Below the pieces are notes generated by a model, which was not told where the DNA came from, made no database searches, and was given only the letters and a program-made list of their open reading frames with translations. From positions 145,139 through 209,138 of the forward strand of contig CALKVK010000012.1 of the NCBI GenBank assembly GCA_937996235.1: a DNA stretch of 64,000 nt, in the 5' to 3' direction. Positions 1 through 64,000 of this stretch are shown piece after piece. The position numbers and the translations under genes are program-made. The stretch's first letter is position 1; each line of letters opens with the position of its first letter. Source of the stretch: an uncultured bacterium (lineage in GTDB: Bacteria > Planctomycetota > JAJSAM01 > JAJVHW01).

Positions 1-2144
1 GCGAGCGGCAGCACGGCGCGCACCGCGGCGGCGTGGAGGCCCCCGCGCAGGCGTGCCGCGCCGCCGGGCGCGCGCAGAGCGAAGCCGAGGTTCTCGGGCG
101 CCGCCCACGCGAGCGTGCCGTCCTCCGCGAACGCCGCGCTGCGCGGGATGTCCACGACCTCGCTCCGCTCGACGGTCTCGCCGAGGAGCGGGTCCCACAC
201 GGCGACGACGTGGTCTTCGCCCGCGCTCGCGAGGCGCGCGCCGTCGCGCGTCGCGGCGACGCAGACGACGGCGCCCTGGTGCGCGCGGATCTCGCCCGTG
301 ACGCGCAGCGCGGCACCGTCGCGGCGGACCGACAGCACGCGCCCGTCGGCCGTGCCGACGACGAACGCGTCGCCCGCCGCGGCCGCGACGCGCGGCTCGT
401 GGTCGAGATCGCACGCGGCGCTCTCGCGCAGGTCCGGCAGCGCGAGAAGCCGCACGCGTCCGCCCCGGCTCGCGACGCAGAGCGCAGCGTCGTGCGCGGC
501 GAGCGCAAGCGGCTCGTCGTCGAGACGGGCGGACGCGCGCACGGCGCCGTCGTCGAGCGCACGCAGCCACACCTCGCCGTCGGCGCCGATGCCGGCGACG
601 AGGTCGGTGCCGGGCACCGCCGCGAGGGCGCGGGCACCGCTGCCGTGCGGCGCGAGCACACGTTCGCAGGTGAACCAAGGCCGCAGCGTGCCCTCGCAGC
701 GCGCTGCGAGGGTGCGCAGCCGCGGCAGGTCGTCGGGCGGCACGCCGAGCGCGACGGCCTCGCGCAGCGCATCGCGTGTGCGCCCGTACCAGTCGGTGTC
801 GTGCGCCGCGAGCCGCGCGCCCGCCTCCTCGACGAGCGCACGCCGCAGATTCGCGCGGGCGATGTCGCGCTCCGCGACGACGCGCGCGAAGGCCAACGAC
901 GCGACGAGTGCGATCACCCCCGCGCTCGCGCCGAGCGTCGCCGCCAGCGCCGGCTCGCGTCGCACCCACAGCGCGGTGCGGCGCAGCGCGCCGGGCGGCC
1001 GCGCGCGCACCGGCTCGCGCGCGAGGAAGCGGCGCAGGTCGTCGGCGAACGCGCGCGCCGTCGCGTAGCGCTCGCCCGGCTCGTGCGCGAGCGCCTTCGC
1101 GCAGACGGTCGCGAGGTCCGCGGGGACCTCGGGTGCGAGGCGCGCGATCGGCGTCGGCCGCGCGTGCAGCACGGCGTGGACGACGCTCGCCGCCGAGCCG
1201 CCGACGTACGGCGGGCGCCCCGTCAGCAGCTCGTAGAGGACGGCGCCGAGACCGTAGACATCGGTGCGCGCGTCCACGGCGGCCGCGTCGCCGCGCGCCT
1301 GCTCGGGCGCCATGTACGCCGGTGTGCCGAGCACGTCGCCCGCGCGCGTGAGCGCCGGCTCGCCGCGCGCGAGGTGCGCGAGGCCGAAGTCCGCGAGCAC
1401 CGGGCGACCGCCCGCCGCGAGCAGCACGTTCGCGGGCTTCACGTCGCGGTGCACGATGCCGTATGCGTGCGCGTACTCGAGCGCGTCGGCGAGCCGGGCC
1501 ACGAGCTCCGCGGACGCGTCGGGGGGGAGGCGGCGCGCCGTGATCGCGCGCGCGAGGCTCTCGCCCTCGATGAAGTCCGAGACGATGAACGGCCGCCCGC
1601 CGCACGTGCCGACCTCGTGCACGCTGACGATGCCGGGATGGCGGAGCTGCGCCGTGCTGCGCGCCTCGCGCACGAGCCGCGCGGCGAGCAGCGGGTCGTC
1701 GAGCAGATCCTCGCGCGGCAGCTTCACCGCGACGTCGCGCGCGAGCTGAGGGTCGAACGCACGCCAGACCTCGGCGGACGCGCCGCGTCCGACGCGCTCG
1801 CGCAGCTCGTAGCGCCCGACGTGCGACCCTGCGGCGAGCGGCGGGCGGGCGACGAACCGCGCGGCGAGCGCGGCGTGCTCCTTGAGCACGCGCGCCCGCG
1901 CGGCCGTGTCGAGCTCCGGGTGCGGGTCGCAGAGCGCGGCGGCGTCGGGCTCCGGTGCGGCGGCGTCCCACGCCTTCCAGCGCAGCTCGAGCTCGATGAG
2001 CAGCAGTTCCTCCAGGGTCGCCGCGCGGAGCGGCGAGTCCCGCGGGGGCAGGAACGCGTCGAGCGGACGCGCGCCACCGGCCAGGCGGTGCGCCTCGAAG
2101 CGGCGGCGCGCGTCCTCGTCGATGGGCACGCGCGCGTCCGCCAT
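1..2144 (-). CDS. Hanks-type Ser/Thr protein kinase with C-terminal WD40/beta-propeller-like repeats. Partial: the 3' end lies beyond the window start.
   Basis: Reverse-strand translation from ATG at 2144 (RBS-like GGCGAGGA upstream) reads MADARVPIDEDARRRFEAH. The kinase domain follows, with VGRYEL..VAVK, HRDVKPANVLL, DFGLA and APE subdomain motifs, then W/D-rich repeats. It is absent from the ORF track because there is no in-window stop. Confidence 0.85.
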   Translation of the reverse strand, partial: MADARVPIDEDARRRFEAHRLAGGARPLDAFLPPRDSPLRAATLEELLLIELELRWKAWDAAAPEPDAAALCDPHPELDTAARARVLKEHAALAARFVARPPLAAGSHVGRYELRERVGRGASAEVWRAFDPQLARDVAVKLPREDLLDDPLLAARLVREARSTAQLRHPGIVSVHEVGTCGGRPFIVSDFIEGESLARAITARRLPPDASAELVARLADALEYAHAYGIVHRDVKPANVLLAAGGRPVLADFGLAHLARGEPALTRAGDVLGTPAYMAPEQARGDAAAVDARTDVYGLGAVLYELLTGRPPYVGGSAASVVHAVLHARPTPIARLAPEVPADLATVCAKALAHEPGERYATARAFADDLRRFLAREPVRARPPGALRRTALWVRREPALAATLGASAGVIALVASLAFARVVAERDIARANLRRALVEEAGARLAAHDTDWYGRTRDALREAVALGVPPDDLPRLRTLAARCEGTLRPWFTCERVLAPHGSGARALAAVPGTDLVAGIGADGEVWLRALDDGAVRASARLDDEPLALAAHDAALCVASRGGRVRLLALPDLRESAACDLDHEPRVAAAAGDAFVVGTADGRVLSVRRDGAALRVTGEIRAHQGAVVCVAATRDGARLASAGEDHVVAVWDPLLGETVERSEVVDIPRSAAFAEDGTLAWAAPENLGFALRAPGGAARLRGGLHAAAVRAVLPL

Positions 2145-2238
2145 CGACGCATCCTCGCCGCCCCCCGACAGCGACGCGACCCCCAACCGGGACGCCGACG
2201 GCGACGCGCCCAACACCGACGCGCCCAACGCGCCCAAC

Positions 2239-2474
2239 GGGGACGCTGGCAGCTAAGTCGGGTTCCAGCCTCGACAACGTCCGCGCCGTCCGCGCCGTCC
2301 GCGGCGTCGGCGGCGCCCGCGGCGCCCGCGCCGCGCGCGCCGCGCGCGACCGCGTCCGACGTGGCGCCCGCCGACCTCGGTGGCAGAGCCGAGGCTGCAA
2401 CCCGACTTAGCTGCCAGCGTCCCCAAGAGGGCGTCCCGAGGAGGCTGGAACTCGACTTGGCTGCCGGCGTCCCC
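2239..2474. repeat. Composite inverted-repeat element. One direct copy (2239-2273) plus two tandem inverted copies (2388-2424, 2441-2474) of a ~36-bp unit, GGGGACGCTGGCAGCTAAGTCGGGTTCCAGCCTCG.
   Basis: Copy A and the reverse complement of copy B differ at 1 of 36 positions. Copy C is degenerate. The same family recurs at 6140-6336. Confidence 0.8.
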
Positions 2475-2486
2475 AAGACTGGGCGG

Positions 2487-3059
2487 GTGGACGACTGGGA
2501 GGCGCTGATCGCCGGGGTCCGGGCGGGCGAGGCCGACGCGCTCGACGCGTTCTTCCGCCGCTTCGGACCGGCGCTCGAGAGGCTCGCGGCGCGCGCGATC
2601 GAGCCGGGCATGCGCCGCCGCTTCGGACCCGAGTCCATCGCGCAGTCGGTCTGCCGCACCTTCCTGCAGCGCGCACGCGACCGGGCGTACGACCTGCCCG
2701 ACGGGGACGCCCTCTGGCGCCTGCTCTGCGCCATCGCGCTGACCAAGGTGCGCGAGCGCGCCCGCCACCACCTGCGCCAGCGCCGCGCCATGCAGCGCGA
2801 GATCCACGGCGACGCCGCCGACGACGCGCTCGCCCGCGTCTCCTCGAGCGCTCCGGGTCCGGAGGACGACGCCGCCTTCCGCGAGCAGTTCCAGACGGCG
2901 CTCGACACGCTCGACGACGAGGAGCGCAGCATCCTCGAGCTGCGTCTCGCCGCGCGCACGCAGGCCGAGATCGCCGAGGCGCTGCACATCAGCGAGCGCA
3001 CGGTGCGGCGCATCCTCGGGCGCGTCGAGGAGCGGCTGACGCAGCTCCTCGCGACCTGA
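2487..3059 (+). CDS. ECF (sigma-70 family) RNA polymerase sigma factor.
   Basis: Only the C-terminal ~190 aa of track ORF 33..3059 is protein-like. It shows region 2 (DAFFRRFGPALERLAARA, LQRAR) and region 4 (DDEERSILELRLAARTQAEIAEALHISERTVRRIL) signatures. GTG at 2487 is the proposed start; TTG at 2457 is the alternative. The upstream part of that ORF is antisense to the kinase gene. Confidence 0.8.
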   Translation: MDDWEALIAGVRAGEADALDAFFRRFGPALERLAARAIEPGMRRRFGPESIAQSVCRTFLQRARDRAYDLPDGDALWRLLCAIALTKVRERARHHLRQRRAMQREIHGDAADDALARVSSSAPGPEDDAAFREQFQTALDTLDDEERSILELRLAARTQAEIAEALHISERTVRRILGRVEERLTQLLAT

Positions 3060-3178
3060 TCTCGGGTCGCATTCCGGTCGCGTTCCGGCCGACGCGCGGC
3101 GACGACGTGTCCGGTCCGTGCGCCCGACGGCAATCCCCCGTCGGAGGGTCGCCCCAGGGGCGCCCCCCGGGAGACCCC

Positions 3179-6118
3179 ATGCGCACGCCCCAGCTCGGAG
3201 ACATCAGCCACATCGCACGGCCGACACGCCACGCCTGGCGGGCGCCGGCCCTCGCCCTCGCCGCCACGCTGCTGGTGTTCGCGCCCGCTCCCGACGCCGC
3301 GGGCGGCGGACGCCTGCGGATCTCGTCGGGCCCCACGGTGCTCACCGAGGACCCGACCGCGGGCAAGCCCGTGGACTTCCGCGCGAGCGCGGTCTTCCCC
3401 GGCGAGGAGTGGATCGGCTTCCAGTGGGACTTCGGCGACGGCGTGACCGGCGGCGGCATCACGTACCAGTCGTCCGTCACGTCGGAGGTCTCGCACGTCT
3501 TCACGACGCCGGGCACGCACCGCGTCCTCTGCACCGCCTACCACGGCTTCAAGAGCGGCGTCTTCGGCGAGGGACCGTTCAAGTACCGCATGTCGCGGAC
3601 GGTGAGCGTGAAGGTCGCGCCGTCGCTGCCTCTCACGATCGGCGTGCTGACGGTGGACGGCGAGAACATCGCCGCGCGCGACGGCAGCGGGAAGCGCTAC
3701 CGCGTCTCGGGCAACGTGCGCATCAACGGCGGGCTGACGCTCTCGAACGACATCGACGTCGACTTCGAGAAGGTGACGGTCACGATCGCCGGCGCTCTGG
3801 GCGTCCCCGGCGCGGGCAGCTACGCCGACGGGCTCGCGTTCGCGCAGAACATCACGCTCGACGCCGCGACCGGTGGCTTCGCGAGCGTGGACCTGCCGCG
3901 CGTGAGCGCGTCGTTCGACGTGCACGGTCTCGCCGCGAAGCTCGAGAACGTGCGGATCGTGGGCGCGGGGATCGAGTTCGACTTCGAGGTGCGCATCCCG
4001 CGCATCTCGCAGGACCCCGCCGCACCCACGGAGCCGCCGGCGCCTGGCGCGCCGCTCGACCTCTCGCACGTCTACCCGAAGGCGCCGTCGCCGAAGCAGC
4101 TCGCCGCGCTGTCGTTCAAGCAGTTCCGCGTCGACGCGGTCGCGCCCTACCTGCACCCGCTCGGCGAGACGAAGGCGACGATCTCGAACGTGCCGCTCGG
4201 CTTCGCCGGGACGAAGTGGGGCATCGAGTCGCTCGAGGCGGGCATCGACCCGTCGCAGGAGCGCTTCTTCGGCTCGTTCCTGCTGAAGCTGCCGACCGAC
4301 CGCGGCGTCGGCGCGACGTTCGAGATCCGCGAGGGGCAGCTCGAGAAGGTCGGCGCGACGCTGCAGGGCAAGCTGCCGTTCTGGACGTTCACGGGCGCAC
4401 TCGACGCCATCTACGTCAACACGCTCTCGGGCAACGTCGTGAACCTCGCGCAGCTCGAGGGCCAGCCGCCGCGCACGCCGATGGTCGTCTGCGGCGCGTT
4501 CGATCCGGGCACGGGCAACGTGTCCGAGGACGGCATCGTGATCGAGTGGGGCCCGTCCACGAACCTCGTCGGGCAGAACGTGCTCACGCCGCTGCGGCTG
4601 CGCGGCGCGTGCACGTTCGATCCGTTCTGGAACGTCGCGGCCGCCGGACAGCTCTCCGTGTTCGAGGACGTGTTCGGCGAGCGCATGCGGCTCGTCGACG
4701 CGCAGGGCTCGTTCCACCCGGCGCCGGACGGCACCGAGGGCGGCACCTGGATGCTGCGCGGCGACCTGGTGTTCGACCCGCTCTTCGCGCTGAGCGCGGA
4801 TCTCACGACGACGTACGCGCCGGGCGAGTTCCGCGCGACGGCCTACGGCAACGGCACGACGCTCCTGCCGTCCGACCACTGGATCGCGGCCGTCGTGCCG
4901 CAGCTCGAGGCGAGCGTCGAGTGGACGTGGCGCTCGGGCCCGTTCCCGCGCAACCGCCTCTACGCGCGGGGGCACGTGGACGTGCCCGGCACGTACCCCG
5001 TGCTGGCTCAGGTGCTGAACGGCCGCGGTGTCGGCTGGTCGTACGACTTCGAGACCGGCGAGACGTCGTGGCAGGTCACCGACGTCGTCACCGACGTCTC
5101 CCCCGGCAAGGCCGTGGCGCGCACGGGCACCGTCGCGGGCGGCGCGGGCGCGCAGGGGCTCGTGGTGACGCTGCGCCACGCGAGCGGCTCGGGCGCCTTC
5201 GACCTGCGCCTGCCCGACGGCACCGTGCTCACGCCCGCGTCCGCGGACGGTCAGGACGTCGACTTCGTGGACGGTCCCGCGGTCGCGTTCTACGCGCTGC
5301 GCAGCGCTCCGGACGGCACGTACACCGCGCAGTTCGACGACGCCGCGCTCGGCTCGTACGACGTCAGCTTCTTCATCCCCGCCGCGCTGCCGGAACTCGA
5401 CGTGACGACGCCCGCCACGGCGACGACGCTCGCGCGCTACGACACCGCGGACGTCGCGTTCAGCGTCTCCGGCGTCGCCGCCGACGCGCCCGTGCGCGTG
5501 CTCCTCGACGACGACGGCGTGCCGGGCGGCGGGTTCGTCGTCGCGACGGGCGGCGCCGCGGACGGCTCGCTCGCGATCGACCTCGCGCAGGTCCCGGCGG
5601 GCACCTACGACGTCGTCGTCGAGGCGCTCGGCGAGGACGGCGCGCCGGTGCGCGGCACGGCTCCGGGGCACGTGGTCGTCGAGGAGCACGTCGCCGTCGC
5701 CGTCACGAGGGGCTCGCTCGTGGACGGTCCGAAGGCCGGGAAGGACAAGGTCTCCGTCGCGGGCACGCTGCGCTTCGCAGGCTCCGCGCCGGCGCAGCTC
5801 TTCGACCCGCAGACCGAGACGCTGCACGTCGTGCTCGGCGGCGACGCCGCGCCCCTCGCCATCGACGTGCCGGCCGGCGACCTCGGCTGGAAGGCGAACG
5901 CGAAGGGCGTGCTGAAGTGGCGGAGTCCGAAGGGCGCGACGCCCGTCGTCGCGCTGCTCCTCGACCCCGTGAAGCGCCGCTTCAGCGTGAAGGCGACGAA
6001 GGCCGAGTTCACGACGCCGGCGGTCAACCCCGTGCGCTTCGAGCTCGTCTTCGGCTCGGACCGCGCGTCGGACACGGCGGAGTGGACCGAGAAGGCGCCG
6101 GGCCGCCTCGTGCGCTGA
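3179..6118 (+). CDS. Large secreted PKD-domain protein (~979 aa).
   Basis: Internal Met at 3179 gives a signal peptide (MRTPQLGD...LALAATLLVFAPAPDAAGG). A PKD motif follows (WDFGDGVTGGG...HVFTTPGTHRV). Composition is non-biased, unlike the overlapping Arg-rich ORF 3118..6387. Confidence 0.8.
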   Translation: MRTPQLGDISHIARPTRHAWRAPALALAATLLVFAPAPDAAGGGRLRISSGPTVLTEDPTAGKPVDFRASAVFPGEEWIGFQWDFGDGVTGGGITYQSSVTSEVSHVFTTPGTHRVLCTAYHGFKSGVFGEGPFKYRMSRTVSVKVAPSLPLTIGVLTVDGENIAARDGSGKRYRVSGNVRINGGLTLSNDIDVDFEKVTVTIAGALGVPGAGSYADGLAFAQNITLDAATGGFASVDLPRVSASFDVHGLAAKLENVRIVGAGIEFDFEVRIPRISQDPAAPTEPPAPGAPLDLSHVYPKAPSPKQLAALSFKQFRVDAVAPYLHPLGETKATISNVPLGFAGTKWGIESLEAGIDPSQERFFGSFLLKLPTDRGVGATFEIREGQLEKVGATLQGKLPFWTFTGALDAIYVNTLSGNVVNLAQLEGQPPRTPMVVCGAFDPGTGNVSEDGIVIEWGPSTNLVGQNVLTPLRLRGACTFDPFWNVAAAGQLSVFEDVFGERMRLVDAQGSFHPAPDGTEGGTWMLRGDLVFDPLFALSADLTTTYAPGEFRATAYGNGTTLLPSDHWIAAVVPQLEASVEWTWRSGPFPRNRLYARGHVDVPGTYPVLAQVLNGRGVGWSYDFETGETSWQVTDVVTDVSPGKAVARTGTVAGGAGAQGLVVTLRHASGSGAFDLRLPDGTVLTPASADGQDVDFVDGPAVAFYALRSAPDGTYTAQFDDAALGSYDVSFFIPAALPELDVTTPATATTLARYDTADVAFSVSGVAADAPVRVLLDDDGVPGGGFVVATGGAADGSLAIDLAQVPAGTYDVVVEALGEDGAPVRGTAPGHVVVEEHVAVAVTRGSLVDGPKAGKDKVSVAGTLRFAGSAPAQLFDPQTETLHVVLGGDAAPLAIDVPAGDLGWKANAKGVLKWRSPKGATPVVALLLDPVKRRFSVKATKAEFTTPAVNPVRFELVFGSDRASDTAEWTEKAPGRLVR

Positions 6119-6139
6119 CCAAGACGGAGACGCCGAGAC

Positions 6140-6336
6140 GGGGACGCTGGCAGCTAATTCGGGTTCCAGCCTCGAGATCGACACGACAGCCAGGTCGGCG
6201 CTCTGCGCGGAGGGCAACCACCCTGGTCGAGCCGAGGCTGGAACGCCACGTGGCCGCCGGCGTCCCCTGCGGACTGCGTCGCGCGACGGCCGTGCTGAAG
6301 CCGAGGCTGGAACCCGACTTAGCTGCCAGCGTCCCC
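6140..6336. repeat. Second locus of the same ~36-bp inverted-repeat element family. Direct copy 6140-6174; degenerate inverted copy 6231-6267; near-perfect inverted copy 6300-6336.
   Basis: Copy D (GGGGACGCTGGCAGCTAATTCGGGTTCCAGCCTCG) differs from copy A at 1 position. The reverse complement of copy F is identical to A apart from its ends. The locus starts 22 bp after the PKD gene stop. Confidence 0.8.
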
Positions 6337-6420
6337 CGGGTCCGCGTCCCCCGGGTCCCCGGGGTCTCCCGGGTTCGGATTCGCTGACGGCCGGCGCCGT
6401 ACGTACGGATCCTGCACACC

Positions 6421-7137
6421 ATGCTGTTCGACCCCGTCTACTGGATCGTGATCGGCATCGGGATGGCGCTCAGCCTTGCGGCGAGCGCCCTCGTGAAGGG
6501 CCGCTTCGCGAAGTACTCGCAGATCGGCACGCGCTCGCGCATGACCGGCGCGGACATCGCGCGCGCGATCCTGCGCGACAACGGCATCCACGACGTCACC
6601 GTGGAGCGCGTGCCGGGGAACCTGACCGACCACTACGACCCGCGCGGGAAGATGCTGCGGCTCTCGGAGCCGGTCTACGCCAGCAACAGCATGGCCGCGT
6701 TCGGCATCGCGGCGCACGAGGTCGGCCACGCGATCCAGCACGCGCAGGGCTACGCGCTCCTCGGCTTCCGCTCGGCGTGGGTACCCGTCGCGAACGTGGG
6801 CGGCGGCATCTCGATGTTCGTGCTCTTCGCCGCCGCGTTCATGGGCGGCGCACAGACGGTCATGGGCGAGCGCCTCGCGTGGGTCGGCATCGCGCTCTTC
6901 GCGACGACCACGCTGTTCACGCTCGTCACGCTGCCGGTGGAGTTCGACGCGAGCCGCCGCGCCCTAGCAGCGCTGCGCGGCCGCTACGTCACCGACGACG
7001 AGTACGTCGGCGCGCGCAAGGTGCTGACGGCGGCGGCGCTGACCTACGTCGCCGCGTTCATCACGTCGCTCCTGACGCTGCTCTACTGGGCGTACCGCCT
7101 CGGCCTGCTCGGCGGCGGCCGCCGCCGCGACGACTGA
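6421..7137 (+). CDS. Membrane zinc metallopeptidase (Zn_peptidase_2 / YpuF-like neutral zinc metallopeptidase family).
   Basis: HEVGH zinc-binding motif, several TM helices and non-biased composition. Confidence 0.85.
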   Translation: MLFDPVYWIVIGIGMALSLAASALVKGRFAKYSQIGTRSRMTGADIARAILRDNGIHDVTVERVPGNLTDHYDPRGKMLRLSEPVYASNSMAAFGIAAHEVGHAIQHAQGYALLGFRSAWVPVANVGGGISMFVLFAAAFMGGAQTVMGERLAWVGIALFATTTLFTLVTLPVEFDASRRALAALRGRYVTDDEYVGARKVLTAAALTYVAAFITSLLTLLYWAYRLGLLGGGRRRDD

Positions 7138-7184
7138 CGCGCGACACCGCCGGGGCGCTGCGCTGACGCCGCGCGCGCCGACGC

Positions 7185-7643
7185 TCAGCGCGACTCGCCC
7201 TCCTGCCCGCTCTCCGGCTCCGGGAGCTCCACCGGGGGCTGCTCCTCCTCCGCGAGCAGGTCGATCTCGGTCGGGTCGCCGTCGAGCGTCAGCTTCGCCT
7301 CGTCGAACCGGATGGTGTTCCCGTCCTGCTGCTGCGACATCACGGCGACGACGCGACCCGAGCCCTTGCTCCCCTCGACGCGGAAGACGAGCCCGTTCTG
7401 GCGGCCGAGCTCCACGCTCTCCATCCACCGCACGTCCATCGTGGAGACGGTTCCCACGTGCTCGAGGAGCACCGGGTTCGCGCGCAGCTCGGAGCTCATC
7501 ACCTGCTCCACCGCGCCGGCTCCCACCTTCCACGCGACGATCCCGGTGCCGCAGCACAGCACCCCGATGCCGAGCAGCACCAGGAGCACGATGAGGATCC
7601 AGTTCCGCTTCTTCTTCTCGCCGCCGACGTTCCCGTCGCTCAT
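7185..7643 (-). CDS. Hypothetical membrane-anchored protein (152 aa).
   Basis: Non-biased composition (K, N, I, W present), an N-terminal TM helix (WILIVLLVLLGIGVLCC) and an acidic C-terminal tail. Confidence 0.55.
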   Translation of the reverse strand: MSDGNVGGEKKKRNWILIVLLVLLGIGVLCCGTGIVAWKVGAGAVEQVMSSELRANPVLLEHVGTVSTMDVRWMESVELGRQNGLVFRVEGSKGSGRVVAVMSQQQDGNTIRFDEAKLTLDGDPTEIDLLAEEEQPPVELPEPESGQEGESR

Positions 7644-7785
7644 GCCGTCCTCCGTGCGTCCCTGCGGACGAAGCCGTTCCCGTCGGCCGCATTCTGCGCC
7701 CGGCCGCGCCCCCGGTCAGGCATTCCCCGTGACAGCGCGGCGCGGACTCGCGGGAGGGTATGCTCGGCGCCCCGGGGAGGGATCG

Positions 7786-9207
7786 ATGTCCGTACGCCGC
7801 ATCGCCTGCATCGCCGCACTGCTCGCCGTGTGCGTCGCGCCCGCGTTCCTCGCGACGCCCGCGCGCGCGAAGGGCACGGCCGAGGACGAGCTGCGTGGGA
7901 AGCGCCGCAAGGCGCTGCTCGAGGCCGGACAGCGTCATCTCGAGATCGGCGTGTGGGCCCGCGACCAGGGCCTCGTGCCGCAGGCGACGGCCGAGTTCAT
8001 CCGTGCCGTCGAGGTCTCGGACGGACAGCACCCCGGCGCGAACAAGGTGCTGTCGATCATGCAGCGCTACGACGAGGCGTTCTGGAAGAAGCGGCGCAAG
8101 AAGCCGCACCAGGGCCTGCTCGACTCGTACGAGAAGCGCGCCGCGAAGGCGGCGGCCGCCGAGCTGGACGACCGCCTCGACATCGCGCGCTGGGCGTCGA
8201 AGAAGTCGGACCTCGCGGACGCCGCCTACGCGGAGTACGTCGACATCCTGCGCGATCTCGACCGTCCGCTCGAGCTGGACGACAAGGGCACCGTCGTCAT
8301 CGGCGGCGGGCCGATCCCCGACGCGCTGTCGGCGCGCGTCGTCGAGCACTCCGTGACGATCAACGGCAAGCGGTACGTGCGCGACGCGTTCCTCGAGAAG
8401 CTGCCCGAGGTCGGCGAGATCCACGAGGCGGTGCACGAGCGCGTGCGCGTGCGGACGATGAAGGACGACGCGCAGGCGGCGGACGTCCTCGCGCTGGCGC
8501 TCGCGCTCCTGCCGCAGCTCGAGGAGGAGACGGGCGGACGACCGACGCGGCGCATGAACGTGTTCGTCTTCACCGACAAGAAGACGTACGACGCGTACTT
8601 CGACGCCGCGGGCCTCTCCGAGCACAAGGTCGCGGCGGGGCTCGCCGTCTCCGGCATGAACATCGCGCTCGTGAACGGCGGCGGGCGGAGCGACGAGGAC
8701 GTGCGCGGCATCGCGCTGCACGAGCTGTCGCACCTGTTCGACATGGGCGTCACGCGCGGCGTGATGCCGAGCTGGTACCGCGAGGGCTTCGCGGAGACGT
8801 TCGGCGGCACCGGCACCTTCGCCTGGGACGGGACGACGCTGACGCTCGGCGGCAAGATGGCGTCGTTCCGGCTCGGCGCCGTGAAGGACGGCGCGCAGCG
8901 CATCCCGCTGCGTGAGCTGTTCACGTCGTCCGCGCACGCGCTGCTCACCACCGACCGCAACCGGGCCGCGGTCTTCTACGCCGAGTCGTGGGCGCTCATG
9001 CGCTACTTCCGCGAGGGCGCGACCGACGACGTGCGCGAGGCCTTCGACACGTGGCAGGCGTTCTGCCGCGGCGCCGCGATCGGCGCGAAGATCGGCGACC
9101 GCGACGCGAGCGACGGCACGGCGACGATCGCGGAGTTCGAGCGCCTGGTCGGCCCCCACCTCGACCGCATCGAGACCGAGTTCGCGACGTTCGTCGAGTC
9201 GCTCTGA
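7786..9207 (+). CDS. Secreted protein with HExxH motif; putative zinc-dependent peptidase (DUF1570/peptidase-MA-like).
   Basis: Signal peptide MSVRRIACIAALLAVCVAPAFLATPARA starts at 7786. HELSHLFD motif is present. The upstream part of track ORF 7312..9207 is antisense to the 7185-7643 gene. Confidence 0.75.
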   Translation: MSVRRIACIAALLAVCVAPAFLATPARAKGTAEDELRGKRRKALLEAGQRHLEIGVWARDQGLVPQATAEFIRAVEVSDGQHPGANKVLSIMQRYDEAFWKKRRKKPHQGLLDSYEKRAAKAAAAELDDRLDIARWASKKSDLADAAYAEYVDILRDLDRPLELDDKGTVVIGGGPIPDALSARVVEHSVTINGKRYVRDAFLEKLPEVGEIHEAVHERVRVRTMKDDAQAADVLALALALLPQLEEETGGRPTRRMNVFVFTDKKTYDAYFDAAGLSEHKVAAGLAVSGMNIALVNGGGRSDEDVRGIALHELSHLFDMGVTRGVMPSWYREGFAETFGGTGTFAWDGTTLTLGGKMASFRLGAVKDGAQRIPLRELFTSSAHALLTTDRNRAAVFYAESWALMRYFREGATDDVREAFDTWQAFCRGAAIGAKIGDRDASDGTATIAEFERLVGPHLDRIETEFATFVESL

Positions 9208-9272
9208 CGCGGCGCGCGCAGCGCCGTCGGGGATCGCGGGACGGCGCGCGAGAGCCGCGTCAGACTGCTGCC

Positions 9273-9803
9273 ATGCCGCCCCTCCTCGCGCGCCCGGTCG
9301 CAGGCGACTTCGACTCGTACCACGCCGGCTACGTGGAGCAGGTGCCGCCCGGCGATCTGCTGCAGCTCCTGCAGGGCCAGACGGCGGCGCACCGTGCCGC
9401 GTGCGTGCGCTTCGCAGCCTCGCCCGGACACCGCTACGCCGCAGGGAAGTGGACGGCGCGCGAGGTCCTCCTGCACGTGAACGACACGGAGCGGGTGTTC
9501 GGGTACCGGCTGCTGCGCTTCGTGCGCCGCGACCCGACGCCGCTCCCGGGCTTCGACCAGGACCTCTTCATGGCCGGCGCCGCGCGCGACGCGCGCACGC
9601 TCGACGCGCTCGCCGACGAGTTCGGACACCTGCGCGCCGCGAACGTCTCGCTGCTCGCCGCGTGCGACGCCGAGACGCTCGCGTGGCACGGCCGCATGTG
9701 GGAGCGCGAGATCTCGGTGCTGGCCCTCGCGTGCCTCTGCTTCGGCCACGCGGCGCACCATCTGCGCGTGCTCGACGAGCGCTACGCGACCGGCACCGCC
9801 TGA
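9273..9803 (+). CDS. DinB-family (DinB_2-like) four-helix-bundle protein.
   Basis: The internal Met at 9273 begins a protein-like region (YHAGYVEQVPPGDLLQLL...WTAREVLLHVNDTERVF...FGHAAHHLRVL). The histidine-rich motifs are typical of DinB/YfiT-like proteins. Confidence 0.7.
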   Translation: MPPLLARPVAGDFDSYHAGYVEQVPPGDLLQLLQGQTAAHRAACVRFAASPGHRYAAGKWTAREVLLHVNDTERVFGYRLLRFVRRDPTPLPGFDQDLFMAGAARDARTLDALADEFGHLRAANVSLLAACDAETLAWHGRMWEREISVLALACLCFGHAAHHLRVLDERYATGTA

Positions 9804-10056
9804 CGACGCAGCGAGCGCGGTCGGAGCGCCGTGGACGCGACGACCTGGGCGTCGCACGGACGCATCCCCGACGGCACGGCGGCGACGGCGTTGCACTCGA
9901 TCTCGGATCGCTTCGAGGGCTCCGTCGCGACATGGCGGCGCGCCGGCGCGGAACGGTCGCCGCGCAGCGGCGTCGCGGACTGCGCGCGCCGCGGACTCCG
10001 ACCGGCCCGGCCGACAGCGTACACTCCCCCACGGCGCCGGCGCGCCGCACGTCGCC

Positions 10057-10380
10057 ATGCCGCATCCCGGCCTTCCCGTCTGCTCCGCCTGCGGAGCCGT
10101 GCTCCGCCTCACGGCGACACGGCACGCGCTCGGGTTCCCGCGCCTCGCGTGCGGTGGCTGCGGGACGAGCGTGCTCGGCCCGCTGCCCACGGCGTTCCGC
10201 GTGACGTACATCGTGCTCGCGGTGCTCGTGGCTGTCGATGCCGTGCGCCTGCTGGTCACCGACGCGTTCGGTCCGTTCGACATCGCGCGTCTCGTGCTCT
10301 TCGACGGCGTCTTCGTCGGCGTGCTCGTCGCCGATGCGCGCCTGCGACGCGCGTCGCCGCCCGGCGACGCGCACGACTGA
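10057..10380 (+). CDS. Small hypothetical protein with an N-terminal CxxC...CxxC zinc-ribbon and a C-terminal hydrophobic segment.
   Basis: The ORF has two CxxC pairs and a TM-like stretch (VTYIVLAVLVAVDAVRLLV). Supported only by ORF plausibility. Confidence 0.35.
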   Translation: MPHPGLPVCSACGAVLRLTATRHALGFPRLACGGCGTSVLGPLPTAFRVTYIVLAVLVAVDAVRLLVTDAFGPFDIARLVLFDGVFVGVLVADARLRRASPPGDAHD

Positions 10381-10392
10381 GCGCCGCCCGGC

Positions 10393-11235
10393 TCAGGCGT
10401 CCGACGGCGCGGCGGCGGGCAGATCGACGCGGAAGACGGTGCCGAGCGGCGAGGTCCGCACGGCGATCGTGCCGCCGAGATCGAGCACGGCCTGCCGCAC
10501 GATGAAGAGTCCGAGACCGTTGCCGCCGCCGCGCGTGTGCACGCCGGAGAACGGCCGGAAGAGCCGCGCGCGCATCGTCTCGGGAATGCCCGGTCCGTTG
10601 TCCGCGACGGTGAGGCGGCAGATGCCGGCGCGCGGGCACGAGGCGCTGAGCGTCACCTCCGCGCCGGGCCGCTCGCCGCACGCCTTCACGGCGTTGGTCG
10701 CGAGGTTCACGACGGCCTGCACCGCGAGGCGGCACTCGCCGCGCACGCCGCCGTCCTCGGCCACGTCCGCGCGGAACGCGACGCTGTGCGCGTGCGCGAG
10801 CGGCCGGACGATCCGCGCGCCGTGGGCGAGCACCTCGGAGAGCAGGAAGCGCTGGTCGTCGAGCGCCGACTGCCGTCGCGCGAACGCGAGGAAGGCGTCG
10901 GTCGTCTCGGCGACGTCGCGGCACAGGTCGCGGATGCCGTCGAGCGCGCTGCGCATCTCCTCGGCGTCGCCGGAGTGCAGCGCGAGCTCCGCCGTCGAGA
11001 GGATGAGCTGCGCCTGGTTGCGGACGTCGTGCGCGAGACTCGACGTGATCAGCCCCGCCTGCGCGACGCGCTGCTGGTGCCCGAGCATCTGCAGCAGCGT
11101 CTCCCGTTCCGCCTCCCACTTCGCACGCTCGGCGTCGAGCGTCGGCGCACGGTCGACGGGCGGCGCCGACGCGGCGGGAGCCCGCCGGGAGGGGTTCCCG
11201 GCGGGACTGCGCGCGCGCGGAGCGTTGCTGTGCAT
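10393..11235 (-). CDS. Cytoplasmic sensor histidine kinase (HisKA + HATPase_c) with no adjacent response regulator.
   Basis: H-box SLAHDVRNQ, N-box NLATNAVKA, G1 DNGPGIP, G2 GLGL. The start lies 15 bp after the stop of the upstream small gene. Confidence 0.85.
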   Translation of the reverse strand: MHSNAPRARSPAGNPSRRAPAASAPPVDRAPTLDAERAKWEAERETLLQMLGHQQRVAQAGLITSSLAHDVRNQAQLILSTAELALHSGDAEEMRSALDGIRDLCRDVAETTDAFLAFARRQSALDDQRFLLSEVLAHGARIVRPLAHAHSVAFRADVAEDGGVRGECRLAVQAVVNLATNAVKACGERPGAEVTLSASCPRAGICRLTVADNGPGIPETMRARLFRPFSGVHTRGGGNGLGLFIVRQAVLDLGGTIAVRTSPLGTVFRVDLPAAAPSDA

Positions 11236-11250
11236 CGTGCGCCGAGACCC

Positions 11251-11628
11251 TCAGGTGACGTCGGAAGCGCTGTCGCAGCCAGGCAGATCGAGGTCGAGCG
11301 AAAGCCCGCCGGCCGTCGCCACGCGGAGCACGCGCGCCGCGCGCGGCTCGGCCGTGGACAGCGTGAACTGCCCGCAGTCGTCGGTCGTGACGGCCGGTCC
11401 CGCATCGAGCGCGACCGTCGCGCCGACCACGGGCCTCTCGTCGGCCGTTCGGATCACCTGACCGTAGTGGTAGCCCCAGGAATCGCCCCCGGTGTGGACC
11501 ACCAGGTCGACCGTCAGGCCGCCGCCGCAGAACACGAGCGACCTCCCGTCGGGGAGCGCCGCGCGCGCGCCGACGACCGCCCACGAGCGGGCCGAGTCGT
11601 AGACGAGACGCGCGGCGACGGCGCTCAT
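11251..11628 (-). CDS. Small hypothetical protein (125 aa); C-terminal domain paralogous to the adjacent gene.
   Basis: Only the C-terminal 125 aa of track ORF 11251..12132 are protein-like. ATG at 11628 overlaps the upstream stop (ATGA). Shares a DDCGQFTL / FGEFTF beta-rich C-terminal motif with the 11625..12164 product. Confidence 0.6.
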   Translation of the reverse strand: MSAVAARLVYDSARSWAVVGARAALPDGRSLVFCGGGLTVDLVVHTGGDSWGYHYGQVIRTADERPVVGATVALDAGPAVTTDDCGQFTLSTAEPRAARVLRVATAGGLSLDLDLPGCDSASDVT

Positions 11629-12164
11629 GCGTCCCAGCCTTCCCAGACCATCACGCACGGAGCGTCGAAGGCGGCGCCGAGGCGGAGTGCGTACACGCCG
11701 TCGCGGGCCGAGGCGAACGTGAACTCGCCGAACTCGTCGGTCGTCGTGTCGTCGGACGCCGGGACGGGAAGCCCCACCAGCCGGAGCGGCAGACTCGCGA
11801 CGGGCTCGTGGATGCGCCCGGCGTGCGTGACCTGACCGACGTAGCGCAGCTCGCGCTGCACCTCGCAGTCGCGCACGAGCACGTCGAGCGTGAACGGGCC
11901 GGCCGCGCACACGAGCTGGTAGTCGGCGGCCGCTCCGACGCGGGTTCCCGCACGGGCGCCCACGCGGGTCGGCCGCAGCCAGCGGCTCATGAGCGGACTG
12001 CGGCGCACGCGCGCCGTGTCGCCCGAGAGCAGGTCGAACGTGGTCGCGCTGCACGCGCTGCAGCGCTCCACCTCGAGGTGCTGCCGCACGCGGCGCACGA
12101 GCTCGCGCTCCGGCGCCGAGCCGAGCGCGCACTCCGACAGCTCCTCGCGGGTCGGGTGGGCCAT
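11625..12164 (-). CDS. Hypothetical protein (179 aa) with an N-terminal putative zinc-finger (H-x5-C-x2-C, anti-sigma zf-HC2-like) and a C-terminal beta-rich domain paralogous to the downstream gene.
   Basis: Protein-like region MAHPTREELSECALGS...HLEVERCSACS...TTDEFGEFTF. ATG at 12164. Its stop overlaps the downstream start (ATGA). Confidence 0.6.
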   Translation of the reverse strand: MAHPTREELSECALGSAPERELVRRVRQHLEVERCSACSATTFDLLSGDTARVRRSPLMSRWLRPTRVGARAGTRVGAAADYQLVCAAGPFTLDVLVRDCEVQRELRYVGQVTHAGRIHEPVASLPLRLVGLPVPASDDTTTDEFGEFTFASARDGVYALRLGAAFDAPCVMVWEGWDA

Positions 12165-12172
12165 CGCGATGT

Positions 12173-13264
12173 TCACCTGCCCACCGCCTGGCCCACGTCG
12201 AGCCGTCCCGAGTAGCGCAGACGACGGCCCTTCGCGTCGTAGACGGGGTACGCGGTGTCGGCGAGCCGCGCGACGACCTCGTTCACGCAGAGCTCCGGCT
12301 CGACCTGACGCAGGAGCGCGGCAGCTCCGGCGACGAACGGGGCGGCGAACGAGGTGCCGCTCCAGTACGCGTTGGCGTCGTCGGTGGGCGTGCCGACCGG
12401 CCCGTAGAGGTTGACGCCGGGCGCGAAGATCATGCGCGCCTGGCCCTCGAGCGGCCGCATGTCCTGGTACGAGGAGAACGGCGCGATCGCGTCGTTCTCG
12501 TCCACCGCGCCGACGACCAGAGCGGGCACGCCGAGCGCGAGATCGGTCACCGGGCCCCTGCCGTCGTTGCCGGCCGAGAGCACGACGACGATGCCGCTCG
12601 ACGTCGCCTCGCGCATGAGGTCCATGAGCTGCGTGTCCTTCGCCTTCGACGCCTCGAGCGACATGTTGATCACGTCCACGCGGCGGTCGATCGCGTAGCG
12701 CAGCCCGGCCGCGAGCGACGCGTTGAACCCGCGGCCCTCGTCGTCGCGCACGCGGATCGGCAGGATCTGCGCCTCGGGCGCGACCTTCAGGATCATGCCC
12801 GCGACGAACGTGCCGTGGCCGAGGCCCTCGTCCACGACTCCGTCGCCGTCGTCGTCGAGACCGTTGCCGTGGTCGTTGACGTCGCTGTCGCGGTCCACCG
12901 CGTCGAGACCCCCGGGTGCGATGTGTGCGCACACCGCGGGGTGATCGACGTTGAAGCCGCCGTCGAGCACGGCGACGAGCGCCCCGCTCCCGACCGACAG
13001 CGACCACGCGGCCGGCGCGCGCACCTGCTGCTCGGGCGCGTACGCCATCGCCATCGCAAGATCCGACGAGACGAGCTTGACGTTCGTCGGGTTGCACTCG
13101 CCGGAGAGCAGCTCGTAGCGTCGCGACTCCGACCTCGTCCGGCCGTCGCAGTCGCGCGACTGCTCCGACCTGTCCGCCGCCGCGGGGACCGCGGCGAGCG
13201 TGACGGCCAGCGCCGCGATCGCGGCGGCGCGCCCCATGCGGCGCGGCTGGTGGGTGTCCTTCAT
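12173..13264 (-). CDS. Secreted subtilisin-like serine protease (peptidase S8).
   Basis: Signal peptide MKDTHQPRRMGRAAAIAALAVTLAAVPAAA. Catalytic D (VAVLDGG), H (GHGTFVAGM) and S (GTSFAAPFVAGAAALL). Start at 13264 overlaps the CHAT gene stop (ATGA). Confidence 0.85.
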   Translation of the reverse strand: MKDTHQPRRMGRAAAIAALAVTLAAVPAAADRSEQSRDCDGRTRSESRRYELLSGECNPTNVKLVSSDLAMAMAYAPEQQVRAPAAWSLSVGSGALVAVLDGGFNVDHPAVCAHIAPGGLDAVDRDSDVNDHGNGLDDDGDGVVDEGLGHGTFVAGMILKVAPEAQILPIRVRDDEGRGFNASLAAGLRYAIDRRVDVINMSLEASKAKDTQLMDLMREATSSGIVVVLSAGNDGRGPVTDLALGVPALVVGAVDENDAIAPFSSYQDMRPLEGQARMIFAPGVNLYGPVGTPTDDANAYWSGTSFAAPFVAGAAALLRQVEPELCVNEVVARLADTAYPVYDAKGRRLRYSGRLDVGQAVGR

Positions 13265-16209
13265 CGTGCGTGCTCCTTCCGACCGCGCCGCCCGGTCGCG
13301 GCGCCGGCCCTGTCGTGACGACAGCCCTGCCGGCGCGCGGCCCCGCGCGATCCCTGTGATTCGGTCCCGGGGCGTCCCGTCAGGAAGAAGGGCGCCCAGT
13401 AGTACGGATGGGGATGCCGCTCGCGGACCGCGACCATCGTGGCGCGATGCGCTGCGGCGGCGTCGCCGAGTCGTTCGAACTCGGCGTAGAAACGGGTCAT
13501 GAACGACGTCGTGACGGCGTCGTCGACACGCCACTGGCTGGCGAGGATCGCGGGCGCGCCGGCGTAGAGGAAGCCGCGCGTGAGTCCCAGGATCTCGTCC
13601 CCGCCGGCGACGTCGGCGATGCCGCTCTCGCACGTCGAGAGCACGATCAGCTCGCTGCGCACGTCGAGCTCGTAGAGGTCGTAGAGGTTCGCCCAGCGGT
13701 CGGCGAGCCGCACCGACGAGAGCATCGGCTGCGCGTGGCGGAACATGCCGTGCGTCGCGAGGTGCACGATGCGCGCGCGGCCGACCTCCTGCGCGAGGCG
13801 ATGGAACGTGGCCGCCGGACCGACGTGCACGCGGTCCGTGCCGAGCCGTGCGCCGAGCGCGACGGCCTCGTCGGCGATCGCGGGCGCGACCTCGTCGGGC
13901 AGCGCCAGGATGGCGGGCGCACCGGTGGCGCGGGCGCGCGGCGCGCCGCAGTGGCGGTACACCGCGGCGCTCGGCGCGTACGTGATCTCGAAGCGGTCGC
14001 AGAGCCAGCCGTCACCCCACGGCAGGGCGTGGAACGGCACATGGTGCAGCGCACCGTGCGGGACGATCACGAGCCGCTCGCTCGTGAGGTGCGGCGCGAT
14101 GTCGCCGAGGGCCAGCGCGGCCAGCTTCCCGAGCGTGGCGCGCGTCGCGCGCAGCACGAGCTCGGGCGCCGGCATCTCCGGCCGCTCGTGCTTCGCGAGG
14201 TGGAAGTGGAACTGCTCGAGCAGGTCGAGCACCTCGCGCGCCCGCACGGCGCGCCGCGTCACGTGCAGCGCGTCGCGCGTGATCGCGAACGTGAAGAGGC
14301 TCGTGCCCGTGAGGAAGAACTCGACCAGGCACGTGCGCCCGTCGAGTTCGGCACGCGTCTCGGCGAGCGTCGGCGCCGCCGCGGACTCGAGCGCGTACGT
14401 GCCGCCGCCCGACATGCGGCGCTGCCGCAGCACGTCGGCGAGCTCCACCTCGAGCGAGCGCGCCTCGCGCAGCGCGCGCTGCGTCGCACGCGAGCTGCGC
14501 GCGGCGCCGCCTTCGCCCTGGCGCATGATGCGCCCGTAGATCGCGGTCAGCCGCTCGCGCAGGTGCTGCGCGCGCGCCGCGAGTGTGCCCTCTCCCTGCC
14601 CTGCGCCGCCGCTCTCGCGGCCCTGCAGCAGGTCCGTGAGCGCACGCGACTTCGCGCGCTCCACGAACTCGAACGCGTCGTGCTCGCGCCCTGCGTCCGC
14701 GAGCAGCTCGACGATCTCCTCGTACAGCGCGCGGCGCCCCGCGAGGAACGCCATCATGTACTCGTCGACGGGCACGCCGCCGCGGTAGCGCTCGAGCTCG
14801 TCGATCGCCCGGCGGTACGCGTCGATGGCCGACGAGACGTCGCCCAGCTCGCGCAGCGCCCGACCGAGCAGCCGCTCCGCCTCGATTCGCACGCACGGCG
14901 CGTGGACGCGCCGGCAGTGGGCGAGCACCTCCTCCGCACGCCCGCGCGCCGCGGACGCGCGCCCCTCGTCGAGCTCCAACCAACCCCGGAGCAGAGCGAC
15001 CGACGCGAGCGAGAGCGGGTTCTGCCGGCCCCGCGGGTGCGCGCGCTCCGCGCGGGCCGCCATGCGCCGCGCGCCGGCGCGGTCGCCGGCGGCGCGGAGC
15101 AGCTCCGCACGCCCTGCGAGACACTGATAGGCACGCTCGCCGTGGCCGGCCTTCGCGAAGCGGCGCGCGGCACGTTCCCAGAGCGCGTGCGCCTTCTTCG
15201 CGTCGCCGTCCTGCGCCGCGGCGCGCGCCGCGATCTGGCACGCCTGCGTCGCCTCCTTCGCGAGGCCGAGGGCGCGGAAGCGTCGCTCGGCACGCGACGC
15301 CGCGAGCGCGGCCTCGGCGGGCATGTTGAGCTGGACGTGGATCTCGGCGCGGTCGAGGTCCACGTGCGCGAGATGGCGCTCGTCGCCAAGTGCCTCGAGC
15401 GCGTGCTCGACGTCCGCGTAGCGCCGCAACGCCGAGGCGAAGCGTCCGCGGAGGCCCTCGGCGTACGCGGCGTTGTAGTCGATCTGCGCGACCGTGTGCG
15501 TGCAGCCCTCGCGTGCGAAGAGGTCCCGCGCGATCACGAACTGCCGCTCGGCGCCGCGGAAGCGGTTGCACGCCTCGAGCGCGTTCGCGCGGTTGGCGGC
15601 GATGGCGCCGCGCACGCGCGGCAGCGGCGAGCCGTTCAGCAGGCGGTCGGCGTCGGCGAGGTGGCGCAGCGCGGCGCGCGGGTCGTCCTCGCGGTACGCG
15701 ATGTCGCCGAGCACGAGCGACGTCCAGAGCAGGCCCTTGCGGTCGCCGCGCTCCGCGTGGCTGCGGCGCGCGCGCTCGACGGCGTCCCGCGCCGGGCCGT
15801 AGCGCTCGAGATGCAGGAGCGCCTGCGCCCGCAGCGTCTCGAGTTCGGCCGCGTGCGCGTGCTCGTCGGCATGCAGGTGCACGGCGCCGCGGCGAACGGC
15901 GCGGAGCGCGGCGCGGTGGTCGCCGCCGCTCGACTCGGCCTGCGCCCACGCGCTGCAGGCGCGCAGCATGGCCTCTCGGTCGCCTGCGGACTCGGCGACG
16001 CGGAGCGCGAGGCGTGCCGCTTCGGAGGCGTCGCGCGGGTCCACGCGCATCCGCGTGTGGGCGGCGGCGAGGAAGGCTTCGGCGAGCGCGGATCCGGCGG
16101 GCGTCGCCCGCCGCGCCAGACGGCGCGAGCGCGCGGCCAGACCACGCGCGGCGAGCACGTGATCGCAGAACTCCGCGGGCGCGGCGGCCCTGTCGGATTC
16201 GTTCGGCAA
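13261..16209 (-). CDS. TPR-repeat + CHAT domain protein (caspase-like protease; 982 aa).
   Basis: N-terminal tetratricopeptide-like helical repeats. C-terminal CHAT signature (RIVHLATHG ... LIVLSTCESG His/Cys dyad). Confidence 0.85.
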   Translation of the reverse strand: MPNESDRAAAPAEFCDHVLAARGLAARSRRLARRATPAGSALAEAFLAAAHTRMRVDPRDASEAARLALRVAESAGDREAMLRACSAWAQAESSGGDHRAALRAVRRGAVHLHADEHAHAAELETLRAQALLHLERYGPARDAVERARRSHAERGDRKGLLWTSLVLGDIAYREDDPRAALRHLADADRLLNGSPLPRVRGAIAANRANALEACNRFRGAERQFVIARDLFAREGCTHTVAQIDYNAAYAEGLRGRFASALRRYADVEHALEALGDERHLAHVDLDRAEIHVQLNMPAEAALAASRAERRFRALGLAKEATQACQIAARAAAQDGDAKKAHALWERAARRFAKAGHGERAYQCLAGRAELLRAAGDRAGARRMAARAERAHPRGRQNPLSLASVALLRGWLELDEGRASAARGRAEEVLAHCRRVHAPCVRIEAERLLGRALRELGDVSSAIDAYRRAIDELERYRGGVPVDEYMMAFLAGRRALYEEIVELLADAGREHDAFEFVERAKSRALTDLLQGRESGGAGQGEGTLAARAQHLRERLTAIYGRIMRQGEGGAARSSRATQRALREARSLEVELADVLRQRRMSGGGTYALESAAAPTLAETRAELDGRTCLVEFFLTGTSLFTFAITRDALHVTRRAVRAREVLDLLEQFHFHLAKHERPEMPAPELVLRATRATLGKLAALALGDIAPHLTSERLVIVPHGALHHVPFHALPWGDGWLCDRFEITYAPSAAVYRHCGAPRARATGAPAILALPDEVAPAIADEAVALGARLGTDRVHVGPAATFHRLAQEVGRARIVHLATHGMFRHAQPMLSSVRLADRWANLYDLYELDVRSELIVLSTCESGIADVAGGDEILGLTRGFLYAGAPAILASQWRVDDAVTTSFMTRFYAEFERLGDAAAAHRATMVAVRERHPHPYYWAPFFLTGRPGTESQGSRGAARRQGCRHDRAGAATGRRGRKEHAR

Positions 16210-16376
16210 CGGACCTCCCCCGTCCCGGCTCCGCGGTCGGCCTCCTCTGCCGTCCCCGCGTCACCGACCCACGTGGGATCGAGATGCAGCGTCGTTGCAT
16301 CGGGAAGCGGCGGATGCGGACTTGAGGGAAATCCGGGTTTTAGCGCCGCGGCGGCGACGCGAGCAGCGGCGCACCG

Positions 16377-17876
16377 GTGAACGCCGCGCGCTACCCTCCC
16401 GCGGTGACCACGCAGGGGAACGTCGTCGCGCAGGGGAAGGGCTGGGAGATCCGGCGGCTCGGGGAGGACGTCCACGAGCTGCGGACGGGTGTGGTGCCCA
16501 GCCGGTGGCGGCGGCTGCGCACGGCGGTGTCGTGGCTCCCAGCGCTCGTGGCCATCCCGGTGATCCTCGGGAGTCTGGCTCCGCGAACGCTCGCGCAGTT
16601 CGGGGGATCCGGGCGCCTCGGCCTGCTCCTCGCCTTGATGTACGTCGGTCCGCGCCTCGCGCGCCGCTTCCGTGAGCAGGACGTGCTCACGATCCAGGCG
16701 CGCACCCTGAGATGGCAGTCGACGGAGGGCAGTTCGGTCCCGATGGCGCGCCCGCCGGAGGGCGTCTACGAGTCGATTCCGACGGCGCCCGAGTTCCGGC
16801 GCCTGCGCCGGTCGTGCTCCGTCCGCTTCGTCGGCGGCGGGCGCGACCTGGAGCTGGGGCACGGACTCCCGCCGGAACAGGCCGACGCGATGGTCGCGGC
16901 GCTGCGCGCCCACGCGCCGCTCGCGCGCGAGCGCGAGGTCGTCCCCGGGTGTCCCGGCGTGCCGCTGCTCGCCGGCAAGACCTTCAGCGCGTCCCTCATC
17001 GAACAGCACAACCGGGGCGTGCCGGCGCGCGGACGCCCGCGCGTCGGCGCGTCCGGTCCGTCGGTCGCCGCGTGCACCGCCGCCGCGCTCGGGCTGCTCC
17101 CGTGCATGATCGGTCTCGGCCTCGCACCCGCGCGGTGGCCGACCTTCCTCTCGATCGCACTCACCTGCGTTGCGGTGCTCGTGTGGCTCGTGCCGGGCGG
17201 ACTGCGGATGCGCTACGCGCGGGCGGCGCGCGCGCGCCGCCGCGCCGTCCACCCGCACGAGCCGTGGCGCTGGACCGGCGACTTCGAGTCGCCGCGCGAA
17301 GTGCGCCACGCGCTCGCGCGCGTGTTCCGCAGCTCCCACGTGTACGTGCTCGTCGGCTGCGCGCTCTACCTGCTCGTACGCGACCGCATGGGAGGGTTCG
17401 TGCTCGATGTCGTCGCCGCGGTCGCTGCGATCGGCAACGCCCTCCCGCTGTGGAACGCACCGTTCCTCGGCGACACCGAGGTCACGTGGGACGACGTGCG
17501 CGCCGGCCCGGGGTCCTCACTGACGGGGACGTTCGCGGTCGCGCGGGGCGGTGCGGCGTTCGAGACTCTGCTCTTCCGCCTGCGGCGCCTCGAGGAGCAG
17601 TCCGGCATGGTGCTGCCCGCGGTGAGCGGTCTCGCGTGCACGCACGAGGCCATCTACCGGCTGCCCGACGACGTGCCGCCTCCCATCGCGGGCGAGGCCG
17701 TTCCCTTCCGCTTCGAGCTGCCGCCGGACACGCCGCCGACCGACCTCGACGCGCGCCTCCCCGCGTGGTGGGAGCTGCTCGTCGAGGGGTCGACGTCGCG
17801 CGGCCGCTACTCGGAGAGCTTCCGTGCTCCCGTGTCGGCGCGGGTCTCCGCGGCAGACGACGCGCCCGCCGGCTGA
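16377..17876 (+). CDS. Hypothetical multipass membrane protein (499 aa).
   Basis: Several hydrophobic helices (WLPALVAIPVILGSLAP, LGLLPCMIGLGLAP, LTCVAVLVWLVPGG, VYVLVGCALYLLV). The competing antisense ORF 15636..17339 is Arg-rich junk. Start is uncertain. Confidence 0.5.
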   Translation: MNAARYPPAVTTQGNVVAQGKGWEIRRLGEDVHELRTGVVPSRWRRLRTAVSWLPALVAIPVILGSLAPRTLAQFGGSGRLGLLLALMYVGPRLARRFREQDVLTIQARTLRWQSTEGSSVPMARPPEGVYESIPTAPEFRRLRRSCSVRFVGGGRDLELGHGLPPEQADAMVAALRAHAPLAREREVVPGCPGVPLLAGKTFSASLIEQHNRGVPARGRPRVGASGPSVAACTAAALGLLPCMIGLGLAPARWPTFLSIALTCVAVLVWLVPGGLRMRYARAARARRRAVHPHEPWRWTGDFESPREVRHALARVFRSSHVYVLVGCALYLLVRDRMGGFVLDVVAAVAAIGNALPLWNAPFLGDTEVTWDDVRAGPGSSLTGTFAVARGGAAFETLLFRLRRLEEQSGMVLPAVSGLACTHEAIYRLPDDVPPPIAGEAVPFRFELPPDTPPTDLDARLPAWWELLVEGSTSRGRYSESFRAPVSARVSAADDAPAG

Positions 17877-17883
17877 GCGAGCG

Positions 17884-18087
17884 TCACTTCTCCACGGCGA
17901 AGAAGACGACGCGCGTGCCGTCGCCCTGCGGCGCGTCGTGCACGTGGCTCCTGAACAGGCGCGCGCGCTGGCACAGGTACTCGGCCCGCCACGCGCGACG
18001 CCGCCAGTCGCTCTCCTTCACGACCTCCTCGCGCACTTCCCACGCGTTGCCGAGCCACGTCTGCAACTGCTGCCTGTCGAGCGCCAT
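17884..18087 (-). CDS. Small hypothetical protein (67 aa).
   Basis: Non-biased composition (W, K, E, F, Y). Directly downstream of the lipoprotein triplet on the same strand. Confidence 0.35.
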   Translation of the reverse strand: MALDRQQLQTWLGNAWEVREEVVKESDWRRRAWRAEYLCQRARLFRSHVHDAPQGDGTRVVFFAVEK

Positions 18088-18114
18088 CGGCGTCTCCTCC
18101 CCGCGCTCCGCGCG

Positions 18115-18723
18115 TCAACGCACCGCGATGCCCGCCTGGATGAGTTCGCTGCGCAGACGCGCGAGCGCGGCGCTGTCGCCCCGCTGCGCGGCGGCCTGGA
18201 TCGCCGCCTGCGCGTCGGCGAACGAGCGCACGGGCGCGCCCTGCCACGCCGCGACGACCTCGAGCGCGCGGGCCCTCTGCGCGTCGTCTCCCGGCGTCCC
18301 GCGCACGGCGCGCAGCAGCGACTCCGCCTGCGTCAGCGGCTCCGCCGCGACCAGCGTGCCGGCGAGCGCGTCGACCGAGGCCTTCATCGTCTCCTCGGCG
18401 CCGGGCACCTGCGCCGCGGCGCCCGTTGCGAAGACCTGCGTCACGCGCACGTTGCCGAGACTCGCGAGCAGGAATCCGGACGACTGGATCGACGACCCCG
18501 CGAGCACGGAGTACGCCTCGGCGTACTCGCCGCTCACAGGATCTCGGCGCATCGGCATGAGCACGCCCTCGGTGCGGTCGTAACCGACCCTCACCGTCTG
18601 CATGCCGCCCTCGACGGCGTTCAGCTCGACGCCCGTCAGGTTGGACGTGGTGAAGATCACGGCGTGCCGGCAGCCGGGTGCGACGCACAGGGCGGCCGCC
18701 AGGAGCCACGTCGCGGTGCGCAT
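18115..18723 (-). CDS. Lipoprotein, paralog 1 of a tandem triplet (202 aa).
   Basis: MRTATWLLAAALCVAPGC lipobox. Conserved IFTTSNLTGVEL / QVFATG motifs shared with the next gene. Confidence 0.65.
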   Translation of the reverse strand: MRTATWLLAAALCVAPGCRHAVIFTTSNLTGVELNAVEGGMQTVRVGYDRTEGVLMPMRRDPVSGEYAEAYSVLAGSSIQSSGFLLASLGNVRVTQVFATGAAAQVPGAEETMKASVDALAGTLVAAEPLTQAESLLRAVRGTPGDDAQRARALEVVAAWQGAPVRSFADAQAAIQAAAQRGDSAALARLRSELIQAGIAVR

Positions 18724-19124
18724 CACTCCCCCGCCTTCTCGGCGGCCGCGCGCCGGTGCATCGAGTCGAGGAGCTGGACGAGTCCCGAGCTCGCGCCGCT
18801 CCGCGAGACGTTGTTCGCCGCCTCGCCCGTCGCGAAGACCTGGAACAGGTCGAGGCCGCCGAGCCAGCGGTTGTCCATGTCGATCGCCGCGAAGACGGAC
18901 GCCGCCTCGTCGGCCTGCGCGCCGCTCTGCGGGTCCTCGACGGGCACGATCGCACCCTCGAAGCGCTTGTAGCCGAGCACCGCGGACGTCGGGACGCCGT
19001 CGGTGGCGGACAGCTCCACGCCCACCTTCGTGGTGGTGGTGAAGATCAGGTGGTCGCTGCGGCAGCCCGCGAGCGCGAGCGCCGCCAGCGCCGTGGCGGT
19101 CCATGCCGCGGTCGGTCTCCTCAT
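18723..19124 (-). CDS. Lipoprotein, paralog 2 (133 aa).
   Basis: MRRPTAAWTATALAALALAGC lipobox. LIFTTTTKVGVEL / FQVFATGEAA motifs. One-nucleotide stop/start overlap with the downstream paralog. Confidence 0.6.
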   Translation of the reverse strand: MRRPTAAWTATALAALALAGCRSDHLIFTTTTKVGVELSATDGVPTSAVLGYKRFEGAIVPVEDPQSGAQADEAASVFAAIDMDNRWLGGLDLFQVFATGEAANNVSRSGASSGLVQLLDSMHRRAAAEKAGE

Positions 19125-19690
19125 GGCCGGTCTCCTCCCCTGCTGCGGACGAAGCGCGTGGCGCGCCAGTCCTGCGCGTCGAGCGTGATGGCGTAGAGCG
19201 CGTCGTCGTCCCGCGGGACGGCGACGTGCGTGACGGACGAGTAGCCGAGGTGCGCGCCCTGCGAGGTCGCGGCGAGCACGCAGCCGGCACCGAACGCGCG
19301 GTGCCGCACGAACGCGGGGCGATCGGGCGGCGCGGGCCACGCCACGATGCCGACCGCGTGCGTCGCGCCCGCGTCGTCGGTCCACGTGAAGCAGAGCGGC
19401 GGCGGGAGCTGCGGTCCGAGCGAAGCGGGCGCCTGGTCGGTCGCGACGTCGCGCTGCGGCGCGACGAGCAGATCGGACGCGCCGAGCTCGACGCCGCCCC
19501 ACGGACCCGTGGCGCGCACGTCCACGCCGACCACGACCCGCCGGAGCGCGCCCGTCTCGGGTGCCGACGCCGCGTAGCCGAGGAGCACGTCGCCGCCCGT
19601 GAAGGGGTTCGGCAGCGCGCAGCCGGCGGCAGAAGCTGCGACGGCGAGCGCCGCGCCTCCCCGCACCAGCGCGCGCAGGTACCCACTCAC
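19121..19690 (-). CDS. Lipoprotein, third member of the tandem cluster (190 aa).
   Basis: GTG start at 19690 gives VSGYLRALVRGGAALAVAASAAGC (signal peptide + lipobox). The longer track ORF starting at 19816 carries a junk N-terminus. Confidence 0.5.
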   Translation of the reverse strand: MSGYLRALVRGGAALAVAASAAGCALPNPFTGGDVLLGYAASAPETGALRRVVVGVDVRATGPWGGVELGASDLLVAPQRDVATDQAPASLGPQLPPPLCFTWTDDAGATHAVGIVAWPAPPDRPAFVRHRAFGAGCVLAATSQGAHLGYSSVTHVAVPRDDDALYAITLDAQDWRATRFVRSRGGDRP

Positions 19691-19817
19691 GGAGCCCTCC
19701 CGGCGCGCGGCACGCGCGCCTCCCACATCCGCAGGGAGTCTACGGAGCCGGGACGCGGCGAATCCACCGTCGATTCGCTCCGTGAATGACGCAGCCTCGT
19801 GCGCGGAGGTCGGCACG

Positions 19818-20198
19818 ATGCCCCAGCGCTATCGCAGGAAGTCCGGAGCCGACGTGATCGCGGTCCGGCTCGCACTCGACACCGAGGGCTTCTCGTATCG
19901 CAAGTGGGGCGGCGTGCAGCGCTGCGCGGCCGGCGACTGGATCGTGGACAACGGCAGCGACGTCTACACCGTGAAGGCCGACGTGTTCGCGGCGACGTAC
20001 GGGCACGTGCGCGACGGCCGCTACCGCAAGACGGCGCCCGTCTGGGCCGAGCGGATGGCCGAGGCGGGCAGCGTCGCGACGAACGAGGGCGTCTCGCACT
20101 ACGTCGCGGGCGACTACGTCGTCTCGCACCACGCGGACCTGCGCGAGCCGTGGGCCGTCGCGGCCGCTGCGTTCGACGAGCTGTACGAGCCGGACTGA
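19818..20198 (+). CDS. Hypothetical protein (126 aa).
   Basis: Internal ATG at 19818 (MPQRYRRKSGADVIAVRLALDTEGFSYRKWGG...). Non-biased composition. Divergent from the lipoprotein cluster. Confidence 0.5.
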   Translation: MPQRYRRKSGADVIAVRLALDTEGFSYRKWGGVQRCAAGDWIVDNGSDVYTVKADVFAATYGHVRDGRYRKTAPVWAERMAEAGSVATNEGVSHYVAGDYVVSHHADLREPWAVAAAAFDELYEPD

Positions 20199-20207
20199 CG
20201 GCCGTCG

Positions 20208-21386
20208 TCACCTCTTCTCGGTCTCGCGGTCCGGCGGCGCATTCGCCTCCACGGGCCGGAACGACATCGGGAAGGTCATCGCGAGGCGCAGGCCGAGGGT
20301 CGCGTCCTCGCCGATCGCCACGGGCCGCGGCACCGAGACGTCGATCGTCGTCGCGGGGTCCGCGACCCGCCCCCCGCCGAGTGCGTCGCCGCCCCGCAGA
20401 TCCACGCGCAGCTCGACGCCGACGCGCGGGGCTCCCTCCGCACCGTCGGCCCGCGCGACGCCGTTCGTGGGCCACGATCCGAACGCGCCGGGCCACGCGT
20501 CGCCGGCCCACCACGTGCCGCCGCGCGCGAGGCCCTCGAGCTGCGAGCGCTGCCACGCGCCGCCGGGGACCGGCCGCGCCGTGACGTACTGCCACTCCGC
20601 GATCGAGGGCACGCGCAGCTCGTGTCGTCCGAGCACCGCGGAGAGCTCCTCCCACGTGAGGGCGAACGACCCGTCGTCCGCGACGACGCGCGCAGGAGGA
20701 GCGGCGCCGTCGAGGAGCGGCTCGAGGAGGTGGTTCCACTGCGCGAGCGTCGTGGGGCTCCTGGCGACGAGGAACGACTGCAGCCGGACGTGACGCTCGA
20801 CGACGCGCGCGCCGTTGTTCTGGGCGGTGCGCGTCGCAGGCAGCTCGAAGCTCTGGTCGGCCTCGCCGCCGGGCACGAGCACCATCACGAGCGCGGGATC
20901 GTCGCCGTCCGGCACGCGCCCCGTCGCCGGGTCGCGCAGCCGGATCGTGCCGGAGCCGACGACCGCGAACTCGAGGAGCCCCGTCTCGGGATCCGGGCCG
21001 AGCGGCACGATCGACGGCGACGCCTCGATGTGGAACCAGTCCGGCGGGCCGGACTCGGCTGCGTCCCCGTCCGTCCCCCGCCAGAGCACGACGCTGAACA
21101 GGTCGGCGTAGCGCGCGTCGCGCGGCAGCTCGTTGCGCAGCGCGTCCCAGAGCGCCTCCTGCTCGCGGCGCGACAGCGTCTGCCGCAGGACGACGGGCGT
21201 GGTGTCGGGCGGCGGCTCCAGACCGGCGAAGCCCTGCGTGTCGGGACCGGCGACGGCGTCGGGCAGCTCCTCCCCGACGAGCGCGCGACCGAACGCGGCA
21301 GCCGAGCCCGCGGCGCGTCCGCGCGACTCCGCCCCGCACGCGGCGACGACGAGTGCCAGCGCGAGCGGAAGAGCGCGCCGCGTCAC
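20208..21386 (-). CDS. Lipoprotein with formylglycine-generating-enzyme (FGE-sulfatase/SUMF1-like) domain. Last gene of the central operon.
   Basis: GTG at 21386 gives VTRRALPLALALVVAACG (lipobox). FGE-like motifs SFLVARSPTTLAQWNHLL and RVPSIAEWQYVTA (compare LPTEAEWEYAAR). The start overlaps the upstream stop (GTGA). Confidence 0.75.
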   Translation of the reverse strand: MTRRALPLALALVVAACGAESRGRAAGSAAAFGRALVGEELPDAVAGPDTQGFAGLEPPPDTTPVVLRQTLSRREQEALWDALRNELPRDARYADLFSVVLWRGTDGDAAESGPPDWFHIEASPSIVPLGPDPETGLLEFAVVGSGTIRLRDPATGRVPDGDDPALVMVLVPGGEADQSFELPATRTAQNNGARVVERHVRLQSFLVARSPTTLAQWNHLLEPLLDGAAPPARVVADDGSFALTWEELSAVLGRHELRVPSIAEWQYVTARPVPGGAWQRSQLEGLARGGTWWAGDAWPGAFGSWPTNGVARADGAEGAPRVGVELRVDLRGGDALGGGRVADPATTIDVSVPRPVAIGEDATLGLRLAMTFPMSFRPVEANAPPDRETEKR

Positions 21387-21973
21387 GCGCTCTCCCGCGG
21401 CGCGCGCAGGCGCGAGGACACCGCGCGCACCCAGGTGTCGGCGGCGAGTGCGTCGCCGAGGCCCTCCGCGACGGCGACGAACTCGTAGAGGCGATGGCGC
21501 CGGCGGCGGAACGACGCCGCGACCGTCAGAGCGCAGCACGCCAGGAGACCGTGACCGACTCCGAGCAGCACGACGTCGACGGCGAAGGATGGCGAGACCA
21601 CCGTGGACGCCCCCGAGCCGAGGAGTGCGAACGCCGTCCGCAGCACCGCCCAGAAGAGCAGCAACTCCACGAGGATGCGCGCACGCGACGCCGCCTCGTG
21701 CCGCCGCGACTCCGCCAGCGTCACGAGCGTCGGGTGGACGCACGCGACCGCGCCGACGACGAGCCACGCGAACGTGCGCGGTCCCGGAGTCGCCGCGTCG
21801 AGCGACGCGCCGCACGCGGCCGCGGCGAGTGCGACGCACGCGGTCGTCGCGAGGGGGACGGCCCAACCGCGCGACGTCCCCGGACCGGGCGACGGCTCGC
21901 GCGGGGCGAGCAGTTCCTCCCAGAGCGCGAGGGGCGCGCTGACCGGCGTCGACGGGCGCGAGGTATCGCTCAC
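21383..21973 (-). CDS. Small multipass membrane protein (~196 aa).
   Basis: Only the C-terminal ~196 aa of track ORF 21383..26242 are protein-like, with TM helices (WAVPLATTACVALAAAACG, AWLVVGAVACV, LVELLLFWAVLRTAFALLG, VVLLGVGHGLLACCALTVAA). GTG at 21973 overlaps the upstream stop (GTGA). Confidence 0.6.
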   Translation of the reverse strand: MSDTSRPSTPVSAPLALWEELLAPREPSPGPGTSRGWAVPLATTACVALAAAACGASLDAATPGPRTFAWLVVGAVACVHPTLVTLAESRRHEAASRARILVELLLFWAVLRTAFALLGSGASTVVSPSFAVDVVLLGVGHGLLACCALTVAASFRRRRHRLYEFVAVAEGLGDALAADTWVRAVSSRLRAPRESA

Positions 21974-24900
21974 GCCGGGAGCGCCTCGCCGTGCTCCATG
22001 TCGTCCTCCAGATCGTCCTCCATGTCGTGCTCCGCCTGCTGCGCCTCGGCGGGCGAGCCGGCCTCGACCGCGGGCTCCGCCGTCTCGGCCCAGTCCAGCT
22101 CGACGTCCACGTCGAGCGCGTCCGAGCCCGTCGTCTCCGCTTCGGTCGCCCCGGCCGCCGCCGCGGCCTCCTGCGCGCGACGGCGCCGCGACATGACGAA
22201 CCCGATGGCGCCGCCGAGCACCGCGAGACCGATCCAGACGAGGAACGCCCAGCGCGCCACGTCCGCCATCCACGCCGTCGCGGCGGCGAGGGCGCGCAGT
22301 CCGAGCCACGTGCCCGCGCACGCCACGGCGACCACGACCAGCCGGCGCGGCGCGACGTCCACGGGCCGCAGCGCGCCGCGGCGTTCGTTGCGCACGTGGA
22401 CGAGGAGCGCCGCCCCCGCCGCCGCGAGGAACGCGCCGCCGACGGCCGTGCGCAGCACGCCGGGACTCGCCGCGGGCGCGAGCACGTCGAGGCGCCACGC
22501 GAGCAGCGCGAGCCAGCCGAGCGGCACGAGGTGCGCGGCCGCCCACACCGGCGGCGCGTACCGCGGTGCGTCGCGCGCCGCGGCGGCGCGCTCGGATGCG
22601 GGACGTTCGTCCGCGAGCAGCGCCGAGACGACACGGTCCACCGGCAGCGCCGACAGCGCGCGCTCGAGTCGCCCGGGTGCGACGGCGTCGGCGTGACGTC
22701 GCGCGCACGCCGCGGTCCGCGCGAGCACGACGACGAGCACGAGCACCTCGACGACGAGGAGCGCACGCCAGTCGTCCCACGTCGCCGCGCGCGCCGCGTC
22801 GAGGACGGCGCCCGACCCGCCGTGGTGGCCGAGCAGCGCGCCGACGTGCAGGAGCAGCAGCTCGGACGCGAAGAGCCACCAGCGTCCGCGCAGGTCGGAC
22901 CGCGCCGCGGAAGCGCCGCACCCGAGCGCGTACACCGCGACGACCGGCATGACGACGTCTCCGACGCCGAGCTGGGCGAGGCCCCACCCGAGCGCCCACG
23001 CGACACCGAACGTGCACGGCGGCGCAAGCCACCACGTGCGCTCGGGACGCCGCTGCGCATCCGCCGACGCGGCACGCGGAGCGCGCCGCAGCAGCGCGGC
23101 GACGGAGCGTCGCACGCGCACGCCGAGGCCGTCGTCGGCGAACCCCAGGAACACCGTGTCGCGCAGCGCGTCCGCGTCCGGGTCGTCGGCCGTGGCCGAG
23201 CGGCGCCGCGCCTCGGCGAGGCGGCGCAGCCACGGACGCTCCTCGACCGCCACCTCGAGAGCGTCCGGGTCGGACGCGGACGCCGGGACGAGCCACGCGA
23301 GGAAGCTCGCACGGATCTCGCGCGCGAGCGGCTCGGGGAGCGCTTCGGTCAGGTGGCGCCGCAGCCAGTCCGGGAAGACGCCCGCGCGCATCCACGGCAG
23401 CCGCACCAGCCGCGTGAGGTCGGCGGACGTCCACGCGTCGGAGCCGTCGGTGTGCGCGAAGACCAGGTCGCCGAGCCGCTGGGTGAGGCCGTGGTGCACC
23501 TGCGGGTACACGGCGCACGCGCAGAGCCATGCGTACGTCTGCGGTCCGAGATACGCGCGCAGTTCCGCCAGCACGCGCGCGACCTCGTGCTCGGGCGGCG
23601 ACCCCGACGCGAGCCAGCGCTCCGCGCCGGCGCGCAGCGTGGGCGGGAACGCGGCGCGCCCGCCCGCGCCGCGGTGCGCGTCGAACGCGGCGAGGTCGCC
23701 GGGCGCCGCCGCGCGCGCCGGGGTCTCGAGGGCCGCGACCGCGAGACCGTCGGCGAGGACGGCGCGCTCCTCGTGCGACCACTCGTCGCGCGCGGCCGGG
23801 ACCACGGCAGAGCGTTGCGCCCACGCGTCGAGCCCCGCGAGCCACGGTGCCGCGCCGCCGCGCGGATCCCGGAACGTGGACGCCTCCGCGAACACCAGCA
23901 GCCGCCGGTCGCGCAGGCGTCCGACGAGGTCGTCGAGCCGCTCGGCGCGCTCCCCGCCGCGGCGCCGCACGACGCGCGGATCGCGCGAGAACTCGAAGCG
24001 CTCGACGTGCACGCCCTCCGACTCCAGACGGTCGAGCACGGCTGCGACGTGGTCGGCCTGCGCGTCGGCGGCGCTGCGCCGATCGACGAGCGCGACGTAC
24101 TCCGGCGTCTGCGGACGCGAGCGCAGGACGGGCGTCGGCAGGCCGCCCGCGGCGACGGTGCGCTCCACGCTGCGTTCGACGTCGAGGTCGCCGGTCACGA
24201 CGTCGGCGTGTGTGCGCAGGCGCGCGATGTCGGCGCGCAGCGTCGGGGCCACCGCGGAGCCGCGCGTGTGCTGCGGCACGGTCAGGAAGGCCGGCCGCGC
24301 GTCGTCCGCGACGACGCCGCGCCGCACGTAGGCGCGCGCGATTCCGCGGCGCACGACGACGCCGACCAGGAACACGCCCGCCAGCGCGGCCACGAACGGC
24401 AGCGGCGACGGCGCGGGCGCGCCCACGCGCCACACGCGCAGCGTGCCGTCGAGCGACGACGTCGCGATGAACGCACCGTCGGGGCTGAAACGCGCGTCGG
24501 TCACGGCTCCCGTGTGACCGAGCAGCACGCGCTCGAGGGCGCCGGTCCGGGCGTCCCAGACGCGGGCCGTCATGTCGGCGCTCGCGGTGACGATGCGCGT
24601 GCCGTCGGGACTCCAGTCGCCTCCCGTCACCCAGCCGTCGTGTCCGCGCAGCGCCACCACGGCGCCGTTCGTCACGTCGTAGATCCGCGCGACGTCGTCG
24701 GTGCGCGTGACCAACAGGGAGACGGAGTCCGGCGAGAACGCGATGGTCGCCAGGTCGCCGCGCGGTCCGGACCACGCCCGCGCCTGCGACCCGGTACCTG
24801 CGTCGAAGGTCCGAAGCGTGCCGTCCTCCGCGACTGCGGCGATCCAGTCGCCCGACGGACTCCACGCCACGGCGTGAGCAGGCGATCCACCAGTCGGCAG

Positions 24901-26964
24901 ATCTGCAGCGGTGCTGCCCGTCACAGCATCGACCACGCGCACGAGCGCGTCGTCGCACGCAGCCGCGATTCGTCCGCCGTCCGGGCTCCACGCGATGTCC
25001 TTGGCGCCCTCCATCGACGAGAGCCAGCGGACCTCGGCGCCTGTCCGACCGTCGCAAACGTGGACGGTCGCAGTGTCGGAGAGCGCGATCTGCCCGCCGT
25101 CCGGGCGGAAGCGTACTCGCCAAACGATCCTCCAGCGACCGGTCAGGGGACTGCTGGAGGCGCCCGTGCGCGTATCGAACAGCGCGTACGTCGCCAGACG
25201 GGATCCGTCCGGGCTCCACGCCGCATCCACCACAGGGAGTTCGTGCGGGCCGACATGCACGACCGCATCCGCGCCCGCCGCTGCGAAGATGGACGCGGCG
25301 CCGCGGACGGAGAGCGCCGCGATCCTCGTTCCGTCCGGACTCCAGCGAAGTCCGCGCAGCCGGTCCGATCCGGGCGTCGAGCGCCACGTGACTGCGTCCT
25401 CGAGGTGGGTCACGTCGAAGAGCGTGGCCGACGGGGACTCGCCGACGACCACGCGTCTGCCGTCCGCGGCCCAGGCGACGGCGACTGCGCCAGCCGTCTC
25501 CGCCGCGGTGCTGCGCGAGTCCAGCTCTCCCAGTTGCTCTCCCGTCACCGTGTCCCAAACCCGGGCCCCGGCATCCGACGCCGTCGCGATCCGTGTTCCG
25601 TCCGGGCTGAACGAACACGCGCTGACGACGCCGTCGGGGCTGGAGAGCTCGACGCTCGGTGCATCGCCGCTCACGGGCCAGACGCGTGCACCCTGATCCG
25701 CATACGCGACGAACCGGCTGCCATCTGCGCTCCACGACGCTCCGTGCAGCATGCCGCGCTGGATCTCGACCTCCGCCACGGTCACCGGCGCCGGGCCCTC
25801 CACGTCCCACACGCGCACCGTGCCGCCCTCGGACGCGACGAGCAGCCGGCGCGTGCCGGCGTGCCACGCGATCGCGCGGATCGGGAGCGGATGCGCCTGC
25901 AGCGCAGCGAACTCCGGCTGTTCCTGCGACGCGCTCCAGAGCCGCACGCTGCCGTCCTCGCAGCCCGTCGCCACGCGGCCGCCCGACAGCCACGACACGG
26001 CGGTGACCGGGGACGCGCACTCGAGGACGCTCGCGGTCGTCCCGTCCGCAGCGCTCCAGACACGGGCCGTGCCGTCGTCGGAGCCGCTGACGACGTGTGT
26101 CCCCGCCGCGTTCCACTCCGCCGCACGCACACGTCCCGTGTGCTCTGCGTACCCGACCACGTTCCGACCCGACTCGACGTCCCACACGCGCGCCGTCCCG
26201 TCCTCGGACGCCGTCAGCACGCGCGTGCCGTCGGGACTCCACGCGGCCTGCGTCAGCCGCTTCGAGTGGCCGGCGAGGACCGCATCGCAGCCGCCGTCGA
26301 GGTCCCAGAGACGAGCCGTGCCGTCGTCCGAACCGGTCAACAGGTGCTGCCCCTGCGGCGAGAACGAGACGAACGTGACCGCGGACTCGTGGCCGAGGAG
26401 CACGGGCGGCGACCAGCGCGAGCGGGTCCGCTCCACGTCCACGACCTGGAAGTCCGCCGACGACGTCGCCGGCGGCGGCTCGACTCCGACCGATCGAACG
26501 ACCTGCTGCGGCGGTCCCGGCTCCGGCTCGACGACGGGGTCGGACTGCGGCGGCGTGGGCCGGAACACGTCGAGCGCCCAGAGCGCTGCGACGCCAAGGG
26601 CGAGCACGACGAGCACCGCGAGCGCGACGCGCACCGTGCGCGATCCCGGGGCGGGCGTCCGCGGCGGCGCGCGTCGCGCGGGCCCCCTGCCACGGTCCGC
26701 GGTCGGTGCGACCGCGGGTGCGCCGCCGCGCCGCAGGCGCTCGCGCAGGTCGCGCTGCTCGTGCGGCGAGCGCGCGATCAGCGGCGCGAGCCAGTCGGCG
26801 ACGTCGTCCGGCGTCTCCCCCGCGGCGCCGCGTGCGACGAGCGCGAGGAACGCCTCCTGCACGACCAGGTGCTCCTCGACGCCGACGCCCCAGCCCTCGC
26901 GCCGCAGCTCGCGCAGGAGCGCGTGCAGCGCGGCGAGGCGCTCGGAGTCGGCGGGACCGCTCAC
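21970..26964 (-). CDS. Giant WD40-repeat / multipass membrane protein (~1664 aa). N-terminal helical region, one TM, at least 12 WD40 blades, a long middle region, and a C-terminal polytopic membrane domain with an acidic tail.
   Basis: GTG at 26964 overlaps the MoxR stop (GTGA). Canonical WD40 units (GHSKRLTQAAWSPDGTRVLTASEDGTARVWDVESG and similar, repeated). C-terminal hydrophobic helices. Ends ...DDLEDDMEHGEALPA at 21970. Confidence 0.8.
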   Translation of the reverse strand: MSGPADSERLAALHALLRELRREGWGVGVEEHLVVQEAFLALVARGAAGETPDDVADWLAPLIARSPHEQRDLRERLRRGGAPAVAPTADRGRGPARRAPPRTPAPGSRTVRVALAVLVVLALGVAALWALDVFRPTPPQSDPVVEPEPGPPQQVVRSVGVEPPPATSSADFQVVDVERTRSRWSPPVLLGHESAVTFVSFSPQGQHLLTGSDDGTARLWDLDGGCDAVLAGHSKRLTQAAWSPDGTRVLTASEDGTARVWDVESGRNVVGYAEHTGRVRAAEWNAAGTHVVSGSDDGTARVWSAADGTTASVLECASPVTAVSWLSGGRVATGCEDGSVRLWSASQEQPEFAALQAHPLPIRAIAWHAGTRRLLVASEGGTVRVWDVEGPAPVTVAEVEIQRGMLHGASWSADGSRFVAYADQGARVWPVSGDAPSVELSSPDGVVSACSFSPDGTRIATASDAGARVWDTVTGEQLGELDSRSTAAETAGAVAVAWAADGRRVVVGESPSATLFDVTHLEDAVTWRSTPGSDRLRGLRWSPDGTRIAALSVRGAASIFAAAGADAVVHVGPHELPVVDAAWSPDGSRLATYALFDTRTGASSSPLTGRWRIVWRVRFRPDGGQIALSDTATVHVCDGRTGAEVRWLSSMEGAKDIAWSPDGGRIAAACDDALVRVVDAVTGSTAADLPTGGSPAHAVAWSPSGDWIAAVAEDGTLRTFDAGTGSQARAWSGPRGDLATIAFSPDSVSLLVTRTDDVARIYDVTNGAVVALRGHDGWVTGGDWSPDGTRIVTASADMTARVWDARTGALERVLLGHTGAVTDARFSPDGAFIATSSLDGTLRVWRVGAPAPSPLPFVAALAGVFLVGVVVRRGIARAYVRRGVVADDARPAFLTVPQHTRGSAVAPTLRADIARLRTHADVVTGDLDVERSVERTVAAGGLPTPVLRSRPQTPEYVALVDRRSAADAQADHVAAVLDRLESEGVHVERFEFSRDPRVVRRRGGERAERLDDLVGRLRDRRLLVFAEASTFRDPRGGAAPWLAGLDAWAQRSAVVPAARDEWSHEERAVLADGLAVAALETPARAAAPGDLAAFDAHRGAGGRAAFPPTLRAGAERWLASGSPPEHEVARVLAELRAYLGPQTYAWLCACAVYPQVHHGLTQRLGDLVFAHTDGSDAWTSADLTRLVRLPWMRAGVFPDWLRRHLTEALPEPLAREIRASFLAWLVPASASDPDALEVAVEERPWLRRLAEARRRSATADDPDADALRDTVFLGFADDGLGVRVRRSVAALLRRAPRAASADAQRRPERTWWLAPPCTFGVAWALGWGLAQLGVGDVVMPVVAVYALGCGASAARSDLRGRWWLFASELLLLHVGALLGHHGGSGAVLDAARAATWDDWRALLVVEVLVLVVVLARTAACARRHADAVAPGRLERALSALPVDRVVSALLADERPASERAAAARDAPRYAPPVWAAAHLVPLGWLALLAWRLDVLAPAASPGVLRTAVGGAFLAAAGAALLVHVRNERRGALRPVDVAPRRLVVVAVACAGTWLGLRALAAATAWMADVARWAFLVWIGLAVLGGAIGFVMSRRRRAQEAAAAAGATEAETTGSDALDVDVELDWAETAEPAVEAGSPAEAQQAEHDMEDDLEDDMEHGEALPA

Positions 26965-27956
26965 GCGCCCCCGCGCCCCGCCTTCCACGTCGCGAAGATG
27001 CGACGCGCCGCCGCGAGATCCTCCTGGCCCTTCACGAGCGTTCCGAGGTCGCCGTCGGCCGACGCGGCGAGCGGGTTCGCGACGCCTTCCCCGGCGGAGC
27101 GCCGCAGCGCGGCGAGCCAGTCGATGAGCTCGGACGTCGCCGGCGGCTTGCGCAGGGGCGGCCGCGCGTCGCGCAGCGCACGGAAGAGCGCGAGCGCGTC
27201 CTTCACGAAGGCGCTGCCGGGCGCCGCCCAGGAGCCGAGGCGGCTCACGAGGATCTCGCCGAGGCGCTCCTCGTCGGGGAACTCGATGTGGTGGTAGACG
27301 CAGCGGCGCAGGAACGCGTCCGGCAGGTTGCGCTCGGAGTTGCTCGTCACGATGACGATCGGGCGCAGCGCGGGGTCCGCGGCGATCGCCGCGATGCCGA
27401 GCTCCGCCACGCGGAACTCCATCCGCTCGATCTCGGCGAGCAGGTCGTTCGGGAAGTCGCGCGGCGCCTTGTCGACCTCGTCGATCAGCACGACGCTGCG
27501 CCGCGGACCGTCGTGTGCGAACTCCGACGGCAGCCACGTCGCGACCTCGCCCGACTCGCGCGACAGCAGCACCGCGCGGCCGAGCGCCTCGTAGCGCAGG
27601 AAGCGCAGCCCGTCGGCGAGCGAGCTCCCGCCCGCGTCGCGCGCGTGGAAGCGGCCGAGCGCGTCGTACGTGTAGAAGAGGTGCCGCGCCTCGCTCGTCG
27701 ACTTCGTGTCGAAGCGCAGCGGCGCGCCGAGCCGCAGCTCCCACGCCACGCTGTAGGCGAGCTGCGTCTTGCCGGTGCCCGGTTCGCCGGTGAGCAGCAG
27801 CGGGCGGCCGAGCAGGATCGCGAGGTCCACGGCGCGGCGCAGCCGCGCGTCCACGCGGTAGCCGGCGGGGTCCTCCGCACGCGCGCGATCGACGGACGGC
27901 AGGTCGACGGCCGGCGCCTCGCGACGCTCGCCGCTCCCGCGGTAGATCATGTCCAT
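26961..27956 (-). CDS. MoxR-like AAA+ ATPase (AAA_5 family, 331 aa).
   Basis: Walker A LLLTGEPGTGKT; Walker B VVLIDEVDKA; sensor and arginine-finger region IVIVTSNSERNLPDAFLRRC. Length is typical of MoxR. Confidence 0.9.
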   Translation of the reverse strand: MDMIYRGSGERREAPAVDLPSVDRARAEDPAGYRVDARLRRAVDLAILLGRPLLLTGEPGTGKTQLAYSVAWELRLGAPLRFDTKSTSEARHLFYTYDALGRFHARDAGGSSLADGLRFLRYEALGRAVLLSRESGEVATWLPSEFAHDGPRRSVVLIDEVDKAPRDFPNDLLAEIERMEFRVAELGIAAIAADPALRPIVIVTSNSERNLPDAFLRRCVYHHIEFPDEERLGEILVSRLGSWAAPGSAFVKDALALFRALRDARPPLRKPPATSELIDWLAALRRSAGEGVANPLAASADGDLGTLVKGQEDLAAARRIFATWKAGRGGA

Positions 27957-27969
27957 GGGCAGTCCTCCG

Positions 27970-29220
27970 TCATCCAGGGGTGCGGAGCCTCTCGCGCAGG
28001 ATGCGGCTCAGCGCCTGCGCGACCGGATCGAGCGGCGAGCGCTGCGTCGCCGGCAGGGCTCGCGCGAGGTCCTGCTCGGGCAGGCGCCGCTGCTGCAGCA
28101 GCCCGAGCACGCGCGGATGCCGCGCCCACGCGGTCACGTCGGCGAAGTCCACGTCGTCGAGCTCGGGCAGCAGCGCGACACGGCCGCCCGCCGCGTGACG
28201 CCGCGCGAGGTCCGTGAGAGACGCGCGGACGCCGTCCGCGAGCTTTCTGTCCCGTTCGTCGAAGCGCACCCACGGCACGACGACGGCCGGCGCCGTGCGG
28301 TGCACGGGCGCCCACGCGGCGAGGCGCGAGACCACGGCATCGAGGCAGCGCGGCGTCGCGTCCGCGTCCCAGCGGCAGAACGGCACCTCGCTGGTCACGA
28401 GCAGCGCGCTCGGCCACGCGCCGGCGGCGTCCGCGGCGGCGGCGTGGCCGCGCGCGCCGAGCGCCTCCGCGAGGCGCTGCTCGAAGCGGCGCACGCACGC
28501 CGCGGGGTCCGTCTCGCGCGGCCACTCCACGTCCACCGCGTGCACGACGTCGCCCGCAGGTGCCGACGCGAAGTCCGCGAGCAGCTCGTCGCGCACGCGG
28601 TCCAGGAACTGCTCGTGCGCCTGGGCGAAGCGGCCGTGCAGCAGCCAGACGAACGGCCGCGACACGTCGAGGGCGGGAACCGCGGCGAGGTCGCGCAGCG
28701 CGTCGCGTTGCGGCGTCCGGTCGCACAGGTAGGGCAGCGCCGGCGGCACGGGGTCGTGGCTCCCGATCGCGGTGTTCAGGTCCGCGAGGACGTCGCTGTG
28801 GAGCGCTTCGACCGTGGCGAACGGCTTCGACGTGTGCCGCTGGCAGATGAGAGCGCGAAACGCCCGCGCCCGCTCGGCCTCGGCACGGCCGAACCCCAGG
28901 AAGCCGGCGCGCGGCTCGGCCTCCGTGTGGAAGAACAGCATCTGCTCGACGTCCGCGGCGCACGCGGTCTCGTACTCGAGATGGGTGATGCTGCGCCCTT
29001 CGTGGCCGTCGGGCACCCAGCCGTAGCGGCGTCCCAGCAGCAGGACGAACGCGTCACAGTTCCGCACGTCGGTGGTGCACTTCGCGACGACCGTGCGCCT
29101 GTCGGATCCGTAGTCCTCCATGCCGATCGGCTGGTGGCCGAGGCGCAGGATGGCCGCGCGCACCGCCGCCCGCGCCTCGCGCAGGTCCTGGAACGTCGAG
29201 GAGACGTACACGCGAGCCAC
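27970..29220 (-). CDS. DUF4062 domain protein (416 aa) with a C-terminal extension of unknown function.
   Basis: N-terminus MARVYVSSTFQDLREARAAVRAAILRLGHQPIGMEDYG...CDAFVLLLGRRYGWVP...ITHLEYETA matches the DUF4062 signature as I recall it. Non-biased composition. Confidence 0.8.
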   Translation of the reverse strand: MARVYVSSTFQDLREARAAVRAAILRLGHQPIGMEDYGSDRRTVVAKCTTDVRNCDAFVLLLGRRYGWVPDGHEGRSITHLEYETACAADVEQMLFFHTEAEPRAGFLGFGRAEAERARAFRALICQRHTSKPFATVEALHSDVLADLNTAIGSHDPVPPALPYLCDRTPQRDALRDLAAVPALDVSRPFVWLLHGRFAQAHEQFLDRVRDELLADFASAPAGDVVHAVDVEWPRETDPAACVRRFEQRLAEALGARGHAAAADAAGAWPSALLVTSEVPFCRWDADATPRCLDAVVSRLAAWAPVHRTAPAVVVPWVRFDERDRKLADGVRASLTDLARRHAAGGRVALLPELDDVDFADVTAWARHPRVLGLLQQRRLPEQDLARALPATQRSPLDPVAQALSRILRERLRTPG

Positions 29221-29263
29221 GGGGGGCGAACCTCCTGCGCGCGCCGAGGGCGGCGCGCTCCCT

Positions 29264-30166
29264 TCAGAGTCCGAGTCTGTCGCGCAGCCGGGCGACGACC
29301 GCCGGCTGTGCGAGGTACTGCGCGATGCCGTGGCGCCAGGCGCCGGAGTTCGAGACGCGCACGTCCGCGACCGTCTCCTCGCCGTCGGCGAGGTAGTCGT
29401 TCGCGAGCACGGTGTCGAAGCCGCACACGGGATCGAGCCGGTCGTAGACGTTCGTCCACGCGCCGAGTGCGAGCTTCGCGCTCGGGTACGCGGTGTCGTA
29501 CTCCCACGCGTCGCCGAAGCCGTCCTGCACCTCGGACAGGCCGAGCGGGCTGCCGATCGTGAACAGCGCCGCGACGCCGGGCGTGTCGGCCACGTGCCGC
29601 AGGCAGTCGTACGCGATCACGGTGCCCATGCTGTGCGAGACGACGACGTGCGGCCCGGCCGCCGGGGGGACCGCGCGCAGAGCGGCGACGAAGCGCTGCC
29701 GGATCTCGCGCCGGACGCGGTACGTGACGCCGGGGCGCGGCCGCGACTCGGCGTCGTAGAGGTAGTGGTGGCAGTCGCGCAGGAGCCGCCGCATGAGGAT
29801 TTTCTCGAGGAAGTGCGGCAGCGGGACCGCGCGCTCGGACGCCGCGGCGAACGTCGCCCCGCCCTCGCGGATCGCCTCCTCCGCGAGCTCCTCGGTGCGG
29901 CGGCGGAGCGCGGCGACGAACGCGCGCTCGACGACGTCCGCACCGACTGCGAGCAGCTCGTCCTCCTCCGGCGCCGCGCCGCGCTGCGCCGGGTCCTCGG
30001 CCTCGGGCCGCGCGTAGAGCACGTCGGCCCAGTACACCATCGAGCTCGTCACGCCGCGCGCCGACAGGTCGAGCCCGCCCTGGCGCAGCGCCGCGAGCCA
30101 CTCCGCGAGGAGCACGTCCTGCGGCGGCTTGTTCAGGAGTCCGTGGACGAACGTCACGTGGGGCAT
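29264..30166 (-). CDS. Alpha/beta-hydrolase fold protein (lipase/esterase-like, 300 aa).
   Basis: Nucleophile elbow VVVSHSMGTVIAYD (GxSxG-type). Conserved downstream Asp/His candidates. Confidence 0.8.
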   Translation of the reverse strand: MPHVTFVHGLLNKPPQDVLLAEWLAALRQGGLDLSARGVTSSMVYWADVLYARPEAEDPAQRGAAPEEDELLAVGADVVERAFVAALRRRTEELAEEAIREGGATFAAASERAVPLPHFLEKILMRRLLRDCHHYLYDAESRPRPGVTYRVRREIRQRFVAALRAVPPAAGPHVVVSHSMGTVIAYDCLRHVADTPGVAALFTIGSPLGLSEVQDGFGDAWEYDTAYPSAKLALGAWTNVYDRLDPVCGFDTVLANDYLADGEETVADVRVSNSGAWRHGIAQYLAQPAVVARLRDRLGL

Positions 30167-30197
30167 GGGGTCCTCCGGGATGGCGTGGCGGCGCGCG

Positions 30198-33100
30198 TCA
30201 CGCGCGTCCCTCCACCGTGGACAGTGCGGCCGCCAGCGCGGCGAGGTCGGCGGCGTCGCGGCGTCCCGCGGCGGTCTCGGGAGCGAGTTCGCCGAGGGTC
30301 GCGAGCTGCGTCAGGACGGAGTCGCGCTCGCGTGGCGAGGCGCCGCGCGCCGCCGCGCCGAAGCACTCGCGTATCCGCGCGACGCGCGCTCCGAGTGCGT
30401 GCCCGGCGAGCGCGTGCAGGATCTCCATGTCGACGACGGCGAGCTGCCACCACACGTCACGGCGCGCCTCCGGCACCTGCGCGTGGTCCTGACGCGCCGC
30501 GTCGAGGACCGCGCGGACGACGCGCGCCGAGCGCCGGAGGGCCCACAGCAGTGCGGCCTGGTTGCACGCGGGGTAGTAGCCGGCGCCGGGCCGCCCGCGG
30601 GCGGCGAGCTCGACACCGCGCGCGTACTCGCGCTCGGCCTGGGCGAGCAGACGACGACGCTCGCGTCCGACGGCGTGCGTCGCCCGGCGCTTGAACGCGC
30701 CGCCCACGAGCGATGCGCGCTCGCACGTCGGCGGCGCGATCGCGTCGAGCGCGCGGCAGCGCTCGATCGCCGTCTCCCAGAGCTGGCGCGCGCGCGCGAG
30801 CCGTGCGGCGTCCGCGCCGCCGCCCGCGATGCGATGCGCGAGCCGGTCCTCGAAGTTCGCGAGCTGCTCGATGTCCTCGACGCGCAGCGCGGAGCCGTCG
30901 CTCGCGAGCGCCGCGCGCAGATCCGCGACGGCCTCCTCGAAGTCGCCGAGCTCGCCGCGCAGGCGCCCGCGCGCCACGAGCACGCGCGCGCTGAGCCACT
31001 CCGGACGCAGCGCGGCGTCCACCTGCGCGAGACGGCTGCGCACACGCTCCGCCGAATCCGCGCTCGGCCGGCGCAGGTTGTGGAGACCGATGCGCAGCAC
31101 CGCGAGCTCCTCCGCCACCTCGCGCTCCGACACGTAGCGCGGCACCTCGCCGCCGCGCCACGGCGCGGACGTCAGCCGGAAGTGCGGGTCGCCGTAGCAC
31201 TGGAACGCGCCCCACGTCGTGCTCCCGAGCTCGTGCGCGGAGCGGCGCGCCGCGCTCACGGCGTCGCCGAACGTCTCGCCGTCGAGCAGGCGTTCGTAGA
31301 ACGCGGTCGCGAACGCGCGCGCGGCGGCGTCGTCCACGGCCCACCCCGCGACGACCAGGCAGCGCACGCCGATGCGCATCAGCTCGACGGCGACGCTCGC
31401 GGCGAAGCGGCCGTGCTGCGGCTCGTCGGTCCGGCCCAGGTGGCAGCAGCTCAGGAACACGAGCGAGGGGCACGCGGGGAGCTGACGGATGACGTCGGCC
31501 GTCAGCCGCACGTCGTCGCCGATCACCACGCCGGTGCGCGCGGGGTCCGCGGCGTCGAAGGTGCCGTGCGCGGCGACGTGCACCACCACGTAGTCGTTCG
31601 CGTAGAGGCGCTGCAGCACCGCGGACGCGTCCTCGTCGATCGACGTCTCGACGACGTACCGGGCGCGGGTGAGCTGCTGCGAGACGCGCACGGCCTCGGC
31701 GCGCGCCCCCGGCAGGTCCGCGAACGCCGGCGCCTGCGGCGTGCCGACGACGAGCACCGCGCCGCCGCGCGCCGGCTCGACGACCTCGGCGGCGCTGCGA
31801 TCGCGGAACTGCCGCACGACGCCGAGCAGCGCCGGCGACGCGCCGTCGTCGCTGCGCCGGCGCATCAGCAGCTCCCACGGGTAGCGCGCGGTCAGCGGGT
31901 CCACGACGAGCACGAGCTCGCCGGCGTCCGCGATCTCCTCCTTGAAGGGACCGGGCACCAGCAGGTCGAACAGCGTGTGCGAGATGGAGTCGGGCGCGAT
32001 GCCGCTCGTCGTGCGCTCCGTCGCGCGCAGGAACGCATCCACGAGAGTGTGGATCGTGGGCTGCGTGATGACGGGCGCCCGCGCGCGATCGGTCACGTAG
32101 AGGTACTCGAGTCCCGTGGTGCGCGCGGCGTCGCCCGCGTCCTCCTCGCGCCGCGCGCTGACGTGCAGGCGATTCCACCAGCGGTCCGCCGCGGCCCCCG
32201 TGCGGCCGCCGGGACGGCCGTCGCGCCCGATCACGAGCGCGTCGTCCGCGTGCACGTCCGGGAGCCCGCCGCTCTGCCGCGCGCGCTCGCGCGCCGCGTC
32301 GACCAGCGCCCGTGCCGCCGCCACGGCCACGTCCTCGCTCAGCTCGACGAACTCGAGCCGCGCGATGCGCGCGCCGGCGTTCGGACCGTCCGGCTCCGCG
32401 AGCCGCGCGTTGACGCGCACGACCGCGTCGAGGATCGCCGCGATGGACTCGCGCACGTCGAGCGCCCGGCCGCCGCGCGTGCCGATCAGGAGCGACGACA
32501 GCGTGAGCTCGTGCGGCGTGCCGTCGCCGCGCGCGTCCGCGGCGCGGAGCGCCCACTCGAGGACGCCGGCGTGCACCGTGCGCCGCAGCCGCCGCGGCGT
32601 GAGGTCGCCGACGTCGCCGAGCCCCACCACGATCGCGCCCGGCGGACGGCCGGCAGCGCCGTCTTCCGCGGGCGGCGCGTCCACGACGAGCACGTCGCCG
32701 ATGCGCCCCGGGTACTGCCGCACGGCGAAGCGCCGCGCGAGCCGCCCGTCGAGACGCGAGTCGAGGTAGCGCTCGGCGCCGAACAGGCCGTCGCCCTCGT
32801 AGTGGCCCACGAGCACGGGACCGTGCGCGGCGTGCAGACTGCCGTGCACGACCTCCGCACGCAGCTGCGGCCCGACGACGGCCTCCTCGTCGCCGAGCAC
32901 GCGCGCTGCGAGCAGTCCCACGACGCCGTCCTCGGGCGGGAACGTGGACGCGGCCGCGACGATCGTCTCCGGCCGCACGGGAGGACGCGGCGGCACGCGC
33001 GCGGAGACTCCCGCCTCGAGCAGGTCGCGGATGCCCGCGACGAGATCCGCGGCGGACGGCAGCCGCTCGTGGCGCGCGGCCAGCCAGCGCGCCGTGGGGC

Positions 33101-35447
33101 GTTCCGCGAGCGTGGGATCCGCGAGGCACCAGCCGTCGCCCGCGTCGGGCTTGATCTCGGCGCGCAGCCGTGCGTCGGCGGCGCCGCGCTCGAACGACAC
33201 GACCGTGCGGTCGGCGGCGCCGAGCACGGTCAGCGCATCGAGCGCGAGCAGCGCCTCCGCGGCCTTGCGGCGACGCGCCCGTCCGGCGCGCAGGAACTCG
33301 CGCGACGGCGCCGCGTCGACCGCGCGCGCGCGCCACCACTCCGGCTGCCCGCAGGGCTCGGGCAACTGGTCGTGCACCGCGGGGCACTCCGCGAACACGC
33401 GCCGCAGAGCAGCGCGGCGTCCGCGTCCGTCGAGCAGGCAGAGCGACTCGAACAGCGCGCCCTCGCCGAGGGCGAGCGACAGCACGGCGCCCGAGCCGAC
33501 GGTCGGCGGTCCGAGCAGCACGACGCGGCGCAGGCGCGCGGGCCGCGGCACGCCGGCCAGCGCGAGCGCGACGGCGAGGGCGCCGTAGCCGTGCGCGATC
33601 ACGTGCACGTCGCACGCCGCGCACGCCGTCTCGATCCGCTCGCGCAGCACGGCGGCGACGACGTCGAGCGACTGCCGCCAGTCGTACGGCACCGGCTCGA
33701 CGAGCGCAAACCCCTCGAGCGCCCGCTCGAGCGCGATCCACTGTTCGGGGGCCGCGAGTCCCACCGCTCGGACCACGCCGACCGGCGCGGCGAGTCGCTC
33801 GAGACGGCCCGCGACGAGCGCGTCGCGGTCGGGCCAGAGCGGCCCGTCGTCGTCGGCCAGCGACGACCCGAGGAAGTCGGGCACGAGCAGGACCGCGCGC
33901 GAGGGCGCCGCCACGTCGGCGGCCTCGTCGCGCCGCCGCACGGGCACGAGCCGCTCGGGCGGCCCGCCGCGGAACGGCCGGAAGCCGCGCGGACGCAGGT
34001 CCGCGCCGTGCTGCGCGTCGAGTGCGGCATCGACGCTCTGGCGCGTGTCGCGTCCGCCGAAGTACGTGAAGTGGCTGACGGCCGGGCTCTGGTGGAACGC
34101 GGCCACGGCGCCGCCGCGCCCGCCGGTCGCGCCGTACATCGACGCCGTCTGCACGACGAGATCGTTCGCCTCGCCGAAGAACGCGTACGCGGCGAGCGCG
34201 CGCAGGCGGCGCCAGACGCCGTCGCCCTGCAGGTTGCCCGCCACGACGCGCAGCTCGTCGCCCGACGACGCGGGCGCGAGGTTCAGGTAGCGCGTGAGCG
34301 GCGAGCCGGGGAGCTGCGCCTCGATGCCCGGCACCTCCGCCGGCTCCGCGCGCCGGCGGACGATCTCGAGCAGCGTGCCGGTGATCGCGTCCACGACCTC
34401 CGGCACGGCCACGAGCGCGCCGACCAGGTCCACGAGCACGGAGAGGAATGCGTCGAGTCGCTCCGACGCGAGCGTCGTCCCGCTCGCGGGGCACGCGACG
34501 CGCACGAAGCGGCGGATCGCGATGCGCTTCTCGCGCAGCGCGCCCGCGAGCTGCACGAGCTGCTCGCGCTGCCGCGCGCGCACGTCCGCGTCTTCGCCCT
34601 GCGCGCGGAACCCCGCGAGCGCCGCGGCGCTCGGCTCGCCGCTCCGGCACAGCAGCTCGCCGACGAGTCCGCCGCGCGAGTGCGTCAGGAGGTCGAGCTG
34701 CACGCCCGGCGGCAGCCGCTCGACGGCGTGCAGCGCGTTGGCGGCGGGCGTGCGCGAGAGCGTGTGGTGCTCGAGCGCGAGCACGCGCCCGCGGTAGCGC
34801 TGCCACACGTGGCGCCAGCGCGCCGTCGCGACGGCCTGGCCCGACGACGCCTCGCGGCGGAAGAAGTCGCCGAAGCTCCCCTCGGTGCTCGACGCGGTGC
34901 CGTGGATCAGCAGCAGCACGGGCTCGTCGCCCGCGAGCGCCGCGGCGTCGTACGGCTCGAGCGAGCCGTCGCTCGCGACGGAGTAGAGGTCCTCCGCGTG
35001 CGGGAGCCGCGACTCGAGCGCAGCGACGGCCGCGGCGGTCCCGAGCTTCGCGATCTCCTCGTCGACGTCGATGCCGAGCAGCGACAGCGCGCGGATGCCG
35101 AGACCGAGGGCGTCGCGCGTCGCGCCCGGCAGCGGCAGCGCGGACGGCACGACGAAGGCCTCGGGCTCGCCCCGCTGCGACGTCGCGTCGCGCGCGCCCG
35201 CGGGCAGCCCGCCGAACAGCTCGGGCAGACGTGCGACCGACGTCCACAACACGCCGCCGCCGTCGAGTTCGAGTCGGACGAGTCCGTGCGCCTCGCCGGG
35301 CGACACCTGCACGGACTCCGCCCGCGCCCCCGCGCGGTCCGCGGCGAACTCGAAGCGACGCGCCGACGCGATCCGGTGTCGCGCACTCGGGGACGCCACG
35401 CCGTCGGCCCGCGTCTCCCGCGCAGGGATCGTCAGCGTCCGCGCCAT
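30198..35447 (-). CDS. Giant multidomain protein (1749 aa): N-terminal lipase-like alpha/beta-hydrolase domain(s), central CHAT (caspase-like) protease domain, C-terminal TPR-like repeats.
   Basis: Hydrolase region PVLLLIHGTASS...DLLTHSRGGLVGELL and a second degenerate one (VHVIAHGYGALAVALALAG). CHAT signature YVVVHVAAHGTF ... SLVFLSCCHLG. Helical repeats at the end. The overlapping plus-strand 1923-aa ORF is Arg-rich antisense. Confidence 0.85.
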   Translation of the reverse strand: MARTLTIPARETRADGVASPSARHRIASARRFEFAADRAGARAESVQVSPGEAHGLVRLELDGGGVLWTSVARLPELFGGLPAGARDATSQRGEPEAFVVPSALPLPGATRDALGLGIRALSLLGIDVDEEIAKLGTAAAVAALESRLPHAEDLYSVASDGSLEPYDAAALAGDEPVLLLIHGTASSTEGSFGDFFRREASSGQAVATARWRHVWQRYRGRVLALEHHTLSRTPAANALHAVERLPPGVQLDLLTHSRGGLVGELLCRSGEPSAAALAGFRAQGEDADVRARQREQLVQLAGALREKRIAIRRFVRVACPASGTTLASERLDAFLSVLVDLVGALVAVPEVVDAITGTLLEIVRRRAEPAEVPGIEAQLPGSPLTRYLNLAPASSGDELRVVAGNLQGDGVWRRLRALAAYAFFGEANDLVVQTASMYGATGGRGGAVAAFHQSPAVSHFTYFGGRDTRQSVDAALDAQHGADLRPRGFRPFRGGPPERLVPVRRRDEAADVAAPSRAVLLVPDFLGSSLADDDGPLWPDRDALVAGRLERLAAPVGVVRAVGLAAPEQWIALERALEGFALVEPVPYDWRQSLDVVAAVLRERIETACAACDVHVIAHGYGALAVALALAGVPRPARLRRVVLLGPPTVGSGAVLSLALGEGALFESLCLLDGRGRRAALRRVFAECPAVHDQLPEPCGQPEWWRARAVDAAPSREFLRAGRARRRKAAEALLALDALTVLGAADRTVVSFERGAADARLRAEIKPDAGDGWCLADPTLAERPTARWLAARHERLPSAADLVAGIRDLLEAGVSARVPPRPPVRPETIVAAASTFPPEDGVVGLLAARVLGDEEAVVGPQLRAEVVHGSLHAAHGPVLVGHYEGDGLFGAERYLDSRLDGRLARRFAVRQYPGRIGDVLVVDAPPAEDGAAGRPPGAIVVGLGDVGDLTPRRLRRTVHAGVLEWALRAADARGDGTPHELTLSSLLIGTRGGRALDVRESIAAILDAVVRVNARLAEPDGPNAGARIARLEFVELSEDVAVAAARALVDAARERARQSGGLPDVHADDALVIGRDGRPGGRTGAAADRWWNRLHVSARREEDAGDAARTTGLEYLYVTDRARAPVITQPTIHTLVDAFLRATERTTSGIAPDSISHTLFDLLVPGPFKEEIADAGELVLVVDPLTARYPWELLMRRRSDDGASPALLGVVRQFRDRSAAEVVEPARGGAVLVVGTPQAPAFADLPGARAEAVRVSQQLTRARYVVETSIDEDASAVLQRLYANDYVVVHVAAHGTFDAADPARTGVVIGDDVRLTADVIRQLPACPSLVFLSCCHLGRTDEPQHGRFAASVAVELMRIGVRCLVVAGWAVDDAAARAFATAFYERLLDGETFGDAVSAARRSAHELGSTTWGAFQCYGDPHFRLTSAPWRGGEVPRYVSEREVAEELAVLRIGLHNLRRPSADSAERVRSRLAQVDAALRPEWLSARVLVARGRLRGELGDFEEAVADLRAALASDGSALRVEDIEQLANFEDRLAHRIAGGGADAARLARARQLWETAIERCRALDAIAPPTCERASLVGGAFKRRATHAVGRERRRLLAQAEREYARGVELAARGRPGAGYYPACNQAALLWALRRSARVVRAVLDAARQDHAQVPEARRDVWWQLAVVDMEILHALAGHALGARVARIRECFGAAARGASPRERDSVLTQLATLGELAPETAAGRRDAADLAALAAALSTVEGRA

Positions 35448-35568
35448 CCTCCACCTCCCGGGGCCGCGCGGTCACGCGCCTCCCCGTGCGCAACGTCGTC
35501 CCCCACTCCCGGGGACGCCGCGAAGATACACGAAGCGAGGGAGCGAGCGCCGCCGTCGAATTCACGCC

Positions 35569-36471
35569 TCAGCGCGCGCGGAAGGTGTCGTTGGCCCCCG
35601 GGACGCGCGCGAGATCGAGTTCGAGTCGCACCGCCGCAGCGCCCTCGCCGACGACGGCGCCCAGCGCATATGCGCCGTAGACGAGGACCTCGCAGCGCGC
35701 CGTCGTGCGAGTCGTTGCGCTCGGTGGACCGTCGGCCCTGGACAGCGTCTCCGGGTCGTGGCAGAAGCGGATGGCACTGGGGAGCGGTCGATCGGGGTCG
35801 ACCGTCCGCACGCACGCGTGGACTCGGAACCAGTGCTGGGAGCCGACCTCGCGGCCGCGCGCGGGGTCGGGAGGCGGCAGCGGCTCCACACGCGCGCTGA
35901 GCAGGTACGGATGGACGAACGCGCGCCGGCCGAACTGCCCGCGATTGCGGTCCTCCACGCAGGTGCGTCCCGTGACCGTCAGCGCATCGAGCAGGATGAA
36001 GCACTCGAGGTGCGTGCGCAGTTCCGCCGCCGACGCGTAGCGCAGCACGCGGAAGCCCTGCACGTCGAAGTGGACGTCGTCGCCCGCGCGCACGACGTGG
36101 ACGACCGGGCGGCCGATCGCGTGCGCGAAGCCGAGCTCGTAGTAGCAGTTCGGCCGCGCGTGCGTCAGGTCGGCGATGACGAAGTCGGCGCCGCGGATCG
36201 CGTCGCGGATCTCGTCGATCATCTGTCCGCCGGACGGCAGCTCGTCCATGCGGTACGAGCGGAACCCGAACCGCCTCGCCGCGGGCGCGATCGCCTCGTG
36301 ACGCACCGCGCGCAGCTCCGGCGTGTCGGCGAACGACGAGATCACGAAGCAGTAGGGCTCGTCGGGGTCGAACGGCACGGGTGCCCCGGCGCAGGGCTCC
36401 GGCGCCGCGGCATCGGCGACGCCGCTCGCCTCCGGCTGCGACGCAGCCGGCTTCCGTCTCGCCGTCCCCAT
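35569..36471 (-). CDS. TIR-like / nucleoside 2-deoxyribosyltransferase-like Rossmannoid domain protein (~300 aa).
   Basis: ATG at 36471 (MGTARRK...). Motifs CFVISSFADT ... ADFVIADLTHARPNCYYELGFAHAIGRPVV match the D..NPNV.YELGYA..LGKPV signature of NDT/TIR-like domains. A 121-bp gap separates it from the giant CHAT gene downstream. Confidence 0.7.
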   Translation of the reverse strand: MGTARRKPAASQPEASGVADAAAPEPCAGAPVPFDPDEPYCFVISSFADTPELRAVRHEAIAPAARRFGFRSYRMDELPSGGQMIDEIRDAIRGADFVIADLTHARPNCYYELGFAHAIGRPVVHVVRAGDDVHFDVQGFRVLRYASAAELRTHLECFILLDALTVTGRTCVEDRNRGQFGRRAFVHPYLLSARVEPLPPPDPARGREVGSQHWFRVHACVRTVDPDRPLPSAIRFCHDPETLSRADGPPSATTRTTARCEVLVYGAYALGAVVGEGAAAVRLELDLARVPGANDTFRAR

Positions 36472-36641
36472 GCGCACCTCCCGACACACGGCGTGCCCTG
36501 CGCGGTCCGGGCGACTCCACTCGCCGGGCCCGCTCGTCGCAGCGAGGATGCCCGGACGCACCGCTCCGCGTCCACACTCGAACCGCGCCGCCGTGCGGCG
36601 AGGCTCCGCAGATCGCCGCCGCCCGGGCTACCCTCCCGCGC

Positions 36642-39600
36642 GTGACCGGGACGCGCCTCGGACCGTACCTCCTCGACCGCGAGCTCGGCGCGGGCGGGAT
36701 GGGGCGCGTCTACGCCGCCACCGTCGCCGCGCCTACCGACTGCGGCGTCCACGTCGGCGGGCGCGTCGCCGTGAAGCTCGTGCACGCGCACCTGCTCGAG
36801 TCGCCGGACGCGCTCGCGCGCTTCGAGCGCGAGGTCGCGATCGGCACGCGCGTGCGGCACGAGAACGTGGTGCGTACGTACGCGGGCGGCGCGCTCGACG
36901 GCGCGTGGGCGCTGGTGATGGAGTACGTCGAGGGCCAGACCCTCGCGGACCTCCTGAACGAGCTCGGTCCGCTCCCGGAGGAGCTCTGCCGCCACGTCGC
37001 GCGCGAGATGTGCAAGGGCCTCGCGGCGATCCACGCGACCGGCGCGATCCACCGCGACGTGAAGCCGGAGAACGTGCTCATCACGCCCGAGCACGTCGTC
37101 AAGCTGATGGACCTCGGCGTCGCGCGCTCGACCGACGACGCGCTGCGCCTCTCGCAGACGGGCGCGTTCGTCGGCTCGCTGCACTACGCCGCGCCGGAGC
37201 AGTTCGAGGACGGCGGACGCGGTCTCGACGCGCGCGTGGACCTGCACGCGCTCGGTCTCGTGCTCTACGAGCTCGCGACCGGCAGCGCGCCGTACCTCGC
37301 GGACGACATCCCGCAGACCGTGCGGCGCGTGCTGTCCGAGGACCCGCGGCGGCTCGGCGAGATCAACCCGCAGTGCAGCGCGTTCTTCGAGGAGGTCGTC
37401 CACACGCTCCTGCGCAAGCGCCGCGACGAGCGCTTCGCGTCGGCCGACGAGCTGCTCGCGGTGCTCGAGTCGGGCGAGGAGTCGCCGTGGTGGACGGAGC
37501 GTGCGCGCGCGCTCCAGCTCGCGACGCGGCGGCCGCTCCGGCGCATCCGCGTGCCGCGCGAGACGGCCGTCTACGGCCGCGACAGGGAGCTCGCGAAGCT
37601 GCGGGCGCTCTACGAGCTGGCGCGCGCAGGCGACGGGCAGGTGGTGCTCGTCGAGGGCGAGGCGGGCATCGGCAAGTCGCGCGTCGTGGACGAGTTCGTG
37701 GCGCGCCTGCAGCAGGAGGGCGAGGACGTCGACTTCCTGTTCGGGTCGTACCAGCCGGGCGGCGCGTCGGCTGCGGCGGGCGCGTTCTCGTCGGCGTTCC
37801 GCGAGCACTTCGGGCCCGACGGCTCCGCCGCGTACCTGCGCCAGACGCCGCTGCTCGTGCCTGCGTTCGACGCCGTGCTGCGCGGCGACGCGCCGCCGCC
37901 CGACGCGCAGCCGCTCTCCGCGGACTCGCTCGCGACGTGCTTCGTGCAGGCCACACGCGCCGTCGCCGCGGAGCGCCCCGCGATCGTCCTCGTGGACGAC
38001 CTCCACTTCGCGTCCGACGAGTCGCACACGCTCTTCGCGGCGCTCGCGATGGCGCTGCCGGGCCACCGCGTGCTGCTGATCGGCACGGTGCGGCCCGGCG
38101 CCGAGGGCGCGTGGCGCGGCACGCTCGCGCGGCTCGAGCACATGTCGCACATCGCGCTCGAGCGCCTCTTCCCGAAGGACCTCGTGCGCCTGCTCGAGGA
38201 CTCGTTCCACTCCTCGCAGCTCGCGCACGAGCTCGGCGTGCGCATCGCCCTCAAGTCCGACGGCAACCCCTACTTCGTGTTCGAGATCGTGCGCGGCCTG
38301 CGCGAGGGGCAGTTCATCACGCGCCGCGACGACGGCACGTGGGCGACGACGCGCGTCATCGACGACATCGAGATCCCGTCGTCGATCCTCGACCTCGTGC
38401 GCGCACGCGTCTCCACACTTGCACCGGCCGAGCGCGACCTGCTCGACGTCGCCGCGTGCTGCGGCTTCGAGTTCGACCCGCTGCTCGTCGCCGAGGTGCT
38501 CGGCATCGGGCGCATCCCGGTTCTCAAGCAGCTCGCGCAGATCGAGCGCGCGCACAGGCTCGTGCGCGCGAGCGGCCGGCGCTTCGTGTTCGACCACCAC
38601 CAGGTGCAGGAGGCGCTCTACGCGTCGCTGCCCGAGCTGCTCCGCGAGGAGTACCACGGCGCGCTCGGCGACGCGCTCGCGGCGCGCTCGGGCGCGGCCG
38701 AAGCCGACCCGCAGACGCTCGACGGTGCGCTCGCCGTGGACCTCGCCGAGCACTACCTGAAGGGCCTGCGCGGCACCGACGCGCTGCGCTACCTCGACCG
38801 CGCGCAGCAGGCGCTGCGCACCGCCTACTCGCTCGCGCGGTCGGTCGCGCTCGACGAGGCGGCGCTCGCGATCGACGGACTCCTGCGCGACGAGGCGCGC
38901 GTGAACGTGCTCGTGCGGCTCGCCTCGTGCCTCGACGATCTCGGGCGCAGCGAGCGCTGGCTCGCCGTGCTCGGCGAAGCCGTCGAGATCGCCGACCGGC
39001 TGGGCGAGGCGGGCGTGCGCGCCCGCGCGCATCGCGCACTCGGCCACGGCCACGAGCGCCTGCGCCGCAACGACGACGCGCTGCGCGAGCTGGAGCTCGG
39101 GCTCGTGCTCGCACGCGAGGCCGGCGACCGCGCCACGGAGTCGCAGGCGCAGAACTGTCGCGCGGTCGTCTACGCGACGAGCGGCCGGCTGCCCGAGGCC
39201 GAAGAGGCGTTCCGTGCGCTCGTCGCGCTGCGCGAGGAGAGCGGGGACCAGCGCGCGCTCTCCGCCGCCCTCGGCAACCTCGGCATCGCGCTCATGCACC
39301 TCGGCCGCGTCCCGGAATCGATCGCGTTCCAGGAGCGCTCGCTCGACGCCGCGCGACGCGCCGGCAACGCGCGCGCCGAGGCCGCGGCGCTCGGCAACCT
39401 CGCCCACGCGCTCCGCGCCGCGGGGCGGCGCTCCGAGGCGATCCCGGCGACCGAGCGCAGTCTCGAGCTGTGCCGCGAGATCGGCTACCGCCGCGGCGAG
39501 GCGCTCGCGCACTCGAGCCTCGCGATCGCGTTCCGCAGCACCGACCGCCTCGTGGAGGCGCGGCAGGCGCGCGAGGAGGCGGCGCGGCTCGCCCGCGAGT

Positions 39601-40259
39601 TCGGCGACCTGCGCATGCAGCAGGACGCGGACGCGGACCACGCCCTCGACCTGCACATGTGCGGACGCGTCGCCGAGGCGTGCGAGCGGCTCGAGACCGC
39701 CGTCGCGGCGGCGCGCGAGAGCGGCACGGGGCCACGCGAGGTCACGTCGCTGATCTTCCTCGCGCAGGCGCTCCGCGACCTGGGCGACGACGCCCGTGCG
39801 CGCGCGTGCTTCGAGACGGCGGTCACACGCGCGCGCGAGACGAGCATGCGCGACTGGGAGGCGTCCGCCCACGTCGGTCTCGCCGACCTGCTCGCCGACG
39901 CCGGCGACGCGGCCGGCGCGGCGGCGGCACTCGCCGCGTGCGAGGCGATCGCGCACGACAGCGACCTACCTGCGCTGCGGCTGCAGATCGCCTGCCTGCG
40001 CGCCGCGCTCCCGGGCGGCGACGCGACCGAGGCGCTCGCGCTCTTCGGACGCGACGCCGCATTCCTCGCCGAGTACGAGCGCCGCGCCGCGCTCGTCTGC
40101 CTCTGGCGCGCGACGGGCGACACCACACACCTCGCCGCCGCGCGCGCGTCGCTCCACGCCGCAGCCGCACGCCTGCCCGAGGAGGAGCGCCCCGCGTTCC
40201 TCGCCAACCTGCTCACCAACCGCACGATCGTCGCCGCCTGCAGCGCCCTCGGGCTCTGA
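36642..40259 (+). CDS. Ser/Thr protein kinase fused to an AAA/STAND-like ATPase and TPR repeats (~1205 aa); PknK-like regulator.
   Basis: GTG at 36642 gives VTGTRLGPYLLDRELGAGGMGRVY. Kinase motifs VAVK, HRDVKPENVLI, DLGVA, APEQ. P-loop VLVEGEAGIGKSRV and Walker B IVLVDDLH. C-terminal TPR-like repeats (ALGNLG...). Confidence 0.85.
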   Translation: MTGTRLGPYLLDRELGAGGMGRVYAATVAAPTDCGVHVGGRVAVKLVHAHLLESPDALARFEREVAIGTRVRHENVVRTYAGGALDGAWALVMEYVEGQTLADLLNELGPLPEELCRHVAREMCKGLAAIHATGAIHRDVKPENVLITPEHVVKLMDLGVARSTDDALRLSQTGAFVGSLHYAAPEQFEDGGRGLDARVDLHALGLVLYELATGSAPYLADDIPQTVRRVLSEDPRRLGEINPQCSAFFEEVVHTLLRKRRDERFASADELLAVLESGEESPWWTERARALQLATRRPLRRIRVPRETAVYGRDRELAKLRALYELARAGDGQVVLVEGEAGIGKSRVVDEFVARLQQEGEDVDFLFGSYQPGGASAAAGAFSSAFREHFGPDGSAAYLRQTPLLVPAFDAVLRGDAPPPDAQPLSADSLATCFVQATRAVAAERPAIVLVDDLHFASDESHTLFAALAMALPGHRVLLIGTVRPGAEGAWRGTLARLEHMSHIALERLFPKDLVRLLEDSFHSSQLAHELGVRIALKSDGNPYFVFEIVRGLREGQFITRRDDGTWATTRVIDDIEIPSSILDLVRARVSTLAPAERDLLDVAACCGFEFDPLLVAEVLGIGRIPVLKQLAQIERAHRLVRASGRRFVFDHHQVQEALYASLPELLREEYHGALGDALAARSGAAEADPQTLDGALAVDLAEHYLKGLRGTDALRYLDRAQQALRTAYSLARSVALDEAALAIDGLLRDEARVNVLVRLASCLDDLGRSERWLAVLGEAVEIADRLGEAGVRARAHRALGHGHERLRRNDDALRELELGLVLAREAGDRATESQAQNCRAVVYATSGRLPEAEEAFRALVALREESGDQRALSAALGNLGIALMHLGRVPESIAFQERSLDAARRAGNARAEAAALGNLAHALRAAGRRSEAIPATERSLELCREIGYRRGEALAHSSLAIAFRSTDRLVEARQAREEAARLAREFGDLRMQQDADADHALDLHMCGRVAEACERLETAVAAARESGTGPREVTSLIFLAQALRDLGDDARARACFETAVTRARETSMRDWEASAHVGLADLLADAGDAAGAAAALAACEAIAHDSDLPALRLQIACLRAALPGGDATEALALFGRDAAFLAEYERRAALVCLWRATGDTTHLAAARASLHAAAARLPEEERPAFLANLLTNRTIVAACSALGL

Positions 40260-40646
40260 CGCGCAGCAGCGGGCGGCGACGTGAGTCGGCGTCCGCCACG
40301 ACCTGTAGGGGCGACACCGTTCGGACGCCCCCCTCGCCCGAGCCCGGCCAGGCTCGCCCCTGCGGCGGCGGACGCTGCGATGGTCCTGCGCGTCCCGACG
40401 CCTCTGGCGGAGGATCCTGGGGACCTGCGCGCCGGGCGCGCCGCACACCGTGCGGCGGCGGACGCGCGACGGACGGTGGACGGCGGGTGCGCTGCACCCC
40501 GCGAGGACGCGCGACGAGGGAACGAGCCGACGCGAGGGGCGCGCGACGTCGCCCCCACGGACACTCCGCGGCCGCTTCGCAACCCCCGCACGCTGCATCT
40601 CGAGACTGATCCGGGTCCCCAGGCCAGTTCACGACGGAGCCAGGCA

Positions 40647-43600
40647 ATGACGATGGAAGCGCCGGTGGGCAACGACGAGATCACCGAGGCGGTGGTGCAG
40701 CGCATCCGCGAGCGCGTCGGCGGCCCCGGCGCGGAGTCGCGCGAGCGCCTCGCGCGCGCGCTGTTCGCGGACGCGGGCCCCGACGACCTGCGCGACGACG
40801 CGCCCGACGACGTCTACGGCGCCGCGCTCGCGCTCTGGTCGCTCGGCGCGCAGCGTCAGCGCGGGCGCGCCTCCGTGCGCGTCTACACGCCGGCCCTCGA
40901 CGAGGACGGGTGGTCGTCGCGGCACACGATCGTCGAGGTCGTCACCGACGACATGCCGTTCCTCGTCGACTCGGTGTCGAACTTCCTGACGCGCAACCAC
41001 GCCGAGGTGCTGCTCGTCCTGCACCCGCTGTTCCTCGCGGAGCGCGACGCGTCGGGCGCGCTGACAGAACTGCACCCCGAGGCCGGCCCCGGGGCGCGCG
41101 GCGCGCGCGAGTCGTGGATGCACGTGCGCGTGAGCGCGCAGCCGGCGTCGCGCCACGCCGAGTTGCGCGACGGCATCCTGGCGGTGCTCGCGGACGTGCG
41201 CGGCGCCGTCGAGGACTGGGAGGAGATGCGCGGCCTCTGCGAGCGCGCGGCGCACGACCTCGAGCCGCTCGGCGAGCGCTCCGAGGAAGCCGTGGCGTTC
41301 CTGCGCTGGCTGCTCGCGGACCACTACACGTTCCTCGGCTACCGCATCTACGACTTCGAGGGCGACCGCGCCTTCGTGCGCCAGGGCAGCGGCCGCGGCG
41401 TGCTGCGCGACGCGCTCGCGAGCGTCTTCGACGGCATGCTGACGGGCGGCCGGCGCCCGGCGGAGCTCGACCGCCCGGACCTCGTGCGGCTGACGAAGTC
41501 GAACCGCCGCTCGAGCGTGCACCGCGGCGTGCACATGGACGCGATCGGCGTGAAGCGCTTCGACGCGTCCGGCGAGGTCGTGGGCGAGCACCTGTTCGTG
41601 GGCCTGTTCACGTCGCTCGCGTACAGCGAGGGCGCGCGGCAGATCCCGATCGTGCGGCGCAAGGTGGCCGAGGTGCTGCGGCGCACGAGCTACCACCCCG
41701 CGAGCCACAACCACAAGACGCTCGTGCACATCCTCGAGACGTACCCGCGCGACGAGCTCTTCCAGATCGACGTGGACGATCTCGAGCGCATCGCGCGCGG
41801 CGTGCTCACGCTGCAGGAGCGCCAGCGCGTCGCGCTGTTCGTGCGCCTCGACCCGTTCGGACGCTTCGCGTCGTGCCTCGTCTACGTGCCGCGCGACCGC
41901 TACGACACGCCGCTCCGCCACCGCTTCCAGGAGATCCTGGAGAGCGCGTTCGACGGCCACGTGAGCGCGTTCTACACACTGCTCACCGACTCGCCGCTCG
42001 CGCGCCTGCACTTCATCGTCGCCACGACGCCCGGCCGCGTGCCGGAGTTCGACCGCCGCCGCATCGAGGCGTCGATGGTCGAAGCGGCGCGCTCCTGGGA
42101 CGACGCCCTCCGCGACGCGCTCGTCGAAGAGCGCGGCGAGCAGCGCGGGCTGCTCACGTACGAGCGCTTCCGCGGCACGTTCCCGCGGGCCTACGCGGAC
42201 GCGTTCCCCGTGGCGGTGGCCGTCCACGACGCGGAGCGCATCGAGGAGGCGCTCGAGAGCGGCGACGCGGCTCTCAACCTGTACCGCCCCATCGAGGCGC
42301 CGCCCCACGAGGTGCGCTTCAAGCTGTACGTGCACGGCGACGCGACGCGCCTCTCGGACGTGCTGCCCATGCTCGAGAACATGGGACTGCGCGCGCTGCA
42401 CGAGGTGCCCTACCGGGTGCAGCCGCAGGGCGCGCCCGGCCCGGTGTGGATCCGCGACGTCGCGCTCGAATCGCAGGACGGTCGCGCGATCGACCTCGGC
42501 CGCGTGCGCGACCGCTTCCACGAGGCGTTCCGCGCGGTCTGGCGCGGCGAGATGGAGAGCGACGGCTTCAACCGCCTCGTGCTCCGCGCCGGGCTCTCGG
42601 GCCGCGAGGTCACGGTGCTGCGCGCGTGCTGCAAGTTCCTGCGTCAGGCGCGCACGCCGTTCTCGCAGGAGTACATGGAGCAGACGCTCGCCGACCACCC
42701 GGAGCTCGCGCGCCTGCTCGTCGAGGTCTTCGTAGCGCGCTTCGACCCCGAGCACCGCGAGGGCGCCGAGGAGCGCGCCGACGCGGCCGTCGCGGGCGTG
42801 CGCCGCGCGCTCGACCAGATCTCGAACCTCGACGAGGACCGCATCCTGCGCGCGTTCCTGACGGTCATCGACGCGACCGTGCGCACGAACTACTTCCAGC
42901 GCGGCGACGACGGTCGGCCGAAGCGCTACCTCGCGCTCAAGCTCGACTCGCAGCGCATCCCCGACCTGCCCCGCCCGCGTCCGCTGCGCGAGGTGTTCGT
43001 CTACTCGCCGCGCGTCGAGGCGGTGCACCTGCGCGGCGGCATGGTCGCGCGTGGCGGCATCCGCTGGTCGGACCGCCGCGAGGACTTCCGCACCGAGGTG
43101 CTCGGCCTGATGAAGGCGCAGATGGTGAAGAACACCGTCATCGTGCCGGTCGGCTCGAAGGGCGGGTTCGTGGTGAAGCAGCCGCCGGCCGACCGCGCCG
43201 CGCTGCGCGACGAGGTCGTCGCCTGCTACCGCACGCTCATGTCGGGACTCCTCGACGTGACCGACAACCTGGACGGCGGCCGTGTCGTCCCGCCGCCCGC
43301 GGTCGTGCGCCGCGACGGCGACGACGCGTACCTCGTCGTCGCCGCCGACAAGGGCACGGCGACGTTCTCGGACATCGCGAACGGCGTCTCGGGCGAGTAC
43401 GGCTTCTGGCTCGACGACGCGTTCGCGTCGGGCGGCTCGGCCGGCTACGACCACAAGAAGATGGGCATCACCGCGCGCGGCGCGTGGGAGTCGGTGCGCC
43501 GTCACTTCCGCGAGATCGGCGTGGACGTGCAGACGACCGACTTCACCGTCGCGGGCGTCGGCGACATGGCCGGCGACGTGTTCGGCAACGGCATGCTGCT

Positions 43601-45482
43601 CTCGCCGCACATCCGCCTGGTCGCCGCGTTCAACCACATGCACGTGTTCCTCGACCCGGACCCGGATCCGGCGCGCAGCTTCGCCGAGCGCAAGCGTCTG
43701 TTCGAGCTGCCGACATCCACGTGGGCCGACTACGACACGTCGGCGCTCTCGGCGGGCGGCGGCGTGCACCCGCGCAGCGCGAAGTCGATCCCGCTCTCGG
43801 AGCCGGTGCGGCGCCTGCTCGGCGTCGACGCCGAGGCGCTGCCGCCGAACGACGTCATCCGCGCGATCCTGCGCCTCGACGTGGACCTGCTCTGGCTCGG
43901 CGGCATCGGCACCTACGTGCGCTCGAGCCGCGAGACCGACGCCGACGCCGGCGACCGCTCGAACGACGCGCTGCGCGTGGACGCGACCGAGCTGCGCGCG
44001 AAGGTGATCGGCGAGGGCGCGAACCTGGGCCTCACGCAGCGCGCGCGCATCGAGTACGCGCTCCGCGGCGGCCGCCTGAACACCGACTTCATCGACAACT
44101 CCGCGGGCGTGGACTGCTCGGACCACGAGGTCAACCTGAAGATCCTGCTCGGCGAGGTCGAGCGCGCGGGCGACATCACGCGCAAGCAGCGCAACGAGCT
44201 GCTCGTGGACATGACCGAGGACGTGGCCGCGCTCGTGCTGCGCGACAACTACCTCCAGACGCAGTGCCTCACGGTCACGCAGCAGATGGGCGCGCGCCTC
44301 CTGCAGCGCATCGGCCGCGCGATGCGCGAGATGGAGCGGCAGAACCGGCTCGACCGCAAGCTCGAGTTCCTGCCCGACGACGACGAGCTGCGCGATCGCG
44401 CGCAGCGCGGACTCGGACTCACGCGGCCCGAGCTCGCGATCCTGCTCTCGTACACCAAGATGGTGCTCTACGACGAGTTGCTCGCGTCGAGCGTCCCGGC
44501 CGACCCCTGCCTCGACGCCGACCTCGACTCGTACTTCCCGGCGCCCGTGCGCGCGCGCTTCCCGGAGGCGATCCGCCGCCACCGCCTGCGGCGCGAGATC
44601 GCGGCGACGGTCGTCACGAACGAGATCGTCAACCGCGTCGGCATCACCTTCGTGCACGAGGTGCGCGAGAAGTGCGGCCTGCCCGCGGCCGACATCGCGC
44701 GCGCCTACGTCGCCGCGCGCGACGTGCTGCGCATCCGCGCCGCATGGCGTGCGATCGAGGCGCAGGACGGCGCGATGCCGGCGCAGCTCCAGGCGACGCT
44801 GCTCGCCGAGTGCGGGCGTCTGCACGAGCGCGTGACCGTGTGGTTCCTGCGCGCGGCCGGACAGGGTCTCGACGTCGCCGAGCAGGTCCGCAGGTACGAG
44901 CCCGGCGTGCGCGAGTTCCGCCACGCGCTGCGCGAGGTGCTCGCGCCCGACCAGCTCCACGAGCTCGTGGCGCGCGCCGAGTCGTGGATCGCGGCGGGCG
45001 CGTCGCGCGACCTCGCGGAGGCGATCGCGAGCTTCGCGTACCTGGCGCCGGCGCTGGACGTCGTGCGTCTCGCGCAGCGCACCGGACTCTCCGTGCCGGC
45101 GATGGCGCGCACCTACTTCGCCGTGGGCGCGCGCTTCGGCTTCACGTGGTTGCGGCACGCGGCGCTGCAGCTCCCGAGCGAGTCCTCGTGGGACAAGCGC
45201 GCCGTCACGGCGCTCGTCGAGGAGCTCGACGCGCAGCAGGCCGACATCGCGGCGGCGGTGGTCGAGCGCGCCCACCCGGCCGGCGCCGCGCCTGCGGCGT
45301 CCGGCGCGGCGCCGGTCGCGCCGGCCGACGAGCCGCTCGGCGTCATCGAGGCGTGGGCGGCGACGCGCGGGCCGCTCGTCGCGCGCGTGGACGAACTCCT
45401 CGGCGAGCTCCAGGCCCAGCCCGCCCCGGACCTGGCGATGCTGGCCGTCGCGAGCCGTCAGCTCAAGACGCTGAGCGCCTGA
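40647..45482 (+). CDS. NAD-specific glutamate dehydrogenase, large (Bac_GDH, ~1611 aa) form.
   Basis: Internal ATG at 40647 (MTMEAPVGN). Diagnostic central GDH catalytic region (PVGSKGGFVVKQPP, DKGTATFSDIANG, GSAGYDHKKMGITARGAWESV, NSAGVDCSDHEVN). Length matches. Confidence 0.9.
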   Translation: MTMEAPVGNDEITEAVVQRIRERVGGPGAESRERLARALFADAGPDDLRDDAPDDVYGAALALWSLGAQRQRGRASVRVYTPALDEDGWSSRHTIVEVVTDDMPFLVDSVSNFLTRNHAEVLLVLHPLFLAERDASGALTELHPEAGPGARGARESWMHVRVSAQPASRHAELRDGILAVLADVRGAVEDWEEMRGLCERAAHDLEPLGERSEEAVAFLRWLLADHYTFLGYRIYDFEGDRAFVRQGSGRGVLRDALASVFDGMLTGGRRPAELDRPDLVRLTKSNRRSSVHRGVHMDAIGVKRFDASGEVVGEHLFVGLFTSLAYSEGARQIPIVRRKVAEVLRRTSYHPASHNHKTLVHILETYPRDELFQIDVDDLERIARGVLTLQERQRVALFVRLDPFGRFASCLVYVPRDRYDTPLRHRFQEILESAFDGHVSAFYTLLTDSPLARLHFIVATTPGRVPEFDRRRIEASMVEAARSWDDALRDALVEERGEQRGLLTYERFRGTFPRAYADAFPVAVAVHDAERIEEALESGDAALNLYRPIEAPPHEVRFKLYVHGDATRLSDVLPMLENMGLRALHEVPYRVQPQGAPGPVWIRDVALESQDGRAIDLGRVRDRFHEAFRAVWRGEMESDGFNRLVLRAGLSGREVTVLRACCKFLRQARTPFSQEYMEQTLADHPELARLLVEVFVARFDPEHREGAEERADAAVAGVRRALDQISNLDEDRILRAFLTVIDATVRTNYFQRGDDGRPKRYLALKLDSQRIPDLPRPRPLREVFVYSPRVEAVHLRGGMVARGGIRWSDRREDFRTEVLGLMKAQMVKNTVIVPVGSKGGFVVKQPPADRAALRDEVVACYRTLMSGLLDVTDNLDGGRVVPPPAVVRRDGDDAYLVVAADKGTATFSDIANGVSGEYGFWLDDAFASGGSAGYDHKKMGITARGAWESVRRHFREIGVDVQTTDFTVAGVGDMAGDVFGNGMLLSPHIRLVAAFNHMHVFLDPDPDPARSFAERKRLFELPTSTWADYDTSALSAGGGVHPRSAKSIPLSEPVRRLLGVDAEALPPNDVIRAILRLDVDLLWLGGIGTYVRSSRETDADAGDRSNDALRVDATELRAKVIGEGANLGLTQRARIEYALRGGRLNTDFIDNSAGVDCSDHEVNLKILLGEVERAGDITRKQRNELLVDMTEDVAALVLRDNYLQTQCLTVTQQMGARLLQRIGRAMREMERQNRLDRKLEFLPDDDELRDRAQRGLGLTRPELAILLSYTKMVLYDELLASSVPADPCLDADLDSYFPAPVRARFPEAIRRHRLRREIAATVVTNEIVNRVGITFVHEVREKCGLPAADIARAYVAARDVLRIRAAWRAIEAQDGAMPAQLQATLLAECGRLHERVTVWFLRAAGQGLDVAEQVRRYEPGVREFRHALREVLAPDQLHELVARAESWIAAGASRDLAEAIASFAYLAPALDVVRLAQRTGLSVPAMARTYFAVGARFGFTWLRHAALQLPSESSWDKRAVTALVEELDAQQADIAAAVVERAHPAGAAPAASGAAPVAPADEPLGVIEAWAATRGPLVARVDELLGELQAQPAPDLAMLAVASRQLKTLSA

Positions 45483-45576
45483 CCGCTACGAACGGTGTCC
45501 GACACCGTTCGTCGGCTTGACCGCTACGAACCGTGTCAGACACGGTTCGTAGCGGACACCGTTCGTAGCGGTCAGG
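45483..45576. repeat. REP-like palindromic element cluster (family GCTACGAACGGTGTC-N-GACACCGTTCGTAGC). 2-3 copies, between convergent genes.
   Basis: The perfect palindrome GAACGGTGTC C GACACCGTTC and its variant GAACCGTGTC A GACACGGTTC were read directly. Family members recur at five other loci. Confidence 0.8.
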
Positions 45577-45583
45577 CGCTCAC

Positions 45584-46753
45584 TCAGCGCCGGACGACCT
45601 GCAGCCCCGAGACGCCCGTGGTGGCGTCCGCGACGAAGTCGACGGGCGTCAGCGCGCCCGTCTTCTTGTCCAGCGCGAAGGTGTAGAAGCCGACGCCCTG
45701 GTCGCCGTCCCCGGCGACAACGACGTACTTGCCGTCCGGCGAGCGGCCGTGCGCCTGGATTCTCGTGAGCGATGTCTCCACCGTGTCGGGCAGCGGCTCG
45801 ATCGCCCCGTTCCGCGCGACGGTCGCCGACTGGATCCCCTCGCTACGGACACCGAACAGGACGGCCGGCCCCTTCTTGGCGAAGTTCGCCCCCGATCCCG
45901 CCGAGCCCAACGTCGCGGTGTACGGCGAGCCCTTCAGCGGCCGGAGTTCGCCAGTCTTCCGGTCGATCGAGAACCCATGCACCAGCGGGCCGTCGCCGTC
46001 GCCCGCGTAGACACGCCTGCCGCGCGCGTCCACGTGCAGGTTCCACGCACCGTCGGTGTCCATGTCGCCGAGAGCTCCCGGCGCGGGCGTCAGAGCGCCA
46101 TCCTTCCCGACGGCGAACGACGCGATCAGGCCCCCCACCTCGTGGATGCACAGGAGCTGGCGCGACGTGGCCGCGAGGCCGTCCGGCCCGTCGCCGCCGC
46201 TCGCGACCGGCGACCCGGGGAGAACGCTCAGCGAGCCGTCGGCGGCCATCTCGTAGCCGCGGATCGTGTCCCTGGTGTAGTCGCTCGTGTAGACGAACGT
46301 CCGGCTGCCGCGATCGACGGCGCGCGTCCCGAACAGGCGGTTGCCGACACCCTCGACGGCGAACGGCGAGCCGGGGGCGAGGGTCAGGACGCCGTCCGCG
46401 CCGACGAGGTAGACGTTGAGCGCGTCGCTGCCCGGCATCACCAGCGCGTTCCGCCGCTTCGAGTAGCCGAGCAGCCCGCAGAACCCGCCGCAGCCCACGG
46501 GATCGACGTCGGGTGAGAACGGGCTGCCGGCGATCGGCGTCAGCGTGCCGTCGCTCTCCCAGGCGTACGCCAGCACGGCGGGCGAGGGGCTCGAGCGGTA
46601 GGCGTAGACGAACGTGCGCTTCGCCGCCCGCTTCGCCACTGTCTTCGCCGCTGCGTTCGCCGTCGGGCTCGCAGACCCCGCCGGCGCCGACGCGACCGGC
46701 AACGCGAACGCGACGGCCGCACAGGCCACGAGCAACGCCACACGGATGCGCAT
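45584..46753 (-). CDS. Secreted beta-propeller protein (lactonase / 6-phosphogluconolactonase-like, 7-bladed).
   Basis: Signal peptide MRIRVALLVACAAVAFALPVASA. Repeated G-x-x-P/F-D-G blade motifs (SPDGKYVVVAG, AADGSLSVLPGSP and similar). Confidence 0.75.
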   Translation of the reverse strand: MRIRVALLVACAAVAFALPVASAPAGSASPTANAAAKTVAKRAAKRTFVYAYRSSPSPAVLAYAWESDGTLTPIAGSPFSPDVDPVGCGGFCGLLGYSKRRNALVMPGSDALNVYLVGADGVLTLAPGSPFAVEGVGNRLFGTRAVDRGSRTFVYTSDYTRDTIRGYEMAADGSLSVLPGSPVASGGDGPDGLAATSRQLLCIHEVGGLIASFAVGKDGALTPAPGALGDMDTDGAWNLHVDARGRRVYAGDGDGPLVHGFSIDRKTGELRPLKGSPYTATLGSAGSGANFAKKGPAVLFGVRSEGIQSATVARNGAIEPLPDTVETSLTRIQAHGRSPDGKYVVVAGDGDQGVGFYTFALDKKTGALTPVDFVADATTGVSGLQVVRR

Positions 46754-46827
46754 CGACGAGCCCTCCGAGGAGTGCGCGGGGGCGGGGCGGGTGCCCGCCC
46801 CGGCGGCGGCGGAGGACTCTACACGCT

Positions 46828-46932
46828 CGACGAACGGCGCCCGCTACGAACGGTGTCGCTACGAGCGGTGTCAGACACCGTTCGTCGGCTTGACCGCTAC
46901 GAACCGTGTCTGACACCGTTCGTAGCGGTTGA
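46828..46932. repeat. REP-like palindromic element cluster, near-identical to the 45483-45576 copy.
   Basis: Shares the exact segment GACACCGTTCGTCGGCTTGACCGCTACGAACCGTGTC with the 45.5 kb locus. The two copies flank the lactonase-like gene. Confidence 0.8.
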
Positions 46933-46938
46933 CGACGC

Positions 46939-49599
46939 TCAGCGCGACCACGTCGCCGCCGCGCCGGACTTCCGGTGCAGCCGGACGACCGTCTCGTACG
47001 CCGACGCGCCCGACGCGAGCGGCACGATTACGCGCACGTCCACGTCGGCCTCGAGGGCGCCCGTCGCCGGCAGGCCGAGGTCCGCCAGCTCCGTGGTGAC
47101 GATGCTCAGGACGCGCGTCTTCGGGTCGTACTTCAGCGACTTCAGCCCGGCCACCGCGGCCGCGCGGCGGTCGTAGGAGAAGCCCGTCGCCCCGCCGCGC
47201 TCGACGCGCACGAGCGCCGCGAGCGGCACGACGAGCGGGTCGGCGTCGCCGAGCACGAGCGACACGTCGCCCGCGGGGAACGCGTCCGCGCCGTCCGCGA
47301 GGACGAGCGGACCCTTCACGCTCACCACGTGCGCGCCGTTCGCGCGCCGCTTCGCCTTCGTCTTGAGGGCCGCGAACACGGCGTCGAGCGAGCGCTGCTT
47401 CGCGAACGCGAACGCCGCGCGCGTCGTGTCGCCCGCACGCGAGGCGTACGCGAACTCCAGGTCCTGGGCGGCCTCGGGGGTCGCGAGGTCGATGCCGTCG
47501 ATGCGCACGCCGAGCGCGAGCGGCAGCGCGCCGGAGGCGGTCTCGTCGGCGAGACCCGTCGCCGCGCGCAGGTCGAGTCCCTTCGCGCGCAGCACGAGCG
47601 CGCCCGTGGACGCGCTGTACGACGCCTTGAACGCCACGCCCTCGGAGGTCGTGCCGCTGCCGATCCCGCGCGCGTTCAGGCCGGAGGTCTCGAGCAACTC
47701 GACGCCGCCCAGCGTGAGCGTGACGTGCGCCCCGAACGCGTCGTCGGCGCCGCGCGGGTTCAGCACGGCGCGCAGCTCGAACGTGTCGGACGACGCGCCG
47801 CGCGCGTGCGCCTTCCAGTCGATCGCGAACGCCGCGCTCGCGACGTAGAGCGCGCCGTCGTCCGACGCGACCGGCACGGGCTCCGGCTCCTCGGGCTCCT
47901 CCGGCTCGGCGAGCACGGCGCCCTCGAGCGTCACCTGCGCGATGCGCGACAGCGCGACGCCGCCCGTTGCCGCGGGATCCGCGACGCGCCACTGGAACCA
48001 GTGCACCTCGCCGAAGCGCGCGGCGTCCGCGGGCACCGGCCAGAGCGCTGTCGCGTGACCGTCGCCCGCGCCCGACCCGCCGAGCGTGAGCGTCGCGACG
48101 ACCTCGTCCTGTGCGACGACACCGCCGCTCGGCGCCGACGACGAGCGCACGAGCTCGGCCGTCGCGCCGGGCAACGCGTTGTCGACGGCGAGCTGGAACA
48201 GCGCGTTCCCGAGCCGCGGCGGCGTCACCGCCACCATGCGCGGCGTCCGTCCGCCGGTCCCGGTGCTGCCCGCGCCCGTGAGGAGCGGGTTCGGCGTCCG
48301 CTCCGAGTGGAGCGTCGGCCGGTCGAACGGGAACGTCTCGGCCGCGACGCGCGGGTCGGTCAGTCCCGTGGTCAGGAACGCGACGATGTCGGCCTGCGCC
48401 TGAGGCGGCACGCGGATCGGCGGGATCAGCGGGTCCTGGTTGTCGGTGAACTGCTGCGTGCCGGGCGCCTGCGCGTAGAAGCGCAGCACGTCCGCGAGCG
48501 ACGTGAACTCGCCCTGGTGCATGAACGTGCGCTTCAGCCCGACGTTGCGCAGCCCCGGCACCTTGAACTTCCCGCGGTCCGCGCTGCTGCCGGTGATCGC
48601 CTGACGACCCGTGTCCTCGGCGACCGGCCGCACGCCGATGTTGCGGAACGTGTCGTCGGTGAAGAGCGGCGGCTCGTGGCAGACGTTGCAGCGGTGCGCG
48701 GGGGCCTGGAACGCGTTCCAGCCGCGGAGCGCGGCGTCCGTGAGCGCGTTCACGTCGCCCGCGCGGAAGCGGTCCCACGGGGTCTGGTCGGCGATGAGCG
48801 TGCGCTCGTACGTCGCGATGGCGAACGCGATGCGCCGCGGCGTGATCGCCGCGTCGCCGAACGCGGCCGCGAACAGCGCCGGATACGAGCCGCGCGCCGC
48901 GATCGCGTCCGCGGCGTCCTGCGGCACGTTCGTGGCGAGCACGAGCGGCACCGCCGTCTCGAGCTTCGTCGTGATCTGCCCCCAGTCGCGCGCCGCGTGC
49001 GCCATCTCGACGGAACTGACGGGCGGCCCGACCACCTGGCTCTCGAGCGCCCCGCCGCTCGCGATGTGCAGCGCGTCCGTGACCGGGTCGCGGAAGGCGC
49101 CCGTCGCGCGCCCGTCCCAGAACAGCAGGTCCGCGTACTGCGCCATGATCGCCGGCGGCGCCGCGCGGCCGGTGACCTGCGGCGTCAGCGCGAACGTCGC
49201 GTCCTTCTCGTACGCGCCCGCCGCGTCCGCGCGCAGCACGCCCGGCGACCCGACGACGTCGTCGGCCGTCCCGAAGGTGCCGTCCGCGCCCGGGTGCGCC
49301 CCGAGCCGCGGGTCCGTGCCGCCGCGCGCCGGCACGTGGCAGGTCCCGCACGCGACCGTGTCGTCCGCCGAGAGCTGCTCGTCCCAGAAGAGGATCTTCC
49401 CGAGCACGCGCTTCGACTCGGTGACCGGGTTCTCGACGGGTGCCGTCACCGCCGGCACCTCGGCGAACGCCGCCCCCAGCACGACCAGCGTTCCGCCGAC
49501 CGCCCCGCCGATCCACGCCGCCGCCCGCACCGTCCTCGGCGCTCGCAGCGCCCGCCTCGTCCCGGATTCCGTCGCGCGTCGCATCGTCCGTCCTCGCAT
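46939..49599 (-). CDS. Di-haem cytochrome c peroxidase family protein (CCP/MauG-like) with a long C-terminal extension (~886 aa).
   Basis: Two CxxCH haem motifs (CGTCH, CNVCH). Signal-like N-terminus MRGRTMRRATESGTRRALRAPRTVRAAAWIGGAVGG. The start could equally be 49584. Confidence 0.75.
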   Translation of the reverse strand: MRGRTMRRATESGTRRALRAPRTVRAAAWIGGAVGGTLVVLGAAFAEVPAVTAPVENPVTESKRVLGKILFWDEQLSADDTVACGTCHVPARGGTDPRLGAHPGADGTFGTADDVVGSPGVLRADAAGAYEKDATFALTPQVTGRAAPPAIMAQYADLLFWDGRATGAFRDPVTDALHIASGGALESQVVGPPVSSVEMAHAARDWGQITTKLETAVPLVLATNVPQDAADAIAARGSYPALFAAAFGDAAITPRRIAFAIATYERTLIADQTPWDRFRAGDVNALTDAALRGWNAFQAPAHRCNVCHEPPLFTDDTFRNIGVRPVAEDTGRQAITGSSADRGKFKVPGLRNVGLKRTFMHQGEFTSLADVLRFYAQAPGTQQFTDNQDPLIPPIRVPPQAQADIVAFLTTGLTDPRVAAETFPFDRPTLHSERTPNPLLTGAGSTGTGGRTPRMVAVTPPRLGNALFQLAVDNALPGATAELVRSSSAPSGGVVAQDEVVATLTLGGSGAGDGHATALWPVPADAARFGEVHWFQWRVADPAATGGVALSRIAQVTLEGAVLAEPEEPEEPEPVPVASDDGALYVASAAFAIDWKAHARGASSDTFELRAVLNPRGADDAFGAHVTLTLGGVELLETSGLNARGIGSGTTSEGVAFKASYSASTGALVLRAKGLDLRAATGLADETASGALPLALGVRIDGIDLATPEAAQDLEFAYASRAGDTTRAAFAFAKQRSLDAVFAALKTKAKRRANGAHVVSVKGPLVLADGADAFPAGDVSLVLGDADPLVVPLAALVRVERGGATGFSYDRRAAAVAGLKSLKYDPKTRVLSIVTTELADLGLPATGALEADVDVRVIVPLASGASAYETVVRLHRKSGAAATWSR

Positions 49600-49696
49600 C
49601 GGCCACAACGGCCGCCGAGCCGAACGTAGGACGCGCTCCTTGCGGACTCCTGAAGGCGCCCCCCTCGGACGGCGACGGACGGTGTCTGACACCGTT

Positions 49697-49770
49697 CGTC
49701 GGACACCGGACACCGTTCGTCGGACACCGTTCGTCGGCGTTCGTCGGACACCGTTCGTCGCGGAATCGGC
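49697..49770. repeat. REP-family half-site array. About four tandem direct copies of GACACCGTTCGTCG plus one palindromic copy, in the divergent CCP/Crp intergenic region.
   Basis: CGGTGTCTGACACCGTTCGTCGGACACCGGACACCGTTCGTCGGACACCGTTCGTCGGCGTTCGTCGGACACCGTTCGTCG was read directly. Confidence 0.75.
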
Positions 49771-49840
49771 CCCCGTCGCGCGCGGCGGCCCCTTGTCGCG
49801 CACCGAGACGGCAGTCACAATCCACGCTGAAGGAGCCTCG

Positions 49841-50716
49841 ATGGGACTGCTGCTCGACACACTCCGCAGCGTGGAGTTCCTGGCGGGACTCGGCGACGAG
49901 ACCCTGACGCGGTTCATGGTCCTCGGGCGCTCGCTCGAGCACCCGCGCGGCCACCTGTTCTGGCGCGCCGGCGACGCCGCGAGCGGCGTCGTCGTACCCG
50001 TCACGGGCACGGTCAAGTGCTCGAAGCACGGCGCCGACGGACGCGAGTTCATCGAGTCGTTCCGTGGGCCGGGCGAGTGCGTCGGGCTCGACGCCGCGGT
50101 GGACGGCCTCCCGCAGGTGGCGGACGCCGTGGTCGTGCGCGCCGGCGAGTTCTACCGGATCGGCGCCGAGGCCTTCCGCGGCTTCGTGCGCGAGAACCCC
50201 CAGGTCTATGCGGTCGCGGTGCGGCAGATCGGCCGCCAGTTGCGCCGCGCGACGCAGGAGCGCGAGGACATCACGCTGCGCCCGGTCGTGGAGCGCATGG
50301 CCCAGTTCCTGCTCGAGCACGCCTGCCTGCGCCAGCGCGACGGCGCGAAGGTGCTGGTGGAGGCGACCCAGGCCGACATGGCCGCACGCCTCGGGACCGT
50401 GCGCGAGGTGGTGGCGCGGACGCTCGCCGACCTCACGGAGCGCGGGCTCGTGGCGCGCACGGAGCACGGCATCTTCATCGAGGACTGGGACGGGCTCCAC
50501 GCCGTCGCCGGGGTCACGCCGGAGGAGGTGCGCCACCGCGCGACGATGCTCGGCTCCGCGCCGGGCCCGCGCTCGGCGCGCTACTTCCTTCCCATCGCGG
50601 ACGAGCGCGGCGCCGCCGCCGGTTCGGACGGCTGCGCGGAACACCTCGGCGACCTGAGCGCATGCCGCAGCGCGGGCTGCCCCGGCGCCGGTCCGCGCGA
50701 TCCCCGCCGCCGCTGA
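49841..50716 (+). CDS. Crp/Fnr-family transcriptional regulator (cNMP-binding domain + C-terminal HTH).
   Basis: AAGGAG RBS 6 bp upstream of ATG at 49841. The cNMP-like domain is followed by TQADMAARLGTVREVVARTLADL (HTH). Confidence 0.85.
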   Translation: MGLLLDTLRSVEFLAGLGDETLTRFMVLGRSLEHPRGHLFWRAGDAASGVVVPVTGTVKCSKHGADGREFIESFRGPGECVGLDAAVDGLPQVADAVVVRAGEFYRIGAEAFRGFVRENPQVYAVAVRQIGRQLRRATQEREDITLRPVVERMAQFLLEHACLRQRDGAKVLVEATQADMAARLGTVREVVARTLADLTERGLVARTEHGIFIEDWDGLHAVAGVTPEEVRHRATMLGSAPGPRSARYFLPIADERGAAAGSDGCAEHLGDLSACRSAGCPGAGPRDPRRR

Positions 50717-50747
50717 CGCCCCGCGCCTGCCGGGGACGGCGACCCGC

Positions 50748-51440
50748 GTGGCTCCACGCTACGATGCGACCGTGACGCCGCCCGACGCGCCCGACGCCCC
50801 GGCCGCCCCGGCCGCCCCGGCCGCGCCGCGCGCCGTGCTGCTCGCGCACGCGCTGCGGCTCGAGTACGCGACCGTCGGGTGGAACGTCGTCGAGGCCGTC
50901 GTGGCGCTCTCCGCCGCGGAGGCGGCGGGCAGCGTCGCGCTGCTCGGCTTCGGCGCCGACAGCGTCATCGAGAGCCTCTCGGGGGCCGTCCTCGTCTGGC
51001 GCCTGCGCGCGGAGCGGGTCGGGGACGACGCGGAGCGGATCGAGCGGCTCGACCGGCGCGCGCACCGCCTGGTCGGCGTGTCGCTCTTCGCGCTGGCGGC
51101 GTACGTCGGAGTCGCGGCGGCGCACGCGCTCTGGACGCAGCGCGCCCCCGAGGCCTCGCCGCTCGGGATCGCCGTCACCGCGGTCTCCGCCGCCGCGATG
51201 CTCGTCCTCGCGCGCGCCAAGCGCCGCGCGGCGGCGGCGCTCGCGAGCCGTGCACTCGAGGCGGACTCGTTCCAGACCACGGCGTGCTGGTGGCTCTCCG
51301 TCATCACCCTGACGGGGATTGCCGCCAACGCGGCGCTCGGCTGGTGGTGGGCGGACCCCGCGGCCGCGCTCGCGATGACCGCGCTGCTCGCGCGCGAGGG
51401 CGCGGACGCGTGGCGACGTCGGCCCTGCTGCGGCTGCTGA
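50748..51440 (+). CDS. Cation-diffusion-facilitator-like membrane protein (truncated or short CDF-related).
   Basis: TM helices with the CDF-like motif ALLGFGADSVIESLSGAVLVWRL. The N-terminus is low-complexity (PAAPAAPAAP), so the start is uncertain. Confidence 0.6.
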   Translation: MAPRYDATVTPPDAPDAPAAPAAPAAPRAVLLAHALRLEYATVGWNVVEAVVALSAAEAAGSVALLGFGADSVIESLSGAVLVWRLRAERVGDDAERIERLDRRAHRLVGVSLFALAAYVGVAAAHALWTQRAPEASPLGIAVTAVSAAAMLVLARAKRRAAAALASRALEADSFQTTACWWLSVITLTGIAANAALGWWWADPAAALAMTALLAREGADAWRRRPCCGC

Positions 51441-51552
51441 CCGCGCCCGCAGGCGCCGCGACGTGCCGCCGCGCGGGACCCGCGGATCCGGACGCGAGGG
51501 GCGCGCCGCGGAGTTCGCGGCGCGCCCCTCGGAGAGACGGCTCCGCCGGTCG

Positions 51553-53880
51553 TCAGGCGCGGACGCGCCCGCGGCCGGCCGGCAGCTCGGCGCCCGGCGG
51601 GACGAGCCGGTCGAGGTCGAGCGCGTCCGGCTGCGGTCGCCGGTCGAAGCTGTGGCCGGTGAAGAGGCCGGTCACGAACCACGCGAACGAGCCGACGCCC
51701 GCGAGGAAGAGCGTGTCGCCGACGAGCCGCGCCCAGCGCAGCTTCTCGACGAAGCCCTGCTGGAGCAGCTCCGAGCTGCGCGCGTACCAGAGGCCGGTCT
51801 CGATGCTCGCGTAGGCCTGCACGAGGCCGATCGGCAGCAGCGAGAAGGCGATCATGGCGGCGAGCCCGGCGTTCATCAGCCAGAAGCCGCGCGCGAGCCA
51901 GCGCTCGTCCCACGCGTGTTCGGGGCGCAGGCGCCGCAGCACGAGCAGGATCAGCGCCAGCGACAGCAGGCCGTACACGCCGAAGAGCGCCGAGTGGGCG
52001 TGCACCGGCGTCGTGTTCAGGCCCTGCATGTAGTAGAGCGCGATCGGCGGGTTGATGAGGAAGCCGAAGAGGCCCGCGCCGACGAGGTTCCAGAACGCGA
52101 CGCCCCCGAGGAAGCGCAGCGGCCAGCGATAGCGCCGCATCCACGGCGCGCGCTGCTCCATGCGCAGCGTCTCGAGCGCCTCCTTGCCGATCAGGACGAG
52201 CGGCACGACCTCGAGCGCGCTGAAGCTCGCGCCGACGGCCATGATCGAGACCGGCGTGCCGCTGAAGTACAGGTGGTGGAAGGTGCCGGGGATGCCGCCC
52301 AGCAGGAAGATCGCGGTCGCGAAGAGCGAGGCGCGCGCCGCGCTGCGCGGCGTCACGAGCCCGAACTGCGCGAACAGGAAGGCGACCGCCGCCGTGGCGA
52401 AGACCTCGAAGAAGCCCTCGACCCACAGGTGCACGACCCACCAGCGCCAGTACTCCATCACCGAGAGATGGGAGCGCGCGCCGAAGAGCAGCCCCGCGCC
52501 GTAGAACAGGCCGATCGCGACGGTCGAGCCGGTGAAGAGCGTGACGACCGGGCGCATCGAGCTCTTCGCGGTGAGCGCCGGCCAGAGCGCGCGCAGCATC
52601 AGCGTGAGCCAGAGCGCGAGTCCGCCGAACAGCGCGATCTGGAACGCGCGCCCGAGGTCCACGTACTCGTAGCCCTGGTGGCCGAACCAGAACGTCGCGC
52701 CGGCGCCGAGCTTCTGCTGCACCGCCAGCCACTCGCCCGCGAGCGAGCCGACGACGACGAGCACGAGCGCGCCGAACAGCACGTTGACGCCGAGGCGCTG
52801 GAAGCGCGGCTCGCGTCCGCCGATCGCCGGTGCGAGGAAGAGCCCCGCGGATAGGAACGCCGTCGCGATCCAGAAGACGGCGAGCTGCAGGTGCCACGTC
52901 CGCGAGACCGCGTACGGCAGGTACTCCGCGAGCGGGAAGCCGAAGAACGAGTCGCCCTCGACCGTGTAGTGCGCGGTGACTCCGCCGAGCAGGACCTGCA
53001 GCACGAACAGCGCGACGGCCGTCAGACAGAACTTCCCGGCGGCGCGCATCGACGGCGTCGGCGTGAGCGCGTCGAGCGGGTCGTGGCGCGGCGGCGCCGG
53101 GTCGTCCTCCTCGGCGCGCTTCGCGGCGTGGTACCAGACCAACGCGCCGACGCCCGCGAGCAGCACGACGATGCTGATGATCGACCACATCACGTTCGCC
53201 GCGCTCGGCACGTTGCCGACGAGCGGCTCGTGCGGCCAGTTGTTCGTGTACGTCGTCGGCGCGTCGGGGCGCTCGGTCGTGCACGCCCACGCGGTCCAGA
53301 AGAAGAACGCGGCCAGGTCCGCGCGGCGCTCGGGCTCGGGCACGGCGCGGGCGTGGAGCGCGTAGTCCTCGCGCAGCTCCGCGGTGGCGGGGTCGTCGCC
53401 GAAGAGCGACATGGTGTGCGCCGCCACCTCCGCGACGGCCGCGGCGCGCTCGTCGGAGATCGTCAGCGTGCCGGTCGCGGCGTCGTACGTGTTGCGGCGC
53501 AGCTCGCTCCGCAGGCGGTCGCGCAGCACGACCTGGCGCTCGGGCGGCAGCGCGTCGAACGTCGCCGCCCCCTCGGCCCGCGCCCAGACGCCGAGGAGCG
53601 CCGTCGCCTCGCGGTGCAGCCAGTCCGCGGACCAGTCGGGCGCCTGGTAGGCGCCGTGGCCCCAGACGGACCCGACCTGCTGGCCGCCGACGCTCTGCCA
53701 GACCTGCTGGCCGTCGAGGATGCGCTCGCCGGTCGCGATCTCGACGCCCGACGTCGTGACGACGCGCGCCGGGATCGGCGGCGCCTGCCGGTAGACCTCG
53801 CGCCCGAACCAGCCGAGCACGAGGAACGTGCCGAGGAGCACAGCCCCCAGCGCGATCCAGAGTCTGCGTGTGCCGTACAT
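51553..53880 (-). CDS. norB: Quinol-dependent nitric oxide reductase, single large subunit (qNOR; haem-copper oxidase superfamily, 775 aa).
   Basis: ATG at 53880 (MYGTRRLWIALGAVLLGTFLVLGWFG). About 14 TM helices. Conserved histidines (HLWVEGFFEVF, GTFHHLYFSG). Length is typical of qNOR. Confidence 0.9.
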   Translation of the reverse strand: MYGTRRLWIALGAVLLGTFLVLGWFGREVYRQAPPIPARVVTTSGVEIATGERILDGQQVWQSVGGQQVGSVWGHGAYQAPDWSADWLHREATALLGVWARAEGAATFDALPPERQVVLRDRLRSELRRNTYDAATGTLTISDERAAAVAEVAAHTMSLFGDDPATAELREDYALHARAVPEPERRADLAAFFFWTAWACTTERPDAPTTYTNNWPHEPLVGNVPSAANVMWSIISIVVLLAGVGALVWYHAAKRAEEDDPAPPRHDPLDALTPTPSMRAAGKFCLTAVALFVLQVLLGGVTAHYTVEGDSFFGFPLAEYLPYAVSRTWHLQLAVFWIATAFLSAGLFLAPAIGGREPRFQRLGVNVLFGALVLVVVGSLAGEWLAVQQKLGAGATFWFGHQGYEYVDLGRAFQIALFGGLALWLTLMLRALWPALTAKSSMRPVVTLFTGSTVAIGLFYGAGLLFGARSHLSVMEYWRWWVVHLWVEGFFEVFATAAVAFLFAQFGLVTPRSAARASLFATAIFLLGGIPGTFHHLYFSGTPVSIMAVGASFSALEVVPLVLIGKEALETLRMEQRAPWMRRYRWPLRFLGGVAFWNLVGAGLFGFLINPPIALYYMQGLNTTPVHAHSALFGVYGLLSLALILLVLRRLRPEHAWDERWLARGFWLMNAGLAAMIAFSLLPIGLVQAYASIETGLWYARSSELLQQGFVEKLRWARLVGDTLFLAGVGSFAWFVTGLFTGHSFDRRPQPDALDLDRLVPPGAELPAGRGRVRA

Positions 53881-53950
53881 CGTGAGGCTCCCTCTCGCCG
53901 TGGTCAGCGCGCGGCTGCGCGCGGGACGAGGACGTCGTCCCCACCGCACG

Positions 53951-53967
53951 TTGGCAAGCCACGTGCC
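53951..53967 (-). promoter_or_regulatory. Sigma54 (-24/-12) promoter driving the qNOR gene.
   Basis: Minus-strand reading GGCACGTGGCTTGCC gives GG-N10-GC with TGGCACG-N4-TTGC character. It lies ~70 bp upstream of the norB start and is divergent from norR. Confidence 0.6.
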
Positions 53968-54069
53968 GGGATCGCGCGGCGCGGAAGCGTGCCTGCGGGA
54001 GCCTGCGCGATATGGATTCGACAACGCTGCGCGTTATGATTGCGACATCTTCGTTGTCCGGAGAACAGC

Positions 54070-55659
54070 GTGACGCAGCTCGACGCCTTCCTCTCGGCCG
54101 CCCTCGATCTCACGTCCTCGCTCGCCGCCGAGGACCGCTACCGCCGCCTGCTCGCGGCCGTCCGGACCGCGATCCCCGCCGACGCGGCGTGCCTGCTGCG
54201 GGCCGAGGGCGACGTGCTCGTCCCCCTTGCCGCGCACGGCCTCGCGCCGGACGCGCTCGGGCGCCGCTACCCGCTCGACGCGCACCCGCGGCTCGCCGTC
54301 ATCTGCGGCGCGCGGGAGCCCGTCGTCTTCCCCGCCGACAGCACCCTGCCCGACCCCTTCGACGGCCTCGTGGCGGAGGACCCCGACGCGCTCGAGCACA
54401 TCCACGCGTGCATGGGCTGCCCGCTGCGGGTGGACGGGCGGCTCGTCGGCGTGCTGACCGCCGACTCCCTGAACCCCCACGCGTTCGACGGCCTCGACCT
54501 GCGCGTGCTCTCGGCGCTCGGCGCGCTCGCGGGCGCCGCGATGCGCACGAGCGCCCTGATCGAGGCGCTCGAGGAGTCGTCACGAAGGCTCGGGCTCGTC
54601 GCGCGCGACCTCGTCCGCGACGCGCACGAGCGCGGCGGCGGCCTGATCGGCACGAGCGCGCCGATGCAGCGGGTGCGGCGCGAGATCGAGCTCGTCGCGC
54701 GGACCGACATGCCGGTGCTCGTGACCGGCGAGACGGGGACGGGCAAGGAGCTCGTGGCGCGTGCGGTGCACGCGGCGTCCGAGCGGGCGGAGCGCCCGCT
54801 GATCTACGTCAACTGTGCGGCGCTCCCCGAGTCGGTCGCGGAGAGCGAGCTCTTCGGCCACGTGCGCGGCGCGTTCACGGGCGCGGAGCGCGACCGGCCC
54901 GGCAAGTTCGAGGTCGCCGACGGCGGCACGCTGCTGCTCGACGAGGTCGGCGAGCTGCCGCCCGGCGTCCAGGCGAAGCTGCTGCGTGCGCTGCAGGAGG
55001 GCGAGATCCAGCGCGTGGGCGCCGACCATCCGCTGCACGTGGACGTGCGGATCGTCGCGGCCACCAACCGTGACCTCGACCGCGAGATCGCGGCGGGCCG
55101 GATGCGCGCGGACCTCTACCACCGCCTGGCCGTGTACCCCATCCACGTGCCGCCGCTGCGCGAGCGCGGCGCGGACGTCGCGCTCCTGGCCGGCCACTTC
55201 TGCGACCGCACGCGCGCCCGGCTCGGCCTCGGCCCCGTGCGCCTCGACGCCGCCGCGCGCGCGCGGCTGGGCGGCTACCCCTGGCCCGGGAACGTGCGCG
55301 AGCTCGAGAACGTCGTCTCGCGCGCCGTCCTCCGCGCCGCGGCGGGCCTGGAGCGCGGGACGGCGGTGGTCGTCGCGCCCCACCACCTCGGCCGCGACTT
55401 CGGAGGCGACCCGGACGGTGCCGCGGACGCCGACCGCCCGGGCGCCGCCGCCGACGCGCCCGCGGCCGTCGCCGCCGTCCCCGACGCGTCGCCGCGCGCC
55501 GCACCCGCACCGCTCGCGCAGCGCGTGGACGAGTTCAAGCGCCGCGCCATCCGCGACGCCCTCGCAGCGCACGGCGGCAACTGGGCGGCCGCGGCGCGCT
55601 CCCTCGGCCTGCACCGCAGCAACCTGCACCACCTGGCGCAGCGGCTCGGCCTGCGCTGA
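54070..55659 (+). CDS. norR: NorR-type sigma54-dependent NO-responsive transcriptional activator (GAF + AAA+ sigma54-interaction + Fis-type HTH).
   Basis: GGAGA RBS before GTG at 54070 (TTG at 54040 is the alternative). GAFTGA motif ([10 protein letters not shown]), Walker [10 protein letters not shown]-terminal HTH ([22 protein letters not shown]). Divergent from qNOR. Confidence 0.85.
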
Positions 55660-55685
55660 GGGCCCCCGGCGCCGCGGACCCGCCC

Positions 55686-55733
55686 GACGAACGGTGTCCG
55701 ACGAACGGTGTCTGACACCGTTCGTAGCGGTTG
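55686..55733. repeat. REP-family palindromic element (one full copy + one half-site).
   Basis: CGACGAACGGTGTCCGACGAACGGTGTCTGACACCGTTCGTAGCGG. Confidence 0.75.
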
Positions 55734-55783
55734 TTGCGCCGACGGAGCTCGCGCATCCTTCTCGGACCGCGAGGTGTACCCGC

Positions 55784-55927
55784 ATGGCCCCTCCCTACTA
55801 CTGGATGCTCGTCGCCTCGACGAAGGCCGCCGGCAAGCGCCTGAACCCGCGCCGCCGCCGCATCGCGCGCGCACACCACGTCTCGTTCTTCGCCTGGCTC
55901 CGCCGCTGGTGGACCTCCCGGCGCTGA
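55784..55927 (+). CDS. Possible small ORF (47 aa) upstream of the antiporter gene.
   Basis: ATG at 55784 gives MAPPYYWMLVASTKAAGKRLNPRRRRIARAHHVSFFAWLRRWWTSRR. No recognisable domain. It lies in a frame that is otherwise antisense junk. Confidence 0.2.
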   Translation: MAPPYYWMLVASTKAAGKRLNPRRRRIARAHHVSFFAWLRRWWTSRR

Positions 55928-55987
55928 CGCGCCGCGGACGCAGGCGGGACCCGGCGCAACGGGCCACGGCAGGGAGGGACCGGACGC

Positions 55988-57685
55988 ATGCACGCGTGGG
56001 GGTTGCTGGCGCAGATCGTGATCCTGCTCGCCGCGGCGCTGGTCGCCGGCGGCGTGATGGCGCGGCTGAAACAGAGCCCGCTCGTCGGCTACCTGCTCGC
56101 CGGCATGGTGATCGGCGGACCGGGCAGCCTCGGCCTGGTCGAGGGCCAGCACGGCATCGACGTCATCGCCGAGCTGGGCGTGTCGCTCCTGCTCTTCAGC
56201 CTCGGCCTCGAGTTCTCGTGGACGCGCCTGCGCTCGTTCGGCACCCGCACGCTGCTCGGCGGCGCGCTCCAGGTGGCGGGGACGATCGTCGCCGCGTTCG
56301 CGGTCGGGATGCTGTTCGGCCTCGGCCCCGCCGCCGCGCTGGCGGTCGGCGCGATGGTCTGCCTGAGCAGCACCGCGGCCGTCCTGCGCGTGCTGATGGA
56401 CCGCGGCGAGTCCGACAGCCTGCACGGGCGCAACGCGGTGGCCGTCCTGCTCGTCCAGGACGTGGCGGTCGTCCCGCTCGCCGTCCTCGTCACCCTGCTC
56501 GCGGGCGGGGGCAGCCTGTCCGACGTCGCGCTCGACGTGGGCCGCGTGCTGCTCTTCGCGATCTGCCTCGTCCTGCTGCTCTACCTCGTCCTCAACAAGC
56601 TCGCCCTCTTCGCGCTCGGCCGCCTGACGCTCGAGCGCAACCGCGAGCTGACGATCCTGCTCGCCGTCGTCGTCGGTCTGGCCGCGACCTTCGCCGCGCA
56701 CGCAGCCGGCCTCTCCCCCGCGATGGGCGCGTTCCTCGCCGGGATGTTCCTCGGCGGCTCGCCCTTCGCGACCCAGGTGCGCGCCGACGTGGCCTCGCTG
56801 CGCGTCGTGCTGCTGACGCTCTTCTTCGCGGCGGCGGGGATGGTCGCGGACCCCGTGTGGATCGCGCAGCACGCGCTCCTCGTCCTCGGCGTGTCGCTGC
56901 TCGTGCTCGTCGTCAAGGCGGGCGTCGCGGCCGGCGCGCTGCGCGCGCTCGGGCAGCCGCGCGGCACGGCGCTCGCGACCGGCCTCTGCGTCGCGCAGAT
57001 CGGCGAGTTCGCGTTCGTGCTCGGCGGCTCCGCGGTCGAGCGCGGGGTCGTCAGCTCCGAGGTCTACACGCTCGTCGTCTCCTGCACCATCGTGTGCCTC
57101 GTCGTGACGCCGTACATCGTCGCGGCGAGCCCCCACGTCGCGGCCTGGACCGAGCGGCGCTTCGGCGCCGTCGCGGCGCTCGCGGCGCGCGCCGGCGGGC
57201 ACGGCTCCGACCCCGCCCCCCACCCGGCCGCCGCGCCGGACGTCCTCGTCATCGGCTTCGGCCCCGCCGGCCAGGCCGTGGGCCGCGTGCTCGCGCGCCG
57301 CCGCCACCAGGCCGCCGTGATCGACATCAACCCCGCGAGCCGCCCCGTCGCCGAGCGCATGGGCCACCTCGCCCACCTCGGCGACGCGCACCTGCCCGAG
57401 ATCCTCGAGCACGCGCACGTCGAGCACGCGGCCGTCGTCGTCGTCACCATCCCGTCGCGCGCCGCCACCCTGGCCGTGCTCGCGCAGGTGCGCTTCATGA
57501 ACCCCCGCGCGCACGTCATCGTCCGCACCCGCTACCAGTCGCACAAACAGGAGTTCATCGACGCCGGCGCGCACGTCGTCGTGGACGACGAGGAGGAGGC
57601 CGGCCGCCGCCTCGCCGCCGCGACGGCGGCCTTCCTCGGCCGCACGGCGCTACGAACGGTGTCCGACACCGTTCGTAGCGGTTGA
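55988..57685 (+). CDS. Monovalent cation:proton antiporter-2 (CPA2) family K+ efflux protein (KefB/KefC-like) with C-terminal TrkA-N/RCK domain.
   Basis: Na_H_Exchanger-type TM domain followed by a Rossmann segment DVLVIGFGPAGQAV (GxGxxG). The last ~10 codons run into the REP element. Confidence 0.85.
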   Translation: MHAWGLLAQIVILLAAALVAGGVMARLKQSPLVGYLLAGMVIGGPGSLGLVEGQHGIDVIAELGVSLLLFSLGLEFSWTRLRSFGTRTLLGGALQVAGTIVAAFAVGMLFGLGPAAALAVGAMVCLSSTAAVLRVLMDRGESDSLHGRNAVAVLLVQDVAVVPLAVLVTLLAGGGSLSDVALDVGRVLLFAICLVLLLYLVLNKLALFALGRLTLERNRELTILLAVVVGLAATFAAHAAGLSPAMGAFLAGMFLGGSPFATQVRADVASLRVVLLTLFFAAAGMVADPVWIAQHALLVLGVSLLVLVVKAGVAAGALRALGQPRGTALATGLCVAQIGEFAFVLGGSAVERGVVSSEVYTLVVSCTIVCLVVTPYIVAASPHVAAWTERRFGAVAALAARAGGHGSDPAPHPAAAPDVLVIGFGPAGQAVGRVLARRRHQAAVIDINPASRPVAERMGHLAHLGDAHLPEILEHAHVEHAAVVVVTIPSRAATLAVLAQVRFMNPRAHVIVRTRYQSHKQEFIDAGAHVVVDDEEEAGRRLAAATAAFLGRTALRTVSDTVRSG

Positions 57686-57726
57686 GCGCGACGAACGGTG
57701 TCGGACACCGTTCGTCGGCGTTCGGC
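57649..57726. repeat. REP-family palindromic elements (two copies) between the convergent kef and FG-GAP genes; likely bidirectional terminator hairpins.
   Basis: GCTACGAACGGTGTCCGACACCGTTCGTAGCGG and GACGAACGGTGTCGGACACCGTTCGTCGGCG. Confidence 0.8.
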
Positions 57727-57728
57727 GC

Positions 57729-59816
57729 TCAGTACGTCAGGCGGCTGCCGCGCTTGCGCGCCTGGACCTCGACGGCGTCCGGGCAGCCCCGCGGGAGCAG
57801 CGACAGGCCGAAGACGAACGGCGTGGAGTCGTCGCCGGGGAAGCGCCCCAAGAGGGCCCCGCGGAGCGCCACCCGCACGCGCCGCCGCGCGAAGTCGAGC
57901 GAGACGGTCGCGCGCGCGCCGTCGGGCGCGTCGGCGCGCGGTGTGAAGACGAAGCCGCCCGGGACGGAGCGGACGTCGTGCGTCGCCTGCGAGAGCGTCA
58001 TGCGCAGCGGCCGTCCCGGGGAGCCGAGCACGAGCCGGAGCTCCGGCGACTCGGCGACCACGCCCTCGCCCACCTCGCGCGCGAGCTGCGCGGTCAGCGA
58101 CACGCTCCCCGCGCGCCCGTGCGGTGCCGTGACGCGCAGCCGGCTCACCGTCAGCGGCGGGCCGGAGAACTCGCCGCGGCCGGACCGGTATACGCCGCTG
58201 GTCAGGTGCACGGTGGCCGCGACGCCGACATCCGCTGTCGCGAACCCGAGCCCCAGCAGCTCGTCACCGTCGCCCGTCACAGGCAGCGTCTCGTCCCAGC
58301 CGTTCAGGGTCAGGTCGAGCCGCGCCTTCGAGGACCCGCCCGCGCGGTCGGTGCGGACGGTCGCCTTCAGCGCCTTGTCCGTGCTCGCGTACGTCCACCG
58401 CGTCGCGCTGCCGTTCGGTGCGAACGCCGGGATCTCCAGCTGCAGCTCCCCGCACCGGATGGTCGCGCCCCCCGCGAGATCCACGCCGTCCGGTCCGAGA
58501 TCGATGTCGGCCCGCACGGTCAGGCGCTTCCCGGCCTTCGCGCGCACGGCGACGGGCGCGAGGAAGCTCCGCGCCCGCTTCACCGGCTGCGGCAGGAGCG
58601 GCAGGATCGCGACCTCCTCGCCGCCGTCCGGGTTGACGGGGTCGGGATCGCTCCCCACGAAGCCGCCGGCGCCGTCGCCTGTCCACAGGTGCGTGCGTCC
58701 GCCGAACGTGCCGGTGAAGACGGCGTCGAGGTCGCCGTCGCGGTCGAGGTCCGCGAGTGCGACGCCGTGGCTGATGAAGCTGCGGGACGGCTCGGGGTCG
58801 GAGCCCGTGAAGCCGCCCGCGCCGTCGCCGAGCCAGATCCGGTCCACGGTCCCGTTCGTGAAGACGACGTCGAGGTGCCCGTCGCCGTTCAGGTCCCCCA
58901 GCGCGACCGTCTTGCCGAGCCGCTGGACGTCGGGCTCCGGGTCGAACGCCGTGAAGACGGCGTGCCCGTCGTTCAGGAACACGCGGTCCGGCTGGTCGCG
59001 GTTCGCGATCACGATGTCCTGGTCGCCGTCGCCATCGAGGTCGCCGATCGCCACGCCGCTGGCGTCGCGCACGAGGTCCGGCTCGAGGTCGCTACCGGTG
59101 AAGCCGCCCCGCCCGTCGCCCAGCCACAGGCGGTCCGGGGCGCCGACGACCGCGAAGACCGCGTCGAGGTGCCCGTCGCCGTTCAGGTCCCCGAGCGCGA
59201 CGCGGCGCGACGCAAGCGCCACGTCCGGCTCCGGATCGCTGCCCGTGAAGTTGCCCGCGCCGTCGTTCAGGAGCACGCGGTCGGGCGCGAAGATCTGACA
59301 CACCACCGCGTCGAGGTCGCCGTCCGAGTCGAGGTCGCCGAGCGCCACGCAGTACGACGGCCGCGTGACGGTCGGCTCGGGGTCCACCCCGACGAACCCC
59401 CCGGCGCCGTCGCCGAACCAGATCCGGTCCGCCTGGTAGCCGACGAAGTACGCGTCCATCCGGCAGTCGCCGTTCAGGTCGCCCACGGCGACGCCGCGCG
59501 ACGTGCGCGCCACGGCCGGTTCCGGATCGACGAACCTGAAGCCGCCCACCCCGTCGCTCAGCCACACGCGGTTCGGGAGGTTGTTGATGGCGACGACGAC
59601 GTCGGGCGCGCCGTCCCCGTTGAAGTCGTCGTCCGCCGCCGCCGTCCCCGCGACGCCGAGGGCCGCCACGGCCACGAGCAGGCCCGCGCGCCGCGCGGCC
59701 CTGCGCCGGGCGATGCCGACCCAGGAGACGCAGCCCCCGGATGCGCCGACCCGGGCGTCACCCCCGCGCCGCGCGCCGCGTCGCACCTCCGCCAACGTCG
59801 CGTGGATCCCGGACAT
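57729..59816 (-). CDS. Secreted FG-GAP/VCBS-repeat (integrin-alpha-like beta-propeller) protein with a C-terminal extension (695 aa).
   Basis: Signal peptide (...RRRAARRAGLLVAVAALGVAGTAAA). At least 7 repeats of GDLNGDGHLD / FxNDGxGxF. Confidence 0.8.
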   Translation of the reverse strand: MSGIHATLAEVRRGARRGGDARVGASGGCVSWVGIARRRAARRAGLLVAVAALGVAGTAAADDDFNGDGAPDVVVAINNLPNRVWLSDGVGGFRFVDPEPAVARTSRGVAVGDLNGDCRMDAYFVGYQADRIWFGDGAGGFVGVDPEPTVTRPSYCVALGDLDSDGDLDAVVCQIFAPDRVLLNDGAGNFTGSDPEPDVALASRRVALGDLNGDGHLDAVFAVVGAPDRLWLGDGRGGFTGSDLEPDLVRDASGVAIGDLDGDGDQDIVIANRDQPDRVFLNDGHAVFTAFDPEPDVQRLGKTVALGDLNGDGHLDVVFTNGTVDRIWLGDGAGGFTGSDPEPSRSFISHGVALADLDRDGDLDAVFTGTFGGRTHLWTGDGAGGFVGSDPDPVNPDGGEEVAILPLLPQPVKRARSFLAPVAVRAKAGKRLTVRADIDLGPDGVDLAGGATIRCGELQLEIPAFAPNGSATRWTYASTDKALKATVRTDRAGGSSKARLDLTLNGWDETLPVTGDGDELLGLGFATADVGVAATVHLTSGVYRSGRGEFSGPPLTVSRLRVTAPHGRAGSVSLTAQLAREVGEGVVAESPELRLVLGSPGRPLRMTLSQATHDVRSVPGGFVFTPRADAPDGARATVSLDFARRRVRVALRGALLGRFPGDDSTPFVFGLSLLPRGCPDAVEVQARKRGSRLTY

Positions 59817-59869
59817 TGCGCGTCCTCCCTCCGCCGCGGGCGGCGGACTCCGTTACGTCAGGCTCAGGC

Positions 59870-59975
59870 TCTTCAGCCCCACTCAGCCCCGCTCAGCCCC
59901 GTGGAGCCCCGTGGAGCCCCGTGGAGCCCCGTGGAGCCTCGTGGAGCCTCGTTGGGCCTGGTCGGGCCTCGTGGG
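59870..59975. repeat. 10-bp tandem repeat (GTGGAGCCCC-like, ~10 units, progressively degenerate) in the promoter region of the FG-GAP gene.
   Basis: CAGCCCCACTCAGCCCCGCTCAGCCCCGTGGAGCCCCGTGGAGCCCCGTGGAGCCCCGTGGAGCCTCGTGGAGCCTCGTTGGGCCTGGTCGGGCCTCGTGGGCCCTCG was read directly. Confidence 0.75.
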
Positions 59976-60226
59976 CCCTCGTTCGGCATCCGGCGCGCGC
60001 CGCACCGACGCGCCCCAGCCTGGATTGGCCCGAGGCCGCGGTTTCGCAGGGAGAATCCGGTCTTCGCCGCCCAGCCGCGTTCGTCAGCAGGCCACGGGCG
60101 CCTCCCGGCCGGCGCGGTCCCCTCCGCCGCCCCTTCCGCCGCCCCGCCGACGCGAACCGTCGGTGCAGGCGCACTGCGGCCCAGCACGCGCCGGTGCCGG
60201 ACGCGAGCCGGATCTCGACCCGGCCA

Positions 60227-60296
60227 CTACGATCGGTGTCAGACACCGTTCGTAGCGGTCGAGCACTCCGGCCGGTGTCTGACACCGTTCGTCGCG
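60227..60296. repeat. REP-family palindromic elements (two copies) upstream of ppa.
   Basis: CTACGATCGGTGTCAGACACCGTTCGTAGCGG ... CCGGTGTCTGACACCGTTCGTCGCGG. Confidence 0.75.
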
Positions 60297-60316
60297 GCTG
60301 AGATCGGAGGAGCCCC

Positions 60317-60850
60317 ATGCACCCCTGGCACGACGTCACCGTGGACGAGTCGCGCATCGCCGAGAGCTTCCCGGCCGTCATCGAGGTCCCGAAGGGCAGC
60401 ACCAACAAGTACGAGCTCGACAAGGAGACGGGGCTCCTGCGCCTCGACCGCGTCCTCTACAGCGCCGTCCACTACCCCGCCGACTACGGCTTCGTCCCGC
60501 GCACTTGGTGCGACGACGGCGACCCGCTCGACGTCCTCGTCCTCGGCCAGGCGCCCGTCCACCCCCTGACCATCGTGGAGGCCCGCGCCGTCGCCGTCAT
60601 GCCCATGCGCGACGAGAAGGGCCTCGACCACAAGCTCATCGCCGTCAGCGCCGCTGACCCCGCCTACGACGGCATCCGGGAGCTCGATCAGCTCGCCCCC
60701 CACGTCCTGCGCCAGATCCGCCGCTTCTTCGAGGACTACAAGATCCTCGAGAACAAGCGCGTCGAAGTCGCCACCCCCCTCGGCCGCGCCGCCGCCCTCG
60801 ACGTCCTCCGCGAGGGGTTGCGGATGTACGCGGCGGGACGTCGCGGGTGA
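60317..60850 (+). CDS. ppa: Inorganic pyrophosphatase (family I).
   Basis: GGAGGAG RBS. Signature motifs EVPKGSTNKYELDKETG, DGDPLDVLVL, DHKLIAV. Confidence 0.9.
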   Translation: MHPWHDVTVDESRIAESFPAVIEVPKGSTNKYELDKETGLLRLDRVLYSAVHYPADYGFVPRTWCDDGDPLDVLVLGQAPVHPLTIVEARAVAVMPMRDEKGLDHKLIAVSAADPAYDGIRELDQLAPHVLRQIRRFFEDYKILENKRVEVATPLGRAAALDVLREGLRMYAAGRRG

Positions 60851-61027
60851 AGGGGGGCGCCGGACGGCTGGGTGCCACACCACCGTTCCGTGGTTCGCAC
60901 CCCCCTGGCGTCCCGGAGCAGCAAGCACGGGGAACGAGTGGTCGTCTACGGAGGGGCCGACTCGCGTGCAGCGTTCGAGCGACGCTATGCTGCGCCCGCA
61001 TCGGCCGGGTTGATCGGGAGGCGACGC

Positions 61028-62260
61028 ATGAAGATCGCGGGGACCATCCTGGTGACAGTGCTGCTGACCGCACTCGCAGCGGGTGCCGTCGCGGCGGAAG
61101 CGACGGTCGCTGACGGTGATCGCGTGCGTGGGACGCTCGCGGAGGGCGGCGGCGACCGCTTGACCGTGTTCGTCCCCGCACCCGCAAGTCTGGACGTGCG
61201 GCTCCGCCTGGATCGCAACCTGCGCGTCGCGCTGCGCGTCTTCGGTCCGGACGGGGCCGAGGTCGACGCGGATGCGTATCTACGCGGAGCTCTGAGCCGG
61301 AAGCCGTCGCTCCGTCACGTCCCTCTCCTGCAAGCCGGTTCATACCGAATCGTCATCGAACAGGATGCCGGCGCGGGGTCCTACGAGGCGCAGCTTCGCC
61401 TGGGCGCCCACTCAGCGCGGGTGATCGACCTCGCGACCCCATCGCCCGCTGATAGCGCGGTGAGACTCGACGCAGCCGAGGTTGCCTACCGAGGGAACGG
61501 CACTGCAATCGACGCGGCCGACGTCCAAGGCGCGCTCGACGAACTCGACGCGGCCGTCGGAGCGGTTCGCGAGGAACTCGCCGAGACATCGGGCGACGTA
61601 TCTGCGTACGCAACCGCAGTCGATGGCCTCGCAGCCGATGTCGCCGCAGGTGCCGACGCTCGCGCCGAACTGGCCGCAGACCTCGCAGCACTCGCCGCGC
61701 GCACGACGGCGCTCGAGACACCGGACCCGAACGAAGCGGCCAGCTCCCCCCTAGCGGTCCTGTGGGAACTGCCTTCGACGCAGACCGTCGAAGCGGAGGC
61801 GTACGTCTTGTTGCCCGGCGTGCAGAACGACGACGCCTTCCGCATCTACCGGCACTCGGTCAGATCGCACACGTTCGCCGCCGGGGAGATCCGGCACGTC
61901 GTGATCGCGCGCGTCCACTTCACGTACCGCCCGACCTTCAAGCCTGGCGTCGAGCCGAATCGCGGTATCCGTCCTCTGGACCAAATCGTTTGGGCCGAGG
62001 TCGGCGGCCGCGAAATTGCCTTCGTCAGCGCGGGCGCCGAACAGGATCTGTACGACTACCGCGACGGAGTCCTGGGACTTGCTGGCACGGATCAGCAGTA
62101 CACGCCCGAACGCACCTACCGCGAGCTCGTCTACTTCCCGACGGCGTCCGAGCGCAGTGACGGCTTCAGCATGGAAATCCGCTACTCCGCTCTCGCCTTC
62201 GCCGACCGGATCGAAGGCTTCTCGGTGGACATCGACAACGCGATCATTGTCGGCGGGTAG
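61028..62260 (+). CDS. Secreted hypothetical protein with an N-terminal PPC-like (pre-peptidase C-terminal) beta-sandwich and a C-terminal domain of unknown function (410 aa).
   Basis: GGGAGG RBS before ATG 61028. Signal peptide MKIAGTILVTVLLTALAAGAVAA. GDRVRGTL...DVRLRL...GPDGAEVDA...GSYRIVIE resembles the PPC domain. Confidence 0.6.
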   Translation: MKIAGTILVTVLLTALAAGAVAAEATVADGDRVRGTLAEGGGDRLTVFVPAPASLDVRLRLDRNLRVALRVFGPDGAEVDADAYLRGALSRKPSLRHVPLLQAGSYRIVIEQDAGAGSYEAQLRLGAHSARVIDLATPSPADSAVRLDAAEVAYRGNGTAIDAADVQGALDELDAAVGAVREELAETSGDVSAYATAVDGLAADVAAGADARAELAADLAALAARTTALETPDPNEAASSPLAVLWELPSTQTVEAEAYVLLPGVQNDDAFRIYRHSVRSHTFAAGEIRHVVIARVHFTYRPTFKPGVEPNRGIRPLDQIVWAEVGGREIAFVSAGAEQDLYDYRDGVLGLAGTDQQYTPERTYRELVYFPTASERSDGFSMEIRYSALAFADRIEGFSVDIDNAIIVGG

Positions 62261-62418
62261 CGCAAGACGCGGCAAGCCATCGGACCATGGCGCAACCTCC
62301 GAGGGGCGAGCCCGAACTCGTGTGGGGGCACCGAGCGCCAACCTTCCTCGCCGCTGAAGTTCTGCACGACTCCACTCGAAGCCAGGCGCAGTGTAGACAA
62401 CGCGCTCGGACTTCTGAG

Positions 62419-64000
62419 CTAGCTGCCACTGATCGCGCCGGCACGGATGAGCGCGTCCATCGTGCCGTCCATCGCAGCCCGCGGGCGATCCGGGACCCAG
62501 ATGACCAACCCCTCGCGTCCGCGCGTCAGCAGCACCCGGTACGCGTTCCGGCGCAATCGGTACGGGTCGCGAACGAGCCGACTCGGCCGAACAGGACTCA
62601 TGTGCCACCTGCCCGCGTCCCAGGAGAAGTCGTCGCCCCAGCAGAGGATCGGCAAGTCCAACTCCAGTCCCTGGCACTGGAACTCGGTGGCGACATCGAC
62701 GAGCTGGCAGCACGAACGCGCGCTGCCCGGACTGTCGTTGAACCATCGCGCAACGTTGATGCGGCGCGTCGCCTGAAACGTCGGATCGACACCGTAGCTC
62801 TCGAGGTTCTTGGCCTTCGACGATGCAACAAGTCCGTAGCGCCTGAGCGGCTCTCCCCGGAACCGGTCGCGTGCGTAGCGCTTCGCACTCTCGAGATCAC
62901 GCGTCGCGTAGATGGGGAATCCATCTCGTCGCAGTTCGTCCGCTGCGAGTCGTGCGTCGGCCAACGCAGCGTCGCCGCCATCGAGGAGCGCAGACACCCA
63001 GACGTGGAGGTTCTCTGCAGCGTGAGAGCGCAGGGTGACGTTCAGATCAAGAAGTTCGTCCTCTTCGTACGCGACTTGGCGATCCGCGAACATCGCTCGA
63101 AGCCCCGGCGGCCCAGACACTGACCAGTTCCACCGCTCTCTCGCCGCAGCAAGCGCCTCGGCCCACTGCACCACTCCAGCCTCTTCTCCCGTGTGGATCT
63201 CCTGCCCCGTGCCGACGAGCGCAAGCACCATCGACCAACCAGGAATGCGCTCCGCTGCATCAACGAGCATCTCCGGCTCGGACCGGAACGCCGACGGATC
63301 GATGCCCGGCAGCCGTTTGGCGTAGAAGTCGGCGACCTTCGCCGCGTCCCATGCACGCTGCGCTTCGTCGAAGACGATGAGATGCTCGGGCGGCATCTGG
63401 TCGCGCCGTTCGAGCCCGAACCGCCGCACGTAGCGGTGCATGTCCTGCACGAACGTCCTACTCTTCAGTGCGTCCTGCAGGACCTGCACGAGTGGACCGT
63501 TTCCGGACAGGAACGTGGCGGGCGTCGCGCGCTTCCGTGCCTCGTGCGCCACGACGGCACCCTCCAGCGCAGCGCTGTGCGCGACCTGGAGTCCGACCAA
63601 CGTCTTCCCCGCGCCGGGCACTCCGGTCAGGAGGAGGAGTCGCCGGCCGCCCATCTGGGCAGTCCGCCTCGCCGTCGTCAGCACGTGCTCGACCGTCCGT
63701 GGCACTCCTGCACTATGTGCGCGACGGATGAACGGCAAGTCCTGCCGTTCGAACAGCATACGGGCCGCCGTCACCAGGGTCGGCAGTGGCGCGTAGTCGC
63801 CCTCGAGCCAGGCATCGATCGCAACAGGCGGACCCTTCGCGGCCTGGGCGAACTCGACGAGGCGCGCTCCCAGGACCGTCGCCGGGACGACGAGGACTCC
63901 ATCGACATCACGCTCCTGAGCGTCCTTCCCGCAGAGAACGAGTAGGGGGACGACGGACAGATCGCGGCACGCGCTGTGGTATCCGCGCAGGTCTCGCGCG
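62419..64000 (-). CDS. DUF2075-family P-loop NTPase (Schlafen-group/helicase-like), 5' partial: the ORF is open to the window end.
   Basis: Walker A LLLLTGVPGAGKT, Walker B HLIVFDEAQRAWD. The upstream in-frame region 63775-64000 has no stop or start codon and translates to protein-like sequence (..VVPATVLGARLVEFAQAAKGPPVAIDAWLEGDYAPLPTL..). The track ORF start at 63774 (GTG) is therefore an artefact. Confidence 0.75.
   Translation of the reverse strand, partial: ARDLRGYHSACRDLSVVPLLVLCGKDAQERDVDGVLVVPATVLGARLVEFAQAAKGPPVAIDAWLEGDYAPLPTLVTAARMLFERQDLPFIRRAHSAGVPRTVEHVLTTARRTAQMGGRRLLLLTGVPGAGKTLVGLQVAHSAALEGAVVAHEARKRATPATFLSGNGPLVQVLQDALKSRTFVQDMHRYVRRFGLERRDQMPPEHLIVFDEAQRAWDAAKVADFYAKRLPGIDPSAFRSEPEMLVDAAERIPGWSMVLALVGTGQEIHTGEEAGVVQWAEALAAARERWNWSVSGPPGLRAMFADRQVAYEEDELLDLNVTLRSHAAENLHVWVSALLDGGDAALADARLAADELRRDGFPIYATRDLESAKRYARDRFRGEPLRRYGLVASSKAKNLESYGVDPTFQATRRINVARWFNDSPGSARSCCQLVDVATEFQCQGLELDLPILCWGDDFSWDAGRWHMSPVRPSRLVRDPYRLRRNAYRVLLTRGREGLVIWVPDRPRAAMDGTMDALIRAGAISGS

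What the first reader, a model, noticed from the sequence alone, without database searches (positions are those of the whole stretch)
21383..27956. MoxR partnered with a WD40/multipass-membrane giant instead of a vWA protein, plus a small membrane protein and an FGE-sulfatase lipoprotein, all with GTGA start/stop overlaps
MoxR ATPases normally pair with a vWA-domain protein. Here the downstream partner is a 1664-aa protein with at least 12 WD40 blades, one internal TM, a long linker and a C-terminal polytopic domain. It is followed by a 196-aa membrane protein and a lipoprotein carrying an FGE-sulfatase (SUMF1-like) fold. In bacteria that fold is frequently a non-enzymatic ligand- or peptidoglycan-binding module attached to kinases and caspases. 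Strict translational coupling implies fixed stoichiometry and a membrane or periplasm-spanning complex.
Basis: partly seen in the sequence, partly recalled or inferred. Interest (0 to 1): 0.65.

Follow-up and report, generated by a model that had tools for sequence, protein, structure and literature searches.

The report
Membrane-bound MoxR-vWA-iSTAND conflict system
The giant WD40 protein beside the MoxR ATPase does carry a hidden, divergent vWA domain, so this locus is a membrane-anchored member of the already predicted "iSTAND ternary" anti-invader systems. It is unusual mainly for putting two WD40 propellers in the periplasm and encoding its lectin-like module as a separate lipoprotein.

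Summary
The ORFs, the three GTGA overlaps, the WD40 repeats and the membrane segments are real. The central interpretation, MoxR paired with a WD40 giant instead of a vWA protein, is wrong.

The gene just upstream (27970-29220) encodes a DUF4062 + inactive-STAND (iSTAND) protein. MoxR relatives elsewhere sit in the same triad of iSTAND, MoxR and a large membrane protein. The window's giant is homologous to that third protein in its N-terminal helical domain (res 1-95) and its "linker" (res 926-1277). The linker holds a divergent CoxE-type vWA-like domain. Evidence: 12 of 65 family members hit Pfam VWA_CoxE (best E = 1e-6), the AF2 model shows a six-strand alpha/beta topology, and the top Foldseek hit is NorD.

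So this is the iSTAND class of MoxR-vWA ternary conflict systems (Kaur et al. 2020). Three things are unusual:
- About 16 WD40 repeats fill the periplasmic loop between two TM helices. That loop is 15-210 aa in 96 relatives.
- The C-terminus is polytopic.
- The FGE-sulfatase-like module is a separate, Cys-less and therefore non-enzymatic lipoprotein.

DUF4062 is now known to be a TIR-like NADase. The likely logic is periplasmic sensing, then MoxR/vWA remodelling, then NADase activation. It is a new member of a known but untested kind, of moderate interest.

The parts
27970..29220 (-). DUF4062 (TIR-like NADase domain, res 3-86 = nt 28963-29214) fused to an inactive STAND domain (res 163-254 = nt 28459-28734). 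This is the 'third component' of the ternary system and the predicted effector.
   Evidence: Pfam DUF4062 E = 2.1e-25. Pfam iSTAND E = 7.1e-7, 30.2 bits against a cutoff of 24. No Walker A motif. The SITHLEYE motif is shared with DUF4062-iSTAND proteins of relatives. Homologues lie upstream of MoxR in 43 fetched loci. An 11-nt spacer with GGAGGA precedes the MoxR ATG.
26961..27956 (-). MoxR-clade AAA+ ATPase, 331 aa, predicted active (Walker A GEPGTGKT at res 57-64, Walker B VVLIDE at res 155-160).
   Evidence: Pfam AAA and AAA_5. AF2 pLDDT 91. Foldseek top hits are NorQ and CbbQ, E = 1.7e-9 to 4e-8. Motifs. More than 7,500 homologues, many of those listed named MoxR.
21970..26964 (-). Giant 1664-aa 'vWA component' of the system. 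The whole gene starts with a GTG that overlaps the MoxR stop codon.
   Evidence: Homology to the protein that follows MoxR in relatives.
26680..26964 (-). N-terminal helical domain of the giant (res 1-95), cytoplasmic. It corresponds to the 4-helical CoxE-type N-domain described for iSTAND-system vWA proteins.
   Evidence: phmmer with res 1-112 hits 56 of 96 relatives, E down to 1e-12. Description in PMC7159879 section 20.
26572..26628 (-). TM1 (res 113-131).
   Evidence: Hydropathy 2.81. 6 K/R and 0 D/E in the 20 aa before it, 1 K/R and 4 D/E after it.
24415..26412 (-). About 16 WD40 repeats (res 185-850, probably two propellers), inserted in the TM1-TM2 loop and predicted to be periplasmic.
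   Evidence: Pfam WD40 E = 1.4e-81. 16 periodic motifs. Topology. Relatives' loops are 15-210 aa and hold CarboxypepD_reg or TonB_C domains.
24352..24408 (-). TM2 (res 853-871).
   Evidence: Hydropathy 2.25. 6 K/R in the 20 aa after it.
23725..24189 (-). Divergent CoxE-type vWA-like alpha/beta domain (res about 926-1080). Beta1 is EYVALVD961, followed by RRS. Beta4 is RLLVF, followed by A-E1027. The MIDAS motif is degenerate.
   Evidence: AF2 topology, pLDDT 75-87 over this part. Foldseek top hit is NorD vWA, E = 0.044, prob 0.85, plus integrin I domains. VWA_CoxE is hit by 6 of 17 and 12 of 65 family members, best E = 1.1e-6. There is no direct Pfam hit for the window segment itself.
23134..23724 (-). 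Conserved helical, Trp-rich domain that follows the vWA-like domain (res 1081-1277). Family-specific, function unknown.
   Evidence: Alignment A1 with invariant motifs (YLG..W, LPW.R...PDWLR, LRD..FL.F). Helical in the AF2 model.
22195..23034 (-). C-terminal polytopic membrane region (res about 1311-1590, roughly 6-8 hydrophobic segments), followed by an acidic tail.
   Evidence: Hydropathy. No homologue among the relatives. No meaningful Pfam hit.
21383..21973 (-). 196-aa small membrane protein (4-5 hydrophobic segments). It is coupled by GTGA overlaps on both sides.
   Evidence: No homologue in Pfam, NCBIfam, PADLOC or the fetched loci.
20208..21386 (-). 392-aa lipoprotein (lipobox Cys17) with a degenerate FGE-sulfatase/FGS (C-type-lectin-like) module. 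The firmly homologous part is res 101-269 (nt 20580-21086). It has no catalytic cysteines.
   Evidence: 888 homologues at E<=1e-3. The ten best that were checked all carry Pfam FGE-sulfatase. An HMM built without the lipoprotein matches res 101-269 at 1.1e-37, and the only Cys is C17. Relaxed hhalign lines up the AFG / RGG / G-L-R motif order in the C-terminal half at low confidence.
29264..36627 (-). Possible accessory module on the same strand with short gaps: TIR-like protein (35569-36627), CHAT + DUF7379 + TPR-S giant (30198-35447) and an alpha/beta-hydrolase-like protein (29264-30166).
   Evidence: Pfam and PADLOC hits. Junctions. The caspase + alpha/beta-hydrolase pairing is a described accessory theme (PMC7159879). 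It is not conserved beside relatives' triads, so whether it belongs to this system is uncertain.

Best explanation
IDENTITY. The locus is an iSTAND-class MoxR-vWA 'ternary' conflict (anti-invader / abortive-infection type) system that is built into the inner membrane. The gene order is DUF4062-iSTAND, then MoxR, then the vWA component, then a small membrane protein, then an FGS lipoprotein.

SHOWN BY THE DATA
- The triad and its homology to many other triads.
- The MoxR-clade fold of the ATPase.
- The vWA-like alpha/beta domain and the family-specific N-terminal domain inside the giant.
- The Cys-less FGS-like lipoprotein.
- Predicted, not demonstrated: an N-in / loop-out / core-in topology, from the positive-inside rule and from envelope domains in relatives' loops.

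INFERRED MECHANISM
1. The roughly 16-blade WD40 array in the periplasmic TM1-TM2 loop acts as the ligand-binding sensor for an envelope-level cue. Candidate cues are phage adsorption or injection, cell-wall damage, or a competitor's product. The translationally coupled FGS lipoprotein and the small membrane protein probably take part.
2. The TM hairpin passes the change to the cytoplasmic N-helical and vWA-like domains.
3. The MoxR hexamer uses ATP to remodel that assembly. This is the thresholding step.
4. The DUF4062-iSTAND protein is released or oligomerised. Its TIR-like NADase then depletes NAD+ and arrests or kills the cell.
For: TRIAD
- iSTAND + DUF4062 lies immediately upstream of MoxR.
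- The same order is seen around five MoxR homologues, with variable iSTAND N-termini: DUF4062, none, TIR_2, TIR, DUF4145.
- MoxR lies directly upstream of the vWA-component homologue in 71 of 79 loci. An iSTAND homologue was detected in 31 of 71 loci by single-sequence phmmer, which is a lower bound.
- This matches the description of the iSTAND class in PMC7159879 section 20.

MOXR
- AF2 pLDDT 91, with top structural hits NorQ and CbbQ.
- Walker A and Walker B are intact.

vWA COMPONENT
-.

TOPOLOGY
- K/R counts are 6, 1, 2 and 6 around TM1 and TM2.
- Relatives carry CarboxypepD_reg or TonB_C in the same loop.
- After a post-core TM helix they carry FGE-sulfatase, PEGA or WD40+PASTA. WD40 is thus a recurrent extracytoplasmic module in this family.

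EFFECTOR
- DUF4062 is an experimentally shown TIR-like NADase in phage defence (bioRxiv 10.64898/2026.05.01.722283; see also 2026.06.25.731849 and 2026.09.04.749371).
- The domain is full length here and keeps the SITHLEYE motif.

SENSOR-TO-EFFECTOR DIRECTION
- This follows the model proposed for vWA-CLec proteins in MoxR ternary systems (bioRxiv 10.1101/2023.09.22.558884).

COUPLING
- GTGA overlaps.

GENOMIC SETTING
- CHAT, TIR-like and STAND-like kinase genes lie nearby.
Against: - I found no experimental study of any iSTAND ternary system. Function and signal direction are therefore inference.
- The vWA assignment for the window protein itself is weak. There is no direct Pfam hit. The AF2 model has mean pLDDT 62. 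No Foldseek hit reaches E<=1e-3. Profile searches against PDB sequences were negative.
- The MIDAS motif is degenerate. The window has D961-R-R-S instead of DxSxS, and Glu1027 where beta4 normally ends in Asp. The beta1 Asp is not invariant across the family either. The classical metal-dependent peptide capture may therefore not apply.
- Export and folding of a 720-aa WD40 array in the periplasm are predicted only from hydropathy and charge. I had no dedicated topology predictor and there is no experiment.
- The 196-aa protein and the polytopic C-terminus have no homologues.
- The organism is unknown, so the link to a multicellular habit cannot be checked.
- The catalytic Glu of DUF4062 was mapped by motif only.
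Confidence: 0.6

Rival explanations
1. Same system with the opposite polarity (the original Kaur et al. logic). The cytoplasmic iSTAND protein, or its DUF4062 domain, senses the invader. MoxR/vWA sets the threshold. The variable parts of the vWA component are then the effectors: the polytopic C-terminus, the periplasmic WD40 array and the FGS lipoprotein. They would act by disrupting the membrane or by physical containment and cell-wall binding.
For: - PMC7159879 calls the variable domains of the vWA component 'effectors'. It notes peptidoglycan-associated domains behind TM segments in iSTAND systems.
- The giant carries a unique polytopic C-terminal region that could form a pore.
- Several relatives also end in multi-TM regions.
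Against: - DUF4062 is a demonstrated NADase executioner domain, which fits an effector better than a sensor.
- WD40, FGS, PEGA, PASTA and TonB_C are binding modules, not toxic ones.
- In some relatives the FGS module is diversified by a DGR, as expected for a ligand sensor.
Confidence: 0.2
2. A housekeeping MoxR-vWA chaperone pair, in the manner of NorQ/NorD, CoxD/CoxE or RavA/ViaA, that assembles or maintains an envelope complex. It would have no role in biological conflict.
For: - The closest solved structures to the ATPase are NorQ and CbbQ, which are maturation chaperones.
- A NorB-type gene is present elsewhere in the window.
- The locus is chromosomal, with metabolic genes nearby.
Against: - The ATPase belongs to a distinct family that is almost always preceded by an iSTAND protein carrying TIR, DUF4062 or another immune-type N-terminus.
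- The partner's accessory domains are hypervariable and sometimes DGR-targeted.
- The norB-like gene is 24 kb away.
- CHAT and TIR-like genes are adjacent.
Confidence: 0.1
3. One reading: MoxR works with a WD40 / multipass giant that lacks any vWA domain, which would be a new MoxR partner class.
For: - No Pfam, NCBIfam or PADLOC vWA hit for the window protein itself.
- The MIDAS residues are not canonical.
Against: - The 'linker' is homologous to the vWA component of iSTAND triads.
- Family members hit VWA_CoxE.
- The AF2 topology and the best fold matches are vWA.
- The WD40 block is an insertion in a loop that is short in 96 relatives.
Confidence: 0.04

Closest known systems
iSTAND ternary systems (MoxR-vWA subsystem 2 of Kaur, Burroughs, Iyer & Aravind 2020, eLife 9:e52696; PMC7159879)
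   Same: - The three-gene core is the same: an iSTAND protein with an N-terminal TIR-type enzymatic domain, a short MoxR without extensions, and a vWA component.
- The vWA component has the 4-helical N-domain, N-proximal TM segments and a variable remainder.
- FGS is the commonest accessory domain of the class.
- The class is membrane-proximal and linked to the cell wall.
   Different: - The accessory WD40 array sits in the TM1-TM2 loop, N-terminal to the vWA domain, rather than at the C-terminus.
- The C-terminus is a unique polytopic region.
- The FGS module is a separate lipoprotein gene, and there is an extra 196-aa membrane protein.
- The MIDAS motif is degenerate.
- None of this was seen in 96 sampled relatives.
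Beta-propeller-containing MoxR-vWA ternary systems (subsystem 4 of the same paper)
   Same: A beta-propeller is fused to a divergent vWA component that may lack the MIDAS aspartates. The setting is membrane-proximal.
   Different: [quoted passage not shown]
- Their third component has TPR and propeller regions, not iSTAND.
- Their MoxR often has the P-loop GxxxTAKS. Here the P-loop is GEPGTGKT and the third component is iSTAND.
NorQ/NorD and CbbQ/CbbO (structurally solved MoxR-vWA chaperone pairs)
   Same: They are the best structural matches for the ATPase. NorD is the weak top match for the vWA-like domain. The presumed hexameric motor acts on a vWA partner.
   Different: Those are soluble metalloenzyme or Rubisco maturation factors with canonical MIDAS motifs. 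They have no iSTAND partner, TM segments or sensor-type domains.
DGR-diversified vWA-CLec (FGS) targets in MoxR ternary systems (Dore et al., bioRxiv 10.1101/2023.09.22.558884 / PMC10907252)
   Same: The vWA protein is proposed to be the antigen sensor that signals through MoxR to an effector. Some targets place the lectin domain in the periplasm. A relative of the window's system (L002) has exactly this arrangement, with bAvd + RT.
   Different: No reverse transcriptase hit and no template repeat for the lipoprotein gene were found in the window. Here the FGS module is a separate, degenerate lipoprotein, and the main candidate sensor is WD40.
DUF4062 NADase defence proteins (Swarozyc, Evangelion) and TEP1 / NWD1-type DUF4062-STAND-WD40 proteins
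   Same: The same TIR-like NADase domain sits at the N-terminus of a STAND-type module. WD40 propellers are the candidate ligand sensors.
   Different: - Here the STAND module is inactive (no Walker A).
- The ATPase is supplied in trans by MoxR.
- The WD40 array is on a different, membrane-spanning polypeptide on the other side of the membrane.
- None of the three DUF4062 papers mentions MoxR, vWA or iSTAND.

Membership tests
iSTAND ternary system (Kaur et al. 2020) | MoxR-clade AAA+ ATPase without the VMAP-type N- and C-terminal extensions | tested here: met
   331 aa. AF2 pLDDT 91. Best PDB folds are NorQ and CbbQ. Walker A and B are intact. The Pfam MoxR model (AAA_3) did not hit; only AAA and AAA_5 did.
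iSTAND ternary system (Kaur et al. 2020) | An adjacent third component with a catalytically inactive STAND domain | tested here: met
   Pfam iSTAND at 30.2 bits, above the cutoff of 24. No GK[ST] motif anywhere in the protein. Homologous to the proteins upstream of MoxR in 43 loci.
iSTAND ternary system (Kaur et al. 2020) | A signalling, peptidase or EAD domain at the N-terminus of the iSTAND protein (TIR / DRHyd class and others) | tested here: met
   Full-length DUF4062, E = 2.1e-25, now shown to be a TIR-like NADase. Whether it equals the paper's 'DRHyd' was not established.
iSTAND ternary system (Kaur et al. 2020) | A vWA component with a 4-helical CoxE-type N-domain, often with N-proximal TM segments and a variable remainder | tested here: met
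   Homology of the N-domain and core to the family. TM hairpin. vWA-like topology. Family link to VWA_CoxE, 12 of 65 members, best E = 1.1e-6.
Canonical vWA domain | MIDAS motif: DxSxS after beta1 and Asp at the end of beta4 | tested here: not met
   The window has VD961-R-R-S-A and FA-E1027. The family consensus is D-R-x-S with a variable first Asp (D/N/G/E) and a variable beta4 residue. The fold is vWA-like but the metal site is probably altered.
Canonical vWA domain | Six-stranded alpha/beta Rossmann-like fold recognisable by structure comparison | tested here: inconclusive
Formylglycine-generating enzyme (FGE/SUMF1) | Catalytic cysteine pair in the C-terminal CxxxxC-type motif | tested here: not met
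   The lipoprotein has a single Cys, the lipobox Cys17. It is not an FGE enzyme.
FGE-sulfatase / FGS (C-type-lectin-like) domain | Sequence homology across the whole domain | tested here: inconclusive
   The N-terminal extension and first half (res 101-269) are clearly homologous: 1.1e-37 to an HMM built from FGE-sulfatase proteins. The second half aligns only at low confidence with preserved motif order. There is no direct Pfam hit.
WD40 beta-propeller | Repeated WD40 units detected by a profile | tested here: met
   Pfam WD40 E = 1.4e-81, 9 significant stretches. 16 periodic units.
iSTAND ternary system (Kaur et al. 2020) | Occurrence in organisms with a multicellular or social habit | not testable with these tools
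The proteins are singletons from one 216-kb contig. The 75% GC content and the kinase / sigma-54 content only suggest a myxobacterium-like genome.

The most novel reading that the evidence does not exclude
The locus could be a split, trans-membrane counterpart of TEP1 / NWD1 / APAF-1-type immune receptors.
- In those proteins, NADase, STAND ATPase and WD40 sensor lie on one cytoplasmic chain.
- Here the WD40 sensor would sit in the periplasm on a vWA membrane protein.
- The STAND module has lost its ATPase.
- A MoxR motor would supply the energy in trans.

This would be an outside-in innate-immune signalling device. It would detect an invader at the cell envelope and trigger cytoplasmic NAD+ depletion before, or without, entry of foreign DNA. 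The FGS lipoprotein would act as a co-receptor.
Probability: 0.2. Interest if true: 0.7.

Novelty: new member of a known kind. Interest (0 to 1): 0.38.

Why it matters
iSTAND and VMAP ternary systems are widespread computational predictions. I found no experimental study of them, and the literature disagrees on which component senses and which kills.

This locus separates the candidates by compartment. The binding modules (WD40 and the FGS lipoprotein) are predicted to be periplasmic. The only enzymatic killer domain, the DUF4062 NADase whose biochemistry was established in 2026, is cytoplasmic. The MoxR/vWA pair sits between them. That makes the direction of signalling testable with simple topology reporters and point mutants.

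The locus also links the newly characterised DUF4062 NADase family to MoxR-vWA-iSTAND systems. The three DUF4062 papers I checked do not mention this link.

For annotation, it shows that a missing Pfam vWA hit next to a MoxR gene is not evidence that the vWA partner is absent.

Tried and rejected
- Direct profile searches of the giant's N-terminus, 'linker' and C-terminus, and of the lipoprotein and the 196-aa protein (Pfam at E<=10, NCBIfam, PADLOC) found nothing useful.
- A word-indexed protein search with the Ala/Arg-rich linker returned nothing, probably swamped by low-complexity words. It worked only when seeded with an alignment that included lower-GC relatives, and then returned 10 proteins.
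- Profile searches of the vWA region against PDB sequences gave no vWA hit. There was an odd E = 0.0026 local match to a lipase-related chain, which I treated as a strand motif.
- I looked for a DGR template repeat matching the lipoprotein gene. There was only noise, best 46 bp at 78%. None of the window ORFs I scanned with Pfam hit a reverse transcriptase, but I did not scan every ORF.
- Promoter and terminator scans of 19500-37000 gave no promoter-like site and one terminator-like site, within the number expected from shuffles.
- Exact-sequence look-ups for the source contig failed.
- The NCBIfam 'MadB family AAA-type ATPase' lead scored 85.6 bits, far below its cutoff of 475. I could not trace it in the literature, so I rejected it as a membership claim.
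- PADLOC TRIP13, IetA and mad8 hits cover only the P-loop and were rejected.
- phmmer with the 196-aa protein, the lipoprotein, the hydrolase and the TIR-like protein found no counterparts beside relatives' triads.

Full report
WHAT IS THERE

The window has about 75% GC, so long spurious ORFs abound. Third-position GC singles out a run of co-directional minus-strand genes:
- TIR-like protein, 35569-36627
- CHAT giant, 30198-35447
- alpha/beta-hydrolase-like protein, 29264-30166
- 416-aa protein, 27970-29220
- AAA+ ATPase, 26961-27956
- 1664-aa giant, 21970-26964
- 196-aa membrane protein, 21383-21973
- 392-aa lipoprotein, 20208-21386

Products of exactly 331, 1664 and 392 aa with these sequences are on record in a public protein collection. 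The last three junctions all read GTGA, with the start GTG overlapping the stop TGA. The 416-aa gene ends 11 nt before the ATPase's ATG, with a GGAGGA in between.

Its stated span omits the lipoprotein gene, and it overlooked the 416-aa gene.

DOMAIN CALLS

- ATPase. Pfam gives only AAA and AAA_5. Sequence search of PDB gives only weak midasin and spastin hits. An AF2 model built on 48 homologues has pLDDT 91. Its best PDB matches are NorQ and CbbQ, both MoxR-clade motors that work with vWA partners (E = 1.7e-9 to 4e-8). Walker A (GEPGTGKT) and Walker B (VVLIDE) are intact. 'MoxR' is therefore right.
- WD40. The giant has WD40 repeats at E = 1.4e-81, and I count about 16 units between res 185 and 850.
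- TM helices. Two strongly hydrophobic helices flank the WD40 block (res 113-131 and 853-871). The C-terminal 350 aa are polytopic.
- No direct hits. Neither the N-terminal 185 aa, the 440-aa 'linker', the 196-aa protein nor the lipoprotein hits any Pfam, NCBIfam or PADLOC model, even at E<=10.

THE KEY TO THE LOCUS IS THE UPSTREAM GENE

The 416-aa protein is DUF4062 (E = 2.1e-25) followed by Pfam 'iSTAND', an inactive STAND domain (30.2 bits, cutoff 24). It has no Walker A motif.

The ATPase has more than 7,500 homologues, and the closest non-self one is only 57% identical. I fetched five of their contigs. In every one the ATPase is preceded by an iSTAND protein with a variable N-terminus (DUF4062, none, TIR_2, TIR, DUF4145). 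In four it is followed by a large ORF or, in L021, a run of shorter called genes with no Pfam domain in the front part; in the fifth (L020) the contig ends just after the start of the next gene.

This is the 'iSTAND ternary system' of Kaur et al. 2020 (PMC7159879, section 20). It consists of an iSTAND protein, a MoxR and a vWA component. The vWA component has a 4-helical CoxE-type N-domain, often N-proximal TM segments, and a variable effector region in which the FGE-sulfatase-type (FGS) domain is the commonest.

THE GIANT IS THAT vWA COMPONENT

- The downstream proteins of two relatives (828 and 956 aa) align with the giant's res 926-1277 at 36% and 28% identity, with many invariant residues. 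Their N-termini resemble the giant's first 90 aa.
- Pattern scans seeded with this alignment returned 16 genomic and 80 metagenomic loci.
- In these loci MoxR lies directly upstream in 71 of 79 cases with enough flank. An iSTAND homologue was detectable by single-sequence phmmer in 31 of 71.
- The giant's N-terminal 112 aa hit 56 of the 96 proteins.

IS THE CONSERVED CORE REALLY A vWA DOMAIN?

For the window sequence itself the evidence is indirect:
- An AF2 model (11-sequence alignment, mean pLDDT 62, but 75-87 over the relevant part) shows beta1-alpha-beta2-beta3-alpha-beta4-alpha-beta5-alpha-beta6, followed by a helical domain.
- Foldseek against PDB puts the NorD vWA domain of the NorQD complex first, and also lists integrin I domains and the Ku alpha/beta domain. 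The best E is 0.044, and TIR / flavodoxin-like folds are interleaved.
- Scanning family members one by one, Pfam VWA_CoxE is the only recurrent hit: 6 of 17 members, then 12 of 65, with best E = 1.1e-6.
- Profile searches against PDB sequences found no vWA.

My conclusion is a divergent CoxE-type vWA-like domain at res about 926-1080. Its metal site is not canonical: D961-R-R-S rather than DxSxS, and Glu1027 where beta4 normally ends in Asp. These positions vary across the family.

WHAT IS UNUSUAL HERE

In the 96 relatives the conserved core starts no later than residue 432 of the protein. The two TM helices are separated by 15-210 aa. In the window the core starts at residue 926, because about 720 aa of WD40 fill that loop.

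The positive-inside rule places the loop outside the cytoplasm. There are 6 K/R and no acidic residue before TM1, 1 K/R and 4 D/E after it, and 6 K/R after TM2. This is forced in any case, because the N-domain and the vWA domain must be on the side of the ATP-dependent MoxR.

Relatives support an extracytoplasmic loop:
- Longer loops carry CarboxypepD_reg domains (L062, L092, L097) or a TonB_C domain (L085).
- After a further TM helix, C-terminal tails carry FGE-sulfatase, PEGA, or WD40 followed by PASTA.

WD40 occurs in about 10 of the 96 relatives, but always C-terminal to the core. So WD40 is a known periplasmic accessory module of this family, and only its position in the loop is new. The polytopic C-terminus and the 196-aa protein have no counterparts.

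THE LIPOPROTEIN

An exhaustive HMMER search found 888 homologues at E<=1e-3. The ten best that I checked all carry Pfam FGE-sulfatase, often fused to Ser/Thr kinases.

An HMM built from 25 of them, without the lipoprotein, matches its res 101-269 at 1.1e-37. That stretch is a conserved N-terminal extension plus the first half of the FGS domain, up to the LPTEAEWEY-type motif. The second half aligns only at low confidence, although the AFG / RGG / G-L-R motifs appear in the expected order.

The protein's only cysteine is the lipobox Cys17. The catalytic Cys pair of true FGEs is therefore absent.

In relatives the FGS domain is fused to the vWA component behind a TM helix, and in Aetokthonos it is next to a DGR (bAvd + RT). 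Here it is supplied in trans as a periplasm-facing lipoprotein. I found no template repeat in the window.

HOW IT PROBABLY WORKS

Three 2026 preprints show that DUF4062 is a TIR-like NADase that executes abortive infection. The window's copy is full length and shares the invariant SITHLEYE motif with other iSTAND-fused copies.

- The only enzymatic 'killer' domain of the five-gene core is therefore cytoplasmic.
- The ligand-binding modules (WD40 and FGS) are periplasmic.
- The MoxR/vWA pair lies between them.

I therefore favour the sensor-to-effector direction proposed by Dore et al. for vWA-lectin proteins: the envelope cue binds WD40/FGS, the TM hairpin passes on the change, MoxR remodels the N-domain / vWA / iSTAND assembly with ATP, and the NADase is activated.

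It remains possible. A housekeeping chaperone role is unlikely given the immune-type partners and the hypervariable accessories. All mechanistic steps are inference. I found no experimental work on any iSTAND ternary system.

SURROUNDINGS

Upstream on the same strand lie a CHAT + DUF7379 + TPR-S giant, an alpha/beta-hydrolase-like protein and a TIR-like protein. Kaur et al. note that caspase-superfamily genes in these systems always have an alpha/beta-hydrolase neighbour. These genes are not conserved beside relatives' triads, so I list them as possibly associated. A second CHAT-TPR protein and a kinase-AAA_16-TPR protein lie nearby, which suggests a conflict-gene neighbourhood in a myxobacterium-like genome. 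The organism could not be identified.

VERDICT

The headline interpretation (no vWA partner) is wrong. The secondary ideas (a non-enzymatic FGS module and a complex spanning membrane and periplasm) hold.

The locus is a new member of a known, computationally defined kind. Its architecture was not seen in 96 relatives. It is of moderate interest, chiefly as a clean test case for the direction of signalling in MoxR-vWA ternary systems and as a link between these systems and the DUF4062 NADases.

Noticed in passing
window 29264-36627 (- strand): A TIR-like / nucleoside-deoxyribosyltransferase-like protein (PADLOC TIR effector E = 8.5e-11), a 1749-aa CHAT + DUF7379 + TPR-S protein and an alpha/beta-hydrolase-like protein lie directly upstream of the iSTAND gene, with gaps of 30-120 nt. 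The caspase + hydrolase pairing matches an accessory theme of ternary systems, but it is not conserved beside relatives' triads.
   Followed up: partly
window 13261-16260 (-) and 36180-40259 (+): A second CHAT-TPR protein and a Ser/Thr kinase-AAA_16-TPR (STAND-like) protein flank the region. This suggests a cluster of conflict or signalling genes.
   Followed up: no
window 18115-19816 (- strand): Two or three consecutive small lipoprotein-like ORFs, each with its own lipobox. Two share the motif IFTTxxxxGVELxA just after the lipobox. They lie downstream of the operon, beyond a convergent 199-aa ORF (19599-20198, +).
   Followed up: no
window 24800-25400: Third-position GC of the giant drops to 0.80-0.84 inside the WD40 block, against 0.90-0.96 in the rest of the gene. 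This could reflect a more recent acquisition of the insert, or repeat-specific codon usage.
   Followed up: no
L020 1-7261 and 7560-10188: In a Blastocatellia MAG, the TIR_2-iSTAND / MoxR pair closest to the window's MoxR (57% identity) sits next to a contractile-injection-system gene cluster (sheath, tube, gp19-like, Pvc16_N).
   Followed up: no
L002 8859-15429 (= L018): In Aetokthonos hydrillicola, the iSTAND / MoxR / vWA-FGS triad is followed by bAvd and a reverse transcriptase. This is a DGR that presumably diversifies the periplasmic FGS domain.
   Followed up: partly
L062, L092, L097, L085, L017 (vWA-component ORFs): The TM1-TM2 loop of this protein family is a second variable site, carrying CarboxypepD_reg or TonB_C domains. 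C-terminal tails carry FGE-sulfatase, PEGA or WD40+PASTA. The loop as an insertion site is not mentioned in the parts of Kaur et al. that I read.
   Followed up: partly
window 26961-27956: The best NCBIfam hit of the ATPase is 'MadB family AAA-type ATPase' (NF047784) at 85.6 bits, far below the cutoff of 475. I could not find what the Mad system is in the held literature.
   Followed up: partly
window 23900-24120 (giant res about 940-985) and alignment A6: The family profile around GGW..P...PEYLVLiDR gives a local E = 0.0026 match to PDB 10xn_A ('triacylglycerol lipase related protein'). It is unexplained and probably a shared strand-loop motif.
   Followed up: no
window 40260-45482 (+), 51553-54033 (-): The rest of the window is ordinary chromosome: a large NAD-specific glutamate dehydrogenase, a NorB-like nitric-oxide reductase, a sigma-54 activator and a Na+/H+ exchanger. 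The conflict locus is therefore chromosomal, not on an obvious mobile element.
   Followed up: no

Follow-up and report, generated by a model that had tools for sequence, protein, structure and literature searches.

A DUF4062/NIR head on an inactive STAND module in a putative MoxR-centered three-gene conflict cassette of an uncultured member of the Planctomycetota

The three genes and their surroundings

The stretch of DNA analyzed here, called the window below, comprises 64,000 nucleotides of a contig (CALKVK010000012.1) from an uncultured bacterium of the Planctomycetota and has a GC content of 75%. It harbors three consecutive genes on the reverse strand, which encode a NIR(DUF4062)-iSTAND protein, a MoxR-clade AAA+ ATPase and a large membrane protein, respectively (Table 1). 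The coding frame of the first gene is backed by the GC3 plot, with a GC content of 0.92-0.97 at the third and of ~0.5 at the second codon position, and its GTG start codon is preceded by a ribosome-binding site of its own (AGGAGG). Exactly 13 nt, CGGAGGACTGCCC, lie between the TGA stop codon of this gene and the ATG start codon of the gene for the 331-aa AAA+ protein, and this spacer holds the ribosome-binding site GGAGGA of the MoxR gene. The GTG start codon of the third gene overlaps the stop codon of the MoxR gene (GTGA). The translation of the first gene contains VYVSSTFQDL, GHQPIGMEDY and CDAFVLLLGRRYG. A first-pass annotation had quoted these three motifs as well as the 13-bp spacing to the MoxR gene, and all of this can be read exactly from the sequence.

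Table 1. Genes of the cassette and their predicted domains, with positions counted in the window.
Feature	Position	Strand	Remarks
NIR(DUF4062)-iSTAND protein	27970..29220	-	416 aa, GTG start; system-specific "third component"
NIR/DUF4062 TIR-like domain, predicted NADase	28921..29220	-	Residues 1-100; putative catalytic Glu E82, aromatic F10
iSTAND module	27973..28758	-	Residues ~155-416; LPYLCDR motif, then helical ARC-like tail
MoxR-clade AAA+ ATPase	26961..27956	-	331 aa, predicted active; Pfam AAA_5 and AAA
Large membrane protein	21970..26964	-	1664 aa, GTG start; in the place of the "vWA component"
N-terminal helical domain of the membrane protein	26650..26964	-	Residues 1-105, predicted cytoplasmic
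TM1, WD40 region and TM2 of the membrane protein	24352..26628	-	Residues 113-131, ~180-845 and 853-871; from TM scan and Pfam
"Mid" module of the membrane protein	23086..24219	-	Residues 916-1293; six-strand alpha/beta domain, then helical domain, predicted cytoplasmic
C-terminal multi-TM region of the membrane protein	22204..22980	-	~5 hydrophobic helices, residues 1329-1587; then acidic tail

Upstream of the cassette, and co-directional with it, lie the genes for a TIR/NDT-like protein, a 1749-aa hydrolase-CHAT-TPR protein and a 300-aa alpha/beta-hydrolase. As conserved partners of the cassette these TIR-like, CHAT and hydrolase genes were rejected, as tblastn found them in none of the related loci. 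A scan for promoters and terminators is uninformative at the GC content of the window. The flanking genes are ordinary ones (GDH, qNOR and a Na+/H+ exchanger), and no phage or mobile-element hallmarks adjoin the cassette in the window. The catalytic domain of the GDH has best matches of ~73% identity with mixed taxonomic labels, among them Actinomycetes and fragments of proteobacterial MAGs; a sigma-54 NorR-like activator, also encoded in the window, speaks against an actinobacterial source. PADLOC and NCBIfam have no model for the NIR-iSTAND gene and gave only sub-threshold AAA matches (MadB, IetA/IteA, TRIP13) for the MoxR gene.

Head and scaffold of the NIR-iSTAND protein

The N-terminus of the first protein matches the Pfam domain DUF4062 (PF13271) at residues 3-86 with an E-value of 2.1e-25 and 89.2 bits against a cutoff of 24.7, and the match spans the full model (positions 1-82 of 82), which confirms the assignment made in the first-pass annotation. 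In the AF2 model residues 1-100 mostly have a pLDDT of 86-98 (nine of ten 10-residue blocks), and with the AF2 model Foldseek matched the TIR domains of RPP1, RRS1, SARM1 and TIR-STING as well as a nucleoside 2'-deoxyribosyltransferase. The head is modeled as a TIR-like, flavodoxin-type alpha/beta fold, and a DUF4062 and a TIR-like match were both found at the N-terminus. The suspicion that DUF4062 may be TIR-related had been voiced with doubt, and is now borne out by these matches and by three preprints that describe a TIR-like NADase experimentally. According to these preprints, DUF4062/NIR is an NADase that needs a conserved Glu in Swarozyc, PsAvs2, Vulcan, Vesta and Evangelion (bioRxiv 2026: 10.64898/2026.05.01.722283, 10.64898/2026.06.25.731849, 10.64898/2026.09.04.749371), and the former description of the domain as uncharacterized is thus out of date. 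Every DUF4062/NIR protein tested therein converts NAD+ to ADPR and nicotinamide and depletes NAD+, with no signaling product reported, and DUF4062 genes are enriched near defense genes (2026 preprints). The catalytic Glu of the tested proteins is E97 in KpSwz, E108 in PsAvs2, E98 in Vulcan, E103 in VstA and part of E87-Y88 in Eva01 (2026 preprints). In the protein encoded here E82-Y83 lies within SITHLEYETA at the end of the Pfam DUF4062 model, and column counts of the family alignment show E82 kept in 40 of 42 members and Y83 in 38 of 42. E82-Y83 and F10 correspond to E87-Y88 and F11 of Eva01, and E82 corresponds to E97 of KpSwz^16-C, the equivalence of E82 to the published catalytic Glu being drawn from motif and position and not from aligning the published sequences directly. 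By analogy to the tested proteins, the head with its intact putative catalytic Glu is predicted to be an NADase, and we infer that NADase activity would be the output of the NIR-iSTAND protein.

The C-terminal region of ~300 aa had been described as unique, which does not hold, since it matches the Pfam domain iSTAND (PF19995) above the cutoff (residues 163-254, E 7.1e-7, 30.2 bits vs. 24), although with a partial match covering model positions 1-91 of 163, and since it has many relatives. An exhaustive HMMER search of a library of 1.84 billion proteins recovered 176 representative relatives of this region at E<=1e-3, and 67 of the 72 closest ones match iSTAND themselves, with a best E-value of 4e-21. 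A word-indexed protein search with the full protein found only the protein itself and one DUF4062 fragment. Among the same 72 relatives the heads are DUF4062 (45), TIR_2 (12), CHAT (4), EAD2 (1) and trypsin (1), and judged from these sequences the head on the iSTAND module is swappable between DUF4062, TIR, CHAT, EAD2 and trypsin. The slot of the P-loop reads HGRFAQAHE, with the family consensus H-G-[DE]-[ED]-x-[QE]; alignment and column counts show no GK[ST] in this slot and no conserved Walker B acidic residue after the third strand. The AF2 model of the whole protein has a pLDDT of 91.4, and its best Foldseek match is the plant TIR-NLR RPP1 (TIR and NB-ARC) over ~450 columns with an E-value of 6.6e-7; further matches are ORC/Cdc6-type AAA+ proteins. 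The polypeptide ends at residue 416 after a short helical domain and carries no C-terminal repeat sensor. By alignment and model, the C-terminal ~300 aa can therefore be assigned to a STAND module that is inactive and whose P-loop is eroded. Given the iSTAND match and the RPP1-like model, DUF4062 is here fused to a STAND module, as it usually is. The NTPase activity lost by this module is predicted to be supplied in trans by an ATPase.

Conserved partners: the MoxR ATPase and the membrane protein

The MoxR gene encodes a Walker A motif (GEPGTGKTQ), a Walker B motif (VVLIDEVDKA), a sensor-1 motif (TSN) and the arginines of LRRC, all of which are kept in the alignment of its orthologs, and Midasin is the best match of its profile in the PDB (E 3e-14). 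Orthologs with 44-56% identity adjoin every iSTAND gene in the related loci, and those on plasmids carry the annotation "MoxR family ATPase." The patterns used to search for related loci, derived from a 10-sequence alignment, fell in DUF4062, and most of the loci found therefore represent generic DUF4062 genes; the DUF4062 loci without iSTAND served as the control set. MoxR is the next gene in all 14 evaluable loci that bear an iSTAND, and in 13 of 13 evaluable iSTAND loci, across phyla, a protein bearing the Mid module follows MoxR. MoxR is present in only two of the 65 DUF4062 loci without iSTAND (Fisher p ~1e-13 for iSTAND vs. MoxR adjacency, with the relatedness of the loci not corrected for). 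Moreover, the pair of MoxR and Mid is also found after a TIR_2-iSTAND (L082), after two CHAT-iSTAND genes (L084, L086) and after an iSTAND without head (L085). Since TIR- and CHAT-iSTAND proteins share the MoxR partner and DUF4062 proteins without iSTAND do not, the MoxR coupling follows iSTAND and not DUF4062. The tight coupling to a MoxR-clade ATPase noticed in the first-pass annotation is thus conserved, but the contrast drawn there between a MoxR partner and a STAND is wrong, as the C-terminal region is itself of the STAND type. An apparent iSTAND-AAA_5 fusion (P0032, L083) was rejected as evidence, since frameshift errors are likely on its contig, where many ORFs are fragmented and the matches to MoxR and Mid are split.

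The third gene encodes an integral membrane protein. Its N-terminal domain and its Mid module are conserved throughout the related loci, the N-terminal domain with tblastn matches in six of them; this domain has no Pfam match, and no similarity was found to CoxE, which the helical N-terminal domain of the vWA component is said to resemble in iSTAND systems (Kaur 2020, PMC7159879). An Arg-rich stretch precedes TM1, and the loop of the hairpin formed by TM1 and TM2 is occupied by a WD40 region (Pfam E 1e-81, nine repeats), whose length of ~665 aa makes two propellers, and hence a double propeller, probable. According to the positive-inside rule the WD40 loop is predicted to be extracytoplasmic. 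The hairpin is conserved in relatives, yet its loop comprises only 15-70 aa in these, so that the WD40 insertion is specific to this copy; one relative (L005) holds a different insert of ~480 aa at this position.

The Mid module shows 31-37% identity over ~390 aa in 15 loci. Its AF2 model, built with seven database homologs, is mediocre (pLDDT 59.6) and has the topology b1-a-b2-b3-a-b4-a-b5-a-b6. Foldseek matches in the PDB are weak and none is significant, with a best E-value of 0.025, and include NorD of the NorQD complex with a probability of 0.90 and an E-value of 0.03. The vWA component of iSTAND systems is characterized by a Rossmannoid fold of six strands, the first and the fourth of which end in an Asp (Kaur 2020, PMC7159879). 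In the Mid module a conserved D is found at the end of strand 1 (LIDRxSxxD), and after strand 4 the family has a D (FsDG), whereas this copy has a Glu there. Nothing relevant was found for the window copy and 16 homologs in Pfam at E 10, and a profile search of the PDB gave no relevant sequence match either. Homologs of Mid are the third proteins encoded by plasmid-borne iSTAND loci that were verified with Pfam, and these proteins likewise have no Pfam VWA match. Mid is probably the divergent vWA domain plus linker of iSTAND systems. In the relatives the tail at the place of the C-terminal multi-TM region is a Yip1 multi-TM, an FGE-sulfatase, a PBP transpeptidase or pentapeptide repeats, and by comparison to these the multi-TM region sits at the variable "effector" position.

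Proposed working of the cassette and alternatives

Ternary conflict systems of MoxR, vWA and iSTAND were predicted by Kaur, Burroughs, Iyer, and Aravind (eLife 2020, PMC7159879; extended in eLife 2021, PMC8195603). The iSTAND proteins described in 2020 carry TIR, caspase, trypsin or EAD heads, FGS is the commonest effector, and N-terminal TM segments are present in ~28% of the iSTAND systems (PMC7159879). The locus described here shares with them the order of a head with iSTAND, MoxR and a large protein with helical N-terminus, TM and variable C-terminus, a MoxR without VMAP-type extensions, interchangeable heads, and FGS as a recurrent tail in relatives. Moreover, homologs of the third protein take the same place in iSTAND loci of Acaryochloris and Haliscomenobacter that were verified with Pfam. 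The locus described here differs from the published systems in the DUF4062/NIR head, which is never named in either of the two papers, and in the probable WD40 double propeller in the predicted extracytoplasmic hairpin loop of this copy. We favor, with reasonable though not high confidence, the reading that the three genes form one cassette of the MoxR-centered iSTAND ternary conflict type. Gene 1 would then provide the output and adaptor, a NIR NADase head on an inactive STAND oligomerization module, gene 2 the active MoxR-clade ATPase as NTPase in trans for the STAND module, and gene 3 the integral membrane protein with its cytoplasmic helical domain, TM hairpin, vWA-like module and variable multi-TM tail. 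We infer that the three proteins form a complex, in which the vWA-like module would keep the NIR-iSTAND protein inactive in the resting state. The variable parts of the membrane protein, or alternatively iSTAND, would sense a cue, whereupon the MoxR hexamer would use ATP to remodel its vWA-like partner, as NorQ acts on NorD. Cryo-EM of NorQ-NorD shows the VWA partner inserted in the pore of the hexamer and twisted, which offers a template for MoxR remodeling (PMC13036017). The remodeling would free iSTAND oligomers or assemble them and thereby bring the NIR domains together. As an experimental test of any iSTAND ternary system was not found in the searchable literature, an immune role is assumed by analogy.

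The same system could also signal in the opposite direction, with iSTAND as sensor and the membrane tail as effector. In this alternative, which follows the signaling suggested by Kaur et al., iSTAND would sense an invader, e.g., its nucleic acid, NIR would make an NAD-derived messenger or ADP-ribose signal instead of depleting NAD+, and the multi-TM tail would kill and could perturb the membrane. iSTAND has indeed been proposed as a nucleic-acid receptor (PMC8195603), and the hypervariability of the C-terminal position (Yip1-like, FGS, PBP, pentapeptide) is expected of effectors. However, all tested NIR proteins deplete NAD+ with no signaling product reported, FGS, PBP, WD40 and pentapeptide domains resemble binding or sensor modules more than toxins, and Dore et al. 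have argued that the variable domain of the vWA protein is a sensor. We regard this direction as unlikely, though worth keeping in mind.

Returning to the favored direction from membrane protein to NADase head, an extension of it is more speculative still. The predicted extracytoplasmic WD40 region might act as part of an outside-in immune switch that detects events at the envelope, for instance the adsorption of a phage, the presence of a foreign cell or the arrival of a secreted toxin, and turns on the NIR-iSTAND NADase. Passed on through the membrane, the signal would reach the vWA-like module, and MoxR would turn it into ATP-driven release and oligomerization of NIR-iSTAND. The destruction of NAD+ would then precede, or even do without, the recognition of an invader component in the cytoplasm. 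We offer this as a rather doubtful proposal; if true, it would provide a surface-sensing trigger for a TIR-like NADase, and a split STAND of scaffold, AAA+ motor and repeat sensor would replace the single-chain design of NLRs.

It is improbable that the cassette is only part of a seven-gene unit with the upstream genes, which might for example form a protease cascade set off by the product of NIR. All of the genes lie on the reverse strand, separated by 121, 31, and 43 nt, and that strand shows no terminator-like site, as far as the uninformative scan can be read. Furthermore, caspase-like domains with alpha/beta-hydrolase recur in ternary systems (Kaur, PMC7159879) and CHAT heads are found on iSTAND in relatives. 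Against this stands the absence of the three upstream proteins from every related locus; moreover, they have no effector-associated adaptor domain in common with gene 1, and independent conflict systems commonly cluster. A non-immune role, in which MoxR and vWA serve as chaperone for an envelope WD40 protein and NIR-iSTAND links them to NAD or nucleotide metabolism, is very improbable. It would agree with the characterized MoxR-VWA pairs NorQD, CoxDE and RavA-ViaA, which are assembly chaperones, and with the ordinary genes at the flanks, but conflict systems are marked by just such an exchange of heads (TIR, CHAT, trypsin, EAD and NIR) and by hypervariable tails. Moreover, DUF4062 genes show enrichment in the vicinity of defense genes, and copies on plasmids are flanked by integrases. 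Likewise very improbable, finally, is a self-contained single-gene defense of the Swarozyc or Evangelion type with incidental MoxR adjacency: in those, a single protein of similar total length combines the DUF4062 core with a divergent AUX region that defense requires, but here the C-terminal region is iSTAND and not an orphan AUX, the MoxR and Mid proteins follow in every evaluable locus across phyla, the 13-nt spacer is followed by an overlapping junction, and MoxR or AAA partners occur in none of the three DUF4062 preprints.

Compared with the known NIR systems, the protein of the favored ternary cassette has the same head family as Swarozyc, Evangelion, NIR-Avs2, Vulcan and Vesta, with Glu-Tyr and the N-terminal aromatic retained, placed on a module for oligomerization or sensing, and the expected chemistry is likewise the conversion of NAD+ to ADPR and nicotinamide. 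In contrast, those are single proteins (with AUX, HEAT, or active STAND and TPR) or a pair with alkaline phosphatase, and they have neither an inactive STAND nor a MoxR ATPase nor a membrane partner; no HEAT or phosphatase match was found in the NIR-iSTAND cassette with Pfam, PADLOC and NCBIfam. As in TIR-NLR and Avs proteins (RPP1, PDB 7crc), a TIR-like head is followed by an NB-ARC-like domain, but Walker A and B as well as the C-terminal repeat sensor are lacking, and candidates for ATPase and sensor are encoded by separate neighboring genes. The resemblance to NorQ-NorD lies in the AAA_5-type MoxR-clade ATPase followed by a partner whose alpha/beta core weakly matches NorD, whereas NorQD serves to load nitric oxide reductase with a metal and lacks an iSTAND partner, a TIR-like head and variable tails. 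The architecture of DUF4062 proteins is thereby to be corrected: DUF4062 would still sit on a STAND scaffold, but NTPase, scaffold and sensor would be split over three genes. NIR is a simple NADase that is easy to assay (2026 preprints). As a large share of iSTAND proteins carries this head (45 among the 72 closest relatives), Glu-dependent loss of NAD+ would be a measurable output and the head a clean way to dissect the roles of MoxR, inactive STAND and membrane partner. MoxR ternary conflict systems are widespread in bacteria with complex lifestyles. Kaur et al. described iSTAND systems as "almost absent" from actinobacteria, whereas relatives of the system described here were found in the actinobacterial genera Saccharopolyspora, Paractinoplanes and Virgisporangium.

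Reading frames of the cassette and architecture of gene 1

At ~75% GC the window yields crowded mechanical ORF lists, and the real frames were picked out by a codon-position GC plot. From 28000 to 29200 this plot gives a third-position GC of 0.92-0.97 and a second-position GC of ~0.5, which matches the minus-strand ORF of gene 1. The first-pass annotation had placed a DUF4062 gene here, 13 bp from a MoxR gene; its coordinates (27970-29220) and this spacing are exact, and the motifs it had read are present in the translation. The TGA of gene 1 is followed by the 13 nt CGGAGGACTGCCC, which include a GGAGGA ribosome-binding site, and then by the ATG of gene 2.

Pfam assigns residues 3-86 of gene 1 to DUF4062 (E 2e-25). 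This domain, renamed NIR, was shown to be a TIR-like NADase with one essential Glu (KpSwz E97, PsAvs2 E108, Vulcan E98, VstA E103, and, in Eva01, E87-Y88 together with the N-terminal aromatic residue F11; three 2026 bioRxiv preprints: 10.64898/2026.05.01.722283, 10.64898/2026.06.25.731849, 10.64898/2026.09.04.749371). None of the three mentions MoxR, AAA+ partners, or iSTAND. Judged by motif and position, E82-Y83 and F10 of gene 1 would correspond to the published Glu(-Tyr) and F11, respectively. In a 42-sequence alignment Y5, S7, S8, D12, R17, C48, D51, G67, E82, Y83, and A86 are near-invariant in the DUF4062 part. The C-terminal ~300 amino acids had been regarded as unique, which does not hold: residues 163-254 match the Pfam family iSTAND ("inactive STAND"; 30.2 bits vs. 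a cutoff of 24), as do 67 of 72 scanned relatives. No model in NCBIfam or PADLOC covers gene 1, and a word-indexed protein search returned almost no matches; an exhaustive HMMER search using only residues 96-416 gave 176 representative relatives at E<=1e-3. Most of these are 400-450 aa long and are aligned at their positions ~112-420, and therefore have the same architecture as gene 1. The heads among the 72 scanned relatives are DUF4062 (45), TIR_2 (12), CHAT (4), EAD2 (1), and trypsin (1). According to the same alignment the iSTAND part carries LLPYLCDR, and after a strand it has H-G-[DE]-[ED]-x-[QE] in the P-loop slot, where STAND proteins have GxxxxGK[ST]; the third strand does not end in a conserved acidic residue. 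The AlphaFold2 model built on this alignment is confident (pLDDT 91.4), and in the PDB it best matches the plant TIR-NLR RPP1 (~450 columns, E 6.6e-7), followed by isolated TIR domains, nucleoside 2'-deoxyribosyltransferase, and ORC/Cdc6-type AAA+ proteins. The motif alignment and the RPP1-like model therefore identify the gene 1 product as a miniature TIR-like-plus-NB-ARC-like protein with an eroded nucleotide site and without a repeat sensor.

Features of the cassette and its surroundings (domain layout of gene 3 read from hydropathy and charge distribution)
Feature	Position	Strand	Remarks
Gene 1, NIR-iSTAND	27970..29220	-	GTG start, AGGAGG just 5'
Gene 2, AAA+, 331 aa	27956..26961	-	ATG start
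Gene 3, 1664 aa	ends 21970	-	GTG start overlaps gene 2 TGA (GTGA)
Gene 3, helical domain	residues 1-105		Arg-rich ahead of TM1
Gene 3, TM1	residues 113-131
Gene 3, WD40 repeat region	residues ~180-845		Pfam WD40, E 1e-81
Gene 3, TM2	residues 853-871		followed by Arg-rich stretch
Gene 3, conserved Mid module	residues 916-1293
Gene 3, about five further hydrophobic helices	residues 1329-1587
Gene 3, acidic tail	after residue 1587
Alpha/beta-hydrolase-like, 300 aa	29264-30166	-	directly upstream of gene 1, gap 43 nt
DUF7379 alpha/beta-hydrolase, Peptidase_M17_N-like stretch, CHAT, TPR-S, 1749 aa	30198-35447	-	gap 31 nt
TIR/nucleoside-deoxyribosyltransferase (NDT)-like, 300 aa	35569-36471	-	gap 121 nt; PADLOC TIR effector, E 6.5e-11
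Ser/Thr kinase-AAA_16-TPR	~36500-40259	+	divergent
Second CHAT-TPR	13261-16260	-	CHAT, E 1e-52

Coupling of iSTAND to the MoxR ATPase

Gene 2 matches AAA_5 and AAA in Pfam, its orthologue alignment retains GEPGTGKTQ, VVLIDEIDKA, TSN, and LRRC, and the nearest solved relative of its profile is Midasin (E 3e-14), which fits a place in the MoxR/midasin clade on sequence grounds. Among curated families it best matches MadB from the MADS defence system (NCBIfam E 3e-24), although its 86 bits fall below the cutoff of 475, and weak PADLOC matches concern TRIP13, IetA, and mad8; it is thus related to these defence ATPase families, but no member of them.

DUF4062 patterns were scanned over one genome per species, giving 80 loci, and HMMs for NIR, iSTAND, MoxR, and Mid, the conserved module of gene 3, were run on six-frame ORFs of all of them; tblastn gave the same picture. 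NIR is followed by iSTAND in 15 of the 80 loci. In each of the 14 NIR-iSTAND loci with downstream sequence the adjoining gene encodes a MoxR orthologue (44-56% identity), and all 13 with continuing sequence then have a large protein sharing two regions with the 1664-aa protein. Among the 65 NIR loci without iSTAND, MoxR is found in only two, both short contigs (Fisher p ~1e-13 for the association, a value that ignores relatedness among loci). In metagenomic and plasmid loci the MoxR and Mid pair also follows TIR_2-iSTAND (L082), CHAT-iSTAND (L084; Haliscomenobacter pHALHY01), and, on a plasmid of Acaryochloris, an iSTAND without a head, and RefSeq names the ATPase of the Acaryochloris and Haliscomenobacter plasmid loci "MoxR family ATPase". 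Since the same pair stands behind TIR_2-, CHAT-, and head-less iSTAND, the coupling goes with iSTAND, and the head can be exchanged as a module.

In two short MAG contigs, L020 (1-3425) and L079 (1-2284), NIR is followed by MoxR, and in L020 also by Mid, with no iSTAND detectable in between; the gap in L020 is too short for one. This arrangement may represent either a compact variant or an error of assembly. An apparent iSTAND-AAA_5 fusion, P0032 of locus L083 (7601-11604), is most likely a frameshift-ridden assembly rather than a genuine fusion, the DUF4062, MoxR, and Mid matches being split over several frames. On the Acaryochloris marina S15 plasmid (L085, NZ_CP064924.1 11574-22668) an iSTAND/MoxR/pentapeptide-repeat cassette lies between two tyrosine recombinase genes, which suggests that such cassettes move as mobile units.

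The membrane protein and its putative vWA core

Relatives of gene 3 have an N-terminal domain, a TM hairpin, Mid, and then TM segments with a variable tail, namely FGE-sulfatase (one to four copies), Yip1-like multi-TM, PBP transpeptidase, or pentapeptide repeats. The hairpin loop measures 15-70 aa in most relatives, ~720 aa (WD40) in the window copy, and ~480 aa in L005. By the positive-inside rule this loop, and hence the WD40 propellers, would face outward. L005 (12306-17147, a Myxococcota MAG) adds another example of domains predicted to face outward in this family: its insert has weak, sub-cutoff Pfam matches to PQQ_2 (a beta-propeller family) and CarboxypepD_reg, and its third component has a PBP dimerisation and transpeptidase module at the C-terminus.

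Searches of Pfam and the PDB with the Mid sequence were empty. Its model reaches a pLDDT of 59.6 overall and 74-89 in the alpha/beta core (b1-a-b2-b3-a-b4-a-b5-a-b6); strand 1 ends in a conserved Asp (LIDRxSxxD), and strand 4 is followed by Asp in the family (FsDG) and Glu in the window copy. With this mediocre model Foldseek found no match below E 0.02, the most suggestive (prob 0.90) being chain G in the structure of NorQD, most likely the NorD VWA domain because chains A-F are the NorQ hexamer. In iSTAND loci verified by Pfam the third proteins likewise have no Pfam VWA match and are homologous to Mid (27-30% identity, E down to 2e-32). We therefore regard Mid as the conserved core of the protein that Kaur et al. 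term the vWA component, its vWA fold itself being only putative. In the actinomycete loci L011, L013, and L015 the strand-1 Asp is replaced by Glu (VIEQ).

Ternary conflict systems, signalling direction, and surroundings

Kaur et al. (2020, PMC7159879) distinguished four types of MoxR-vWA ternary conflict systems, and the iSTAND systems are one of them. Their MoxR lacks VMAP-type extensions; their vWA component starts with a helical domain, carries TM segments in ~28% of cases, and has variable effectors at its C-terminus, most often FGS; and their iSTAND protein bears a TIR, DRHyd, caspase-like, trypsin-like, or EAD domain at its N-terminus. The window cassette agrees in every testable feature except the vWA fold, which is putative here, and gene 1 represents the third component of such a MoxR-iSTAND ternary system, the one that bears the head. 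The system type has thus already been described computationally, and the chemistry of the head domain has just been established. Whereas Kaur et al. (2020) found iSTAND systems almost wholly missing from actinobacteria, complete NIR-iSTAND/MoxR/Mid cassettes are present in the cultured actinomycetes Saccharopolyspora dendranthemae (L011), Paractinoplanes toevensis (L013), and Virgisporangium aurantiacum (L015).

In the direction of Kaur et al. iSTAND senses and the tail of the third protein is the effector. For VMAP systems Dore et al. proposed the reverse, in which the vWA protein detects the trigger with its variable domain, MoxR passes the signal on, and the third component carries out the response. 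We favour the latter direction for the window cassette, because NIR has now been proven to act as an NAD+-depleting effector and the tails look like binding modules. The WD40 propellers, predicted to lie outside the cytoplasm, suggest that sensing takes place at the envelope, and the NIR head offers an assayable output for iSTAND ternary systems, which are so far computational predictions.

The three co-directional genes upstream of gene 1 have counterparts in none of the related iSTAND loci and are therefore treated as neighbours in a conflict-gene cluster and not as part of the MoxR-iSTAND system; they are probably a separate caspase-like/TIR conflict module. Together with the second CHAT-TPR gene and the kinase-AAA_16-TPR gene, which also lie within the 64 kb, they give the region several signalling or conflict genes of the STAND or caspase type. 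A minus-strand gene downstream of the cassette (20208-~21400) has a lipoprotein-like N-terminus (LALALVVAACG), with no Pfam match and no counterpart in related loci. The remainder of the window is ordinary metabolism. It includes a sigma-54 activator gene, which speaks against an actinobacterial source in spite of the 75% GC and the best matches of GDH; a source resembling Myxococcota is plausible. This activator stands at 51553-55659, where a qNOR-type nitric oxide reductase gene (NorB with a cytochrome c-like domain) adjoins a divergent GAF-sigma54-HTH NorR-like activator.

Follow-up and report, generated by a model that had tools for sequence, protein, structure and literature searches.

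A widespread CHAT protease and TPR-S chassis with fused alpha/beta-hydrolase modules: candidate effector of NAD-derived signaling

Among the closest known systems is type VIII Thoeris, whose effector ThsI joins a CMP-hydrolase to a TPR and is triggered by TIR-made cADPR (bioRxiv 10.64898/2025.12.03.692087). The same preprint proposes the ThsI TPR as the sensor and identifies it with the TPR that Burroughs & Aravind had predicted; its binding of a nucleotide is a prediction there, worded as ‘presumably’ (bioRxiv 10.64898/2025.12.03.692087). Type IV Thoeris comprises a TIR protein and a caspase-like protease, and SAVED-CHAT activates a second caspase (10.1101/2024.10.24.620036). In a further group of conflict systems, a caspase-superfamily domain is always accompanied by a neighboring alpha/beta-hydrolase gene (Kaur, Burroughs, Iyer & Aravind 2020, PMC7159879), and proteins of the DUF4062-iSTAND type are predicted to be an invader-sensing, signal-generating component (Kaur et al. 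2020/2021). Here, we compare with these systems a locus from a 64-kb stretch of DNA (the window) that encodes a 1749-aa protein with protease, hydrolase and TPR-type domains.

The 1749-aa ORF is a genuine coding sequence. Its GC contents at codon positions 1, 2 and 3 (0.82, 0.55 and 0.95) carry the coding signature of a ~75% GC genome, a signature that a codon-position GC check found absent from the long ORFs overlapping the gene in other frames, and an identical 1749-aa protein (P0001) is held in a public protein collection. We resolved the protein into six parts (Table 1). Pfam searches returned DUF7379, CHAT and TPR-S, all above their cut-offs, an NCBIfam search of the protein returned nothing, and two AlphaFold models were both good (pLDDT 84.5 and 80.6). 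Residue conservation was scored across 118 full-length homologs. Because Ser257, Asp429, His459, His1294, Cys1334 and Cys1335 were invariant in all 118, the motifs quoted in an initial annotation of this gene are not chance occurrences. The N-terminal region, modeled as beta strands (pLDDT ~70–80 in AlphaFold model B), had no Pfam match at E ≤ 1 and is poorly conserved, with a tblastn match in only 13 of 82 loci; its conserved residues are G16, R38 and R111.

Table 1 Features of the 1749-aa protein and of the surrounding gene cluster, in window coordinates.
Feature	Residues or length	Position (nt)	Strand	Basis or type
Whole 1749-aa gene	1749 aa	30198..35447	(-)	ATG start; N-terminal region + DUF7379 + LCAT-like + M17_N-like macro-fold + CHAT + TPR-S
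N-terminal region, beta-rich	1-168	34944..35447	(-)	AlphaFold beta strands
Hydrolase module 1 (DUF7379, PF24096)	170-500	33948..34940	(-)	alpha/beta-hydrolase
Hydrolase module 2 (LCAT/LPLA2-like)	512-830	32958..33914	(-)	alpha/beta-hydrolase
Macro-fold domain, Peptidase_M17_N type	862-1150	31998..32864	(-)	Fold and family-specific polar residues
CHAT caspase-like protease	1152-1430	31158..31994	(-)	Pfam, fold, His/Cys dyad
TPR-S (‘sensor’ TPR) domain, PF20308	1440-1749	30201..31130	(-)	Pfam, hhalign
DrHyd-pYEATS gene	300 aa in database call	35569..36471, ORF to 36561	(-)	Pfam, PADLOC, homologs
Stand-alone alpha/beta-hydrolase	300 aa	29264..30166	(-)	Coding, GC3 0.96
DUF4062 (TIR-like) + iSTAND protein	416 aa	27970..29220	(-)	Pfam
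AAA+ ATPase, AAA/AAA_5 type	331 aa	26961..27956	(-)	Pfam
Membrane WD40 protein, last cluster gene	~1672 aa	21970..26988	(-)	Pfam WD40 1.5e-81

The initial annotation had read a lipase-type nucleophile elbow, LLTHSRGG, near the N terminus, and our data bear this out: the motif occupies residues 253–260 (nt 34668–34691) of module 1, which matched DUF7379 with 96–102 bits against a Pfam cut-off of 33 and adopts an alpha/beta-hydrolase fold. Its top fold matches were Tle4 and lipases, the closest being the type VI secretion system (T6SS) phospholipase Tle4. The elbow itself, H-S257-R-G-G (Ser257 codon at nt 34677–34679), was present as HSRGG in 62 of 66 GTDB loci, and both the triad Ser257/Asp429/His459 and the HG oxyanion motif H182-G183 were invariant (118/118 homologs). 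Module 1 also contains a helical insertion with a single hydrophobic helix (residues 331–349). The second hydrolase had been described as degenerate from IAHGYGAL, which lacks Ser, and rightly so: within this motif (residues 617–624, nt 33576–33599), the elbow A-H-G620-Y-G has Gly at the nucleophile position (nt 33588–33590), and the nucleophilic Ser of the G/A-H-S-x-G elbow of the LCAT/LPLA2 type (PF02450) is absent. Asp771 and His793 are kept. Across homologs, position 620 is Ser in 95 and Gly in 23 of 118, with Ser in about 80–90% of relatives. Lacking the nucleophile, module 2 of this protein therefore probably has a scaffold or binding role only. For the substrate of the hydrolases, fold neighbors are our sole guide and suggest lipid.

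The CHAT domain scored 118.2 bits in Pfam (PF12770; cut-off 24), with the full model covered by residues 1156–1420. Its proposed His/Cys dyad in HVAAHG (residues 1290–1295) and LSCCHLG (residues 1332–1338) is present, although the site itself, His1294 (nt 31566–31568) and Cys1335 (nt 31443–31445), lies slightly C-terminal of the interval 1250–1300 originally given. His1294-Gly1295 and Cys1335 are invariant (118/118) and align with the GHG and the ‘NAC’ Cys of SAVED-CHAT 8tl0, and the domain fold resembles the solved caspase-like structures of separase, Csx29 and SAVED-CHAT. Pfam, fold and SAVED-CHAT alignment agree in placing the HG...C motif inside a CHAT fold; as judged from these signatures, the domain is a true member of the CHAT/caspase fold, complete with the His/Cys dyad, and a predicted peptidase.

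Between module 2 and the protease, fold comparison revealed a macro fold that the initial annotation did not contain, preceded by a conserved linker with P837 at a conservation of 0.98. The canonical Macro Pfam model (PF01661) matched the macro-like domains of none of 35 members, and Peptidase_M17_N matched 22 of the 35 (best 7.8e-9), including the window copy at 23.7 bits against a cut-off of 23.4; the domain profile also matched the LAP N-domain 3jru_B. Gly-rich loops are accompanied by the invariant, family-specific polar residues H882, D886, E892, Y912, N1013 and W1090. The Peptidase_M17_N clade is not known to bind ADP-ribose. The closing domain had been called TPR, which is correct for its general type and misses its identity as TPR-S, a domain tied to TIR/DrHyd signaling. 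Pfam TPR-S matched residues 1502–1634 with 31.7–35.6 bits (cut-off 27.6), the isolated C-terminal domain matched it at 1.5e-8, and 26 of 26 family C termini did likewise. Conserved residues are W1484, E1527, N1531, R1535, E1576, R1577, K1586, Y1608, Y1625, N1629 and W1666, and an hhalign alignment with the corresponding domain of a Trypsin-TPR-S protein (E=4e-4) extended over these same conserved positions. We infer that TPR-S is a receptor for an NAD-derived nucleotide.

The gene lies in a tight minus-strand cluster of six, in the order DrHyd-pYEATS, 1749-aa gene, stand-alone hydrolase, DUF4062-iSTAND, AAA+ and membrane WD40 protein, with intergenic gaps of −28 to 121 nt and no terminator-like site found on the minus strand along the cluster. 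The upstream DrHyd-pYEATS and downstream iSTAND and AAA+ genes were absent from the initial annotation. The DrHyd-pYEATS gene, 121 nt upstream on the same strand, carries the catalytic ‘YELG’ Glu in its DrHyd (Nuc_deoxyrib_tr/TIR-like) domain. It matched the PADLOC TIR effector (7.6e-11) and, in Pfam, Nuc_deoxyrib_tr (4e-5) and TIR_2 (0.005); in the PDB, Rcl/DNPH1 and CMP hydrolase were weakly matched over the Glu motif. Since its homologs carry PF05014 and PF20305, the C terminus appears by homology to be of the pYEATS type. The encoded protein may generate an NAD-derived signal or be a NADase. No canonical TIR_2-type gene was found in the 64-kb window with a locally built HMM, the TIR-class domains there being this DrHyd domain and DUF4062, and a C14 gene is absent from the locus.

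Thirty-one nt downstream of the 1749-aa gene, the stand-alone hydrolase had been noted as a paralog with a VSHSMG motif. It is a coding 300-aa ORF with that motif (residues 176–181, nt 29624–29641), but no paralogy is detectable, as neither BLAST nor profile comparison gave significant similarity to modules 1 and 2. At least 1162 proteins make up its own family, in which HG, H-S179-x-G, Asp and His279 are invariant and which adjoins CHAT-TPR-S or Trypsin-TPR-S genes in loci L083-L086. The stand-alone hydrolase belongs to this separate family and is a conserved partner of TPR-S-bearing proteases. The 416-aa protein that follows (Pfam DUF4062 2e-25, iSTAND 7e-7) is an iSTAND component with an N-terminal TIR/DrHyd-type domain, as described for ternary systems. 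The AAA+ protein matched Pfam AAA (2.6e-9) and AAA_5 (8.5e-8) and not AAA_3; NCBIfam MadB_ATPase matched at 3e-24, under its cut-off, and PDB matches were limited to weak ones to midasin and spastin. The WD40 gene, whose start overlaps the stop of the AAA+ gene, encodes a protein that has a TM helix on either side of two WD40 propellers, then a 430-aa region without matches and, at the C terminus, four or more TM helices.

Beyond the window, more than 120 full-length homologs were present among the matches listed, of at least 814. The conserved core is a three-domain chassis of M17_N-like macro-fold, CHAT and C-terminal TPR-S, which 580 or more species genomes carry and whose sequences form about 1,300 clusters at 50% identity; a search with the macro-like middle domain returned 1331 representative clusters. 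This chassis carries zero, one or two hydrolase modules and, in some members, a TIR fused to it. Pfam confirmed chassis-only (~900–1000 aa), one-hydrolase and two-hydrolase forms, and a subgroup of ~2130 aa, 12 of the 118 homologs aligned, has a C-terminal TIR_2. The suggestion that the domain combination is unusual thus fell away: the gene belongs to a large, widespread family, and the pairing of hydrolase and caspase had already been published (PMC7159879). DUF7379 itself is not mentioned in the literature we found, the supplements of the 2025 Thoeris survey contain no CHAT, TPR-S or DUF7379 entry, and no experimental record of phage protection by family members was found in the literature.

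Neighborhoods of the family include TIR, DrHyd, pYEATS, iSTAND, SLATT, C14, nSTAND and toxin–antitoxin genes. TIR_2 or DrHyd-type genes lay within a few kb, or were fused, in 24 of 82 loci and 16 of 44 well-flanked ones; some family members adjoin DrHyd+TPR-S proteins resembling ThsI. The closest homolog among the matches listed sits in a locus of big gene, hydrolase, 234-aa gene and pYEATS-TIR, and one chassis-only member is translationally coupled to a SLATT gene. Active-looking C14 caspases with conserved SGHG and DSCHSG motifs were directly adjacent in ~22/82 loci. A linked signal generator is not universal, since 18 of the 44 well-flanked loci (about 40%) lack TIR and C14 genes alike in their vicinity and the genes in Thiothrix and Geobacter appear to stand alone.

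From domain identities, folds, catalytic conservation, family modularity and neighborhoods, we infer a defense role and an order of events. We consider it somewhat better than an even chance (about 0.55) that the 1749-aa protein is a cytoplasmic multi-enzyme conflict-system effector, acting against phage or in abortive infection and switched on by an NAD-derived signal. Upon infection, a co-encoded enzyme of the TIR or DrHyd class would make an NAD-derived nucleotide, the candidates in the window being the upstream DrHyd-pYEATS and/or the downstream DUF4062-iSTAND protein. TPR-S would bind this nucleotide, perhaps with help from the macro-like domain, and binding would release or assemble the CHAT protease, which may cut cellular proteins, its own polypeptide or, at other loci, a partner C14 caspase. 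Intact module 1 (Ser257/Asp429/His459) and the separate 300-aa hydrolase would attack membrane phospholipid, and the infected cell would die or go dormant. More tentatively, the chassis could be an uncharacterized receptor-protease for a TIR- or DrHyd-made NAD-derived messenger and define a new Thoeris-like type, a caspase-cascade-plus-lipase death pathway. One signal would then fire a caspase-like initiator protease; this would license not only the phospholipase modules and the partner hydrolase but, in many genomes, also a C14 caspase as executioner. Ligand binding or regulation might fall to the LCAT-like module without a nucleophile and to the M17_N-type macro fold, in loose resemblance to plant TIR signaling, where lipase-like proteins of the EDS1 family are catalytically dispensable.

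The initial annotation had proposed a membrane-directed, protease-activated effector. This is possible, although the evidence suggests, in the first place, activation by a signal sensed through TPR-S. In its strict form, CHAT would cut its own polypeptide or the neighboring hydrolase to release or unmask a membrane-destroying lipase, with the protease as an internal activator and lipid hydrolysis as the sole killer, a scheme that we consider less likely than not. It draws on the invariant module 1 triad with the phospholipase toxin Tle4 as nearest structure, on the hydrophobic helix, which could serve as an interfacial lid, on the conserved linker between module 2 and the macro-like domain and on the fusion of hydrolases to the protease in most members. 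However, chassis-only members are common and complete, so the protease has a function even where no lipase is fused to it; other outputs are indicated by TIR and SLATT genes and by the partner C14 caspases, and no cleavage site was identified. Self-activation fits within the NAD-signal reading as one of its steps rather than as a complete mechanism.

TPR sensors of Avs/STAND proteins bind their targets directly, and TPR domains are generic protein-binding scaffolds. TPR-S could likewise bind a phage protein or other macromolecule with no small messenger involved, leaving the enzymatic domains, TIR/DrHyd NADases included, as parallel effectors; the DrHyd and DUF4062 domains of the window could then be NADase effectors rather than signal makers. 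Many loci are indeed solitary single genes without TIR, the ~2130-aa forms fuse TIR as do TIR-SAVED and TIR-STING effectors that use it as executioner, and one family neighbor, a TIR-patatin protein, is effector-like. We nonetheless regard direct sensing as rather unlikely. The conserved charged and aromatic TPR-S residues listed above from E1527 to W1666 recur in the TPR-S of unrelated effector types, and such a compact set is more in keeping with a conserved small ligand than with phage proteins, which diversify; ThsI, which carries such a TPR, responds to cADPR, and SLATT occurs with a chassis-only member.

Still more doubtful is an accessory role, with the caspase/hydrolase pair as the proteolytic arm of an iSTAND-AAA+ (MoxR-vWA-type) system activating the WD40 membrane effector. 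The DUF4062-iSTAND, AAA+ and large TM/beta-propeller genes do follow the hydrolase on the same strand at gaps of 43, 13 and −28 nt, and such systems use caspase plus alpha/beta-hydrolase in signaling and beta-propellers in effector positions (Kaur et al., PMC7159879). Against this, neither a vWA domain nor any other Pfam match (E ≤ 1) was detected in the non-WD40 parts of the ~1672-aa protein, and the AAA+ protein is not demonstrably MoxR. Because homologs of the AAA+ or WD40 gene occurred in 0/82 related loci (DUF4062 in only 2/82), this link is local to the source genome and not a family trait. A role outside defense, as a housekeeping enzyme or a secreted lipase/protease that might, for instance, acquire nutrients or carry out developmental proteolysis, is very improbable given that neither a signal peptide nor a TM segment was detected in the 1749-aa protein, that its neighbors are conflict-system domains and that the family shows the patchy spread across phyla and the tandem duplication typical of defense genes.

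If the NAD-signal mechanism is true, a very large and abundant effector class would join TIR/NAD-messenger immunity, in which a single sensor governs both a protease and a lipase and, in some cases, an NADase or second caspase as well. It would also offer a first handle on the ligand of TPR-S and bear on the pre-eukaryotic wiring of caspase cascades with TIR signaling. The chassis-plus-cargo modularity permits chassis-only, one-lipase and two-lipase forms to be compared. The 1749-aa gene is an ordinary family member, its local interest lying in the DrHyd-pYEATS and iSTAND/AAA+ surroundings and in the lost second nucleophile.

Among known systems, Borvo shares the CHAT domain, BovA and the 1749-aa protein both being CHAT-domain defense candidates. 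The PADLOC BovA profile gave a weak partial match (residues 1253–1404, E=1.9e-6, positions 512–666 of 711); we rejected Borvo membership, as the profile was not matched over its full length and the remaining architecture is unrelated. Identity to Tle4 and to lysosomal phospholipase A2/LCAT is only 15–18%, and those enzymes are secreted, whereas the 1749-aa protein is intracellular, fused to a protease and has Gly for the Ser nucleophile in module 2. No sequence similarity to Csx29 (TPR-CHAT) or separase was detectable; in Craspase, Csx29 has an N-terminal TPR that docks on Cas7-11, whereas TPR-S is C-terminal here and a macro-fold precedes CHAT.

As in the systems of Kaur et al., CHAT and hydrolase in the window adjoin DUF4062-iSTAND and an AAA+ ATPase. 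The locus differs in that hydrolases are also fused to the protease and, from iSTAND ternary systems, in that a vWA component was not detected; across the family, hydrolases pair with TPR-S-bearing proteases and not with VMAP or iSTAND proteins.

Type IV Thoeris (ThsE, N7-cADPR), SAVED-CHAT and, by prediction, the 1749-aa protein are caspase-superfamily proteases with a nucleotide-messenger switch. The CHAT fold and dyad match those of SAVED-CHAT 8tl0, and the C14 caspases adjacent in ~22/82 family loci mirror the CHAT-to-PCaspase cascade of type III CRISPR. The sensors differ, TPR-S and an M17_N-like macro fold standing in place of SAVED or the ThsE C-terminal domain, and the fused lipase modules have no counterpart in either system. 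With ThsI, compared here by its description, the protein shares a C-terminal TPR of the kind that Burroughs & Aravind tied to TIR signaling, and a DrHyd gene lies directly upstream. Type VIII Thoeris differs in its canonical ThsB-type TIR_2, which was not found in the window, where the signal and defense roles are predicted, and in its cargo, a nucleotide hydrolase in ThsI and protease plus phospholipase-like modules here. Purely at the level of architecture, the 1749-aa protein displays the build of a Thoeris-type effector, with sensing and toxic domains.

The GC content of the window (~75%) produces long ORFs in several frames over the same DNA. The coding signature is confined to the minus-strand frame of the target, with GC fractions of 0.82, 0.55 and 0.95 at codon positions 1, 2 and 3, and the public protein collection contains an identical 1749-aa protein, P0001. 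The initial annotation had read a lipase-like hydrolase, CHAT protease and TPR polypeptide from this ORF, and the observation is real: its motifs lie at or close to the places assigned to them, with LLTHSRGG at residues 253-260, IAHGYGAL at 617-624, HVAAHG at 1290-1295 and LSCCHLG at 1332-1338, and the neighboring 300-aa ORF is also coding and carries VSHSMG. Searching the whole protein against the PDB by sequence and scanning it with NCBIfam yielded no match, and PADLOC returned only a weak and partial match to BovA.

The target very probably serves as an effector in a conflict system, with a CHAT/TPR-S chassis. Pfam CHAT covers residues 1156-1420 (6e-34) and TPR-S residues 1502-1634, both above the curated cut-offs. 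Among 118 full-length homologs aligned for residue conservation, His1294-Gly1295 and Cys1334-Cys1335 are invariant, and alignment of the protease-domain profile to the solved SAVED-CHAT protease assigns the catalytic positions to His1294 and Cys1335. The active site features a double cysteine, within an ‘N-C-C’ motif in 118/118 homologs, of which only the second aligns with the SAVED-CHAT catalytic Cys. TPR-S occurs in the C-terminal 310 residues of 26/26 family members, and a number of its charged and aromatic positions are conserved. By sequence, the middle domain belongs with Peptidase_M17_N; this Pfam model gives a borderline match in the target (880-961) and matches the middle domains of 22/35 members, and a profile search finds the LAP N-domain (3jru_B). 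Canonical Macro membership was rejected, with 0/35 members matching. Family-specific invariant polar residues (H882, D886, E892, Y912, N1013 and W1090-W1091-x-R1093) and Gly-rich loops (G942-L-G944..G947 and ‘LLIGTGxGG’ at 986-993) may form a ligand pocket; H882, D886, E892 and Y912 lie inside the region aligned to the LAP N-domain but are absent from the latter.

Two hydrolase modules precede the chassis. In module 1, identified as DUF7379 at residues 178-273 (4.6e-29 for the isolated module, above the curated cut-off), the oxyanion HG (182-183), the elbow H-S257-R-G-G, Asp429 and His459 are invariant across the 118 homologs. In the LCAT-like module 2, Asp771 is invariant and His793 near-invariant, and the nucleophile position 620 is occupied by Ser in 95 and by Gly in 23 homologs; the Gly forms include the target and the proteins most closely related to it. 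Species-representative genomes supplied an independent sample of 66 full-length genes, of which 58 have Ser and six Gly. Two AlphaFold models based on a 62-sequence alignment reached good pLDDT values of 80.6 for residues 1-850 and 84.5 for residues 841-1440. The first 168 residues are β-rich and weakly conserved and match no Pfam family at E<=1. No membrane-spanning segments or signal peptide-like features were found in the target, and its sole strongly hydrophobic stretch (331-349) is located inside the helical insertion of module 1. The linker leading from module 2 into the macro-like domain includes a conserved segment with the family consensus LFPDxxDLxAAALG and P837 conserved at 98%, which could serve as a cleavage site or pseudosubstrate.

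A word-indexed search with the target identified at least 814 homologs, named ‘DUF7379 domain-containing protein’ or ‘CHAT domain-containing protein’ by NCBI, in Acidobacteriota, many Proteobacteria, Bacteroidota, Chloroflexota, Nitrospirota, Planctomycetota, Verrucomicrobiota and other hosts; >120 of those listed approach full length (1600-2160 aa) and share one Pfam set. The family was found in at least 580 genomes in a scan of one genome per species, and exhaustive phmmer analysis with the macro-like domain alone gave 1331 clusters at 50% identity. Cluster lengths and Pfam scans revealed a modular organization: the chassis, here macro-like domain, CHAT and TPR-S, occurs alone in complete proteins of ~900-1000 aa, with DUF7379 only (~1430-1520 aa), with the LCAT-like module only (~1240-1360 aa), with both hydrolase modules, the commonest form and that of the target, or with both modules and a C-terminal TIR_2 (~2130 aa; 12/118 aligned homologs). 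Rather than the unusual combination initially proposed, the fusion is, on the basis of these counts and forms, widespread, evolutionarily stable and no oddity, and the target is an ordinary family member.

Within the window, six minus-strand genes including the target are arranged head to tail with gaps of 121, 31, 43, 13 and -28 nt. A promoter and terminator scan, otherwise uninformative in this GC-rich DNA, detected no minus-strand terminator-like sites between them. In the N-terminal DrHyd/TIR-class domain of the first gene product, the region around the catalytic YELG Glu aligns weakly with Rcl/DNPH1 and CMP hydrolase, and pYEATS is present in homologs of this protein. In the sixth, 430 residues after the second TM helix lack any Pfam match; a vWA assignment was rejected, as no Pfam match was obtained at E<=1. 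A kinase gene diverges from the cluster, with its predicted 5' end overlapping the longest ORF of the DrHyd gene. The second CHAT protein in the window has a classical TPR-CHAT layout with an architecture unrelated to that of the target. An ordinary chromosomal context, as opposed to a mobile island, is indicated by the glutamate dehydrogenase gene and by NorB, a di-haem peroxidase and a sigma-54 activator encoded at other places in the window. The whole window has a uniform GC content.

Coordinates of window genes, target features and observations at related loci (L-numbers).
Feature	Location	Strand	Length (aa)	Remarks
Cluster gene 1, DrHyd/TIR-class protein	35569..36471	-	300	PADLOC TIR 7.6e-11; Pfam Nuc_deoxyrib_tr 4e-5
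Cluster gene 2, target	30198..35447	-	1749	
Cluster gene 3, stand-alone alpha/beta-hydrolase	29264..30166	-	300	
Cluster gene 4, DUF4062 (TIR-like) + iSTAND protein		-		Pfam
Cluster gene 5, AAA+ ATPase		-		
Cluster gene 6	21970..26988	-	~1672	TM helix, two WD40 propellers, second TM helix, at least four C-terminal TM helices
Second CHAT protein	13261..16260	-	999	TPR_12 N-terminal to CHAT (1.1e-52)
Ser/Thr protein kinase + AAA_16 (STAND-like) + TPR	36381..40259	+	1292	
NAD-specific glutamate dehydrogenase	40281..45482	+	1733	Bac_GDH_CD 2e-261
Target, module 2/macro-like linker	32850..32960	-		Residues ~830-866
Target, macro-like domain	31998..32864	-		Residues 862-1150
Target, CHAT double cysteine	31443..31448	-		Residues 1334-1335
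Tandem family genes	L042, 1075..15211			1937-7432 and 9587-15211
Chassis-only member	L087, 7531..11375; L088, 4045..7889		1018	Overlaps stop of SLATT_1/DUF4231 gene
Peptidase_M15_3-like ORF	L031, L041, L043, L045, L050, L064; ~12680-15100 each		~230	Rhodocyclales-type; overlaps big-gene stop
Gene between partner hydrolase and pYEATS-TIR gene	L083, 6478..7182		234	No Pfam match
C14 gene upstream of big gene	L014, L015, L018-L020, L026, L031, L033, L034, L041, L045, L050, L064, L071, others			

To compare gene neighborhoods, we searched 82 loci of relatives with the five window neighbors using tblastn. Homologs of the AAA+ and WD40 proteins were present in 0/82 loci each, those of DUF4062 and the stand-alone hydrolase in 2/82 each and those of the DrHyd-type (TIR-like) gene in 7-8/82. 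With the neighbors this rare, the window arrangement is local, and a conserved six-gene operon was rejected. Some relatives look solitary. Unbiased clustering of flanking ORFs, combined with local HMMs seeded from Pfam-confirmed sequences, recovered TIR_2 or DrHyd-type genes in 24 loci, often within 0-3 kb or fused; partners include a TIR-patatin protein and ~700-aa DrHyd+TPR-S proteins. In ~22 of the 82 loci, a stand-alone Peptidase_C14 caspase (~270-290 aa) is directly adjacent, mostly 0-160 bp upstream on the same strand, and 21 aligned partners share conserved SGHG and DSCHSG motifs at the active site. This gene order suggests a possible CHAT-to-C14 protease cascade. At 44 loci, the full gene is flanked on either side by >=2.5 kb; a TIR-class gene is present at 16 of these, a C14 gene at 15 and at least one of the two at 26.

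Individual loci show further arrangements. Azotobacter chroococcum DSM 2286 (L042) carries two family genes in tandem, with a C14 caspase before the first copy and a TIR_2 gene between the two. Translational coupling to a SLATT gene is seen for a chassis-only member at two loci, where the gene for a 94-aa RyR-domain protein follows and an nSTAND1 + FGE-sulfatase gene lies in divergent orientation. In the Rhodocyclales-type loci, a conserved ~520-aa ORF without Pfam matches follows the Peptidase_M15_3-like ORF.

The stand-alone hydrolase had been considered a paralogue of the target's modules, a relationship that neither BLASTP (E>0.5) nor family HMMs of modules 1 and 2 (E>0.02) recovered at significance. 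Its own family, in which the HG/Ser/Asp/His set is intact, numbers at least 1162 proteins with a length of ~310 aa. In 4/4 loci examined, a family gene adjoins a TPR-S-bearing protease in a TIR-rich neighborhood, the protease being Trypsin_2+TPR-S in three of them. It is through the TPR-S/protease module, and not by paralogy, that this adjacency ties the hydrolase functionally to the target. The fourth locus (L083) carries the target's closest homolog among the matches listed; there the big protein comes first, followed by the hydrolase, a 234-aa gene and pYEATS-TIR.

Domain identities, active sites, modularity and associations follow directly from the analysis, and we infer a ligand, an order of events, substrates and a role in defense. 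The best-supported reading, which combines the findings with published TIR-signaling systems, has a probability of roughly 55% overall. TIR/DrHyd-class enzymes would produce an NAD-derived messenger, which TPR-S, perhaps with the macro-like domain, would perceive. The CHAT protease would then be switched on, activating at the same time the phospholipase modules carried as cargo and the partner hydrolase, as well as a C14 executioner where other genomes encode one. The abstract of Burroughs & Aravind reportedly predicts a TPR scaffold recognizing NAD-derived signals and is said to cover prokaryotic YEATS domains as well.

A serious alternative is direct sensing, in which TPR-S would bind a phage macromolecule and TIR would serve as a further effector; this fits both the many solitary loci and the TIR fusions. 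The self-activating lipase proposed in the initial annotation is compatible with messenger-triggered CHAT activation as a sub-step but, given how common chassis-only proteins are, cannot account for the mechanism on its own. The target may possibly act as the proteolytic arm of a local iSTAND/AAA+ system in this genome, although the family as a whole does not share this association. The neighboring genes make a housekeeping role unlikely.

The family is already catalogued through Pfam DUF7379, CHAT and TPR-S, and literature searches for DUF7379 and for CHAT + hydrolase + TIR + TPR in an anti-phage context found no experimental work on the architecture. The present analysis adds the M17_N-type macro-fold domain, the modular combination of chassis and cargo, the frequent pairing with C14 and SLATT genes and the identity of the neighboring hydrolase family. 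The target's family represents an abundant, testable and unstudied effector class that would not surprise specialists.

The window cluster is similar to the iSTAND ‘ternary’ conflict systems that Kaur et al. described in 2020 (PMC7159879); according to these authors, a caspase-superfamily domain in such a system never occurs without an alpha/beta-hydrolase gene next to it. Membership is incomplete, however, with no vWA and an at most putative MoxR assignment for the AAA+ protein. For messenger-triggered activation, the closest parallels are Thoeris systems. Canonical cADPR made by TIR activates the type VIII effector ThsI, which combines a CMP-hydrolase with a TPR proposed as the sensor, and SLATT effectors of type VII respond to the same cADPR (bioRxiv 10.64898/2025.12.03.692087). 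According to that preprint, Burroughs & Aravind (J Bacteriol 2020) had earlier predicted a part in TIR signaling for the ThsI-type TPR. Another preprint examined a DrHyd-like + TPR protein of the same predicted class, which has a TIR as its partner. Type IV Thoeris couples TIR to a caspase-like protease, and one type III-B CRISPR system uses a SAVED-CHAT protease to activate a second caspase (10.1101/2024.10.24.620036). The component associations were predicted computationally in 2020, and the analogous Thoeris IV, Thoeris VIII and SAVED-CHAT have since been demonstrated.
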